Below are positions 1 through 46,422 of a DNA stretch of 46,422 nt, piece by piece. The DNA is from Nitrososphaerota archaeon (GTDB lineage Archaea; Thermoproteota; Nitrososphaeria_A; Caldarchaeales; Calditenuaceae). The DNA is taken from assembly GCA_033581555.1 (NCBI GenBank), contig JAVQSZ010000008.1, positions 47,433 to 93,854 of the forward strand, read 5' to 3'. The notes below the pieces were generated by a model that searched no databases, was not told the DNA's origin, and was given only the letters and a program-made list of their open reading frames with translations. Position 1 is the first letter of the stretch; the number at the start of each line of letters is the position of its first letter. Made by a program: the position numbers and the translations under genes.

Positions 1-162
1 CTCGGATTCAGAGCCATGATGGGTGAGCATGTCGTCCTGAGGGACCGTTACGTGCCCAGTTCGGAGGTCGGAGCTTCAACGTCTGAATCGTCGGACCGGA
101 CGCACCTGCTCGAAATCAACGAGACGCTGACAGACGCGGATCGGCCGCCGGCTCACGTTACA

Positions 163-170
163 TTTTATAG
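163..170 (+). promoter_or_regulatory. TATA box upstream of tRNA-Pro
   Basis: TTTTATAG about 25-30 nt upstream of the tRNA start in GC-rich context. Confidence 0.55.
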
Positions 171-194
171 AGCGCGAGGGAGCCGTAGGAGAAG

Positions 195-269
195 GGGGCC
201 GTAGTCTAGCATGGAGTGGACGCCCGGCTCGGGCCCGGGAGGTCGCCGGTTCAAATCCGGCCGGCCCCA
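195..269 (+). tRNA. tRNA-Pro(CGG)
   Basis: Acceptor GGGGCCG/CGGCCCC+A, anticodon arm CCCGG-CTCGGGC-CCGGG, T-loop GGTTCAAATCC; no intron, CCA not encoded. Confidence 0.95.
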
Positions 270-320
270 CGCTGCTGACCGGTTTCCAAGCTTTTTACTC
301 GGGAGGAGGTCGGACGGTCG

Positions 321-1565
321 GTGGGCGCGGAGCACCTGAAGGGGATCAGGGGGACTTGGGGCGACTGGCTCTCCGGGAAGAGGGTGGCCCTCGCGGTGAC
401 GGCGAGCGTCTCGGCCTACAGGGCCCCGGACGTCGCGAGGCTGCTGATGAGGTACGGCGCCGACGTCGTCCCGGTGATGACCGAGGAGGCCGCTTCGATG
501 CTGAGCCCCGAGGTGATGAGGTGGGCGACCGGGAACGACCCGGTCGTCGAGCCCACGGGCCGGATTGAGTACGTCGAGCTGACCGAGGGGAGCGGGAGGG
601 TGGACGCGGTCGTCGTGACACCGGCGACGCAGAACGTGCTCGCGAAGCTTTGCGCGGGGATCTCGGACGACGCGGTGACGTTGCTGCTCTCCTGTGCCCT
701 CGGGAACGGGATACCGATCGTCGCGGCGCCGGCGATGCACGAGTCGATGTTCAGGTCACCGGTCGTGAGGGAGCTGACCGAGAGGTTGAGGTCGCTGGGC
801 GTGACCGTAGTTGGACCGAGGACCGAGGAGGGGAAGGCGAAGCTCGCAGAGCCTGAGGACGTCCTCGACGCGACGATCTACGCGACGTCCCCGAAGCCCT
901 TGAGAGGCGCGAAGTATCTCGTGACCGCCGGCCCGACCAGGGAGCACATAGATTCGGTCAGGTTCATCACCAACGCCTCGAGCGGGAAGATGGGCGTCGA
1001 GGTGGCGAGGGCGCTGCGGAGGCTCGGCGCCGAGGTGACTCTTGTCCACGGCCCGATGCAGGCGAGACCGCCCCTCGACGTCGGGACCGTCAGAGTTACG
1101 TCCGCGAGGGAGATGCTCGAGGCCTGCCTGAAGGAGGCTCGGGGCGCGAGGGGGTTCTTCGCGGCGGCCGCGGTCTCCGACTACGAACCGGTCGAGCGCT
1201 TCGTCGGCAAGGTCGACAGCAGGGCCAGCGGGGTGCTGGAGCTGAGGCTAAGGGCCACACCGAAGGTCGTCGCGGAGGTGAGGAGGGCCCACCCGGAGGT
1301 CGACCTGGTGGTCTTCAGGGCGATCCACGGGACGACCGGCGATCCCGCGGAGCTGGCCTCGCCCTACATAGAGCTGAACCCCGTCATGGTCGCGATCAAC
1401 GACGTCTCGAGGGAGGACGTCGGCTTCGGGAAGGACCTGAATGAGCTGGTCGTGGTCGCGAGGAGCGGCCTCATCGAGAGGATAGGTCCTGCGAGGAAGT
1501 CGGTCGTCGCGAGGACCCTCGTCGGGCTCTACCTGAGGGAGGTGGGGACAAGTGAACCTGGGTGA
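321..1565 (+). CDS. coaBC: Bifunctional phosphopantothenoylcysteine decarboxylase / phosphopantothenate-cysteine ligase
   Basis: N-terminal flavoprotein motifs (AVTASVSAY, PATQN, PAMH) and CoaB motif VTAGPTREHIDSVRFITNASSGKMG, AAVSDY. Confidence 0.93.
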   Translation: MGAEHLKGIRGTWGDWLSGKRVALAVTASVSAYRAPDVARLLMRYGADVVPVMTEEAASMLSPEVMRWATGNDPVVEPTGRIEYVELTEGSGRVDAVVVTPATQNVLAKLCAGISDDAVTLLLSCALGNGIPIVAAPAMHESMFRSPVVRELTERLRSLGVTVVGPRTEEGKAKLAEPEDVLDATIYATSPKPLRGAKYLVTAGPTREHIDSVRFITNASSGKMGVEVARALRRLGAEVTLVHGPMQARPPLDVGTVRVTSAREMLEACLKEARGARGFFAAAAVSDYEPVERFVGKVDSRASGVLELRLRATPKVVAEVRRAHPEVDLVVFRAIHGTTGDPAELASPYIELNPVMVAINDVSREDVGFGKDLNELVVVARSGLIERIGPARKSVVARTLVGLYLREVGTSEPG

Positions 1566-2892
1566 GGCGCTGAGGGCGGCGGTCTCGAGGTTCGTCGGGA
1601 AGCCGCTGGCCGACAGGGAGGCGGTCGAGGAGCTGGTGAGGGGAATACAGAGGGCGCTCCTGATGGCCGACGTGAGGGTCGAGCTGGTCAAGGAGCTCTC
1701 CGACAGGATCAGGGAGAGGTCGGAGAGGGAGAGGCCCCCACCCGGGATATCGAGGAAGGACGTCGTCCTCAAGGTGGTCTACGAGGAGCTCGTGAACTTG
1801 CTGGGCGGGAAGTCCTCGGGGTGGAAGAGGCCGCAGGAGAGGCCGCACGTCGCGATGGTCGTGGGGATACAAGGGAGCGGGAAGACGACGACCGTCGCGA
1901 AGATCGCCAACTACCTGAGGAGCAACGGCGTCAAGGTCGGGGTGGTCGGCGCGGACACCTACAGGCCAGCTGCGCTCGAGCAGCTCAGGCAGCTCCTCTC
2001 CCCGAAGGGCATACCGGTCTACGGCGAGGAGGACGGGAGGGACGCGGTCGGGATCGCGGCGAGGGGAGTGGAGAGGCTGAAGGGGATGGGCTGCGAGTTC
2101 ATCTTGATCGACACTGCCGGGAGGCACAGGGACCAGGAGTCGCTGATGAGGGAGATGGAGGAGATGGCGAGGGCTGTCAGGCCGAACTCGGTCGCTCTGG
2201 TCATCGACGGCACGATAGGCCAGGCCGCGGGCCCACAGGCCGAGGCCTTCCACAGGACCACGCCGATCGGGTGGATAGTCGTGACGAAGCTCGACACGTC
2301 CGCGAGGGGAGGAGGAGCGCTCTCAGCGGTCGCGGCGACCGGCGCGCCGATCAGGTTCATCGGGACCGGCGAGAGGGTCGAGGACATCGAGCCCTTCGAC
2401 CCGGAGTCCTTCGTCGCGAGGCTCCTCGGGATGCCGGACCTCAAGTCGGTCGTCGAGAGGGTGAGGATGGCGGAGCTCTCGGTGAGCGAGGAGGAGGCGA
2501 AGAGGATCCTGAGGGGGACGTTCACCCTCGAGGACATGATCAGGCAGCTGAGGGAGGTCAGGAAGGCCGGGCCGCTGGGCAAGTTCCTCTCCTCGCTCCC
2601 GATACCGGGTCTCCCGAAGGTCCCGGAGGAGGAGCTCGCGAAGCTCGAGGAGCAGGTGAAGAAGTTCGAGGCCATCTACAACTCGATGACCCCGGAGGAG
2701 AGGAGGGACCCGACGATCATCGACTCCTCGAGGGCCAGGAGGATCGCGAGGGGCGCCGGCGTGAGGGAGGGTGACGTGAAGAGGCTCGTGAAGCAGTACC
2801 TCGAGGCGAGGAGGCTGATGAAGGCCGCGAAGAGGACGAGGGTACCGGCCGGGGTCGCGGAGGCGCTCAGGAGGGCCGGCGGTGGGGCTTGA
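1552..2892 (+). CDS. srp54: Signal recognition particle protein SRP54
   Basis: NG GTPase motifs GIQGSGKTT, DTYRPAA, DTAGR, TKLD, GTGE; M domain FTLEDM...SMTPEER...SRARRIARGAG. Confidence 0.97.
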   Translation: MNLGEALRAAVSRFVGKPLADREAVEELVRGIQRALLMADVRVELVKELSDRIRERSERERPPPGISRKDVVLKVVYEELVNLLGGKSSGWKRPQERPHVAMVVGIQGSGKTTTVAKIANYLRSNGVKVGVVGADTYRPAALEQLRQLLSPKGIPVYGEEDGRDAVGIAARGVERLKGMGCEFILIDTAGRHRDQESLMREMEEMARAVRPNSVALVIDGTIGQAAGPQAEAFHRTTPIGWIVVTKLDTSARGGGALSAVAATGAPIRFIGTGERVEDIEPFDPESFVARLLGMPDLKSVVERVRMAELSVSEEEAKRILRGTFTLEDMIRQLREVRKAGPLGKFLSSLPIPGLPKVPEEELAKLEEQVKKFEAIYNSMTPEERRDPTIIDSSRARRIARGAGVREGDVKRLVKQYLEARRLMKAAKRTRVPAGVAEALRRAGGGA

Positions 2893-4211
2893 GGCTCGAG
2901 GTCGCCGAGAGGGTCCTGAGGAGGTTCCCGCTCTGCGACTGGTGCCTCGGGAGGCTCTTCGCCATCGGCTCGCCCGGGAGGGAGAGGTCCGAGGTCGGGA
3001 GGGAGCTGAAGGACGCCCTTCTCGAGGAGGCGGTGAGGCGCGGCGACGCGGGGCTGCTGAAGGCGCTCGCGAGGAGCGGTGACGAGGGAGCGGCCTCAGA
3101 GCTCGAGCGGAGGGGGATGAAGGCGGAGAGGCAGAGGTGCGCGCTCTGCGGCGACAGGGTGAGGGAGGAGGTCCTGGAGGCCCTGGCCAGGAGGGCCGCG
3201 GAGCTGGCGTCGGGGTACGAGTACGAGACGTTCCTCGTCGGGACCTACGTTCCTCCCCACGTCAGGAGGGTCGAGGAGCACCTGATCGCGGAGTTCGGGC
3301 TGGGCGAGGCCGAGTCGCTCCGGAGGGACGTGACCAGGAGGCTGAGGAGGGCCCTCGCGGACCTGACTGGGAAGAGGCCCGTATTGGCGAACCCGGAACT
3401 CTCTGTGCTCGTTGACCCGTTCACCGGGACCGTCGACGTCAGGCCGATGCCGGTCTTCGTGAGGGGCAGGTACCTGAAGAGGTCGAGGACCACGCCCCAG
3501 GCTCCCTGGCTCTGCGACTCCTGTTGGGGAGAGGGGTGCGAGAGGTGCGAGAACACGGGGAGGAGGCGCGGGACCGAGACGTCGGTCGCCGAGTACGTCG
3601 GGCTTCCAGCCCTGGAGATCTGGGGGGCTGTGGACTACAAGTTCCACGCGGCCGGGAGGGAGGACGTCGACGCCACGGTGGAGGGCACTGGTAGGCCCTT
3701 CGTCCTCGAGCTCATCGAGCCCCGCAGGAGGGGCGGAGACCTCCAGCTCTTCGCGGAGAGGGTCAGGGCCTTCTCGGAGGGCAGGGTCGAGGTGCTGGAC
3801 CTCGGGTACGCCTCTAGGGCCGACGTCAGGTTCCTCAAGACCGAGGTCGAGAGGAAGGTGAAGTCTTACAGGGCCAGGGTGACGTTCCGGGAACCGGTCC
3901 CCTTAGAGGCCGTCGAGCGGGCCTGTGAGGTCCTGAGGGACTCGGTGATCAGCCAGAGGACACCGACGAGGGTGCTGAGGCGGAAGGGCGACAGGGTCAG
4001 GAACAAGAGGGTCCACGACGCGAGCGTCGTGATGATCGACGAGCGCACCTACGAGCTAACCTTCGTCGTCGACGGAGGGACCTACGTTAAGGAGCTGATC
4101 CACGGGGACGGAGGGAGGACGACGCCCTCGGTCTACGAGCTGGTTGGCGTCGAACCGGTCTCGATCGAGCTCGCGGTCACCGGCGTCCAGTACCCGTTGA
4201 AAAGAGAGTAG
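2889..4211 (+). CDS. pus10: tRNA pseudouridine(54/55) synthase Pus10
   Basis: N-terminal CxxC zinc motifs (LCDWCLGR, CALC), GRYLKRSR, FHAAGREDVDA, QRTPTRV, GGTYVKELIHGDGGRT. Confidence 0.95.
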   Translation: MRLEVAERVLRRFPLCDWCLGRLFAIGSPGRERSEVGRELKDALLEEAVRRGDAGLLKALARSGDEGAASELERRGMKAERQRCALCGDRVREEVLEALARRAAELASGYEYETFLVGTYVPPHVRRVEEHLIAEFGLGEAESLRRDVTRRLRRALADLTGKRPVLANPELSVLVDPFTGTVDVRPMPVFVRGRYLKRSRTTPQAPWLCDSCWGEGCERCENTGRRRGTETSVAEYVGLPALEIWGAVDYKFHAAGREDVDATVEGTGRPFVLELIEPRRRGGDLQLFAERVRAFSEGRVEVLDLGYASRADVRFLKTEVERKVKSYRARVTFREPVPLEAVERACEVLRDSVISQRTPTRVLRRKGDRVRNKRVHDASVVMIDERTYELTFVVDGGTYVKELIHGDGGRTTPSVYELVGVEPVSIELAVTGVQYPLKRE

Positions 4212-4216
4212 AGATG

Positions 4217-6700
4217 TTACTCAGAGACGTTTATTATTCCACCGATGTATAGTTTTTTGATACTTACGAAATAATAAACTCCCGGTGTATCGAACTTGTA
4301 TTTCCACTTGGACTTCGGCTTCATAGTATTGGAGAGGAAGCTTATGTCACGCGGACCTCTGTAGCACCACAGTACGTGATCGTCGTCGTCCTCGTTGACG
4401 AACGTAACTGAGGATCCACGCTTGATGTTCACGACACAGGGCTTGAGATACTTCTCGTCGAGGATCGGCTGATCTCCTTGTTGCCATCCGGGCGGAGCAG
4501 CATCGTGGAACCTGATAACGACCTTCTTGCCGATTATCCTCCGGACAAGTATCACGAGCGGCACGGGGAGCAACAGGAAAGGCGACGTGAGGCCCGCAAA
4601 GAATAACACCGATGCTAGATCCAACGGCAATCGCACTTGTGTCACCGTATGAGTCACGTTGTGCCTGATCGTCCTCGTGACCGGACCCGCGAACTGATCG
4701 CCCCCGGGAATCTGCAGCGTCGTGAAGACAGTTTGCGTGAGCATAACCCTGTTGACCTCGGTCACGAAGGTCGTAGTCCTAACGAGGTTCGTTTGTGTCA
4801 CGGTTTCGTTAATCATCCGGGTCAGGTAGAGTGTCGATGTCGTGGTTCTAGAGAAGGTCACCGTCATGCTTCTGGTATCGAAGACCGTGGCCGTCTCGGT
4901 AGTAGTCCTAGTAGTCCCTCTGGTCACCCAGACTACCTCCGTATCGGTGACCCTCGTATAGACGGTTGACGTCGTAGTAACCGAGGCGGTTCTGGTGGTC
5001 GTAGTCGTCGAAGTTGCATAGTTCGTGAGGGTCTGTGTGGACGTAGTGGTGCTTGTCTCTGTCAGAGTCGTCGTCGTGGTCGTTGTGAACGTAGAGGTCT
5101 CAGGAACAGTTATGGTTACTGTTGTCGATTTCGTGATAGTCTCTATAAGTCTGGCATGACAGAAGACGCCGTAAAACGAATACGGCCGGCCTCCATTATC
5201 TGCATTGAAGGCTACACTCCAAACCTTGTCAGAAAACTCTTCATCTATGATAGCAGGATTCAGCTCGGTAGGGGTGGTAGAGAAAGCATTACCCTGTATC
5301 ACCGCTACTTTATGAAGTACGTTAGTAAAGACGTATTCCATCAGGTAACTGTTCGTAACTCCGGCGGGAAAAACACAGCCGTCTCGCGCATCAATTCCCA
5401 GTACCATGACGTCCGAGGACCCCTCTTGAGGGCCTTGGATTCTGAGCGAGTAAACTTCTGACCCCGACTCCGGGTCGATCGCAAGTACGAAACCTGTCTT
5501 GGATGCACGTTTTTCGCCCAGTCTGCTATGACCCATGAAACCTCCAACGAAGATTAACCCATCAGAGATGGCCGCATCGATGGGGTAGTCGTAAAGAATC
5601 TGGACATGACCCCACTCTGGCACTGGCTCCGTAATTCTAGTCCCTGTATACGGGAAAGTGTAAACGTACGAGATGAAGTAACCGCGGTGCCACACTGTAA
5701 TACTGTTAAGGTCCCATAATCTCCGTTCATGTTTTGGGACCCTGAGCTTCAGGACCTCGACCAAGTCGTGAGGCTCCCGTGAAAAGATATGTCCGTAAAT
5801 TAGATAAAGATCTACTTCATGCACACGCTCCTCCACCAGTATTTCTGCCCCTGTAAAGAACTTATCTTCACGTAGTGATAATTCGATAACAAATGATGTT
5901 GGACTTAAGTCGTTTTTATTGATCCTCATTATAATCATGTTTTTCGCTTCTGTAATTGCATTACGATCTTCTAAGGGGCCTGCAGCTACGAAAATGTAAT
6001 CTTGGCTCAGCGCGAAAGAAGATGCAATAACAGCTCCCTTTAGGTAATTCATGGCACCGACGAAATTGAGAGAATGATCTAGCTTCAGAACAGCAAATCC
6101 CCCTGGGCTATTTTCCTCGGGGATAAACATACCAATCAGTACATACACGTTATTCTCATCGACAGCAATGTCTATCCCCTCTCCAAACCGTTCAGGGATT
6201 TTAGCAGGGGAACCTCCGAGGTCGTAGGCGTAAAAATCCATGACAGAGCAGTCAGCGGCGTTGAATTTCGTGACAAACAGGGCATAGAGAGGTAGTACTC
6301 TATCCCAGCTTGATGTGTAACGGTACAGCCCCGCCACGAATACTGACTCTCCGTACACGTCAACGGAGTAGCTGGAACCAAAAGGTTCCGTTTCAGGGGG
6401 GAGGACCAGATACCTGCTGCACCTATAGGAATGATCCCTGTTGAGAACCAGCAGATAGGGTCTGAAACCGTCGCTGTACTGCATGCCAACTATGTAGATT
6501 CCTCTGTCATCCACTTTGATGTCATAGGCTACCTCCTGCCCCTGTGGCTCTCTACCCTCATAATAGGAGCCGAACGACCTCAGCAACCCGTAGACATCGG
6601 ACGGGCTCGTGCTGTTCGCCACGAATATCAGAGGAGGGACGGCACCCAGTATCAAAAGGAGGAGAAGGGTTGAGGCGCTAGCCCGTACTGTATCCCACAT
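4217..6700 (-). CDS. Cell-surface protein: signal peptide, beta-propeller-like domain, Thr-rich stalk, TM helix, C-terminal cupredoxin-like domain
   Basis: Hydrophobic N-terminus after ATG 6700 (MWDTVRAS); beta-repeat motifs (AYDIKVDDRGIYIVG, DIAVDENNVYVLIG); long T-rich run; TM then RRIIGKK; C-terminal plastocyanin-like pattern; visibly lower GC than flanks. Confidence 0.7.
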   Translation of the reverse strand: MWDTVRASASTLLLLLILGAVPPLIFVANSTSPSDVYGLLRSFGSYYEGREPQGQEVAYDIKVDDRGIYIVGMQYSDGFRPYLLVLNRDHSYRCSRYLVLPPETEPFGSSYSVDVYGESVFVAGLYRYTSSWDRVLPLYALFVTKFNAADCSVMDFYAYDLGGSPAKIPERFGEGIDIAVDENNVYVLIGMFIPEENSPGGFAVLKLDHSLNFVGAMNYLKGAVIASSFALSQDYIFVAAGPLEDRNAITEAKNMIIMRINKNDLSPTSFVIELSLREDKFFTGAEILVEERVHEVDLYLIYGHIFSREPHDLVEVLKLRVPKHERRLWDLNSITVWHRGYFISYVYTFPYTGTRITEPVPEWGHVQILYDYPIDAAISDGLIFVGGFMGHSRLGEKRASKTGFVLAIDPESGSEVYSLRIQGPQEGSSDVMVLGIDARDGCVFPAGVTNSYLMEYVFTNVLHKVAVIQGNAFSTTPTELNPAIIDEEFSDKVWSVAFNADNGGRPYSFYGVFCHARLIETITKSTTVTITVPETSTFTTTTTTTLTETSTTTSTQTLTNYATSTTTTTRTASVTTTSTVYTRVTDTEVVWVTRGTTRTTTETATVFDTRSMTVTFSRTTTSTLYLTRMINETVTQTNLVRTTTFVTEVNRVMLTQTVFTTLQIPGGDQFAGPVTRTIRHNVTHTVTQVRLPLDLASVLFFAGLTSPFLLLPVPLVILVRRIIGKKVVIRFHDAAPPGWQQGDQPILDEKYLKPCVVNIKRGSSVTFVNEDDDDHVLWCYRGPRDISFLSNTMKPKSKWKYKFDTPGVYYFVSIKKLYIGGIINVSE

Positions 6701-6862
6701 AAGCGGGGCACTGCAGAAGTATTCGATTAAAAAATACCATCGCGGGGAACATAGCTGTTCCCTTGAGAATACCAATATCACCTACACAGTATGACGCAAA
6801 TCACTTAATTGTTGACATCTAGAGTGAGGGCTTGTGAAACAGAGGGACCCGAGGGGCTGGTC

Positions 6863-9800
6863 TCAGACGGCCCTCTTGGCGATCGCCATTATGCTCTGGT
6901 GGAGCTCCCTGAGCAGGTCCATGTAGTTCAGTTTCCCCTCCTCGATCGCGTCCATCTTCGCCTCGAGCTCCCGGGTCAACTCCTCCGAGACCAGGTCGCC
7001 GTAGTTGCTCTCGAGGTACCGGTAGACCTCGTTCCCCAGCTTGGTGGCGATCACCCGGCCGGCGTTCTGGATCACGTACCTCCTCCTGTACAGGGTCTCG
7101 ACGATCTTGGCGTAGGTGCTCGGCCTCCCGATCCCTCTGCTCTTCATGGTAGCGATTAGGTCACCCTCTGTGAAGAGCCTCGCGGCCGGAACCCTCCTCA
7201 GCTCCAGCCCCCTCACCCGATGCGACCCGGGCGAGACGCGCGGCTGGACCCTCACCACCGGGTTGGCCCGGAGGAACCCCTCCTCGACGAGCTCCACCGG
7301 CCTCTCCACCCTCAGCTCGTTCCCTCCCAGCCTAACGACGGCCGTCTGGTACCTGACTGAAGCAGGGGCCATCTGGCTCGAGATGAACCTCCTGAAGATC
7401 AAGCCGTAGAGCTGGATCTCCCTCCTGGTGAGCCTCGCGGCGGTCCTGAGGGCCCCTGACTGGACGTAGTAGCCGAGCTCCCGCTCGTCCATGGGCTTGG
7501 TGGGCCTGATGCACTCGTGGGCCCCCTCTCTCTGGTAGGTCCTCGGCCTGAAGAGGCCTGGATACCTCTCCTCGATGTAGCTCCGGGCGACGCCGAGCCC
7601 CGCGGTCGAGACAATCGTCGAGTCGGTCCTGTGGTAGGTGATGAGCCCGGACTCGAAGAGGGTCTGGGCGGCCTGCATCGCCTCCGCGGAGCCCATCTTC
7701 AGGTAGAACCAGGCGTCCCTGAGCATCGAGTCGGTCGTGTACGGGGGCGGCGGGTGGACCTCCCTCACCTCAGAGGAGACCTCCTCGACCTCCGCGAAGA
7801 GCCTGCCCTCATCGAAGAGGGCCCTGAGCTCCTCGTAGCCCAAGGGCTTCGCGAACTCGAGCCTCGTCCCGTCATCGAGGACCGCGACCATAACCGGGAC
7901 CTTCCTCTTCGCCTCAGCGGTCCTGTTGACGACCCACCCGAGCACTGGCGTCTGGACCCTGCCCGCGGAGAGCGTCCTCCTCCCGAACCGCTCCCACAGC
8001 CTCCTGCTCAGCTCGAACCCGACCCACCTGTCCTCGATCCTCCTGAGCAACTGCGCCTCTACGAGCCCGTCCCTGATGCCCCTTGGCGAGGAGAGAGCGG
8101 CGCTCAGGGCCCTCCTCGTCACCTCGTGGAACTCGAGGCGCTCGACGTCGTCGTTGAACGGCCTGATGTTGCAATAGAGGTCGTAGCCTATTTTCTCGCC
8201 CTCCGAGTCGGGGTCAGTCGCGACGTATACTTTGCTGGCCTCCAACGCGAGCTTCCTGAGGGCCTCGATGACCTCGGCCTTGCTCCCGACGTTAGAGGAG
8301 CCGCAGTTAGGGCAGGTCTTCTGGTCCACGAACTGGGCCCCGCACTCCCTGCACCTCATGATGGGCGTGTAAATCGGGACGAACGTCGTGTCGTACTGGA
8401 GGACTCCGTGGTACCCGCCCTCGGTCGTGAGGTCGAGGACGTGCCCACCCGAGGCTGCGACCGTGAGGACGTACTCGCCGCCGATCGACTCGTAGACGGT
8501 CAGGTCCCCTATCTGCCTCCTCGCGGGCCTCCCGAAGAACGACGCGATCGTCCTGGCCTTCGTCGGCGACTCCACGACGACCAGGGCCGACTTGATCACG
8601 TCGAACCTCTCCGGAGGGAGCTCTCCTCTCCTCGCCATGACAACCCTCCGCCTGTCCTCGTCGACCCTCTCGAAGTCCCTCCGGACCTTCTCCTCCTCGT
8701 AGGGCTCGAGCGCCTCCTCGTAGAGCGTCTCGAGCATCCTCCTGAGCCCGTGAAAGGCCTTCTGGTCGTCGACGACCGTTACCGTGACGCCCCTCGTGAT
8801 CCCCGCGACGTAGAGCCTCGAGCACCTCCCGGATGCCTGCACGAAACCGTCCGCGTCGGGCACGATCAGGCTGAAGCCCCCGTCCGAGACCTTCAGCTGG
8901 ACGTCGGCGCGCTCGGAGAGCCTCGCGACCCACTCGGGCGTCATGACCCTCTTGAGGAGAGACCTTGCCTGGAGGACCAGATCCTGGACGTGCCCCTCGA
9001 AGCCATCGAGCTCAGTTCCGGACTCGATCGCGGACCTGACCCTCTCGACGACCTCCGCGGTGGTCGGAACGACCCTCGAGAGCGAGCCCGTGACCCTGAG
9101 GGCCTCAGCGGCCTCCGGGCCCTCGAGGAGGGGAGCGACGTGCTTGAGGACGGCGAGCAGCATCTGCGGCCTGTACTCGTCCTCCTCGACCCTGATCTCC
9201 CTGCGGGGCACGCCGGCGAAGACTACGTACCTGATCGTCTCGGGGAGGTCGAGGCCCCTCGCAAGGGGGCTGCGGCTGCTGGCCACGCCGACCAGCGCCT
9301 GGTAGGTCCCGTCGACGAACTTGCTCAACAGCCTCGGGCTGGCCCTCTTGTAGGCCTGAGCCGGTATCCCGGAGTCGTTCAGGAGCTGGGCGACCCTCTC
9401 TACCCCCTCAAGCCCCGTCGTTTGCGGCACGAAGACCAGGACGCCTCCGCCGTGCCTCCTGACCAGCTCGACGACCGCCCCATCGACGTCCTCCGAGCCC
9501 TCGAGGTAGTAGTTGCCGATGTTCCTGACCAACTCCAACGTGTAGCCGGGCTCGAAGCCGAAGAGGTGCCTGAAGATCCTGACCCTGAGCGTCCTCCTGG
9601 CCCTGAGGGTCGCCCCCGAGACGATCAGGACCTTGTTCCCCGCGGACCTCCTGAGCCTCGAGATCTCCCTGTCGAGGGCCTCGTACTCCTCGAGTTCCTC
9701 CTCGGTGGCCCTCCTCTTCCTGCTGATCCGGATCATCCTCAGGACCGCGTCGACCGCCGTTGGGTCGTAGCCCATCAGCTCGATCACTTTGTCGATGTTC

Positions 9801-10450
9801 CTGGGACTCCTGAGGAAGGCGTCGACGTCGTCGACGAAGACGAAGTCGAACTCCTTCCCCCTCAGCAGCTCGTAACGGTTGTAGAGGAACTTGTCGGTGG
9901 TGATGAGGACGTCGAAGTCGCCTGAGGATATCGCCAGCAGGTTCCTCTCCATCTTCGAGGGCGTCATGCCGGACGCGTAGCTCACGACCCTCACCTCCTT
10001 CCCGAGGGCCTCGACGTACCCGGAGGCCCTCTCGGCGACGTGCTGGACCAAGAGGGAGCTCGGGACCAAGAGGTAGCTCCTGAGCCCCGACGTGACGCTG
10101 AGGTAGAGGGCCATCAGGAGGCCGAATGTGGTCTTCCCGAGTCCGGTCGGCGCGACTATCGAGAAGCTCCTCCCGAGGAAGACCCTCCTCGCCCAGGTCT
10201 CCTGGAGAGACCAGGGATACGCTCCCACGAGCCTCCTGAAGAACTCCCTGAACTCCCTTACCCTCACCGAGAGCTCCAGCGGCTCCCTGTAGAGCCTCAG
10301 TTTCTTCGCCCTCGAGAGGTAGTCGAGGACCTCCTCCCTGCTCGAGGCCTCGAAGGGGACGCAGGACCTGCAGACGCCGTTGGTCAGGAGCTCCTCGTCC
10401 GAGACGTCGCCCCCGCAGTTCGGGCAGAGCCTCCTGAAGAGCATCTTCAT
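6863..10450 (-). CDS. rgy: Reverse gyrase
   Basis: N-terminal Zn finger CPNCGG..CRSC, helicase-like APTGLGKTT and VDDVD, topo IA VVESPTKA, ATDPDSEGE, SAGRVQTP, LITYHRTDS, GIGRPSTYA. Confidence 0.98.
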   Translation of the reverse strand: MKMLFRRLCPNCGGDVSDEELLTNGVCRSCVPFEASSREEVLDYLSRAKKLRLYREPLELSVRVREFREFFRRLVGAYPWSLQETWARRVFLGRSFSIVAPTGLGKTTFGLLMALYLSVTSGLRSYLLVPSSLLVQHVAERASGYVEALGKEVRVVSYASGMTPSKMERNLLAISSGDFDVLITTDKFLYNRYELLRGKEFDFVFVDDVDAFLRSPRNIDKVIELMGYDPTAVDAVLRMIRISRKRRATEEELEEYEALDREISRLRRSAGNKVLIVSGATLRARRTLRVRIFRHLFGFEPGYTLELVRNIGNYYLEGSEDVDGAVVELVRRHGGGVLVFVPQTTGLEGVERVAQLLNDSGIPAQAYKRASPRLLSKFVDGTYQALVGVASSRSPLARGLDLPETIRYVVFAGVPRREIRVEEDEYRPQMLLAVLKHVAPLLEGPEAAEALRVTGSLSRVVPTTAEVVERVRSAIESGTELDGFEGHVQDLVLQARSLLKRVMTPEWVARLSERADVQLKVSDGGFSLIVPDADGFVQASGRCSRLYVAGITRGVTVTVVDDQKAFHGLRRMLETLYEEALEPYEEEKVRRDFERVDEDRRRVVMARRGELPPERFDVIKSALVVVESPTKARTIASFFGRPARRQIGDLTVYESIGGEYVLTVAASGGHVLDLTTEGGYHGVLQYDTTFVPIYTPIMRCRECGAQFVDQKTCPNCGSSNVGSKAEVIEALRKLALEASKVYVATDPDSEGEKIGYDLYCNIRPFNDDVERLEFHEVTRRALSAALSSPRGIRDGLVEAQLLRRIEDRWVGFELSRRLWERFGRRTLSAGRVQTPVLGWVVNRTAEAKRKVPVMVAVLDDGTRLEFAKPLGYEELRALFDEGRLFAEVEEVSSEVREVHPPPPYTTDSMLRDAWFYLKMGSAEAMQAAQTLFESGLITYHRTDSTIVSTAGLGVARSYIEERYPGLFRPRTYQREGAHECIRPTKPMDERELGYYVQSGALRTAARLTRREIQLYGLIFRRFISSQMAPASVRYQTAVVRLGGNELRVERPVELVEEGFLRANPVVRVQPRVSPGSHRVRGLELRRVPAARLFTEGDLIATMKSRGIGRPSTYAKIVETLYRRRYVIQNAGRVIATKLGNEVYRYLESNYGDLVSEELTRELEAKMDAIEEGKLNYMDLLRELHQSIMAIAKRAV

Positions 10451-10555
10451 GCTTCGCGCCGGGTGCAGGTCCTCTACCCGTCATTTAAGGGCTCACGGCA
10501 ACTCCGCGGGGGAAGAGCTTCGCACGTATATTACTGGCCGAGCGACTATTCTGCC

Positions 10556-11629
10556 GTGGGACTCAGGTTCCCCTCCCTGAGGGTCGAGAGGAGGCTGGAA
10601 GTCCCGGCCCACGTCTCCGCGGCCGTGACCGTAGTCTTCCTCTCGCTCTCGTTCGTCGTCTCGGCTTCTGTCCTCCAGGTCCTCGGCGTCGACGCGGCTG
10701 CGGCAGTCTCTCAGGTCGCCTCGGTCTACGCCTCGCCCGAGCTCCTGACGGCCGCAATCCTGAGGGGGGTTCCGATAGGGCTCGCGGCCGTGGGCCTCAC
10801 GATCGCCTTCAGGGCGGGATTCTGGAACATAGGCGCTGAGGGCCAGATGTACATGGGGATGTTCGCGTCGACGGGCGTCGTCCTGCTCCACGTGTACTAC
10901 GGCCTCGTACCGGAGTGGGCGCTCCTCCCCGCGATGGCGCTGGCGGCGTTCGTCGCGGGCGGGCTCTACTGCAGCGTCGCTGCAGTCCTGAAGGCGAAGC
11001 TCGGCGTCAACGAAGTCCTCACCACCCTGATGATGAACTTCATCGCGATACTCTTCGTCGACTACCTGGTCTACGGCCCGTGGAGGGACCCGAGGGGCTT
11101 CGGGTTCCCGTTAACAGTCCCATTCCCCGAGGAGGCGAGGTTCGGGGGAACGCTCGGACACGCGGCGTGGGAGGGGCTCGCGCTACTGGCGGTCGCGGCC
11201 GCACTGGCGTACCTCCTGATGACCAGGACGACCGTCGGGCTGGACCTGAAGCTGATCGGAGACAACCCGCAGATCGCGGGGATAGCGGGGGTGAGGATGG
11301 TCAGGGCCCACTTCGTCCTCTCGATGATAACAGGTGGGCTCGCGGGCCTGGCCGGGTTCTTCCTGCTGACGGGGATCGTGGGGAGGCTGAGGCCCAGGAT
11401 ATCGCCAGGGTACGGTTACACTGCGATCGTCATCTCCTTCCTCGCGGGGCTCCACCCGGTCCTCGCGGTGCCGGCGGCGGTCTTCATGGGAGGGCTGATC
11501 GTGGGCGGCGACGTCCTCCAGTCGACCCTTAACCTGCCCTTCGCGGCCGTTCAGCTCTTCCAGTCGACGATCCTGGTCATGATAGTGATCGGCGAGTTCG
11601 TGAAGAGGTACAGGGTGGTGGTCAAATGA
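10556..11629 (+). CDS. Nucleoside/purine (BMP-associated) ABC transporter permease
   Basis: FRAGFWNIGAEGQ, GVNEVLTTLMMNF, GYGYTAIVISFLAG; real start probably GTG 10556 because the ORF-track extension overlaps rgy. Confidence 0.9.
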   Translation: MGLRFPSLRVERRLEVPAHVSAAVTVVFLSLSFVVSASVLQVLGVDAAAAVSQVASVYASPELLTAAILRGVPIGLAAVGLTIAFRAGFWNIGAEGQMYMGMFASTGVVLLHVYYGLVPEWALLPAMALAAFVAGGLYCSVAAVLKAKLGVNEVLTTLMMNFIAILFVDYLVYGPWRDPRGFGFPLTVPFPEEARFGGTLGHAAWEGLALLAVAAALAYLLMTRTTVGLDLKLIGDNPQIAGIAGVRMVRAHFVLSMITGGLAGLAGFFLLTGIVGRLRPRISPGYGYTAIVISFLAGLHPVLAVPAAVFMGGLIVGGDVLQSTLNLPFAAVQLFQSTILVMIVIGEFVKRYRVVVK

Positions 11630-12606
11630 TCGATGTGGGATGGCTGGAGGGCCTCCTCGCGCTCACCGTCCAGGTCGGCGTCCTCTACCTCCTCGCGTCG
11701 CTCGGCGAGATCTATGCTGAGAGGAGCGGCGTCCTGAACCTCGGCCTCGAGGGCATAATGATCATGGGCGCGGTCGCGTCCTTCGTCTTCACCAACGCGC
11801 TGGGACACGGCCACGCGCTCCTCGCGGCCGCAGCATTGGGGTGCGGGATGGGACTTCTGCTCGCGGTCCTCACGGTCACGATGAGACTCAACCAGATCGT
11901 CGTGGGGCTCGCGATGACGATCATGGGCTACGGGATAAGCGGGCTGATGGGCCACCCCTCCACGAGGGAGCACGTGATGAGGGCCCTGAACCCCAGCGTC
12001 CCCCAGGAGGTCGTGATGCTCCAGAGGGCGCCCCCGCTCAGCGCCGTGCCGATACCTCTCCTCTCGGAGCTCCCCGTCGTCGGAAGGGCCCTCTTCGACC
12101 AGAACGTCCTCGTCTACGCGGCCCTCGTCCTGGCCTTCGTGATGTGGTTCGTGCTCTTCAGGACCTCCTTCGGGCTCGCGGTGAGGTCGGTCGGCGAGAA
12201 CCCCTCGATGGCCGACGCTCTCGGGGTCAACGTCTTTAGGCTCAGGTACGTCACCTGCGCGATCTCCGGGGCGCTCGGCGGCCTCGCAGGCGCCTACCTC
12301 TTCATCGGCTACCAGCCCTTCTGGCTCGAGATGATGACCAACGGCAGGGGTTTCATCGCGCTGGCCCTGGTCATCCTCGCCTCCTGGAACCCGCTGAGGG
12401 CCATACTCGGCTCGCTGCTCTTCGGGGGCGTGGAGGTGATCCAATACAGGCTCCAGCTCTACGGCGTCGGCGCCCAGACCCCGCAGTTCGTCCTGATGCT
12501 GCCTTACGTCGTCGCGATAGTCACGCTCTCCCTCCTCTCGGTCGAGAGCGTCAGGAAGAAGATAGGGGTGCCTGAGGCGTTGGGGAAGCCGTATTCTAGG
12601 GAGTGA
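11626..12606 (+). CDS. Nucleoside/purine ABC transporter permease, second subunit
   Basis: ERSGVLNLGLEGIM, GENPSMADALGVNV, GRGFIALALVI, LPYV, PEALGKPY; ATGA overlap with upstream permease. Confidence 0.92.
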   Translation: MIDVGWLEGLLALTVQVGVLYLLASLGEIYAERSGVLNLGLEGIMIMGAVASFVFTNALGHGHALLAAAALGCGMGLLLAVLTVTMRLNQIVVGLAMTIMGYGISGLMGHPSTREHVMRALNPSVPQEVVMLQRAPPLSAVPIPLLSELPVVGRALFDQNVLVYAALVLAFVMWFVLFRTSFGLAVRSVGENPSMADALGVNVFRLRYVTCAISGALGGLAGAYLFIGYQPFWLEMMTNGRGFIALALVILASWNPLRAILGSLLFGGVEVIQYRLQLYGVGAQTPQFVLMLPYVVAIVTLSLLSVESVRKKIGVPEALGKPYSRE

Positions 12607-12612
12607 GAAGAT

Positions 12613-12622
12613 AATAAAAAAG
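12613..12622 (-). terminator. Oligo-T terminator after BMP substrate-binding gene
   Basis: T-rich tract on the minus strand just past the stop, between convergent genes. Confidence 0.45.
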
Positions 12623-12634
12623 GAACGTGGAAGT

Positions 12635-13999
12635 TCAGCGGGGGAGCTCGCTCTCGATGTACTCCACGAACCAGTCCATCTCCCAGAGGGCGTCGCGGTC
12701 GACCCTGCTGCCTGCCCTCCTCTCGCCAGTCCTCTTACTCACGACGTAGTCCTTGTCGCTGATCATGACTTCGCCGGCCTGGTCCCTGATCGGCTGTCCG
12801 AGGTTGCCCTCGACGGAGAAGGGCTCGAAGATCATCTCCTTCATCTGCTCGTACCTGAGCTTGATCTCGTTCTGCCACTCGACCGGGATCGCTGGGTTCA
12901 AGGGGGAGAGGTAGACCGTGCCCTCGGCCTTGCCGGCGGTGCTCTTCTCCAGCGGGAGCCTCCACTTCCAGGGCATGTAGTCTCCGATTCTAGTCCAGAT
13001 GTCAACCGACTCCCAGCTGTTCGTCGCCACCATCTTGTAGAACTCCAGGTATATCGGGCCCCAGTTGACGATCTGGCCGGTCAGGTGGGAGTTGGGCCCG
13101 TACTGCCTCATGTCGCTGTAGTGGCTGAAGCTCCAGACCCTCCTGCCCTTCTGGGTAGTGTACTCCTCGGCGACCTGCAGCGTGGCCGGCGTGTCCTCCG
13201 TGAAGGCCAACACGTCCGCGTTCTTCTCCTCTATCAGCGAGATCGAAGCCGTCCTGGCCTTAGCCGGGTCGAACCAGCTGAAGAGCCAGACGACGTACGC
13301 CCTGATGTTCCTCCCGGTCCTCTTCCTGTAGGCGTAGTTCGCTCCCAGGACGAAGGCGTTGATGTGCCTAACGACCTCCGGGATTGGGTGGGCCGCGACA
13401 TAGCCGACCACACCAGTCCTCGTCACCGCGCCCGCAGCGAGGCCGTTGAGGTAGTAGAGCTGGTAGAACTCCGCGAACGCCGAGCTCATGTTCTTGGGCG
13501 CGTTTCCGGCGGCCCCGCTCCTGTAACCCGAGATGTGGACGAAGTACCTGTCCGGGTACTTGGCCGCCATCTCGGCAGTCGGGTCCATGTATCCGAAGCT
13601 GGTGGTGATGATGAGCTTGGCGTCCTCCTTGGTGACGAGCGTCTCGATCGCGCTGGCGGCCTGGGGCTCGGGGACGCTCTCTATGTACGCGGACTTCGCT
13701 CCCGGGAGCCTCGCGTCGGCCCACTTCCTTCCCAGATCGTGAGCGTAGGTCCAACCGTAGTCGCCGACAGGCCCGACGTAGACGTATCCCACCTTGACCT
13801 CCAGAGCCCTAGGGAGCGCTACCGTCCTCTCGACCGTGCGGGTGACGGTGGCCGCTGGCGGTGCAGTCGCCTGTCCCGCGAGGTATCCCGCGATCCCTCC
13901 GACGACGCCTGCAGCGACCACGCCTCCGACCGCAGCGCCGGTCGAGACCCCGAGGAACTCTCGCCTAGTCATGCCGCCCCTCTTGGGCCTACGGGACAT
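12635..13999 (-). CDS. BMP-family ABC transporter substrate-binding protein with Tat signal
   Basis: TRREFL twin-arginine motif; YVGPVGDYGWTYAHDLGR, IITTSFGY, PIPEVVRHINAF, SWFDPAK; start chosen at ATG 13999. Confidence 0.92.
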   Translation of the reverse strand: MSRRPKRGGMTRREFLGVSTGAAVGGVVAAGVVGGIAGYLAGQATAPPAATVTRTVERTVALPRALEVKVGYVYVGPVGDYGWTYAHDLGRKWADARLPGAKSAYIESVPEPQAASAIETLVTKEDAKLIITTSFGYMDPTAEMAAKYPDRYFVHISGYRSGAAGNAPKNMSSAFAEFYQLYYLNGLAAGAVTRTGVVGYVAAHPIPEVVRHINAFVLGANYAYRKRTGRNIRAYVVWLFSWFDPAKARTASISLIEEKNADVLAFTEDTPATLQVAEEYTTQKGRRVWSFSHYSDMRQYGPNSHLTGQIVNWGPIYLEFYKMVATNSWESVDIWTRIGDYMPWKWRLPLEKSTAGKAEGTVYLSPLNPAIPVEWQNEIKLRYEQMKEMIFEPFSVEGNLGQPIRDQAGEVMISDKDYVVSKRTGERRAGSRVDRDALWEMDWFVEYIESELPR

Positions 14000-14195
14000 C
14001 TCCTCCGTCACGTCACAACAATTGACGCAATGGTAGAAAAAGCGTTCCTGTATAGCACTGCATAAACTGATATACAGTTCACAAGCCCACGCATGCGAGG
14101 CGGGTCGCGGTCCTGAAGGACCGGACTTCGGGGGAGACAGGCTCGCGGAGGGGGGCACGTGGGTTGAATAGTCGCCGGAGGGTCGTGCCTACAGG

Positions 14196-15554
14196 TTGCC
14201 CGTCTCAGAGACCGTGACCTGCGACGACTACGAGGAGTCCGTTGGTATGGGCGCCCACTCGACGCCGTCGCCGGGCTTAGGCGGCGTGATAAAGCGGGTC
14301 CCCGAGGACTTCGAGGTCTGGGAGGTGATCGAGGGGGGCCTAGACGCGAGGGAGCTGTTCGAGTTGGGACCCACCGTCCTCTTGCCGCCGCAGAGGCTCG
14401 CGCTGCTAGCGGTGAGGAAGAGGGACAGGGAGACGCTGAGGGTCGCGATGGACCTGAGAGCCGCGCTCGGGGTGAGGCTGAGGTCCGTGAAGGCCTACGG
14501 CCTCAAGGACAGGAGGGCGGTCGCCTGGCAGTTCCTCGTCGTTCCGGCCTCCAGGGTCCTCGACCACCTCTACGGAGAGATCGCGCTCCGAGACGCGACC
14601 GCGAAGGTGGTTGGCGAGGCGTACGGCGTGGGCTCGAAGCACCTCATCTACAACAGGTTCAGGGTGATCGTCAGGGAGGTGAGGACGACCGCTGGCCTCG
14701 AGGAGGTAAGGGATCGGATCGCGGAGCTCGGCGTCCCGAACTACTACGGCCACCAGAGGTTCGGGATAACGAGGCCGGTCACGCACCTGATAGGCTACCG
14801 AATCCTGAGGGGCGAGCTGGATGAGGCCGCGAGGCTCTTCGTCGGCTACTGGACGCGCTACGAGCCCGAGCCCTACAGGGATCTGAGGAAAGCGTTCCTC
14901 GAGTCTGGGTCATGGAGCTGGGCCGCAGAGAACGTCCCGAGGTCGTTGGTCTACGAGAGGGCCCTAGCGAGGCACTTGGCGACGAACCCAGGCGACTACG
15001 TCGGGGCCTTCAGGAGGCTCCCGCTCAGGATCAGGAGGTTCCTCGTCGAGTCGTACACCTCGTACGTCTTCAACAGGGCCCTCACCATCACGCTAAGGGA
15101 CGGACTCGGGCTCGACGAGGTGCTGATCGGGGACCTGGTCGTGAGGCTCGACAGGTTCGGGAACCCCGAGGGCAACGTCCACGAGGTGAACGCGTGGAAC
15201 GTCGGCGAAGTCCATCGCAGGATCCGGGAGGGCTCGATGGCGGTCGTGATGCCCCACCCGGGGAGCAGGGTCAAGTTCCCGAGGAGCGAGCGCGGCAGGG
15301 CGATCTCCTACGTGCTGGAGGAGGATGGGATGAGGCACGCCTCCTTCAGGCCTCAGCAGATGCCCGAGGCGGGCACGATGGGCGGTTACAGGCCGATCAG
15401 GATGGTCCCGAGGGACTTGGATCTGAGGCCGATCGACTGCTCATCGGTCGAGGCTAGGATGTCGCTCCCGAGGGGTTCCTTCGCGACGGTCGTCCTGAGG
15501 GAGTTGATGAAGCAGAGGTGCGTGTTGGCCTACAACGGGAAGCTCGTCCACTGA
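14196..15554 (+). CDS. truD: tRNA pseudouridine(13) synthase TruD/Pus7
   Basis: IKRVPEDFEVWE, GLKDRRAVAWQ, PNYYGHQRFG, SYVFN, LPRGSFATVVLRE. Confidence 0.95.
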   Translation: MPVSETVTCDDYEESVGMGAHSTPSPGLGGVIKRVPEDFEVWEVIEGGLDARELFELGPTVLLPPQRLALLAVRKRDRETLRVAMDLRAALGVRLRSVKAYGLKDRRAVAWQFLVVPASRVLDHLYGEIALRDATAKVVGEAYGVGSKHLIYNRFRVIVREVRTTAGLEEVRDRIAELGVPNYYGHQRFGITRPVTHLIGYRILRGELDEAARLFVGYWTRYEPEPYRDLRKAFLESGSWSWAAENVPRSLVYERALARHLATNPGDYVGAFRRLPLRIRRFLVESYTSYVFNRALTITLRDGLGLDEVLIGDLVVRLDRFGNPEGNVHEVNAWNVGEVHRRIREGSMAVVMPHPGSRVKFPRSERGRAISYVLEEDGMRHASFRPQQMPEAGTMGGYRPIRMVPRDLDLRPIDCSSVEARMSLPRGSFATVVLRELMKQRCVLAYNGKLVH

Positions 15555-15571
15555 CCCTGCACTAAGCTCGT

Positions 15572-16951
15572 CTAGCGGGCCCTCTTGTAGTAGAAGGCCT
15601 TGTAGTGCGTCCCGAAGATGTCCTCGGGGCTCCTCCCGACTGTCTCGGGCTCGATGTAGGACTCGATGATCCTGATTGGGTCTATCTCCTCGGCCTCCGC
15701 GCCGTGCCACTTCCTCTCCAGCAGGTACCTCATCCCCCACCTGACCTCAGCGACGTCGATCTCCTGGATGACCGGCTCGAAGAAGCTGAGCGCGATGGAC
15801 TTCACGGCCTCCTCCCTCGAGATGCCCCTGCTCATCAGGTAGAAGAGCTGCTCCGGGTCGATCTGCGCGACGCTTGCCGAGTGAGTGGCCTTCACGTTGT
15901 CCGTCTCGATCTCAAGGCCCGGTATCGCGTCGGCCCTCGCGTCGGGGCTCAGGAGCATCGCGTGCTCAGCGAGGTATGCGCCGGAGTTCTTCGCGGGCCT
16001 CTCTATCCTGATGATCCCCTTGAAGAGGACCCTCGACCTGTCTGCGCCTATGCCCTTCGCGTTGACCCTCCCGGTCGTGTCGGGCCCCTCGTGTCTGAGG
16101 TTGAGGGTGACGTCGAACTTCTGAGTCCCGCCGGCGAGGACCACCTTGAGCGCGTCGGCCCTCGAGCCCTGCCCCGCTAATATGTTGTCGATCCTGTACT
16201 TGAGGGCCCTGCCGCCCAGCAGCGCGCCGACCCACTTGCTGTTCGCGTCCTTCCCGAGGACGACCTTGTTGAAGCTCATCCTGACCGACCTCTCAGAGGA
16301 GCTGTCGAGGACCGCGTACCTGACCCTCGACCCGTTCCCGGCTATCACGTGGACGAGGTTCGAGGTGAGGTTCGCCCCTCCGTCGAGCGAGTGGTACTCC
16401 TCGGTGACGCTGACCGCCGAACCGTCGCCCACGACGACCAGCGTGAACGCGGAAGTGAGCTGCCTCTCGGCCTCGCCGGCCCATATGGACCTGACCCTGA
16501 CCTCTTCCTCGATCCCCGGGGGCACTTTGACGAGGACGCCCGCGTTGAGCCTCGAGAGCGCGTACCCGATCAGGCTCGACTCCTCCGGCCTCGTGGGGCC
16601 TTCGAGGAGCCACCTCCGGACCTCATCCTCGGAGCGAGAGAGGGCTTCACGGAGTGGGAGCGCGACAACCCCGAGCCTCCCGTAGGACTCCGGAACCCTG
16701 ACCAAGACCGGCGTAGCGTCAACGTGGAGCGCGACAACCTCCTCCGACTCCTCGAGGGCCCTGAACCTCTCCGGTACTACGTTCCTCCCGGACGGCTCCT
16801 CGGTCCACTCGGCAGAGGCGATCTCCTGCGAGAAGGGGACGTGGTGCTTCACGTAGAGCGGGCTAGTCTCCTCCGGGAGGTTCCTGTAGCTCTCCTCGCC
16901 CCTTGACCTCAGCTCCATCAGCCACCTGGGCTCCTCCGGGTGCTCCGCCAT
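15572..16951 (-). CDS. sufD: Fe-S cluster assembly protein SufD (SufB/SufD family)
   Basis: Beta-helix repeats, LLSPDARADAIPGLEIETDNVKATHSASV, EQLFYLMSRGI. Confidence 0.88.
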   Translation of the reverse strand: MAEHPEEPRWLMELRSRGEESYRNLPEETSPLYVKHHVPFSQEIASAEWTEEPSGRNVVPERFRALEESEEVVALHVDATPVLVRVPESYGRLGVVALPLREALSRSEDEVRRWLLEGPTRPEESSLIGYALSRLNAGVLVKVPPGIEEEVRVRSIWAGEAERQLTSAFTLVVVGDGSAVSVTEEYHSLDGGANLTSNLVHVIAGNGSRVRYAVLDSSSERSVRMSFNKVVLGKDANSKWVGALLGGRALKYRIDNILAGQGSRADALKVVLAGGTQKFDVTLNLRHEGPDTTGRVNAKGIGADRSRVLFKGIIRIERPAKNSGAYLAEHAMLLSPDARADAIPGLEIETDNVKATHSASVAQIDPEQLFYLMSRGISREEAVKSIALSFFEPVIQEIDVAEVRWGMRYLLERKWHGAEAEEIDPIRIIESYIEPETVGRSPEDIFGTHYKAFYYKRAR

Positions 16952-17047
16952 CCCGGGTGAGCGGGCAGGCCCTCGATTTAACGGTCCCTCGGGCCGACGG
17001 TTTCGGACAAGTCGGAGGACGGTCGCACGCGTAGGCGCCGGATCCTC

Positions 17048-17830
17048 CTAAGCAGCGGGACCTCCGCGGCCTAGGACGTCGGAGACCGAGTAGACCTCGA
17101 TCTCGAAGTGGCGCGCGAGCTCTGAGGCCCTCTCGTCGACGAAGGGCGAGACTATCACAAGCTTCGGCCTCACGCCAGTCTCCCTCTCGTAGAGCTCGGC
17201 GATCTTCTTCAGCTCGATCACGTCGCCCTTGCTTACGCTGGACTTCACCTCGACGAGCAGGTGCTCCCTGTCCCTCACCAACACGTCCGCCTCGACCACC
17301 GCGGGACTCCCGTAGACGAAGCCCTCCCTGTCGAAGAGGCCCCACTTGGTCACCTTGCCCCCGAAGTACCTCTCGACGATCTCCTTAAGACCAGTCCTGA
17401 ACGCGGACTCGGCCATTATCCCCCACCTAGCACCGAGTGCGGAGATCTGCTTCTCCACGGCAGCAAAACCCCTGTTCATGTCTTCCCGCAGCTTAGCGAG
17501 CTCCTGGTCGTACCTAGCGAAGCCTCTGTTCATGTCTTCACGTAGCTTGTTCATGTCCTCCCTCAATCGGGCGAGCTCTGCGTCGTGCCTCTCGAACCCC
17601 TTGTTCATGTCCTCCCGTAGTTTGATCAACTCCTCGTCGTGTCTAGCGAACCCCTTGTTCATATCCTCCCGGAGCTTGTTCATGTCCTCCCTGAGCCTCA
17701 CGAGCTCTTCCTCGTGTCTGTCCAGCCTCCTCAGTATCTCCTCGAGCCCCAGAAGTCCGGCCACCGCGTACCTGAACTCCTCGTCCTCCTTCAGCAGCCT
17801 CAGCAGCTCCCTCTTCAGCTCCTGCGTCAC
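17048..17830 (-). CDS. Archaeal coiled-coil + PD-(D/E)XK nuclease-fold protein (DUF3782/paREP-like)
   Basis: ELLRLLKEDEEFRYAVAGLLG N-terminus, heptad repeats, ALGARWG, VEADVLV...LVEVKS. Confidence 0.85.
   Translation of the reverse strand: MTQELKRELLRLLKEDEEFRYAVAGLLGLEEILRRLDRHEEELVRLREDMNKLREDMNKGFARHDEELIKLREDMNKGFERHDAELARLREDMNKLREDMNRGFARYDQELAKLREDMNRGFAAVEKQISALGARWGIMAESAFRTGLKEIVERYFGGKVTKWGLFDREGFVYGSPAVVEADVLVRDREHLLVEVKSSVSKGDVIELKKIAELYERETGVRPKLVIVSPFVDERASELARHFEIEVYSVSDVLGRGGPAA
17465..17695 (-). repeat. Intragenic tandem coiled-coil repeat (six LREDMN units spaced 7/18/18/7/18 aa)
   Basis: Read directly from the translation; synonymously diverged GAGGACATGAAC-type DNA units. 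Confidence 0.9.
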
Positions 17831-18044
17831 TCCTGACCCGGAAAGTCGCCGCCGAGGTAAAAAGGCTTGACGCGATAGGCCTCCGCCGGACGAGCGACTC
17901 GACGCGCAAAGATGAACGGATCACGGGATCTGGGGTCAACACGTCGAGGTGGATCCACTGAGGAGCGTCACTTTCGGGCGACCGTGGACTCCACCTTTAA
18001 ATCCACCGGCCGGAATCGGGGGCGCGGCGCGAAGGGTGCGCCCG

Positions 18045-18494
18045 ATGGAGAGGGACGTCGAGCTGGAGATCGAGGTCACGGTCTCACCGGAGGTCAAGCT
18101 CAGGGTGAGGGGGAGCGAGCTCGGGGAGGTGCTGAGGGCGGTGAGGGAGGCGTACGAGGAGCTCTCGAGGGGACAGCGGGTCGCGGTGCCGGCGGCGAGG
18201 CAGCAGGCGATGCCGAGGGAGCTGGTGGAGAGGCTCCCGAGGATGAGCTACAGGGACGTGGTCCTCGTCCTCCTCTACTACGAGGGGCCGCTCTCGAAGG
18301 AGAGGATCAACCAGAGGAGCAGGGAGCTGGGAAAGGAGGTGACGAAGGAGTGGCTCGACAAGAAGCTCTACGACGAGCTGAAGGGGATGGTGGCCTCGGT
18401 CGAGTCCGGAGAGGGGCCGAAGAGCTACAAGCTGACCGAGTACGGCAGGCAGAAGGCCGAGGAGATCCTAAGGGCCTACGGGATTCTGAAGTAG
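18045..18494 (+). CDS. Putative winged-helix DNA-binding protein
   Basis: C-terminal wHTH-like pattern (LVLLYYEGPLS..I...SYKLTEYGRQKAEE); start ATG 18045; host-like codons. Confidence 0.6.
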   Translation: MERDVELEIEVTVSPEVKLRVRGSELGEVLRAVREAYEELSRGQRVAVPAARQQAMPRELVERLPRMSYRDVVLVLLYYEGPLSKERINQRSRELGKEVTKEWLDKKLYDELKGMVASVESGEGPKSYKLTEYGRQKAEEILRAYGILK

Positions 18495-18899
18495 CTCCCG
18501 CAGACCCCTCACCAGGTCCCTCACCGCCTCCTTGAGCTCGCGGTTCGGGTGGGCGGTCCGGGTCCACCTCTCGAGCTGATCCGCGATCGATGCGATCAGA
18601 CCCCTGGGATCCTTGAGCAGGGCCTTCAGAACCTCCTCCGGGACGTCCTCGACCCTAACCTCTCTCACCTGCGTCCTCATGAACGGCCCGAACTCGTCCC
18701 TCGAGAGCCTCACCACGGTCAATCTGCCCCCCTCGAGCACGTATCTGGTTCCCGCGACGTCCAGCAGCTCGACCCCCCACTCGATCCCCGGGGGCGAGAG
18801 GTCCTTGAGGGAGTCGATCAGGCCCCTCACGGCCTCGACGCTGGGCTCCGCGATGAACTTCGCGCACGCCTCGATGGCCCGGCCGACGGACTCAGCCAC
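18468..18899 (-). CDS. Hypothetical protein
   Basis: 143-aa ORF with host-like codon usage, convergent overlap with the wHTH gene. Confidence 0.65.
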   Translation of the reverse strand: MAESVGRAIEACAKFIAEPSVEAVRGLIDSLKDLSPPGIEWGVELLDVAGTRYVLEGGRLTVVRLSRDEFGPFMRTQVREVRVEDVPEEVLKALLKDPRGLIASIADQLERWTRTAHPNRELKEAVRDLVRGLRELLQNPVGP

Positions 18900-18945
18900 G
18901 CTGCGCGGTCTCCAGTCTCATCAAAAAAGGTTGCACGAACAGAGC

Positions 18946-19947
18946 TCACCGGCGGCGCCTGAGGGCCAGGAGGGCTCCCACCGCGACGACCGCGATCACG
19001 ACGGCTATGATGGGGAGCAGCATCGAAACATCGAGTGGCTGTGCCTCGGTCCTAGTTGGCGTCGGTGTAGGTGTGGGGGTAAGTGTTGGTGTCGGTCGAG
19101 GAGTGGGAGTTGGCGTCGGCGTCGGTTGAGGCGTGGCCTCGGTCAGAACGGTCGTGATGACCGTCACTGTCGTGATCGTGGTGCCTGGCCGAACGACGGT
19201 CGTCGTCCTAGTGGTACCGGGAACGACTGTCACCACGGAGATGGTCGTAGCAGGAATAGTGGTGGTAATGACCTCTGTCTCCCCCTTCTTGGTGGTCGTG
19301 AAGGTCGTCGTGAGCCTGACCGTCGGTACCTCTCCCGGCGAAAAGGTCATCGTGAAGCCCGGTATTTCCAAGGTCTGCCCCGCCATCGCAAGGACAAAAG
19401 TTGCCGGTAACCTCTCAGGCTCGAACCTCTGTCTGACTATCTCATAGGCTACGTTGCAGGCTTCCTCAAAGACACCGTAAATCGACAAGGGGTATGTGAA
19501 GACCACTGTAACGAAGCCAGCAGTCATCGTGGTCACCGTCTCCAACTGGAGGAAGCCACTTGTGGTGACCCTAGTAGGGAGCGCGCTGGTTATCGCCGTT
19601 GAGAAGGGCTGACTGACCACGAAGGTCGCTGTCGTACCAGGGAAGGTCAGGGTCGTCCCAGCGAAGGAGATCACCGTCGGTTGCTCCCTAGAGGCGAACC
19701 TCACGACGCATACCTGGTCCTGCACCTCAATGCTCATGATCATTCTGACGCGTGGCGATTCAACATAAAGCGACACGGTGCTGCCCTGCGCGGTTATGAC
19801 CGTCACAACCGTAGTCCCAGGCGACACGACCATCGTGGTGACCGTCCTGGTTACCGTGGTGGCGTTGAGGACCGGGTAGACCAGCCCTAGGGCGAGGAAC
19901 GTCGCCGTCGCGAAGATCAGGAAGAACCTCTTCGCGTCAAAACCCAT
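18946..19947 (-). CDS. Thr-rich secreted surface protein with Pro-Thr linker and C-terminal membrane anchor
   Basis: Signal peptide, T/V-rich body, (PT)n linker, TM helix ending LRRRR; TATA-like GTTATATT upstream and T-tract downstream. Confidence 0.8.
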   Translation of the reverse strand: MGFDAKRFFLIFATATFLALGLVYPVLNATTVTRTVTTMVVSPGTTVVTVITAQGSTVSLYVESPRVRMIMSIEVQDQVCVVRFASREQPTVISFAGTTLTFPGTTATFVVSQPFSTAITSALPTRVTTSGFLQLETVTTMTAGFVTVVFTYPLSIYGVFEEACNVAYEIVRQRFEPERLPATFVLAMAGQTLEIPGFTMTFSPGEVPTVRLTTTFTTTKKGETEVITTTIPATTISVVTVVPGTTRTTTVVRPGTTITTVTVITTVLTEATPQPTPTPTPTPRPTPTLTPTPTPTPTRTEAQPLDVSMLLPIIAVVIAVVAVGALLALRRRR

Positions 19948-20072
19948 GAAAATTTTGTTAAGGGCCCGAATATAACTATGAGCCCATGAACTCCTCGCTG
20001 TCGCAAGAACCCTGGCCGGAGCGGTCTCTGCTGAGCAACCTAATATTGAGGGCGGGCCAATCGGAGGCCGGC

Positions 20073-20173
20073 GCCCCGGTAGCTCAGTCTGGTCAGAGCA
20101 CCGGCTTGGTAAACCTCGGGGCCGCGAAGGTACAGGGAGCCGGGGGTCGCGGGTTCAAGTCCCGCCCGGGGCT
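20073..20173 (+). tRNA. tRNA-Thr(GGT) with 26-nt intron at 37/38 (about 20112-20137)
   Basis: Acceptor GCCCCGG/CCGGGGC+T, anticodon stem CCGGC/GCCGG, loop TT-GGT-A, intron helix ACCT/AGGT, T-arm GCGGG-TTCAAGT-CCCGC. Confidence 0.9.
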
Positions 20174-20271
20174 CGCGACTTAGGTGAACAGCCGAGTACA
20201 CCGCGACGTAGCGGAATCGGACTACTCCCGCCGGCCATCCTAATATGCGGCGGGGGCGACATCGGACGGGA

Positions 20272-21240
20272 ATGATGGTGGTGACGGGCGCGTTCGGCTT
20301 CATCGGGAGCCACCTCGTCGAGGCGCTGATCGCCTCCGGTGCTGACGTACTGGCGGTCGGGCATCCCACGACAGGGCCGAGGGAGTTGGGGGAGCTCCTG
20401 AGGGCGCGGGGCCCGGGCGGGACGACTCCGGTCCTGATGGACCTCAGGTCGGCGGAGCAGGTCTTCCAGCTCTTCAAGAGCCACGATCCCGAGAGGGTCT
20501 TCCACCTCGCGGCGATGTCGTCGCACAGGCTGAGCCTGCTCCAGCCTCACACCTTCATCGAGAACAACGTGATGGCGCTCTTGAACGTCCTCGAGGCCGC
20601 GAGGAGGTGCGAGCCCTCCCCGAGGGTGGTCTTCGCGTCGTCGAGCAGCGTCTACGGAGACCAGAGGCCTCCCCACTCGGAGGACATGCCGCCCAGGCCC
20701 AAGGGGCCCTACGCGCTCAGCAAGTGGATCGGGGAGGAGCTCGTGAGGGGCTACGCTTCCGACTACGGGTTAGACGCGGTCGTCGTGAGGTACTTCAACG
20801 TCGTCGGGGAGAGGTGCAGAACCCACAACGTCTTCAGGGTCTTCGCGGACAGGATAGCCTTGGGACAGGCCGTGGAGGTAAACGGCAGGACTGTCGACGG
20901 CGTCTTCAGGCCCGCAACGAGGGACTTCGTCTACGTCGGCGACGCGGTCGAGGCTACGGTCCTTGCGTCCGAGAGGGGCAGAAGGGGAGAGGCCTACAAC
21001 GTCGGCAGGGGGGAGCCGGTCAACGTCGAGGAGCTGGCGCACGAGATGATGACGGCGATCGGGAGGAGGGTAGACGTGGTCAGGAGGGAGCTCGCGCACC
21101 ACGAGTCGCTCGAGAGCTACGGTGACGTCAGCAAGGCCAGGAGGGAGCTCGGGTGGTCCCCTAGGACGGACCTGCGCACGATGGTCAGGAGGTACGTCAG
21201 GTGGTATCTGTCCGAAAGGGCCGGGACAGGCCCTGAGTGA
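20272..21240 (+). CDS. NAD-dependent epimerase/dehydratase (extended SDR)
   Basis: VTGAFGFIG, FHLAA, ASSSSVYG, YALSK, RYFNV, RDFVYVGD. Confidence 0.92.
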   Translation: MMVVTGAFGFIGSHLVEALIASGADVLAVGHPTTGPRELGELLRARGPGGTTPVLMDLRSAEQVFQLFKSHDPERVFHLAAMSSHRLSLLQPHTFIENNVMALLNVLEAARRCEPSPRVVFASSSSVYGDQRPPHSEDMPPRPKGPYALSKWIGEELVRGYASDYGLDAVVVRYFNVVGERCRTHNVFRVFADRIALGQAVEVNGRTVDGVFRPATRDFVYVGDAVEATVLASERGRRGEAYNVGRGEPVNVEELAHEMMTAIGRRVDVVRRELAHHESLESYGDVSKARRELGWSPRTDLRTMVRRYVRWYLSERAGTGPE

Positions 21241-21243
21241 GGC

Positions 21244-22608
21244 TCACCCGTCCGCGGGCCCGAGTCCGATCGCCCTGAACCTGAACTTCCCGGAGAACTC
21301 TTTCGGGTCGTAGACTCTCCTGCCGTCTATCAGCGCTGGCTCCTTCATCAGCGACGCGAAGACCTCGGGCCTGAGCGACCTGAACTGGTCCCACTCGGTC
21401 GCGAGGACGCAGAGGTCCGCGCCCTCCAGGCACTCCTCCACCGAGCCGACCACTTCCGCCGTGTCCCCGAGCTCCCTCCTCGCGTTCTCCCCGGCGGCCG
21501 GGTCATAGGCCCTGACCTCTGCACCCCTCTGCGCGAAGAGCCTAACGAGCTTCAACGCCGGGGACTCCCTGACGTCGTCGGTGTTCGGCTTGAAAGCCAG
21601 CCCTAGGACCGCGACCCTCTTCCCCATCAGGTCACCTAAGAGCTCCTCCGCCGTTCTAACGACCACCGAGGGCTGGAGCTCGTTCACCTCGTAGACCGCT
21701 CTCGTGATCCTCGGATCGTGCCCGAGCTCCCTCGAGAGCGCGACGATCGCCCTTATGTCCTTCGGGAAGCAGCTCCCCCCGAACCCTATCCCGGCCCTGA
21801 GGAAGTGCGGGCCTATCCGCTCGTCGAGTCCGATCCCCTCTGCGACGACCTTAACGTCCGCGCCCGGAATGAGCTGGCAGAGGTTCGCGAACTCGTTGAT
21901 CAGGCTGACCCTCGCCGCGAGGAAGACGTTGTTCGCGTATTTTATCAGCTCGGCGTTAACGTAATTCGTCTTCAGTACAGGTGGCATCCTCCTCCGGTAA
22001 AGCCTCCTGTAGAGCTCGAGGAGCAAGTCAGAGGACCCGTCGCCCGCGTCGCCGAGGACGATCCTGTCTGGCTCGAGCATATCCCTCACCGCGGACCCCT
22101 CCCTCAGGAACTCGGGGTTGACGCAGACGAAGAGACCTTCCCCGACCCTCTTCCCGCTGGAGGACTCGAGCGTCGGGACGACCACCTTCCCGGTAGTCCC
22201 GGGGACGACGGTGCTCTTCACTACGACCAGATGACCGTCGGGCTTTCCGCGCAGCGCCTCGCCGATCGACCTGCTCGCCTCCCTGACGTACCTGAGGTCG
22301 ATGCTCCCGTCGGAGTTGCTGGGGGTGCCGACGGTGACGAAGGTGACCGAGGTCTCCCTGACCGCAGTGTAGTCGGTCGTGGCCGCGAGGGTCCCCCTGG
22401 AGACGGACCTCCTTACAAGCCTGTCGAGCCCCGGCTCGTGGATAGGACACCTCCCGGAGGAGACTGCCGAGACCCTCTCACGGTCGACGTCGATCCCGGT
22501 GACCCTGAAGCCCCTTGAGGCGAGGACGGCCGCGACCGTGAGGCCGACGTACCCCAGCCCGACGACTGAGACACTTGTGACGTCGATGGACCCCGAGGCC
22601 CCGCTCAA
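21244..22608 (-). CDS. ugd: UDP-glucose/GDP-mannose dehydrogenase
   Basis: GLGYVG, VGTPS, KSTVVPG, NPEFLREG, GFGGSCFPKD, LGLAFKPNTDDVRESP; TTG 22608 overlaps the upstream stop. Confidence 0.93.
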   Translation of the reverse strand: MSGASGSIDVTSVSVVGLGYVGLTVAAVLASRGFRVTGIDVDRERVSAVSSGRCPIHEPGLDRLVRRSVSRGTLAATTDYTAVRETSVTFVTVGTPSNSDGSIDLRYVREASRSIGEALRGKPDGHLVVVKSTVVPGTTGKVVVPTLESSSGKRVGEGLFVCVNPEFLREGSAVRDMLEPDRIVLGDAGDGSSDLLLELYRRLYRRRMPPVLKTNYVNAELIKYANNVFLAARVSLINEFANLCQLIPGADVKVVAEGIGLDERIGPHFLRAGIGFGGSCFPKDIRAIVALSRELGHDPRITRAVYEVNELQPSVVVRTAEELLGDLMGKRVAVLGLAFKPNTDDVRESPALKLVRLFAQRGAEVRAYDPAAGENARRELGDTAEVVGSVEECLEGADLCVLATEWDQFRSLRPEVFASLMKEPALIDGRRVYDPKEFSGKFRFRAIGLGPADG

Positions 22609-23465
22609 CGGACTGCACCGGCCGCGATCGCGTAGGAGACCCTGATCGCCTCGAAGTAGGACTCGGGAGTCCCTACGTCGAGCCAGACGTCGGACTCGGG
22701 GAGCCTGACCGCCATCACGGACCTCCCCCTCTCGATCAGGAGCTGGATCGCGTCGGTCAGCTGGACCTCCCCGCCGTGGCCGGGTCCGATCGACCCGAGC
22801 GCGTCGAAGACCTCGGGCGTGAAGACGTAGAAGGGGAGGATGGCGAGGTCGCTGGGGGGAACCTGGGGCTTCTCGACCACCCTGAGCACCCTGAGCCTGC
22901 CGACGGAACCGTCCTCGACCACCGCGACTCCGAACCTCCTCGGGTCCTCGACCGACTTGAGGAGGAGCGCGGCGTCGCACGAGTGGTCGACCCTCAAGGC
23001 CTCGAGCGACCTGAGGAACCCGTTGTCGGGAGAGTGGACGTAGGTGTCGCCGGCGCAGAGGAGGAACTCCTCGTCGACGAACGGCCGAGACCTCAGGACC
23101 GCGTCGCCGAACCCGAGGGGCGCGGGCTGGTTCACCCAGACCGTGACGGACCTCTCGAGCATCGCGTAGAACCTCTTCAGCTCGGCAGCCTGTCTCGACT
23201 TCCCGTTGGACTCGAGCCTCTCGACGAACTCCCAGTCCGGGGTGAAGTGGTCCTCGATCGCCCTCTTGCCCCTTCCGACGACGAAGCAGAACTCCCTTAT
23301 CCCGAAATCGAAGAACTTCTCGAAGAGGACTTGGAGGAGGGGCTTGAGGACCGGGCCGGACTCGCCCCTGACGAAGATCGGGAGCATCTCCTTCGGCATC
23401 TCCTTCGTCGCGGGGATCAGCCTCGTCCCGAGGCCAGCAGCGGTGATCACCGCCTTCCTGATCAT
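22605..23465 (-). CDS. galU: UTP-glucose-1-phosphate uridylyltransferase-like nucleotidyltransferase
   Basis: KAVITAAGLGTRLIPATKEMPKEMLP, QPAPLGFGDAV, VVEKP, GEVQLTDAI; start ATG 23465. Confidence 0.88.
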   Translation of the reverse strand: MIRKAVITAAGLGTRLIPATKEMPKEMLPIFVRGESGPVLKPLLQVLFEKFFDFGIREFCFVVGRGKRAIEDHFTPDWEFVERLESNGKSRQAAELKRFYAMLERSVTVWVNQPAPLGFGDAVLRSRPFVDEEFLLCAGDTYVHSPDNGFLRSLEALRVDHSCDAALLLKSVEDPRRFGVAVVEDGSVGRLRVLRVVEKPQVPPSDLAILPFYVFTPEVFDALGSIGPGHGGEVQLTDAIQLLIERGRSVMAVRLPESDVWLDVGTPESYFEAIRVSYAIAAGAVR

Positions 23466-23622
23466 CGGCGTCTCGTGTCCCGGACCGAATATAGTCCTTG
23501 CCTTTCCAAGGCGCGGAACTTCACGTCCTGTGGCGGCGGTCGGTGCGGGGATCCGGGGCGCAGGACCCCGGGGTGGGCTCGCTACGTATAAGAGAAGGGA
23601 GCGGGCTCTGGCGGGGAAGGAG

Positions 23623-24039
23623 ATGCAGCTGAGGCTCCAGAGGAGGCTCGCGGCGGACCTACTGGGGGTGGGCGAGAACAGGGTGAGGTTCGACCCCGAG
23701 AGGCTCGAGGACGTAGAGGACGCGATCACGAGGGAAGACGTGAGGGCGCTGATCGAGGAGGGCGCGATCTACGCGGCCCCGGTCGAGGGCCAGACGCGCC
23801 TCCGGGTCAAGGAGAGGAGGGTCAGGAAGGGAGGGAAGTACTCGGTCCTGACGAGGAAGGAGAGGTGGGCGATGAGGGTGAGGGCGCAGAGGAGGTACCT
23901 GAAGAGGCTGAGGGACGCAGGGATCATCGACAGGAGCACCTACAGGAAGCTGTACCTCCAAGCGAAGGCCGGCAGGTTCAAGTCGGTCGCGGACATCAGG
24001 AACCTCCTGATCGAGATGGGGAAGCTCGAGAAGGGGTGA
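23623..24039 (+). CDS. rpl19e: 50S ribosomal protein L19e
   Basis: LRLQRRLAADLLGVGENRVRFDP, AITREDVR, KERW, YRKLYLQAKAGRF. Confidence 0.95.
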   Translation: MQLRLQRRLAADLLGVGENRVRFDPERLEDVEDAITREDVRALIEEGAIYAAPVEGQTRLRVKERRVRKGGKYSVLTRKERWAMRVRAQRRYLKRLRDAGIIDRSTYRKLYLQAKAGRFKSVADIRNLLIEMGKLEKG

Positions 24040-24046
24040 GCGCGCG

Positions 24047-24619
24047 TTGAGCGAGCTGAAGCGGAGGCCTCCGAGGAGGAGAAGGGAGGGAATCACCGAC
24101 TACAGGGCGAGGTACAGGATGGTCAAATCCACTAGACCGAGGCTCGTCGTGAGGAGGACCAACAGGCACGTGATCGTCCAGCTGGTGCAATCCAGGGCCG
24201 GAGGCGACCTGACCGTATTCACGGTGAACTCCGCATCACTCAGGAAGTTCGGCTGGAAGGCCGGGCTGAAGAACACCCCGGCGGCCTACCTCACCGGTTA
24301 CCTCGCGGGGCTGATCGCGAAGTCCAAAGGGTTTTCGGAGGCGATCGCGGACATAGGGATGAGGACGCCGTCGAAGGGCGCGAGAGTCTTCGCGGTCGTG
24401 AAGGGCGCGATCGACGCCGGGCTCTCGATACCGGCCTCGGAGGAAGTCTTCCCTGACGATTCGAGGGTTCGTGGGGAGGTCATCGCGGAGCACGTGGAGT
24501 CCCTAGGGGCGGAGGCCGCGAAGAGGTTCAGCGCCTCTGACCTGGAGACGCTCAGGAACCTGCCGGAGCACTTCGAGGAGGTCCTGGACAGGATAAGGGG
24601 ATCCGTCCGGGCCGGCTGA
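24047..24619 (+). CDS. rpl18: 50S ribosomal protein L18 (uL18)
   Basis: RRRREGITDYRAR, RLVVRRTN, NTPAAYLTG, RVFAVVKGAIDAGL. Confidence 0.96.
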   Translation: MSELKRRPPRRRREGITDYRARYRMVKSTRPRLVVRRTNRHVIVQLVQSRAGGDLTVFTVNSASLRKFGWKAGLKNTPAAYLTGYLAGLIAKSKGFSEAIADIGMRTPSKGARVFAVVKGAIDAGLSIPASEEVFPDDSRVRGEVIAEHVESLGAEAAKRFSASDLETLRNLPEHFEEVLDRIRGSVRAG

Positions 24620-24626
24620 GGGCCGC

Positions 24627-24911
24627 TCAGACGAACTCGGTCGGCCTCCTCTCGTCTCTGGCCCTGACCTTGAGGACGCCGTAGTGGATCGCGCAGGAGA
24701 TGCAGAGGTTCTCGGTGATGACGTTCTCCGCGATGTACGCGCCCATCGACTTCAGCTCCCTCGCGAGGTCACCCTTAACCAGCGAGACCCTCCTCGTGAC
24801 CCGCTGGACCTTACTCCTCGGGACGAAGGCGCCGCAGTTGTCGCACTGGATCATCGACTCCGCTCCCTTCTGGCCCTTCGCCCTCCCCCTGTTCTTCCTC
24901 TTGGCAGGCAA
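24627..24911 (-). CDS. rps26e: 30S ribosomal protein S26e
   Basis: PAKRKNRGRAKG, CDNCGAFVPR, CISCAIH, VRAR. Confidence 0.96.
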   Translation of the reverse strand: MPAKRKNRGRAKGQKGAESMIQCDNCGAFVPRSKVQRVTRRVSLVKGDLARELKSMGAYIAENVITENLCISCAIHYGVLKVRARDERRPTEFV

Positions 24912-25019
24912 TCAGCCCACCAGCTCCACAAGTCCGCGCTTCCCAATAAGCTCTCGCCCTGCCCTTCGGACACAGAGGTCCAACCGGAGCGCCGAGCGAC
25001 TGACCTTCTCGCGCGGAAG

Positions 25020-25027
25020 TTTATATC
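25020..25027 (+). promoter_or_regulatory. TATA box of tRNA-Gly
   Basis: TTTATATC preceded by purine-rich GGAAG about 25-30 nt upstream of the tRNA. Confidence 0.6.
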
Positions 25028-25050
25028 TCGAGCAGGTGAAGAACGAAGTG

Positions 25051-25138
25051 GCGGCCGTCGTCTAGCCTGGACTAGGACGGCGGGTTTCCGACCGAGGGAG
25101 ATGCCCGCAGGTCCCGGGTTCAAATCCCGGCGGCCGCA
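25051..25138 (+). tRNA. tRNA-Gly(TCC) with a short (~12-nt) intron at 37/38 (about 25091-25102)
   Basis: Acceptor GCGGCCG/CGGCCGC+A, anticodon stem GCGGG/CCCGC, loop TT-TCC-G, T-arm CCGGG-TTCAAAT-CCCGG. Confidence 0.9.
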
Positions 25139-25252
25139 CTAACCTCTCCACACTAGATCAGAAAGAGGTGATGCCAGGTTAACATGTTATTCTGAGTTCC
25201 GAGGATCCTAAATTCTAATCGGGGAGGGACTGCGTCAACCTCACTGTAGTTT

Positions 25253-25600
25253 CTAAAGTTTCCAACACTTTCCCGTTATTGTAAATCCGACTCTATCGAA
25301 AAACTCCAGGGAATAACCTCAGGGACGTAAACGTAATGAACGCTTTCCCCCGAAAGTGTTAGGCTTCCTCGGGGAATGTCTAAGTCGTGCTCGCCCTCAT
25401 ACGTAAGAAGGGACCGCTCGAGGGAAACCCCTGGTCCATCACCAGAGCCTTTGCGTAGGACAGAAGTCTATAGTCCGTACGGAAAGCAAATATCTTGTGA
25501 TATCCGGCCGAATATACATCGCGTGCCACACCTTTTCGAGGGTACCTCGTGGGTTAGTCGTTCAGCCCAGAAATTTGGGCGCTCCGGCGCGGCGTGGAGA
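25253..25600 (-). pseudogene. Degenerate LAGLIDADG-type endonuclease fragment
   Basis: Minus-strand pieces across frameshifts and stops: KIFAFRTDYRLLSYAKALVMDQGFPSSGPFL, then HYVYVP, then YSLEFFDRVGFTITGKCWKL*. These resemble the NTD..LL..v..lL...Gi and F...IGF.i.RK..KL pattern; lower GC. Confidence 0.45.
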
Positions 25601-25772
25601 TCGGACGAAGCGTTCGTGGAGCCTATTTGGGTGACCTTCCAGTATATCCCCGGAGAGGTTACGATGTCGGTGTTCGATGAGCATTCGCCGGTCGGCCGGA
25701 TGACGACCTGACACGCGATGAGCACCCAGATCGGAGGGTGACGTACGTAATTCATCACTGTAAAAGAACAGT

Positions 25773-25794
25773 GGTTCAGGTTCCCCGCGGCCGC
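25773..25794 (+). repeat. Degenerate direct copy of the tRNA-Gly 3' end (possible old att site)
   Basis: GGTTCAGGTTCCCCGCGGCCGC versus tRNA 25117-25137 GGTTCAAATCCCGGCGGCCGC. Confidence 0.4.
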
Positions 25795-25888
25795 GGCGGC
25801 GCTCTACCTCCAGCTATCGGGTCGACGGCGTGCTGGAAAGTTCGGATCAAAACAAAGCGAAGGACCGTTGCTGGGTCAGCGGAGCAGC

Positions 25889-26065
25889 TCAGAAGTCCTC
25901 CTTGATGATCGTCTTCCTGTTGTTGGCCTGGCACCTCTTCACCGCCTTCATCACTGCCTCCTTCACGAGCTCGTTGAGGCCCTCGAGCGCGTCCTCCCTG
26001 AGCCTTATCCCCTCAGGGAGCAACTCTCTGACCTTCGTCTCCACGACCAGCGAGTCCCGTGGCAA
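25889..26065 (-). CDS. Histone-fold protein with truncated alpha3 (58 aa; not in ORF track)
   Basis: Manual translation MPRDSLVVETKVRELLPEGIRLREDALEGLNELVKEAVMKAVKRCQANNRKTIIKEDF; histone RKTxxxxD motif at the C-terminus; host-like codons; AT-rich TATA-like element at about 26095-26109. Confidence 0.85.
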   Translation of the reverse strand: MPRDSLVVETKVRELLPEGIRLREDALEGLNELVKEAVMKAVKRCQANNRKTIIKEDF

Positions 26066-26169
26066 CTCCGCTCATTAGGTCGGGCGAAGCTCACAATTTA
26101 TGCGTTTAAGCCGGAAATGACGGGATGGGCGGACCGATAATACCTGAAAAACACGTAGATCGGGTCGGT

Positions 26170-26346
26170 TTAGGCGAAGCGCCTCAGGACCCTCTCGAGG
26201 GCATCCCTGTCCGAGAGGACCGCGTAGAGGACCCTGTCGGCCAGCTCCCGCATCGTGAGGCCCCTCTCGAGCGCTTGGCGCTTCAGCATCCCGTGGGTGT
26301 CCCTCCTGACGTAGATGACCTCCCAGTGCTCGTCCCTCTCGGTCAT
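26170..26346 (-). CDS. Ribbon-helix-helix-type DNA-binding protein (58 aa; not in ORF track)
   Basis: Manual translation MTERDEHWEVIYVRRDTHGMLKRQALERGLTMRELADRVLYAVLSDRDALERVLRRFA; ATGA overlap with the capsid stop. Confidence 0.75.
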   Translation of the reverse strand: MTERDEHWEVIYVRRDTHGMLKRQALERGLTMRELADRVLYAVLSDRDALERVLRRFA

Positions 26347-27332
26347 GTCAGCCTCAGTCTCGCGACGGCCTTGGGCTCCGCGACCTTCGTTGCGACGTGC
26401 ATGTAGGCATCTATCCCCGTCAAAGTGCTGCTGACGTCGACCGGCTCGACGATCAGGCTCTGGTAGACGACGCCGACCAGCGACCTCTCAGGGTTCACCA
26501 GCAAGACCCTCTCCCTCGGGACTACCGACGTGACGTGGAAGTCGATCCCGACCGTCGACCTCGACTGCATCCCGGTGGTCTTGTCGAGGGACTCGCCGAA
26601 CATCAGGCTGTCGACGAACTTCTGGTCCTTCAGGAGGTCGTTGTACCTAGCCGGGTGGAGGAAGCACCTGTAGCTGCCGTAAGACGGCGTGAGGTCGGAG
26701 CCGTCGATCGCGGCGCGGAGGTCCAGCAGGTGATCGAGCCTGAGGGGGCCCGCGACCGTCGCGTCCTCCGCTACCTCAGAGGACCTGAGGCCCTCGTAGA
26801 GGCCGTAGACGTGCTCGGTGGCCTTCACCATGATCGCCTCCCCGACGCTCCTCGTGTAGGACTCGACGACCTGCCAGTTGGCGGAGTTGAGGAAGCTCAC
26901 GTCCCAGAGGACCCTGGCCCTGATCCTCCGCCCGTCGGCGTCTAGGTCCGTGTCGATCTCGATGTACCTCGGCGGGGTCGAGACGTCCGGCGTCACGGCA
27001 CCCTTCGCGTCGAAGATCGCTAGGACCTTCGGGACGACCGGGACCTTCACCTTCGCCTCCCTGACCTCGTACCAGGTCCCCATCGCCCTCCAGACCTGCT
27101 TTGGGTAAGCCGCGTCGACCACCTGTCTCACGACCTCCGCGACCGCACCCGCGTCGCTGCTCGTCAGAGCGTGCTTGGCCCAGTACTGGACGAACTTGTT
27201 CCCCATAACCCTCTTCGGGATGTGGCTGAGGAGCTGGGAGTCGACGTCGAGCATCGAGTAGCACCTCCTGCTCAGCAGCGCGGGGTAGACTGCCGCGAGC
27301 TCCTCTAGCCTGGACTTGAGCTCCTCGATCAA
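26343..27332 (-). CDS. Major capsid protein, HK97-like fold
   Basis: 329 aa following portal, protease and decoration genes; E-loop-like KVKVP..., A-domain-like FLHPARYNDLLK, GIDFHVTSVVP, C-terminal KVAEPKAVARL. Confidence 0.75.
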   Translation of the reverse strand: MIEELKSRLEELAAVYPALLSRRCYSMLDVDSQLLSHIPKRVMGNKFVQYWAKHALTSSDAGAVAEVVRQVVDAAYPKQVWRAMGTWYEVREAKVKVPVVPKVLAIFDAKGAVTPDVSTPPRYIEIDTDLDADGRRIRARVLWDVSFLNSANWQVVESYTRSVGEAIMVKATEHVYGLYEGLRSSEVAEDATVAGPLRLDHLLDLRAAIDGSDLTPSYGSYRCFLHPARYNDLLKDQKFVDSLMFGESLDKTTGMQSRSTVGIDFHVTSVVPRERVLLVNPERSLVGVVYQSLIVEPVDVSSTLTGIDAYMHVATKVAEPKAVARLRLT

Positions 27333-27790
27333 ACCAGCACCACCCTGATCTCCTCTCCGGGGGACTGGGCGTCGTCGAGCGCGATCCCCGAGACGCTCCT
27401 CGTCTCCCTCTCGACCGCGTCGGAGCCCGATGCCGAGTAGGCCTGAGGGTGCGAGGGCTCTCCCACCTGGACGAACCCTCCTGCTCCGGCAGCGACCAGT
27501 CCGCCCCTCCTCACCGGCGAGGCGGCCCTGGCCCTGACCACGTTCCCGACGAAGACGACCGCCCTCGTCCCCCTCTCGCCGGGCCTGAGCTCCTGTCCCT
27601 CCGCGAAGACCGCGACCGCCCTCCGACCTCCATCGGTCGGCGGGATCAGAGACCCGTCCTCATCGCTGACCACCAACGGCTCGCCTCCCCTCAGCGCGGT
27701 CCCCGAGGTGTTCCTCACGACGTAGCTCGCCACCTCACCTGCCCTCCAGAGCAGGGTCCCGGCCCTTCCGATCCCTTCAGGTGCAGGCAC
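27329..27790 (-). CDS. Putative capsid decoration/cement protein
   Basis: Gly-rich beta protein (ALRGGEPLVV, VRRGGLV, GIALDDAQSPGEEIRVVL) immediately upstream of the capsid gene, as for DUF2190/beta-tulip cement proteins. Confidence 0.62.
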   Translation of the reverse strand: MPAPEGIGRAGTLLWRAGEVASYVVRNTSGTALRGGEPLVVSDEDGSLIPPTDGGRRAVAVFAEGQELRPGERGTRAVVFVGNVVRARAASPVRRGGLVAAGAGGFVQVGEPSHPQAYSASGSDAVERETRSVSGIALDDAQSPGEEIRVVLV

Positions 27791-28817
27791 GACACGACAC
27801 CTCCTTCGCGCCCGAGGAGTTCGACCTCGGGCTCTTCGAGAGGTGCTCCCTGAGGAGCCTAAGGACGCTCGCGAGCTGGGCCCCGCTGACCCACGGCCCC
27901 TCCGGCGCGGGGAGGAGCCCGAGGGCGTAGGAGTGCCTGCAGGAACAGACCTCCATCTCCAGCCTCCTCGCGACCTCCCTCACGACGTAGGCCGGAACTC
28001 GGCGCGGGACTTCGAAATCGAGGGCCCTCAGGAAGTCCGAGTGGTCACAGGACCCGGAGGGACTCGGCTGAGAAGTGATCGCGGCCGAGGGCGGGTGAAG
28101 TCCCGCGAGCCCGGTGAGCGAGAACGCCGCGAGACCTAGGGCCCCCTGGGACGCCGAGGACAGAGGCTCAACGCCGGTCCCTTCGAACGCGGGCTCCAGC
28201 TCCAAGCACAGCGAGAGGGCCGAGAAGTGGACGCCCCTCCTCTCGCAGACGGTGCCCGAGTCGGTTGCCCTACAGGACTCGCTCCTCGCCCACTCGACGA
28301 CGCTCGCGCCCCTGAAGGCCCCCGAGAGGGCCAGCGCGTGGACCCTGGGCTCCTCTATGGCCACGACCGCCTCGAGCCTGCCGTCTTCGGCCTCCGCGTC
28401 GAGGACCGTCCCTGCCCACCTGGTCACGTCGATCCCCCACTTCTCGGCGTAGGCGTCAGCGACGTCAGGGAAGAGTAGCGCGACCGGTGTAGGGAAGAGC
28501 AGGTGGTCGACGTCGACGGGCTTCAGGGCTAGCGTCCTCGCGCCCCTCACGAGCTCCTCCTCAGACATGACGTACGAGGGCTCTCCCCTGCTCCTCCCCG
28601 CCCTGACCGCGACGACCCTGACGACCTTGTCGCGGAGCGCGCCGGAAGGGACCCAGCTGAAGGAGTGCGACGCTGCTCGCGGCCTCCGGGCCTCGGAGGA
28701 CCTCACCAGCTCCGCCAGCTCCCTCGCCTTCGACCTCGCCTCGGGGCTCTCGTAGCCCCGCGAGGCGACGAGCCTCAGCAGCTCAGCCCTCACCTCGCCC
28801 ACGCTCTTGGAGCTCAA
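27777..28817 (-). CDS. Prohead maturation protease (HK97/Mu-type serine protease) with C-terminal extension
   Basis: EEEL...TLALKPVDVDH (His), GTVLDA, GAFRGASV (Ser), ALSL...PAFEGT; position between portal and capsid. Confidence 0.72.
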   Translation of the reverse strand: MSSKSVGEVRAELLRLVASRGYESPEARSKARELAELVRSSEARRPRAASHSFSWVPSGALRDKVVRVVAVRAGRSRGEPSYVMSEEELVRGARTLALKPVDVDHLLFPTPVALLFPDVADAYAEKWGIDVTRWAGTVLDAEAEDGRLEAVVAIEEPRVHALALSGAFRGASVVEWARSESCRATDSGTVCERRGVHFSALSLCLELEPAFEGTGVEPLSSASQGALGLAAFSLTGLAGLHPPSAAITSQPSPSGSCDHSDFLRALDFEVPRRVPAYVVREVARRLEMEVCSCRHSYALGLLPAPEGPWVSGAQLASVLRLLREHLSKSPRSNSSGAKEVSCRACT

Positions 28818-28818
28818 G

Positions 28819-30063
28819 CTACCACCCCTGCTCCCTCAGGAAGCCTCCGGAGAGGCAGTAAGTCCTCTGGGAGGCCTCGGGCTGGCCTCCTTGGAGCCTC
28901 CAGCCCGCGAGCCTGAGCATCTCCCTCGCCTCCTCGACCGAGATGATCGGAGGGTTCCGGTCGTCGCCCCTCGCGGCCGCTATGACGTCCTTCACGTCCC
29001 ATGAGGGGGCCTGGGGCTCGCCGAAGACCAGCCTCACGCCGGAGGGCCCCGGGTCGATGCCGTGCTGCCTGAGGACCGTCGAGATCATCTCCTCGTACTG
29101 GGAGCTGAGGAAATCCCTGAGGAGGGCGACTTCGGGCTCGAGCGTCTCGATCGCGGCCTGGGCGCTGGCGTAGGTGAACCCGGTGTAGGTGATCAGCCTG
29201 ATCAGCGGGTTCCTCAGGCCTGTGACGACCTGCCTGTCGAGGTGCTCGATCAGCTCGTAGAACCTCGTCCTCGAGTCGACCTTGACCTCCAGCTGCTTGA
29301 CGTCGAAGTCCACCACGAGGTCCTGCCCCACCATCGCCTGCTCGTAGGCCTCCTTGAAGGAGTCCCTCGCAGCCCTCGGGACGACGAAGACGCTCCTCTG
29401 CGGGTACTTCTCGACGAGGACCCTCGCGGCGTTGTCGATCCTCTCCTTGACCTCGAGGAGCGGCGGCCTCCTGACGGTCCTCCCCCTCACCGAGTAGCCG
29501 ACGCCAGGCCTCGCGAGGTGGTTGACCAGTCCCTCTCCGAAGGCTCCCTCGTCGACGGGGTTGAACCTCAAGTGCCAGACTTCCTCCGCGTCCAACTCGA
29601 CCGTCCTCCCGTGCCAGCTCTGGACGTACTTCAGGGGCCTGCCGTCGGGGCCGCGGACCACCGACCTGACGCTCGAGAGCGGGACGTAGTGGATCGTGTT
29701 GACTTTACCCCTCGGGACCAGGTTGAGGAAGGCGTTGCCGCTGAGGACGACGTCCCTCGCGACCTTCATGTGGACCTCGACGAACTTGTTCCTCCTGAGG
29801 AACGAGTCGACGACCCTGAGGAGCTCCCCGTCCTCGCCGACCAGGTAGTACCTCGCGCCGATCCTCGCGACTATCGAGTCGACCGCGAACTTGACGTAGC
29901 TGTCCCTCCTGTACCACTCCACGAGGAGGCCGAAGTCCGGGTCGGAGTGCTCCCTGTAATGGTAGTCCACGGACGCGATCACGCCCGCTCGGTGGGAGCT
30001 CCCCTCAGACCCGTCGCGACCCGCGACGGCCCTCGCGAGCGCCCTCATCACCAGAGCCAGCAC
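28819..30063 (-). CDS. Phage portal protein
   Basis: YVKFAVDSI, DVVLSGNAFL, EEVWHLRFNP..GAFGEGL, C-terminal ISVEEAREML; 414 aa, first gene of the head operon. Confidence 0.85.
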   Translation of the reverse strand: MLALVMRALARAVAGRDGSEGSSHRAGVIASVDYHYREHSDPDFGLLVEWYRRDSYVKFAVDSIVARIGARYYLVGEDGELLRVVDSFLRRNKFVEVHMKVARDVVLSGNAFLNLVPRGKVNTIHYVPLSSVRSVVRGPDGRPLKYVQSWHGRTVELDAEEVWHLRFNPVDEGAFGEGLVNHLARPGVGYSVRGRTVRRPPLLEVKERIDNAARVLVEKYPQRSVFVVPRAARDSFKEAYEQAMVGQDLVVDFDVKQLEVKVDSRTRFYELIEHLDRQVVTGLRNPLIRLITYTGFTYASAQAAIETLEPEVALLRDFLSSQYEEMISTVLRQHGIDPGPSGVRLVFGEPQAPSWDVKDVIAAARGDDRNPPIISVEEAREMLRLAGWRLQGGQPEASQRTYCLSGGFLREQGW

Positions 30064-30197
30064 GCCCGCACCTCCGGTCGAGCGGACTTCACTCTTCTGC
30101 CAAAACTGGTAGATCTAACACAACTGAGGTTACGATGACTACTGCTCCTGCGTGACGCGCATAATACCGGACGAACTCGCCGAGCGGCCCGCTTTCG

Positions 30198-30218
30198 CAC
30201 CGATATGTGGAGTCGGTG
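30198..30218. promoter_or_regulatory. Inverted repeat CACCGA-N9-TCGGTG in the divergent intergenic region (candidate operator)
   Basis: Perfect 6-bp arms 12 nt upstream of the RHH gene start. Confidence 0.3.
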
Positions 30219-30230
30219 TGGCGGAGGGGC

Positions 30231-30401
30231 ATGCCCGGGTACCACGTGACGATCTACGTCGACGAGGAGCTCCTGAGGAGGATCGAGGAGATGAGGGGCG
30301 ACGTCCCGAGGAGCAGGTACATCGCGAAGCTGATCAGGCTGGGCCTCTCGGTCGTGGAGGAGTCCGAGAGGAGGGCCGCACGCGCGCCGCTATACAGGTG
30401 A
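30231..30401 (+). CDS. CopG/RHH-family transcriptional regulator
   Basis: HVTIYVDEELLRRIEEMRGDVPRSRYIAKLI; GGAGGGG before ATG 30231. Confidence 0.82.
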   Translation: MPGYHVTIYVDEELLRRIEEMRGDVPRSRYIAKLIRLGLSVVEESERRAARAPLYR

Positions 30402-30455
30402 AGTGCGTCGCGGCTACCGTGTCAGAGTCCAGAAATCCCTTCGGGCGAGTCTCTG

Positions 30456-31385
30456 GTGGCGATGAGGTACGTCGGGATCGGGAGGGAGTCGACGCAGGGG
30501 AACCCCGTGGCTCCGCAGGTCTTCGTCGACCCGAGGAGGTTCGAGGTCATGCCGGTGGTGGAAGAGAGGGCTATCGAGACCGTCGGGAGCAGGTTCCCGA
30601 GACTGAAGCACCTGGGAGGCCTCAGGGTCGAGGGCGAGGTCGAGGGGCTCTTCGGACCGGACGCGTTCTCGATGCTGGCGCTGGCGATGACGCTCGGGAA
30701 AATAGAGTCGACGGGGTCCGATGGCTACTCCGTCCACACCTTCAGCCCGGTCGAGAGGTGGGAGAGCTTCCCGACCTTCACGGTCGAGCTCAGGGACGAA
30801 GGGGTCACGAGGGTGGTCGCGGGGGCCTTCGGCAACTCGATCGAGCTGAACGTTAGGCCCGACGAGCCCGTGAGCGCGACGCTGGAGATCCTAGGGCTGA
30901 ACGAGCTCCCGGGAAGCCCCAGGTCCCCGAGCTTCTCGAGAGTCCACCCCGTGAGGCCGGAGGACGTCGTCTGCCTGATAGGCGGAGAGCCGGTCGAGCT
31001 GGAGGAGTTGACCCTGAGGGTCGAGAACGACCTCTCCTCGGACCACTACGTCATCGGTTCGAGGACGCTCAGGAGGCACGAGCTCGGAGGGCTCAGCGTC
31101 ACGGGCACGTTCTCCGGGAGGTTCGGGAGCAGGGCGCACCTCGACAGGTTCCTCTCCGGCCAGGAGACGTCGGTCGCGGTGAGGCTGAGGAGCGGCTCGA
31201 TCACACAGGGCATCGACAGGGAGGTGGTCGTGGAGGTTCCTAGGGTCTATTACTCGACCTGGAGCTGCGAGGTAACGCCGTCCGAGAGGTCGGTCCAGGA
31301 GGTGGAGTTCAGGGCGCTCGCGACCCCGCAGGGCGAGCCTCCGGTGAGGTTCAGGGTCCAGACCGACGAGCAGCTGCCGGGGTGA
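30456..31385 (+). CDS. Tail tube (major tail) protein, siphovirus type
   Basis: RYVGIGRESTQG N-terminus, VEGEV, HTFSP, PTFTVE, LTLRVENDL, VTGTF; leads the tail module. Confidence 0.8.
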   Translation: MAMRYVGIGRESTQGNPVAPQVFVDPRRFEVMPVVEERAIETVGSRFPRLKHLGGLRVEGEVEGLFGPDAFSMLALAMTLGKIESTGSDGYSVHTFSPVERWESFPTFTVELRDEGVTRVVAGAFGNSIELNVRPDEPVSATLEILGLNELPGSPRSPSFSRVHPVRPEDVVCLIGGEPVELEELTLRVENDLSSDHYVIGSRTLRRHELGGLSVTGTFSGRFGSRAHLDRFLSGQETSVAVRLRSGSITQGIDREVVVEVPRVYYSTWSCEVTPSERSVQEVEFRALATPQGEPPVRFRVQTDEQLPG

Positions 31386-31389
31386 GGCC

Positions 31390-31716
31390 TTGCCCTTCAG
31401 GGTCGAGGCCAACGGCAGGTCCTACTCGGTGAGGCTGAGGGCTAGGGCCTGGCCGTACCTCCAGACGCTCGCGAGGGCGCTGACCGATGCCCCGCCCAGC
31501 GACGACAGGATCGAGCTCGCGGAGAGGAAGGTCCTCGAGATCTGCGTCGAGCCCTTTCCCGAGGGCGACGAGGACGTGGTCCTGGCTAAGGTGATGGCGC
31601 TCTACGCCTCGCTGATGAGGGAGGCGGCCGCGAGCTTTCGGGAGGCAGGAGGTGCTCGCGCTCGGAAGAGTGGCGGAGAGGTTCGGGAGGAGGCCCTCCG
31701 AGATGCTGAAGGGTAG
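31390..31716 (+). CDS. Tail assembly chaperone (gpG-like)
   Basis: Position after tail tube; ICVEP motif; codon usage turns atypical after ...AGC TTT CGG. Confidence 0.6.
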   Translation: MPFRVEANGRSYSVRLRARAWPYLQTLARALTDAPPSDDRIELAERKVLEICVEPFPEGDEDVVLAKVMALYASLMREAAASFREAGGARARKSGGEVREEALRDAEG

Positions 31717-31801
31717 GCTCGAGGACCTCCTGCTGGACCTTTTGGTGGCCCGGGAGCTCTCCCTGGACGACAGGAGGAGGTGGAGGGAGCTACGGAGGTG
31801 A
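31637..31801 (+). CDS. Tail assembly chaperone extension (gpT-like) in the +1 frame; not in ORF track
   Basis: Open frame FGRQEVLALGRVAERFGRRPSEMLKGRLEDLLLDLLVARELSLDDRRRWRELRR* with host-like codons; its TGA overlaps the next ATG (TGATG). Confidence 0.7.
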   Translation, partial: FGRQEVLALGRVAERFGRRPSEMLKGRLEDLLLDLLVARELSLDDRRRWRELRR

Positions 31802-32199
31802 TGGTCAGGGGCCTCGAGGAGGCCCTGAGGTCCTTAGACCCGAGGAACGTCGCGGCCGCGGAGGAGAGGCTGCTGGAGTCGCTCGCGAGGCTCGCCGCTT
31901 CGAGAGCATCGCAGTACGCCCCGAAGAGGACCGGGAGGTTGGCCGCGAGCGTCTGGGCGAGGAGGCTGGGCTCGATGAGGCTCTCGGTGACTCCGGGCGT
32001 GAGCTACTGGCCCTACGTCGAGTTCGGCGTAAGGCCCTTCAGGCTCGGGGCTTCGGTCTACGTCGGCGGCGTGGGCTTCAGGTTCGTCGACGTCCATCCG
32101 GGGATCAGGCCGCAACGCTTCCTGAGGAGGGCCGCGAGCGAGTCCCTGCGGGACCTCCGCGAGCTGGTGAGGTCGCTGCTCCGTGAGCGAGGCGTATAG
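31801..32199 (+). CDS. HK97 gp10-like neck/tail completion protein
   Basis: VRGLEE, APKRTGRLAAS, YWPYVEFG, HPGIRPQRFLRRA. Confidence 0.82.
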   Translation: MVRGLEEALRSLDPRNVAAAEERLLESLARLAASRASQYAPKRTGRLAASVWARRLGSMRLSVTPGVSYWPYVEFGVRPFRLGASVYVGGVGFRFVDVHPGIRPQRFLRRAASESLRDLRELVRSLLRERGV

Positions 32200-33778
32200 G
32201 ATAGGGATAGAGTTCGTCGGGAGGGACGACGCCACCGACGAGATAGCCTCGGTCTCGGAGGGGCTGAGGAGGCTCGGCGAGGCCAACGAGGAGGTGGTCG
32301 CGAGGGCGAAAGAGGTCGTCAAGCAGTCGAAGGAGCAGAGGACGGTCCTCAGGGCGGTCCAGGAGGAGTCGCAGGTCTTCGGGGAGAGGGCGCAGTTCGT
32401 AGCGAGGCAGCTGAGCGAGGTCGCGGGGCTCGGCGAGTCGGTCCCGAGGGTCATCACGGCCCTCGACGCCTCGATGACGAGGCTCCACGCGGCGCAGCTG
32501 GTCCTCGCATCGGTCCAGGAGAGGCAGGCGGTCCTGCTGAGGGAGCTGAACGCGGAGTTCGGGATACAGGCGTCCACGGCCGAGGAGGCTGCGAGGGCGC
32601 TGAGGGGGATGCTCGAGGCGGGAGAGGTGAGCGGGCCCGCTGCGGAGCGGGTGAGGGAGGCCCTGAGGAGCGTCGAGGAGGTCCAGAGGCAGCTCCAGAA
32701 GGCGAGCGGCGACGTCGAGGCCTCGATGAGGAGCTTCCAGGCCCAACTCGTTGCGGTCGGACTGAGCTCGGTCGAGCTGGTCCCGAAGTTCATGTCGGTC
32801 GTGAACGGGCTCTCGGCGGTCGTGGCCCTCTCGCCCACGCTGAGCTCCGCGCTCGGCGCGTTGAGGGCGGCCTTCTCAGCGCTCTACGTCTCCATGGGCC
32901 CCGTCGGTCTGATTCTGGCAGGTATAGGGGCGGCCGCGGCTCTGGTCGCGGCAAACTGGGAGAAGGTCGCTCCGGTCCTCGAGGGCGTCGCCTCATCGAT
33001 CAGCTCGGTGCTCGGTCCGGCGCTCGAGTGGTTGTTGAACGTCGTCCTCACGCCGATCAGCTCGTTCCTTAGCTCCGTCCTCTCGAAGGCCCTCGAATGG
33101 GTGCTCGGTCAGGTGGGGACGTTCGCGCGAGCCGCGGAGGCGCTCACGACAGCGCTGGGCTGGCTCTGGAAGAACGTGCTCGAGCCCCTGGCCGCGTTCC
33201 TGATCGGACAGCTCGTGAACTCCTTCGCCACGGCCTCGGGGTTCATGGAGGCCGCGACCTCGACCTTCAAAAAGCTCGGGGAGACGGTCTCGTGGGCCTG
33301 GAACTACGTCCTGGTGCCGTTCGTCGAGTCGGTCGCCGGGCAGGCGGTCTCCGCGGTGAGGGCCTTCGGCGAGGCGCTAGGATGGCTCTCTGGGGCCGCG
33401 TCGAGGACGTTCTCAGCGATTCACAGCGCTGCCGAGTCGTTCCTGAGGCCCGTCCTGGACCTGATCAACTCGATGGTCTCCGGCATCAGCTCGGCCTTCG
33501 AGTGGCTTCACAACCAGCTCGTGGGCGGTTCGATCGTCCCGGAGATGTGGACCGAGGTAGTCAGGTGGACCGAGTGGGGACAGTCCGAGACCCTCGAGGC
33601 CGTTGAGAGGTTGATCTCATCGCTCGGAGGTCTCGGGCCTAGGCCGTCGAAGCCGATAACCCTGAACGTCACCCTCAACGTCAACGCCGGCTCGGTCGGC
33701 GAGGTCGACTGGGAGGTCGTCGCGGAGAGGGTCAGCAGGGCGATGCTCCACAGGATCAGGTCTGCGGGGCCCCTCTGA
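32183..33778 (+). CDS. Tail tape measure protein
   Basis: 531 aa Ala-rich helical; GPVGLILAGI..NWEKV, periodic Trp repeats (LEWL, LGWLW, VSWAW), LVGGSIVPEM, C-terminal NVTLNVN. Confidence 0.85.
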   Translation: MSEAYRIGIEFVGRDDATDEIASVSEGLRRLGEANEEVVARAKEVVKQSKEQRTVLRAVQEESQVFGERAQFVARQLSEVAGLGESVPRVITALDASMTRLHAAQLVLASVQERQAVLLRELNAEFGIQASTAEEAARALRGMLEAGEVSGPAAERVREALRSVEEVQRQLQKASGDVEASMRSFQAQLVAVGLSSVELVPKFMSVVNGLSAVVALSPTLSSALGALRAAFSALYVSMGPVGLILAGIGAAAALVAANWEKVAPVLEGVASSISSVLGPALEWLLNVVLTPISSFLSSVLSKALEWVLGQVGTFARAAEALTTALGWLWKNVLEPLAAFLIGQLVNSFATASGFMEAATSTFKKLGETVSWAWNYVLVPFVESVAGQAVSAVRAFGEALGWLSGAASRTFSAIHSAAESFLRPVLDLINSMVSGISSAFEWLHNQLVGGSIVPEMWTEVVRWTEWGQSETLEAVERLISSLGGLGPRPSKPITLNVTLNVNAGSVGEVDWEVVAERVSRAMLHRIRSAGPL

Positions 33779-33824
33779 CGAGGCCGCGAGCCGTTTATCT
33801 CTGGGATGACCGAAGGTCCGGCGG

Positions 33825-34406
33825 ATGGCTCAGCGCCCCGACGAGCTGATCAGGTGTTTCGCGGCAATCGACGTCTTCACGCCGGAGATAACCAGGGCGA
33901 TCTCGAACGTCGGGAGGGAGCTGATCGAGGCCGGCCTGATCGCGAAGCAGGTGGACCCGGAGACGCTCCACGTCACGCTCCAGTTCTTCGGCGAGCAGCC
34001 CCCTGAGGTCGTCGAGAGGCTGAAGGAGGAGCTCTCCGGGATCAGGTTCAGGCCCTTCACCGTCAAGCTCACGGGGATCGGCTACTTCCCCGGCGGAGGG
34101 AGGATCAACGTCGTGTGGGTGGGCGTGCAGGACCCGAGCGGCGAGATGCACGGCCTCCAGAGGACGGTCGTCGAGAGGGCTGCTAAGCTCGGACTCAGGC
34201 CAGACAAGGAGTTCGCGCCGCACATAACGATCCTGAGGGTCAAGGGCGTCAGCAACAAGCCGAAGGTCCTCCAGGCGATCGGAAGGCTCTCGGCCGTCGA
34301 GATCGGCGAGGTCCGCGTCGACAGGTTCAAGCTGAAGAGGAGCTTCCTGAGACCTGAGGGGCCGCTCTACACGGACCTGCTCGTCGTCAGGTCCTCGGAG
34401 GACTGA
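33825..34406 (+). CDS. thpR: RNA 2',3'-cyclic phosphodiesterase (2H family)
   Basis: RCFAAID, two HxT motifs (LHVTLQFFGE, PHITILR), RINVVWVG, GPLY; TTTATC element upstream suggests its own promoter. Confidence 0.92.
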   Translation: MAQRPDELIRCFAAIDVFTPEITRAISNVGRELIEAGLIAKQVDPETLHVTLQFFGEQPPEVVERLKEELSGIRFRPFTVKLTGIGYFPGGGRINVVWVGVQDPSGEMHGLQRTVVERAAKLGLRPDKEFAPHITILRVKGVSNKPKVLQAIGRLSAVEIGEVRVDRFKLKRSFLRPEGPLYTDLLVVRSSED

Positions 34407-34408
34407 GG

Positions 34409-36508
34409 TCAGACGGGGACCCTGTAGAGGCTCATCGAGTTCAGCGTCACCGAGATCGAGCTCATCGCCATCGCTATCGCTGCGTAGACCGGGTTGAGGA
34501 GGACGCCCAGCGGGTAGAGCACGCCCGCGGCGACGGGGATGAGGGCGACGTTGTACGCGAAGGCCCAGAAGAGGTTCTGCTTGATCTTCCTCACCGTGAC
34601 CCTGCTGAGGTCGATCGCCCTCACGACGTCCCTCAGGTCGTCTCCGAGGAGGACGAGGCTCCCGGCCTGCTTCGCGAGGTCGGTCCCGGAGCCCATCGAG
34701 ATCCCGACGTCAGCCTCGACTAGCGCCGGCGCGTCGTTGATGCCGTCCCCGACCATCACCACCACCTCCCCAGACCTCCTCAGCTCCCTGACGAACTCGG
34801 CCTTCTGGTGCGGGAGGAGCGAGGCCCTGAACTCCTCGATCCCGACGCGGTCAGCAACGGCCCTCGCGGTCTCCACGCTGTCCCCCGTCAGCATCAGGAC
34901 CTTCATCCCCCTCGACTTCAGCGACCCGACGACATCGCGGGCCTCCTCCCTAGGGACGTCGAGGAGTCCCATCGCGCCGATAGCCGTCCCGTCCAGGCCG
35001 ACCGCGACCGCCGTGAGCCCCGAGGCCTGCATCTCCGCGATGACCGACCTCAAGCCCTCAGGCACCTCGACGCCCTCCGACTCGAGGAAGGCCGCGCTCC
35101 CGACCCTGACCGTGGAGCCGTTCAGCCTCGCGACCACGCCCCTCCCAGCGACGACCGCTCCCTCTCTCAACCCGACGAGCTCGACGCCTCTCGACCTCGC
35201 GTGTTCGAGGACCGCCTGCGCGATCGGGTGGTTGGAGGCGGACTCCGCGGACGCGGCCAACCTAAGGACCTCTTCCTCGCTGAACCCCTCGGCGGCGACG
35301 ACCCTCACGACCCTCGGCCTGCCCCTGGTCAGGGTCCCCGTCTTGTCGAAGACGACCGCTGTCGCCCTCCTCAGCGACTCGAGCGCCTCTCCGGACCTGA
35401 TCAGGATTCCCCTCCTCGCGGCCCTCCCCGCGCTGACCATGATCGCAGCCGGCGTCGCGATCCCGAGGGCGCAGGGGCAGGCGATGATCAGCACCGAGAC
35501 CGCGACCAGCATCGAGAAGCTGAACGGCATCCCGGCCACCAGACCCCAGTAGGCCGAAGCTCCGAGCGCTACGAGGACGACCACCGGGACGAAGACCGAG
35601 GCCACCCTGTCGGCGAGCCGTTGGAGCGGGACCCTCGAGAGTATCGCCTCCTGGACGGTCCTCAGGACCTGCGAGAGCGTCGTGTCCTGACCTGTCCTAA
35701 CAGCCCTTACCTCGATCAGTCCGGTGAGGTTGACCGTCCCCGCGATGACCTCGTCACCTACCCTCTTCTCCACGGGCGCGCTCTCGCCGGTCATGGCCGA
35801 CTGGTCCACGCTGGTCGAGCCCTCGACGACGATGCCGTCGACCGGTATCCTCTCCCCTGGCCGCACTACCACCAGCTCGCCGACTTCGACCTCCTCCGCC
35901 GGGATTGAGACCTCCCGGCCGTCCCTGACCACGACCGCCCTGTCCGGGTGGAGCTCGTAGAGCGACCTGACCGCCTCCTCGGCCCTGACCCTTACCCTGT
36001 GCTCGAGGGTCCTGCCGAGCAGGATGAAGCCCACGATCAGCGACGACTCGAGGAAGTAGTACCTGTGCTCCCCCGGAGGAGGTTGGACCAGCTGTGGGAC
36101 GAGCCCGAGGTCCTGGAGCGCGACGAGGGCGCTGTACGCCCACGCGGTCGTGGTCCCTATCGCGATCAGGCTGTCCATGTTCGCCTGTCTTGACCTCAGA
36201 GCGTCGATCAGGCCCCTGTAGAACCTGAGGCCCGCGACGAACTGGACCGGCGTCGCGAGGGCGAGCAGGACGAGGCCCATCGAGTGGTGGTCCGGAAGCG
36301 GTCTGAGGAGCTCGAGGAGGCCGATCAGGGCACCCGCGGAGAGGCTGAACGCGACGAGGGCCTTCAACCTCCTCAGCTCGACCTCCGGCTCGAGGAACTG
36401 GAGCATGCAGGACCTGCTGCAGAAGTGGTAGAGCACGCCTCCGCGTTCGACCGTGAACTCGGACTCCTGCTCGTCGACGTACATCCCGCAGACGACGTCC
36501 CTCGCCAT
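34409..36508 (-). CDS. copA: Cu(I)-translocating P1B-type ATPase with N-terminal YHS/TRASH domain
   Basis: [42 protein letters not shown] and MAMSS. Confidence 0.95.
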
Positions 36509-36564
36509 CCGGCCCCGAGGAACCGGGTCACCGTTATAAGCTGATCACGGGAATCCGGTGGCGT

Positions 36565-37119
36565 ATGGTCAGCGTGAGGAGGCATACCGCGCTTACCGCG
36601 CTGATCACCGTGGTCGCGTACACGGTCCTGACCTACCTCCTGCTGGCGCCCAGAGAGCACACCGGAGGCGGGATACTGGTGGAGGTCCTGCCCCACGCGA
36701 TCGCAGCGGTCAACCTCGCCGGCTTCCTGTCGCTGCAGCTGGGCTTCAGGGCGATAAGGAGGGGAGACGTCAGGTCCCATAAGGCCTTCATGCTGGCGAG
36801 CTTCGTCCTCATCACGGCGTTCCTCGTGATGTACGTCTCGAGGCTCTTCCTGGGAGGAGTCGAGGTCTACAGGGGCCCGGAGCTCCTGAGGAACTTCGTC
36901 TACCTCCCGGTCCTCACGGTCCACCTGGCCCTCTCGATCGTCTCGGTGCCGCTGGTCCTCTTCAACATCCTCACGGGAGGGACTCTACCGGTCGCGGCGA
37001 TCTCCGAGACGCCCCACGCGAGGGTCGGGAAGGTGGCCTACGTCGCCTGGTCAGTCAGCCTAGCCCTGGGAGTCGTGGTCTACGTCTTCCTGAGGTTCCT
37101 GAACGTCCCCGAGCACTAG
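36565..37119 (+). CDS. DUF420-family membrane protein
   Basis: LPHAIA, HKAFMLASF, FLVMYV, VYLPVLTVHLALS, HARVGK, GVVVY. Confidence 0.82.
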   Translation: MVSVRRHTALTALITVVAYTVLTYLLLAPREHTGGGILVEVLPHAIAAVNLAGFLSLQLGFRAIRRGDVRSHKAFMLASFVLITAFLVMYVSRLFLGGVEVYRGPELLRNFVYLPVLTVHLALSIVSVPLVLFNILTGGTLPVAAISETPHARVGKVAYVAWSVSLALGVVVYVFLRFLNVPEH

Positions 37120-37970
37120 GCCTCCGAGGCCTCGCAGAGCGTCCTGTAGTCGGACTCCTCCAGCCTCCACCCCGAAGCCCCCGCGTTCTCCTCCAGATGC
37201 CTCCTCGAGACGGCCTTCGGTATCGTGACGACGTTCTCGTGGTGGATCACCCAGTTGAGGGCGACCTGGACAGGCGTGACGCCGTACTTCCTCGCGACCC
37301 TCGAGAGCTCCCTTCCGAGCCTCGTCCCCCTCTCGATCTCCGCGGGTATCCTGCCCTGGGCCAGGGGGCTGTAGGCCGTGACCGTGATCCCTTCCTTCCT
37401 GCAGTAAGGGAGGAGGTCCCGCTCGATCGACCTGTTGAGGAGGTTGTACTCGACCTGGTTCGCGACGACGTCCGTCACCGAGAGACAGCTCCTCGCCTCC
37501 TCCAGCAGCTCGACCGAGAAGTTGCTGACACCGATGTGCCTTATCTTCCCCTCCTTGTAGAGCCTCTCGAGGGCCCTCATCGACTCCCTCAGAGGCACCT
37601 CATCCGACGGCCAGTGTATCATGTAGAGGTCGACGTACTTCAGCCCGAGCCTCCTCAGGCTCATCTCGCAGGACCTCAGGACTTGATCGTACCTCAGGTT
37701 GGTCGGCCAGACCTTCGTCGCCACGAAGACTTCGTCCCTGGGGAAGTCCCTGATCGCCTCGCCCACGAGCTCCTCCGAGTGGCCACCGCCGTACATCTCA
37801 GCGGTGTCGACGTGTGTCATCCCCAGCTGGACAGCGTACCTGATCGCCTCGACGCACTCCCTGTCCCTGCTGTGGTCCGGCCTCGGTCCTCCGCCCATCC
37901 TCCAAGTCCCGAGCCCGATCTCCGCGATCAGCTCGGAGGTCTTCCCTAACCTCCTCTTCAGCACCGCCAC
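37116..37970 (-). CDS. Aldo/keto reductase
   Basis: IGLGTW, DTAEMYG, ATKV, DLYMIHWP, IGVSNF, NQVEY, AYSPL, IPK. Confidence 0.95.
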   Translation of the reverse strand: MAVLKRRLGKTSELIAEIGLGTWRMGGGPRPDHSRDRECVEAIRYAVQLGMTHVDTAEMYGGGHSEELVGEAIRDFPRDEVFVATKVWPTNLRYDQVLRSCEMSLRRLGLKYVDLYMIHWPSDEVPLRESMRALERLYKEGKIRHIGVSNFSVELLEEARSCLSVTDVVANQVEYNLLNRSIERDLLPYCRKEGITVTAYSPLAQGRIPAEIERGTRLGRELSRVARKYGVTPVQVALNWVIHHENVVTIPKAVSRRHLEENAGASGWRLEESDYRTLCEASEA

Positions 37971-37982
37971 CCGCAGGCCACC

Positions 37983-39302
37983 TCACTCGTACTTCAGTGC
38001 CCTGACCGGGTCTATCCTCGAGGCCCTCCAGGCGGGGTAGAGACCGCTGAGGATCCCGACCAGCGCGCCGATGCCCATCGCGAGGGGAATCCACTCGGGC
38101 CTGATCACGACCGGGAGCGGGACGGAGACGAAGGGACCCGAGTTCAGGAAGAAGACGCCCAGCGCTATCCCCAGCGGCACGGCGATGAGGGCGCCTATCA
38201 TGCCGATCAGCGAGGCCTCGAAGAGGAACATGTTGAGGACGTCCCGCCGCTTCGCCCCTATCGCCCTGAGGACCCCGATCTCCTTCGTCCTCTCGGTGAC
38301 GTTGACCAACATGATGTTTGCGATCCCGATCGACCCGACCAGCAGCGCGAACGACCCTATTTGCAGGACAAAGCCCGCGAAGAGCTGGATCTGCTCCCTT
38401 AGGAACTGAACGACCTCGCCTGCAGAGATCGTTATGAACTTCAGGTTCGGGACGTCCCTCCTCCTGAACTTCTCCGCGTCGGAGCTGGTCCTGAAGTACT
38501 CGAGGACCCTCTCCTTGACCTCCTCGAGCTCCGCGACCGAGTTGACCCTGATCCCGATGACCCTGTAGACCCTCTGGACTCCGGCCCCTGGAACCGGGCG
38601 CTCGATGTTGTAGTAGTAGTCGGTGCTCAGGTAGGCCGCGTTCTGGAAGACGAACGGTATGTCCTTGAGTATCCCGACGATCCTGGCCTGCACCGACCTC
38701 CTCACACCCTCCTCGACGAAGTTGAGCTCGACGGTCCTCCCCAGGACCAGGTCGAGCCTCTCCTCGTCCCCGAGTTCCTTCGCGATCCTCCTCGCGATGT
38801 CGTAGGTCACGACGGTCTCGAACTCGTTCCTGAAGGCCCTGCCCATGTGGAGCTGGTTGGGGGTGAAAGCGTTCGGCGTGCTGGCGACTATCCTGAAGCC
38901 CACCAGCCCCGTGGAGATCACCTTTCCCCTGAACTTGATCGGGCTCGTCAGGTCGGGCTGGAGGTCTCCGAGCGTGTAGACCTCCTTGACTCCCGGGATC
39001 CTGCTGACGACCGCCATGTCCTTCTGGGTGATCATGGGGTTTTGGTGGATGTAGAAGCCCATCGCCCCGACCCCCGACCTGACCTCGCCGACGGTCACCG
39101 TGAAGGCGTCCGGCGCGAAGAGGTCCGTGAACCTCGAGATGAAGTAGGTCTCCACGCTCGAGGACATCATCACGATCGTGATCACCGTCGCGACACCGAA
39201 GATGACTCCGAGGGTCGTGAGGATCGACCTGAACTTGTGCGCAGAGACGTTCGACCAGGCCACCAGGAAGAGCTCCCTCGCTCTCAAGCCTCCGCTGGCC
39301 AC
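37983..39302 (-). CDS. MacB/FtsX-family ABC transporter permease
   Basis: KFRSILTTLGVIFGV, GIANIMLVNVTERTKEIGVLRAIGA, YPAWRASRIDPVRALKYE. Confidence 0.93.
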   Translation of the reverse strand: MASGGLRARELFLVAWSNVSAHKFRSILTTLGVIFGVATVITIVMMSSSVETYFISRFTDLFAPDAFTVTVGEVRSGVGAMGFYIHQNPMITQKDMAVVSRIPGVKEVYTLGDLQPDLTSPIKFRGKVISTGLVGFRIVASTPNAFTPNQLHMGRAFRNEFETVVTYDIARRIAKELGDEERLDLVLGRTVELNFVEEGVRRSVQARIVGILKDIPFVFQNAAYLSTDYYYNIERPVPGAGVQRVYRVIGIRVNSVAELEEVKERVLEYFRTSSDAEKFRRRDVPNLKFITISAGEVVQFLREQIQLFAGFVLQIGSFALLVGSIGIANIMLVNVTERTKEIGVLRAIGAKRRDVLNMFLFEASLIGMIGALIAVPLGIALGVFFLNSGPFVSVPLPVVIRPEWIPLAMGIGALVGILSGLYPAWRASRIDPVRALKYE

Positions 39303-39344
39303 TCTGGGTACGGGCGAGTTAAAAGTGCTTAACCGGGACTCGGG

Positions 39345-41255
39345 TCAGAAGAGGCCCAGCACCCTGCCCAACAGGAAGATCACCAGCACCAGGACCCCTA
39401 GGGCGATGCTGGCGACGTTGACGTTGCTGCTCCCGGTCTGGATGTACCTGAAGGCCTGGACGAAGTAGACGAAGGCCTTCGCGGAGGAGTAGTTGAGCCC
39501 GTCGATCACCCGCTCCTCGAGGTTCCTCCTGACCCAAGAGGAGAGCCTGATGAAGCCCGTGACGAAGACCAGCTCGAACGCCTGGTCGATGTAGTAGCGG
39601 TTCACGAGCAGCCTGTGGACGGGCCTGAGGGCGCCCTCCCTGACCCTCGCCGGATCCATCTTCCCAGAGAGGTAGAACAGGTATGAGACGCCGAACCCGG
39701 AGACCAGGACGAACGCGGAGACCACGTAAGCCAGCGGGTCGACCTTAACGTGCTCGACGCCTAGGTAGTGGAGGAACTCCTCCTCCAGCGGTGGAAGGCC
39801 CAGGACGGCCGCGAGCGCCGCGAGTATCACCAGCGGGACCGTCATGACCTTCGGCGACTCGTGGAGCCCTCCGTGGCCGTCGGCGTGTGCGTGCGGTGGC
39901 AGGTGGCCCCTGAACTCTCCGAGGAAGACCTTGCTGATCCACCTCATGCTGTAGACGACTGTCAGGACCGAGGCGGCCGCGACCAGCGCCAGCGGGACCC
40001 AGTGACCTCCCTTGATCAGCGAGTTGATGACCAGGTCCTTCGTGAAGAACCCGCTCAGCGGCGGGACCCCCGAGAGGCTGAGGGCGCCCACCAGCGCGGT
40101 GTAGAAGGTGACCGGCATGTGCTTCCTGAGCCCTCCCATCTGGTCGATGTCGTTGGTCGCGACCGCGTGGATCACCGAGCCGGCCGCGAGGAAGAGAAGC
40201 GCCTTGAAGGCCGAGTGGCTGAGCAGGTGGTAGACCCCGGAGGCCCATCCCGCGACCGAGCCGGCGCCGATCGCAGCGAACATCAGGGCCAACTGGCTGA
40301 TCGTCGAGTACGCTACAACCCTCTTGATGTCGTTCATGACGAGGCCCATCGTGGCAGCGAAGAGCGAGGTGAAGCTCCCTATCGTGATCATCAGCGCGTA
40401 CCAGTCCGCGAGCTGGGCCGTGCCGAAGTGCTCGACGGGGACCAGCGTCCAAGAGTACCTCGCCATCAGGTAGACCCCGGCCTTGACCATCGTGGCCGCG
40501 TGGATGAGCGCGCTGACCGGAGTCGGGCCCTCCATCGCGTCCGGTAGCCAGACGTGGAGCGGGAACTGGGCCGACTTGCCCATCGCTCCCCCGAAGGCCA
40601 GCAACATAGCCAGCGTCATGAAGCCGGGGTCGATCCCCTGAGCGTGGACCTTGTGGGCGATCTCAGAGACGCTGAGCGTCCCGAACCTTGAGAAGAGGAG
40701 CGCGATCGACGCGAAGAGCATGACGTCGCCTATCCTCGTGGTGACGAAGGCCTTGATCCCGGCCAACCTCGCCTCCTTCCTGTGGTAGTAGAAGCTGATC
40801 AGCCCGTAGCTGCAGATCCCGACGATCTCCCATCCTATGTAGATGCCCGCGAGGCTGTCAGAGACGACCAGCAGCGTCATGCCTCCGATGAAGAAGGTCA
40901 TGAAGAACCAGTACCTCGGGAGGCCCTCCTCATGGGCCATGTAACCCACGGAGTAGATCAGGATCAGGAGCCCGATGCCGTTCGCGATGACCGCCATCAG
41001 GACCGAGAGCGGGTCGAGCAGCACCCCGAACTCGATCCTGGTCCCGCCCGGGAGGACGAGCCAAGGAGCCTCAACGACCTGGGCAGGCTTTCCGTAGACG
41101 TCAGGGACCATCGAGACCGCGAAGGCGGTGGACGCGGCCACCAGCGAGATCGAGTAGAGCTCTCCGGCCCGCTTCCCGAGCCTGAAGAACGCGGGGACGA
41201 GCGGCGACCCCAGGATCGGTATCAGCCAGACGAGCCAGGGCGCGTAGGGCAGCAT
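39345..41255 (-). CDS. nuoL: NADH-quinone oxidoreductase subunit L
   Basis: GWEIVGICSYGLI, KAFVTTRIGD, GKSAQFPLHVWLPDAMEGPTPVSALIHAATMV, AYSTISQ, HSAFKALLFL. Confidence 0.95.
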   Translation of the reverse strand: MLPYAPWLVWLIPILGSPLVPAFFRLGKRAGELYSISLVAASTAFAVSMVPDVYGKPAQVVEAPWLVLPGGTRIEFGVLLDPLSVLMAVIANGIGLLILIYSVGYMAHEEGLPRYWFFMTFFIGGMTLLVVSDSLAGIYIGWEIVGICSYGLISFYYHRKEARLAGIKAFVTTRIGDVMLFASIALLFSRFGTLSVSEIAHKVHAQGIDPGFMTLAMLLAFGGAMGKSAQFPLHVWLPDAMEGPTPVSALIHAATMVKAGVYLMARYSWTLVPVEHFGTAQLADWYALMITIGSFTSLFAATMGLVMNDIKRVVAYSTISQLALMFAAIGAGSVAGWASGVYHLLSHSAFKALLFLAAGSVIHAVATNDIDQMGGLRKHMPVTFYTALVGALSLSGVPPLSGFFTKDLVINSLIKGGHWVPLALVAAASVLTVVYSMRWISKVFLGEFRGHLPPHAHADGHGGLHESPKVMTVPLVILAALAAVLGLPPLEEEFLHYLGVEHVKVDPLAYVVSAFVLVSGFGVSYLFYLSGKMDPARVREGALRPVHRLLVNRYYIDQAFELVFVTGFIRLSSWVRRNLEERVIDGLNYSSAKAFVYFVQAFRYIQTGSSNVNVASIALGVLVLVIFLLGRVLGLF

Positions 41256-41371
41256 GACCCTCGGACTGCCCGGAACTCCCTCGATAAAGGCTTGACCCCC
41301 TCCGGAGGGGCCCAGGCCTCACGGAGGCTCGGGGACCAAGGGTTATCTCCGCCCAGCCCGATGTGTTAACG

Positions 41372-41665
41372 ATGGTCAGGGTTCAGAAGAGGGACGGGAG
41401 CGAGGAGCCCTTCGCGTACGAGAAGGTCGTGGTGAGCTGCCTGAAGGCCGGGGCGACCCTCGAGGCGGCGAGGAAGGTCGCGAAGATCGTCGAGGGCAGG
41501 CTGCTGGAGAGGGGGATGGAGAGGATAACCGCGAAGGAGCTGACGTCGTGGATACTCGAGCTCCTCAGGAAGGAGAACGAGGAGTGGTACAGGAACTGGA
41601 TAATCTTCGACAAGGCGGTCAAGAGGAGGGACACCGAGAAGGAGCTGGGCGCTGTCAGGAAGTGA
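41372..41665 (+). CDS. Stand-alone ATP-cone domain protein
   Basis: VQKRDGSEEPF..EKVVVSCLKAGA; 97 aa. Confidence 0.85.
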   Translation: MVRVQKRDGSEEPFAYEKVVVSCLKAGATLEAARKVAKIVEGRLLERGMERITAKELTSWILELLRKENEEWYRNWIIFDKAVKRRDTEKELGAVRK

Positions 41666-41722
41666 GTCGGAGGGGACCGACTAGGGCAAACCGTGATCTA
41701 TGCGGCGTAACTGAGTAGTGTC

Positions 41723-42193
41723 GTGAGGAGGCTTGCTTGGGTCGCGCTGACGGGAGCCATCGCGGTCGCGCTGGTCGGCGCGTGGGTCGCCTCGGGCATC
41801 GGGAGGGGAGGGCCTGAGCTCGGGCCCTGCGCGGGCGACTTGGGCGTCGACGAGGAGAAGGGCGTGAGGTTGACGCTGAGCCCCGCGGTGGTGAAGAGGG
41901 GCATCAGGTCGATCGAGTACACGATACGTAACGGGAGGGACAGCCCAATCTACTTCGGAGCGCCTTACGACGTCCAGAGGTTCGAGGGGGGCAAGTGGAC
42001 TTCGGTCGAGTGGATGAAGGACCTCGTCTGGATCATGATCCTATACTCGCTGGGCCCTGGCGATTCGATGACCCTGAGGGTCTACCTACCTGACGACGTC
42101 GAGCCCGGTTGCTATCGCCTCGTCAAGACGGTGATGCTCCGGGACTTCGGCGACGAGCTGGTGCTCACCGCGACCTTCCTGGTTCGGGACTGA
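41723..42193 (+). CDS. Membrane-anchored immunoglobulin-like domain protein
   Basis: N-terminal TM; YTIRNG..IYFGAPY.VQRFEGGKW, LGPGDS, PGCYRLVK. Confidence 0.65.
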   Translation: MRRLAWVALTGAIAVALVGAWVASGIGRGGPELGPCAGDLGVDEEKGVRLTLSPAVVKRGIRSIEYTIRNGRDSPIYFGAPYDVQRFEGGKWTSVEWMKDLVWIMILYSLGPGDSMTLRVYLPDDVEPGCYRLVKTVMLRDFGDELVLTATFLVRD

Positions 42194-42240
42194 GACTGGG
42201 CCCATGAGGGTTAAATCGGAGGATGGCGTTGATTCCGCGG

Positions 42241-42351
42241 GCCGGGGTACCTCAGCTGGCTAGAGGCGCAAGCCGGACAGAGGGCCGCGCTCATAATCCC
42301 CCGGTGAGGGATGAATCGCGGTTGTCGTGGGTTCGAATCCCACCCCCGGCA
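42241..42351 (+). tRNA. Elongator tRNA-Met(CAT) with two introns (about 42264-42280 at 22/23 and 42297-42316 at 38/39)
   Basis: Acceptor GCCGGGG/CCCCGGC+A; removing both BHB-like inserts restores D-arm CCTC/GAGG and anticodon arm CCGCG-CTCATAA-CGCGG. Confidence 0.88.
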
Positions 42352-42531
42352 GGTTCAACAGGGTCTCTCATGAGATTCTAAACTAGGTGTCATCAACGAA
42401 ACTTGGCCCTCGAATTGGAGGAACAGAGAGAGGATGAGGGTTACGAAATGCATTCAGCACGAAAAACAGTAACTCAATAAACAGAATATCTACAGACTAC
42501 ATCAAAAATAAAAAACGAAGAGGAGAGGTTA

Positions 42532-42990
42532 TTACTCGGGGTTGCAGGTCATCGATGCAGTCGTCGGTGCCCATGCGCCGGTTCCAGTTCCAAGAGTGGC
42601 TAGCACCGCTGTCGGGTAGGACTTGCCGCCTGCGCTGTAGAACGCAAGCTCAACCGTAACTCCGGGAGGCGGGGAATCTACGTCTACGTCACACTGAACT
42701 GTCCGACCGACGGGTACCGGGACCGGGGTAGCCGGAGTGCCTATGGCCCTGCCCTGCACGACGACCTGAATTATCGAGGTGTCCGCAGATCCGGTGTTCC
42801 TAAGCCTCACCCTGAACGTGTTATCGTCGATCATAACAGCCGAGACGATCTCCAGCTTCTCGAACCTCGTGAAGACTCCGACCAGACCCGACGCCCAGAA
42901 CGCCACCGCGATCGCGATCACGATCGCGACAGCTACTAGGATCACCGTCGCGACTACTGGGCTTATCGCCTTCTTTCCTCGCGCCTTCAT
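42532..42990 (-). CDS. Archaeal type IV pilin
   Basis: Class III signal peptide KKA|ISPVVATVILVAVAIVIAIAVAFW; T-rich terminator-like tract downstream. Confidence 0.92.
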   Translation of the reverse strand: MKARGKKAISPVVATVILVAVAIVIAIAVAFWASGLVGVFTRFEKLEIVSAVMIDDNTFRVRLRNTGSADTSIIQVVVQGRAIGTPATPVPVPVGRTVQCDVDVDSPPPGVTVELAFYSAGGKSYPTAVLATLGTGTGAWAPTTASMTCNPE

Positions 42991-43158
42991 CTCGCATAGT
43001 CTTCAGTATACCCAAAACTTAAGGATTTGAAGGCAGAAGCGGGTGTTTTAGCCTGACATGATGATTAACTGATTAACATCCCAAGAAAGTGTCGATTCAC
43101 AACAAATACTTAAGGTTGTTTTCACGATCACCAATAGAGGCTTTAGCTGATTAACAGA

Positions 43159-43608
43159 TTAGAAACAGTTCACCCCTTCCACACCGCCGGCGAACGGCCC
43201 CTGAGCCGAGCCGTAGTTGGCCACGAAAGCCGTCGGGAACCTCTTGCCCGTGCTCGTGATCACCACGAGCTCGACGACGACACCGGCCGGAAGGTCACCG
43301 TTGAGGCTGATCCTGCAGGTCACTAAGGCCCCGGTCCCGACCTCGACTACGCGCGGCAACCTGTAGTGCAGCCTCCCCATCAGCTCGATCGCTGCGACCG
43401 ACGTGACCGCGACGCCCGGATTCTTCACGACGAGCTCGATCGTCCTGGCGTCGACTGCCCTCGCGCTGATGACCTCGAGCCTCTCGAAGGGCGTGAGTTG
43501 GGAGACGTAGCCGAGTGCCCAGTAGGCCGCCGCGACCGCGGCAAGCACCCCGACGGCGATGAGCACGACCTCCGAGGCCGAGACCTCCATCCTGAGGAGA
43601 GTCCTCAC
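43159..43608 (-). CDS. Pilin-like paralogue with atypical signal peptide
   Basis: Shares FERLEVISA, VKNPG...TS, GKRFPTA pattern with the adjacent pilin; hydrophobic N-terminus. Confidence 0.75.
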   Translation of the reverse strand: MRTLLRMEVSASEVVLIAVGVLAAVAAAYWALGYVSQLTPFERLEVISARAVDARTIELVVKNPGVAVTSVAAIELMGRLHYRLPRVVEVGTGALVTCRISLNGDLPAGVVVELVVITSTGKRFPTAFVANYGSAQGPFAGGVEGVNCF

Positions 43609-43698
43609 GTATCCAGTATATCTCTAAAATGCTGACCTCACCGGTCAACTGATTCGGTCCGAAAAGCTTTTACGGGATCGGGGAGGAGAGGGGACGGC

Positions 43699-45477
43699 AT
43701 GGGCGTCGCCGATTCGTTCGCGTCCTTCTCGTTCGCTTACTTCAAGGACCTCGGCAACAGGGTGGTCCTCCGTCTGGCTCCGGGCATACCGGAGAAGCTC
43801 GATGCGACCGGGAAGCGGATACACCCCGAGGTCTTCGCATCGATGGTGATGGCCGCCTTTTTCATCTCGCTCGGAGTCACTGGTGCGGTTATGGCCGCGG
43901 TCTACCTGATCACGCTCAACCCTCTCTACGTAGTCCTGCTAGCTCCCGTACCGCTGCTCGTGTTGCTATTCGGCATAGCCTATCCGTACCTCTCGGCGGT
44001 GAACGCGGCCTCCATGTACGAGAGCGAGGTCCCCTACGCCGCGGCCTACCTAGCGGTGATGTCGACCGGGGGGATTCCGCCCTACAAGAGCCTTGAGCGA
44101 CTCTCTGACAGCGACCTCCTCCCGAGCATAGCGAGGTCGGCTAGGATCGCCCAGATCCACGTCAAGGTCGCGGGAGAGGACCCGGTGACCGCGATAGAGA
44201 AGATGGCTAAGGGCCTGCCCTCGAAGGAGTACAGGGACCTGCTGCTGGGTTACGCGTCAACCCTCAGGAGCGGCGGCGACGTCGTCCACTACCTGATCCG
44301 GAAGACCGAGCAGATCTTCACGGGGAGGATGGGGACGATGAGGATCGTCGGCGAGAGGATGGGAATGCTGATGGAGGGGTTCGCGGCGATCACGATGATG
44401 CTCTCGCTGGTCCTCTTCACGATCTACATCATCTCGAGGGCACTACCTTCGGAGTTCATGGTGATGCCCCAGGAGCAGTTCGTGATCATAGCTTACGTGA
44501 TACTCCCTACGCTCTCGATCGTCTTCGTCTACATCGCCGACATCAGCCAGCCCAAGTACCCCCAGACCGACCCCAGGCCCATGAGGGTCTTCTACCTCAC
44601 GATGCCCGCGGGGCTAGTGTTCCTGTTCCTCTTCGTGTTCCCCTTCTTCGTGTCAGAGCTGAGGACGATCCCGGCCCTCAACTTCACCTCCTCGCTCATG
44701 GTAGCGTTCAGGTCCGTGCTGGGGCTCGAGCCCGGCTACGAGTCCTCTCTGGCTCTCTGTCTGACCTTCATCGTTCTCTTCCTGCCCGGCGCGGTCGCGT
44801 TCAGGGTCTACAGCTCCGAGAACTTCTCCGTCATTCACGGCATGACCCTGTTCCTCAGGGACCTCACGGAGGTCAGGAAGACCGGTCTTAGCCCAGAGCA
44901 GTGCATCATCGACCTCTCCCGAAACTCCTACGGCGCCTTCTCGAAGAGGCTGAACGAGATCGCGAGGCAGATCAGCTGGGGCATACCGCTCAAGAAGATC
45001 TACCAGGACTTCGCGAAGAGGACCTACGGATGGTTGGAGAAGGCCGGGATGTTCATACTGATCGATGCGATCGACGTCGGCGGAGGCGCCCCCGAGACGC
45101 TTGAGGTATTGGCGAGGTTCTCCGAGGACCTGGAGGAGATAGAGCGGCAGAAGCGCGCCACGCTCAGGCCCCTGATGATGATCCCATACCTGACGGCCAT
45201 TCTTCTGGTCGTGGTGGTCGTGATACTGATCGTCTTCATGAGGGAGCTCCTCAAGGTCGCCCGGATGCCGATATCCATCGCGGAATTCGTCGGCTCATTC
45301 CTTCCCCCCGTGATCTTCATCGCGGCGATAAGCGGCCTGGTTGCCGGGAAGATCTCGACATCCAGGATAGCCGGGGGCTTCGTCCACGCAACGGTGTTAT
45401 CGGTCGTCTCGCTGCTGGCGATCTGGATCTCGGGAGTATTGGCCGTCCAGATCTTCCAGCTGCCCGCCGTGGGCTGA
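43699..45477 (+). CDS. Type II/IV secretion system membrane platform protein (TadC/FlaJ, T2SSF family)
   Basis: Two T2SSF-like repeats (EVPYAAAYLAVMSTGG..P; FLRDLTEVRKTG; DVGGGAPETL), multiple TMs, divergent from pilins. Confidence 0.9.
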   Translation: MGVADSFASFSFAYFKDLGNRVVLRLAPGIPEKLDATGKRIHPEVFASMVMAAFFISLGVTGAVMAAVYLITLNPLYVVLLAPVPLLVLLFGIAYPYLSAVNAASMYESEVPYAAAYLAVMSTGGIPPYKSLERLSDSDLLPSIARSARIAQIHVKVAGEDPVTAIEKMAKGLPSKEYRDLLLGYASTLRSGGDVVHYLIRKTEQIFTGRMGTMRIVGERMGMLMEGFAAITMMLSLVLFTIYIISRALPSEFMVMPQEQFVIIAYVILPTLSIVFVYIADISQPKYPQTDPRPMRVFYLTMPAGLVFLFLFVFPFFVSELRTIPALNFTSSLMVAFRSVLGLEPGYESSLALCLTFIVLFLPGAVAFRVYSSENFSVIHGMTLFLRDLTEVRKTGLSPEQCIIDLSRNSYGAFSKRLNEIARQISWGIPLKKIYQDFAKRTYGWLEKAGMFILIDAIDVGGGAPETLEVLARFSEDLEEIERQKRATLRPLMMIPYLTAILLVVVVVILIVFMRELLKVARMPISIAEFVGSFLPPVIFIAAISGLVAGKISTSRIAGGFVHATVLSVVSLLAIWISGVLAVQIFQLPAVG

Positions 45478-45481
45478 TGGG

Positions 45482-46422
45482 TCAGGTGACTCGGGAAGCC
45501 CTGCTGACCAGCTCCGACACCAGCGAAGTCAGGATCTGCCTGAGCCTGACCTCATCAGATGACGAAACATCCACGAGCTCGATGCCGAAGCTCTTCGCGA
45601 TGGTCTCGATTGCAGCCGGCCACTTGACGACCGCCAGCACGTAGACTTCCTTAAGCTCTTTCTCAAGTCTCAGCCAGACCGCTTCCGAGAGGACTTCACC
45701 TGCACTTCTGTAGGGCGCGCCATAAGAGAGGAAGGCGGCTAACGGACGGTCTCCTTCCTTAACTAACAGCTCCACGACGTGCGGCGTCTTCCCTGAGTCC
45801 AGGAGAACGGAAGGCGCCTCGACAATCAGCCCAGCTTCCCGCAAGAGGTTGTACAGTATCATGAACGGCTTCTTCTCCTTCTCAAGGTACTCCTTGTACT
45901 CGGGCCTGAGCCTGAAGTTGTAAAAGCGCTGATACCTCCCCGTTTGAGTGTCATAGTGATATCCGCAGTTTCTACAGGTGAACTCAGCCCGTGGTATCTC
46001 CGAGACGGATCCACATGAGTTACATCTGAAGAGCGTGGAGTAGAGCACAAAGACTGTCCCCTGTGGTCTGCCCGCGACCCCACCCTCCTTGGTACCGTGC
46101 GATTGGATGTCCTCGCTCCTTATCCTGCACTGAGGACACTCATAGTAGGTCAGCTTCATAAACGAGAGCTGGGGTCCCAGGTACCCGCAGTTTGAGCACT
46201 GTATGACCTCCTGACGCTCGATGTCCTCCGACTTGCAAAAGACGCATGTCAGCTCGTAGAAGGCGTCTGTGCTTCCGCACTTCGGGCAAGAGAGCGTCTT
46301 GAACGCGAAGTCTCCCTCGAGCACCCCTTTCCTCCACAACGACGTCAGCAGATCCAGTAGCGACTTCGAGTCCATGCCGAGCGACTCCTCCACTTCAGGG
46401 TACCTCCCTCCGAACGGGGCCC
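45482..46422 (-). CDS. TackOD1-like multi-zinc-ribbon protein with C-terminal nuclease-like fold (5' end probably beyond window)
   Basis: wHTH-like N-part then six CxxC pairs (CPKC, CVFC, CSNC, CPQC, CNSC, CRNC); C-terminal SGKTPHVVELLV...AKSFGIELV. Confidence 0.7.
   Translation of the reverse strand, partial: APFGGRYPEVEESLGMDSKSLLDLLTSLWRKGVLEGDFAFKTLSCPKCGSTDAFYELTCVFCKSEDIERQEVIQCSNCGYLGPQLSFMKLTYYECPQCRIRSEDIQSHGTKEGGVAGRPQGTVFVLYSTLFRCNSCGSVSEIPRAEFTCRNCGYHYDTQTGRYQRFYNFRLRPEYKEYLEKEKKPFMILYNLLREAGLIVEAPSVLLDSGKTPHVVELLVKEGDRPLAAFLSYGAPYRSAGEVLSEAVWLRLEKELKEVYVLAVVKWPAAIETIAKSFGIELVDVSSSDEVRLRQILTSLVSELVSRASRVT

Follow-up and report, generated by a model that had tools for sequence, protein, structure and literature searches.

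The minus-strand open reading frame (ORF) at 25889..26065 of the window, the whole 46,422-nucleotide stretch of DNA that was analysed, encodes a 58-residue protein with the signature residues and predicted monomer fold of an alpha3-truncated histone. With a probability of roughly 85%, we consider it to be the host's own histone of the face-to-face (FtF) type, which would be transcribed from a promoter-like box of its own and wrap DNA as a toroidal tetramer alongside a canonical histone encoded in the same genome. The gene is an ordinary chromatin gene of its host, a hot-spring archaeon, and merely adjoins a virus-like gene cluster (Table 1).

Table 1. Coordinates of the histone gene, its flanking signals and the neighbouring virus-like cluster.
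Feature	Position	Strand	Basis or remark
Alpha3-truncated histone CDS including stop, FtF type by signature	25889..26065	-	ORF, purifying selection, fold, signature residues
Histone start codon TTG	26063-26065	-	ORF listing
Histone stop codon TGA	25889-25891	-	ORF listing
A/T-rich promoter-like box (TATA/BRE-like)	26095..26109	-	TTAAACGCATAAATT, about 30 nt before histone start
T5 run	26147..26151	-	About 20 nt past RHH stop; in 4/6 loci of the genus (G000, G027, G024, G025)
RHH-like gene, 58 aa	26170..26346	-	Overlaps capsid gene end by 4 nt; last gene of the cluster
Head-tail virus-like cluster	26343..33778	.	Pfam and PHROGs matches
Capsid-like, 329 aa	26343-27332		Cluster member
Scaffold-like	27329-27790		PHROG 8e-5
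Portal	28819-30063		Pfam 2.4e-5
Tail tube/minor tail	30456-31385		PHROG 3.7e-26
Neck1/tail-completion	31780-32199		3.4e-13
Tape-measure-like	32183-33778		Cluster member

The reading frame is a conserved coding sequence

The initial annotation had proposed a 58-aa ORF below the usual length cut-off, and the ORF listing returned precisely this interval and the quoted translation, with TTG as the start codon. An in-frame TAA TGA lies two codons 5' of the TTG, so that a longer reading is impossible. We excised the orthologous loci of 30 histone copies from 8 genera (174 nt each) and found the frame open for 58 codons in 30/30, in every case ending in KEDF followed by a stop. Within the window's genus the frame starts with TTG (6/6 loci); outside it, ATG takes that position (24/24 loci). 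Across the 30 loci, variable sites numbered 35, 14 and 57 at codon positions 1, 2 and 3, respectively, of 58 each. The dN/dS ratio, taken from the 138 of 435 pairs that passed a dS filter of 0.05-3, had a median of 0.09 and a maximum of 0.24. The ORF is a real coding sequence under strong purifying selection and no chance frame.

The nearest relatives that carry a name come from metagenome-assembled genomes labelled Aigarchaeota, Caldarchaeales, Thaumarchaeota or Nitrososphaerota, and from Caldiarchaeum subterraneum. Orthologues are variously labelled 'hypothetical protein' (NCBI), 'histone H3/H4' (JGI) and 'DUF1931 domain-containing protein' (UniRef).

The predicted fold is that of an alpha3-truncated histone

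Three groups of solved structures recur in the comparisons below: HLp (PDB 9QT0), a tetrameric FtF histone from Leptospira perolatii; HTkC (9F2C), the FtF histone of Thermococcus kodakarensis (PMC11390915); and HBb (8FVX and 8CMP), which the Foldseek descriptions give as the dimer histone of Bdellovibrio. When AlphaFold2 was supplied with 31 close relatives, the resulting model had a pLDDT of 69.9, alpha2 was only partly formed and the best Foldseek match had an E-value of 0.07; all of the top rows were nonetheless histone-fold chains. A second model, based on an alignment of 80 diverse relatives from 416 representative clusters that an exhaustive search recovered at E ≤ 0.001, reached a pLDDT of 88.3. 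It has the alpha1-loop-long alpha2-loop-alpha3 order of the histone fold, with helices at residues 9-15, 24-47 and 55-57, close to the helix map that had been drawn from the translation. The failure to predict a histone fold had been named beforehand as grounds for abandoning the proposal; the top structural matches are all histone-fold chains.

Two features of the second model are diagnostic of the alpha3-truncated group. Its alpha3 comprises 3 residues (55-57) with the chain ending at 58, the group being defined by an alpha3 of 3-4 residues. Its alpha2 comprises 24 residues and shows a 4-residue gap relative to the genome's own canonical histone, in line with an alpha2 that is 4-5 residues shorter in alpha3-truncated than in nucleosomal histones.

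Foldseek returned no match at E ≤ 0.001 for this model (best 1.8e-3). The leading entries were HLp (9qt1/9qt0; TM 0.85-0.89, rmsd 1.2-1.6 Å), HTkC (9f2c; TM 0.87, rmsd 1.1 Å) and HBb (TM 0.82-0.85), with NF-YB (TM about 0.45-0.55) ranked below all three. VIA-align gave Z scores of 7.8-8.2 and rmsd values of 1.0-1.4 Å for seven alpha3-histone entries from HLp, HTkC and HBb, followed by a drop to eukaryotic and HMf-type histones at Z 5.7 and lower (HMfA/B, about 5.4-5.5). As modelled, the fold is specifically that of an alpha3-truncated histone. A search of the viral structure library BFVD yielded nothing at E ≤ 0.001, the best entry being A0A516LIY4 (E 0.039, 20% identity). As a lead only, the ESM Atlas returned small clusters of 57-62 aa at 0.91-0.94 that are unnamed or partly labelled PF00808 or PF09123.

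A face-to-face signature distinguishes the protein from dimeric histones

Sequence searches placed the protein in the same neighbourhood. Queried alone against the PDB, it matched 9QT0 (3e-5), 9F2C (0.003) and 8FVX/8CMP (about 0.008). A profile of 31 relatives matched HTkC (9F2C, 1e-8) and HLp (9QT0, 3.4e-8), followed by HBb (8FVX/8CMP, 3.5e-6), NF-YB (from 2.7e-4) and, at E 0.24-0.48 only, HMfA/B. The match to Pfam PF00808 (16.2 bits, E 0.013) lies below the curated cut-off of 21.4, and alpha3 has 3 residues as against about 10, so we rejected an HMf-type nucleosomal histone. Together with the fold matches, the profile ranking agrees with the initial annotation, which had favoured a short-alpha3 histone of face-to-face or bacterial type over the HMf type.

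The monomer fold does not separate FtF histones from dimer-type alpha3 histones, because the VIA-align scores of HBb (Z 7.8-8.1) and of the FtF structures (8.1-8.2) are tied. We therefore turn to individual residues. In Haloferax volcanii D4GZE0, the most conserved FtF residues are R41, N45, R47, T49 and D54 (Schwab et al. [quoted passage not shown] The window histone has R44, N48, R50, T52, D57 and a terminal F58 at identical spacing. All six are invariant among 31 close relatives, and in a set of 80 diverse relatives conservation of each of the first five reaches at least 90%. FtF histones end one residue past the motif Asp, which lets their C-terminal carboxylate pair with the arginine of the interface, and D57-F58-stop was found in 30/30 loci. 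The RxTxxxxD motif that structures loop L2 in alpha3-truncated histones is present (R50, T52, D57), and alpha1 carries the basic residues K11 (K or R in the 31 relatives) and R13 (invariant). In the profile alignment R44 falls on R45 of HTkC, the tetramer arginine, whose replacement (R45A) leaves HTkC a dimer by SEC-MALS (bioRxiv 10.64898/2025.12.06.692711), and the HBb residues that align with R44 and N48 are S and D. Given this signature, the alignment with HTkC R45 and the residues of HBb at these two positions, we file the window protein as a face-to-face histone by its sequence.

The alternative that survives best, although we judge it unlikely, is an alpha3 histone that acts as a DNA-bending dimer like HBb (Bd0055) and forms no wrapping tetramer. 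HBb and the FtF structures match the monomer model equally well, and the protein carries RKT (R50-K51-T52), a motif that, according to Schwab et al. (PMC11390915), occurs in bacterial dimers and in nucleosomal histones and is less well conserved among FtF histones. However, bacterial dimer histones lack the two FtF residues R48 and N52 (HMM numbering; PMC11390915), and both counterparts, R44 and N48, are present and widely conserved here; by these residues the protein does not fit the HBb-like class. The profile likewise favours HTkC and HLp over HBb, and descriptions of the dimer class in PMC11390915 concern bacteria only.

Viral histone architectures were also considered and rejected. Nothing follows alpha3 that could correspond to the C-terminal tetramerisation helix of a phage histone, and only 8 residues, one of them basic (R3), precede alpha1, where viral FtF histones have a lysine-rich N-terminal tail of 5-40 aa.

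Some members of the wider family (proteins P0076-P0219) are longer. Among the best 150 representative matches to the family profile, 36 are 97-228 aa in length with two matched stretches and appear to be tandem alpha3-histone doublets; another relative, P0089, has 720 aa and six matched stretches.

Proposed working and comparison with known histones

The working that we propose for the face-to-face histone of the window is built on the analogy with HTkC and HLp, both of which bind DNA and wrap it around a closed tetramer. Like them, the protein would dimerise through its histone fold, and a pair of such dimers would form a closed toroidal tetramer, held by a salt bridge from R44 to the C-terminal carboxylate of F58 and by N48 and R50, and DNA would wrap around this tetramer in contact with loop L2 (R50-K51-T52) and the alpha1 basic residues K11 and R13. 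Because the genome has a second, canonical histone, the two would share the organisation of the chromatin, as in Thermococcus, where T. kodakarensis encodes HTkA/B in addition to HTkC.

HTkC (TK1040, PDB 9F2C) is the closest counterpart. The two proteins are alike in size (58-59 aa), HTkC is the best profile match, and the structures superpose with a TM of 0.87 and an rmsd of 1.0-1.1 Å at 32-33% identity; both hosts are thermophiles that also encode canonical histones. HTkC differs in having E where the window histone and most FtF histones have N48, and the lineages are distinct (Thermococci versus Aigarchaeota/Caldarchaeales). For HTkC, the tetramer and DNA wrapping have been demonstrated; it is reported to compact DNA about twice as much as hypernucleosomes, to be highly expressed and to impair growth when deleted. 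The window histone, in comparison, is known from its sequence and a monomer model, and would on this analogy be an abundant protein.

HLp (PDB 9QT0-2) is the best single-sequence match in the PDB, with 35-36% identity, Z 8.2 and an rmsd of 1.2 Å over 55 residues, and shares the ...R...N.R.T....DF end. It differs in being bacterial, in its length of 65 aa with a short N-terminal extension, and in having RTT in place of RKT. The haloarchaeal HVO_0196 (D4GZE0), compared through published residue numbers only, has the same R-x3-N-x-R-x-T-x4-D-x-end spacing and the alpha1 Lys 11; another study calls the halobacterial protein an acidic miniature histone (10.1101/2025.06.26.661778), whereas the window histone is rich in basic residues. 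HBb (Bd0055 of Bdellovibrio bacteriovorus, PDB 8FVX and 8CMP) has the same alpha3-truncated monomer fold and the RKT motif, but S and D replace R44 and N48, identity is 25-27%, and HBb is a dimer that bends DNA (PMC11390915).

The canonical HMf-type histone of the same genome lies on contig C1 (G000:C1:204004-204189; L048 1459-1698, minus strand) in an ORF of 79 aa. Canonical histones of this type, including the C1 copy, have the histone fold and RxTxxxxD in common with the window histone, and differ from it in a full alpha3 and in an alpha2 that is four residues longer. Aligned with hhalign, the C1 copy and the window histone show a weak profile relation, with an E-value of 3.3e-4 and a probability of 38% over 39 columns; PF00808 scores the former at 44 bits and the latter at 16.

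The histone is a host gene that follows the order and not the virus-like cluster

The initial annotation had left two origins side by side, a host chromatin protein or a factor tied to the neighbouring element, for instance in DNA compaction or silencing. We compared the occurrence of the histone and the capsid gene in 76 genomes of the order, which represent 15 genera and include 43 of high quality. The histone has exactly one match in 72/76 genomes and in all 43 of the high-quality set. The four genomes without a match are 81-89% complete, and one of them (G040) was recovered with the profile, which matches 55/55 genomes that are at least 85% complete. The capsid gene was found in 14/76 genomes and 3/15 genera. 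Genes that neighbour the histone in the window occur within 1.5 kb of it in 0/24 loci of other genera, where the recurrent neighbours are instead housekeeping genes: FBPase_3 in 11/30 loci, and a metallo-beta-lactamase/RMMBL hydrolase in 11/30. The largest cluster of neighbours (25 loci) consisted of stop-to-stop frames that overlap the histone on the opposite strand and was discarded. A nucleotide tree of the 30 histone copies, which carries no support values and is descriptive only, grouped them by genus and kept family f1 together, as expected for vertical descent. With the histone in 72/76 genomes, the capsid gene in 14/76, and the two adjacent in a single genus, the very comparison that had been proposed as a test of a link to the capsid cluster refutes that link, and the host alternative stands.

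The virus-like cluster has no terminase or integrase within 26170-33778 that we could see, and may be either a provirus in decay or a particle system that has been domesticated. It occupies the same place across the genus, with capsid identities of 76-95%. The RHH-like gene at its end has no Pfam or PHROG assignment. In genus g2 an RHH gene also follows the capsid gene, on contigs that lack the histone, which identifies RHH as the last gene of the element and places the histone just outside it. The same-genus genome G022 is missing a segment corresponding to about 26347-32743 and keeps only RHH and the C-terminal tape-measure-like part of the cluster.

As had been claimed, the histone is co-oriented with the capsid and RHH genes at a distance of roughly 100 nt (measured, 104 nt to the RHH ORF). 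The order is capsid - RHH - histone in G000, G027, G024 and G025. In G022, which has no capsid gene, it is Ig-like-domain gene - histone - RHH - C-terminal tape-measure-like part - LigT, and in G023 it is Ig-like-domain gene - histone - four host-type genes - RHH - capsid, the four being DUF3782/PDDEXK_10, a class-III aminotransferase, an HtrA-like protease and a GNAT gene. The histone is thus beside RHH in 5/6 loci of the genus. On its other side, the flank varies among S26e, cytochrome bd oxidase and the Ig-like-domain gene. Further afield, genus g2 retains the capsid-RHH pair (33-37% identity) on contigs separate from that of the histone in 2/2 genomes, and the distant capsid homologues of genus g14 are on contigs other than the histone's in 6/6.

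Conceivably, the histone moves together with the cluster and serves it, for example by silencing the element or by compacting DNA that is to be packaged. Such a tie would suit the shared orientation and short gap, the direct capsid-RHH-histone adjacency in 4/6 loci of the genus, the RHH-histone pair that survives in G022 despite the lost capsid genes, and the changing flank on the histone's far side; there is also precedent, as Caudoviricetes have virus-encoded FtF-like histones (bioRxiv 10.1101/2024.12.06.627149) and extra FtF histones occur on halobacterial plasmids (PMC11390915). We nevertheless regard this reading as distinctly improbable, and it is largely refuted by the distribution described above. 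In the other capsid-bearing genera the two genes are on different contigs, and the capsid gene of g2 is accompanied by RHH and not by the histone; in G023 four genes of host type lie between the histone and RHH. The promoter-like box of the histone recurs in genera without the cluster nearby. No PHROG family matched the histone or RHH, and of 253 pattern matches among IMG/VR viral contigs none was confirmed as a histone relative, in a pattern-based search that distant relatives may escape; the same kind of search confirmed no relative of the capsid protein. The histone also lacks the N-terminal tail of viral FtF histones. Within 24600-34600 we found no direct repeats beyond chance-like imperfect matches of 14-28 nt, no flanking direct repeat around the histone, and no copy of the tRNA-Gly 3' end. 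The adjacency of histone and cluster is a genus-level accident of where the element lies.

Two minor observations concern this region. A second, partial RHH-like copy (L044 13787-13840; 89% over 18 aa) is present at a contig end in G027, 3.6 kb beyond the histone and past two cytochrome bd oxidase genes. The window also has a gene of the DUF3782 and PDDEXK_10 nuclease family at 17048-17830, and the paralogue that lies between histone and RHH in G023 (L043 10155-10862; about 48-51% identity in translated matches) suggests that the family is mobile or prone to recombination.

Promoter-like and terminator-like signals

The TATA-like element that had been reported before the gene corresponds to the A/T-rich box of Table 1. 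The box is nearly identical in G000, G027, G024 and G025, and a similar A-rich box is found at the same aligned place in G023 and G022 as well as in genera g2 and g3, even though the sequences that lie further upstream are unrelated. Since the box recurs in g2 and g3, where the upstream neighbour differs, it is probably the histone gene's own promoter, and the leader would be very short. Transcription termination in archaea uses oligo-T, and the T5 run between RHH and the box may be a signal of this kind, at which the capsid/RHH transcript would stop ahead of the histone promoter. A scan of 25700-26400 for promoters and terminators of bacterial type returned 0 and 0, which is uninformative as its models are not archaeal. 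A search for sequencing runs listed DNA from hot springs and no RNA.

As the histone lies beside the cluster's last gene in 5/6 loci of the genus, transcription may read through from the cluster into the histone gene. One could go further and suppose that the cluster has been immediately upstream since the ancestor of the genus, that a late capsid-RHH transcript runs through the weak T5 into the histone, and that activation of the cluster thereby raises the level of FtF histone and hyper-compacts host or packaged DNA. We give this extended scenario hardly any credence; if it were true, a domesticated or cryptic capsid system would be coupled to the chromatin state of its host.

A histone-fold protein with another role and no DNA binding, as the literature suggests for DUF1931 pseudodimers, is just as implausible to us: one public source labels an orthologue DUF1931, and not every histone-fold protein organises genomes (Schwab et al., PMC11390915), but searches with the Pfam model for DUF1931 (PF09123) recovered neither the protein (E ≤ 1) nor any place in the whole genome (E ≤ 10). 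The protein has also kept RxTxxxxD with its K51, as well as K11 and R13, the basic residues of alpha1, and DNA is bound and wrapped by both HLp and HTkC, its nearest solved relatives. We accordingly rejected the DUF1931 assignment and treat that name, on the orthologue and on PDB 9QT0, as a source label.

A known kind of histone in the Aigarchaeota/Caldarchaeales

The observation of a histone is correct and its biology is ordinary, as this is a known kind of host chromatin protein: the histone class has been described, and public sources already label orthologues 'histone H3/H4' or 'DUF1931'. Our literature search found no paper on FtF histones in Aigarchaeota or Caldarchaeales, although such proteins may appear in the supplementary tables of PMC11390915; term look-ups in PMC11390915 and 10.1101/2025.06.26.661778 gave no mention of Aigarchaeota, Caldarchaeales or Nitrososphaeria. 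The gene adds a clean, universally conserved FtF histone to the thermophilic Aigarchaeota/Caldarchaeales lineage, with little import beyond annotation, in genomes that pair one canonical with one FtF histone as Thermococcus does. It also illustrates how a core chromatin gene of 58 aa escapes both ORF length cut-offs and the Pfam threshold.

Genomic context of the window

The window is a piece of archaeal chromosome, with genes for reverse gyrase, SRP54, Pus10, TruD, the ribosomal proteins L19e, L18 and S26e, and three tRNAs. The reverse gyrase (6863-10450) has helicase, topoisomerase and zinc finger parts and indicates that the host is a hyperthermophile or thermophile. Between the tRNA-Gly gene and the histone lies a 749-bp spacer (25140-25888) without a match in the 6 other genomes of the genus; it contains no Rfam family, and its 111-aa ORF (25376-25711) has no Pfam match. 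In G024 the distance from histone to S26e is only about 310 bp. Rfam placed tRNAs at 25051-25138 (50 bits) and 20073-20173 (60 bits), of which ARAGORN left the former unnamed and missed the latter. Both are probably intron-containing archaeal tRNAs, and by eye the tRNA at 25051-25138 is a tRNA-Gly(UCC) whose anticodon is followed by a short intron.
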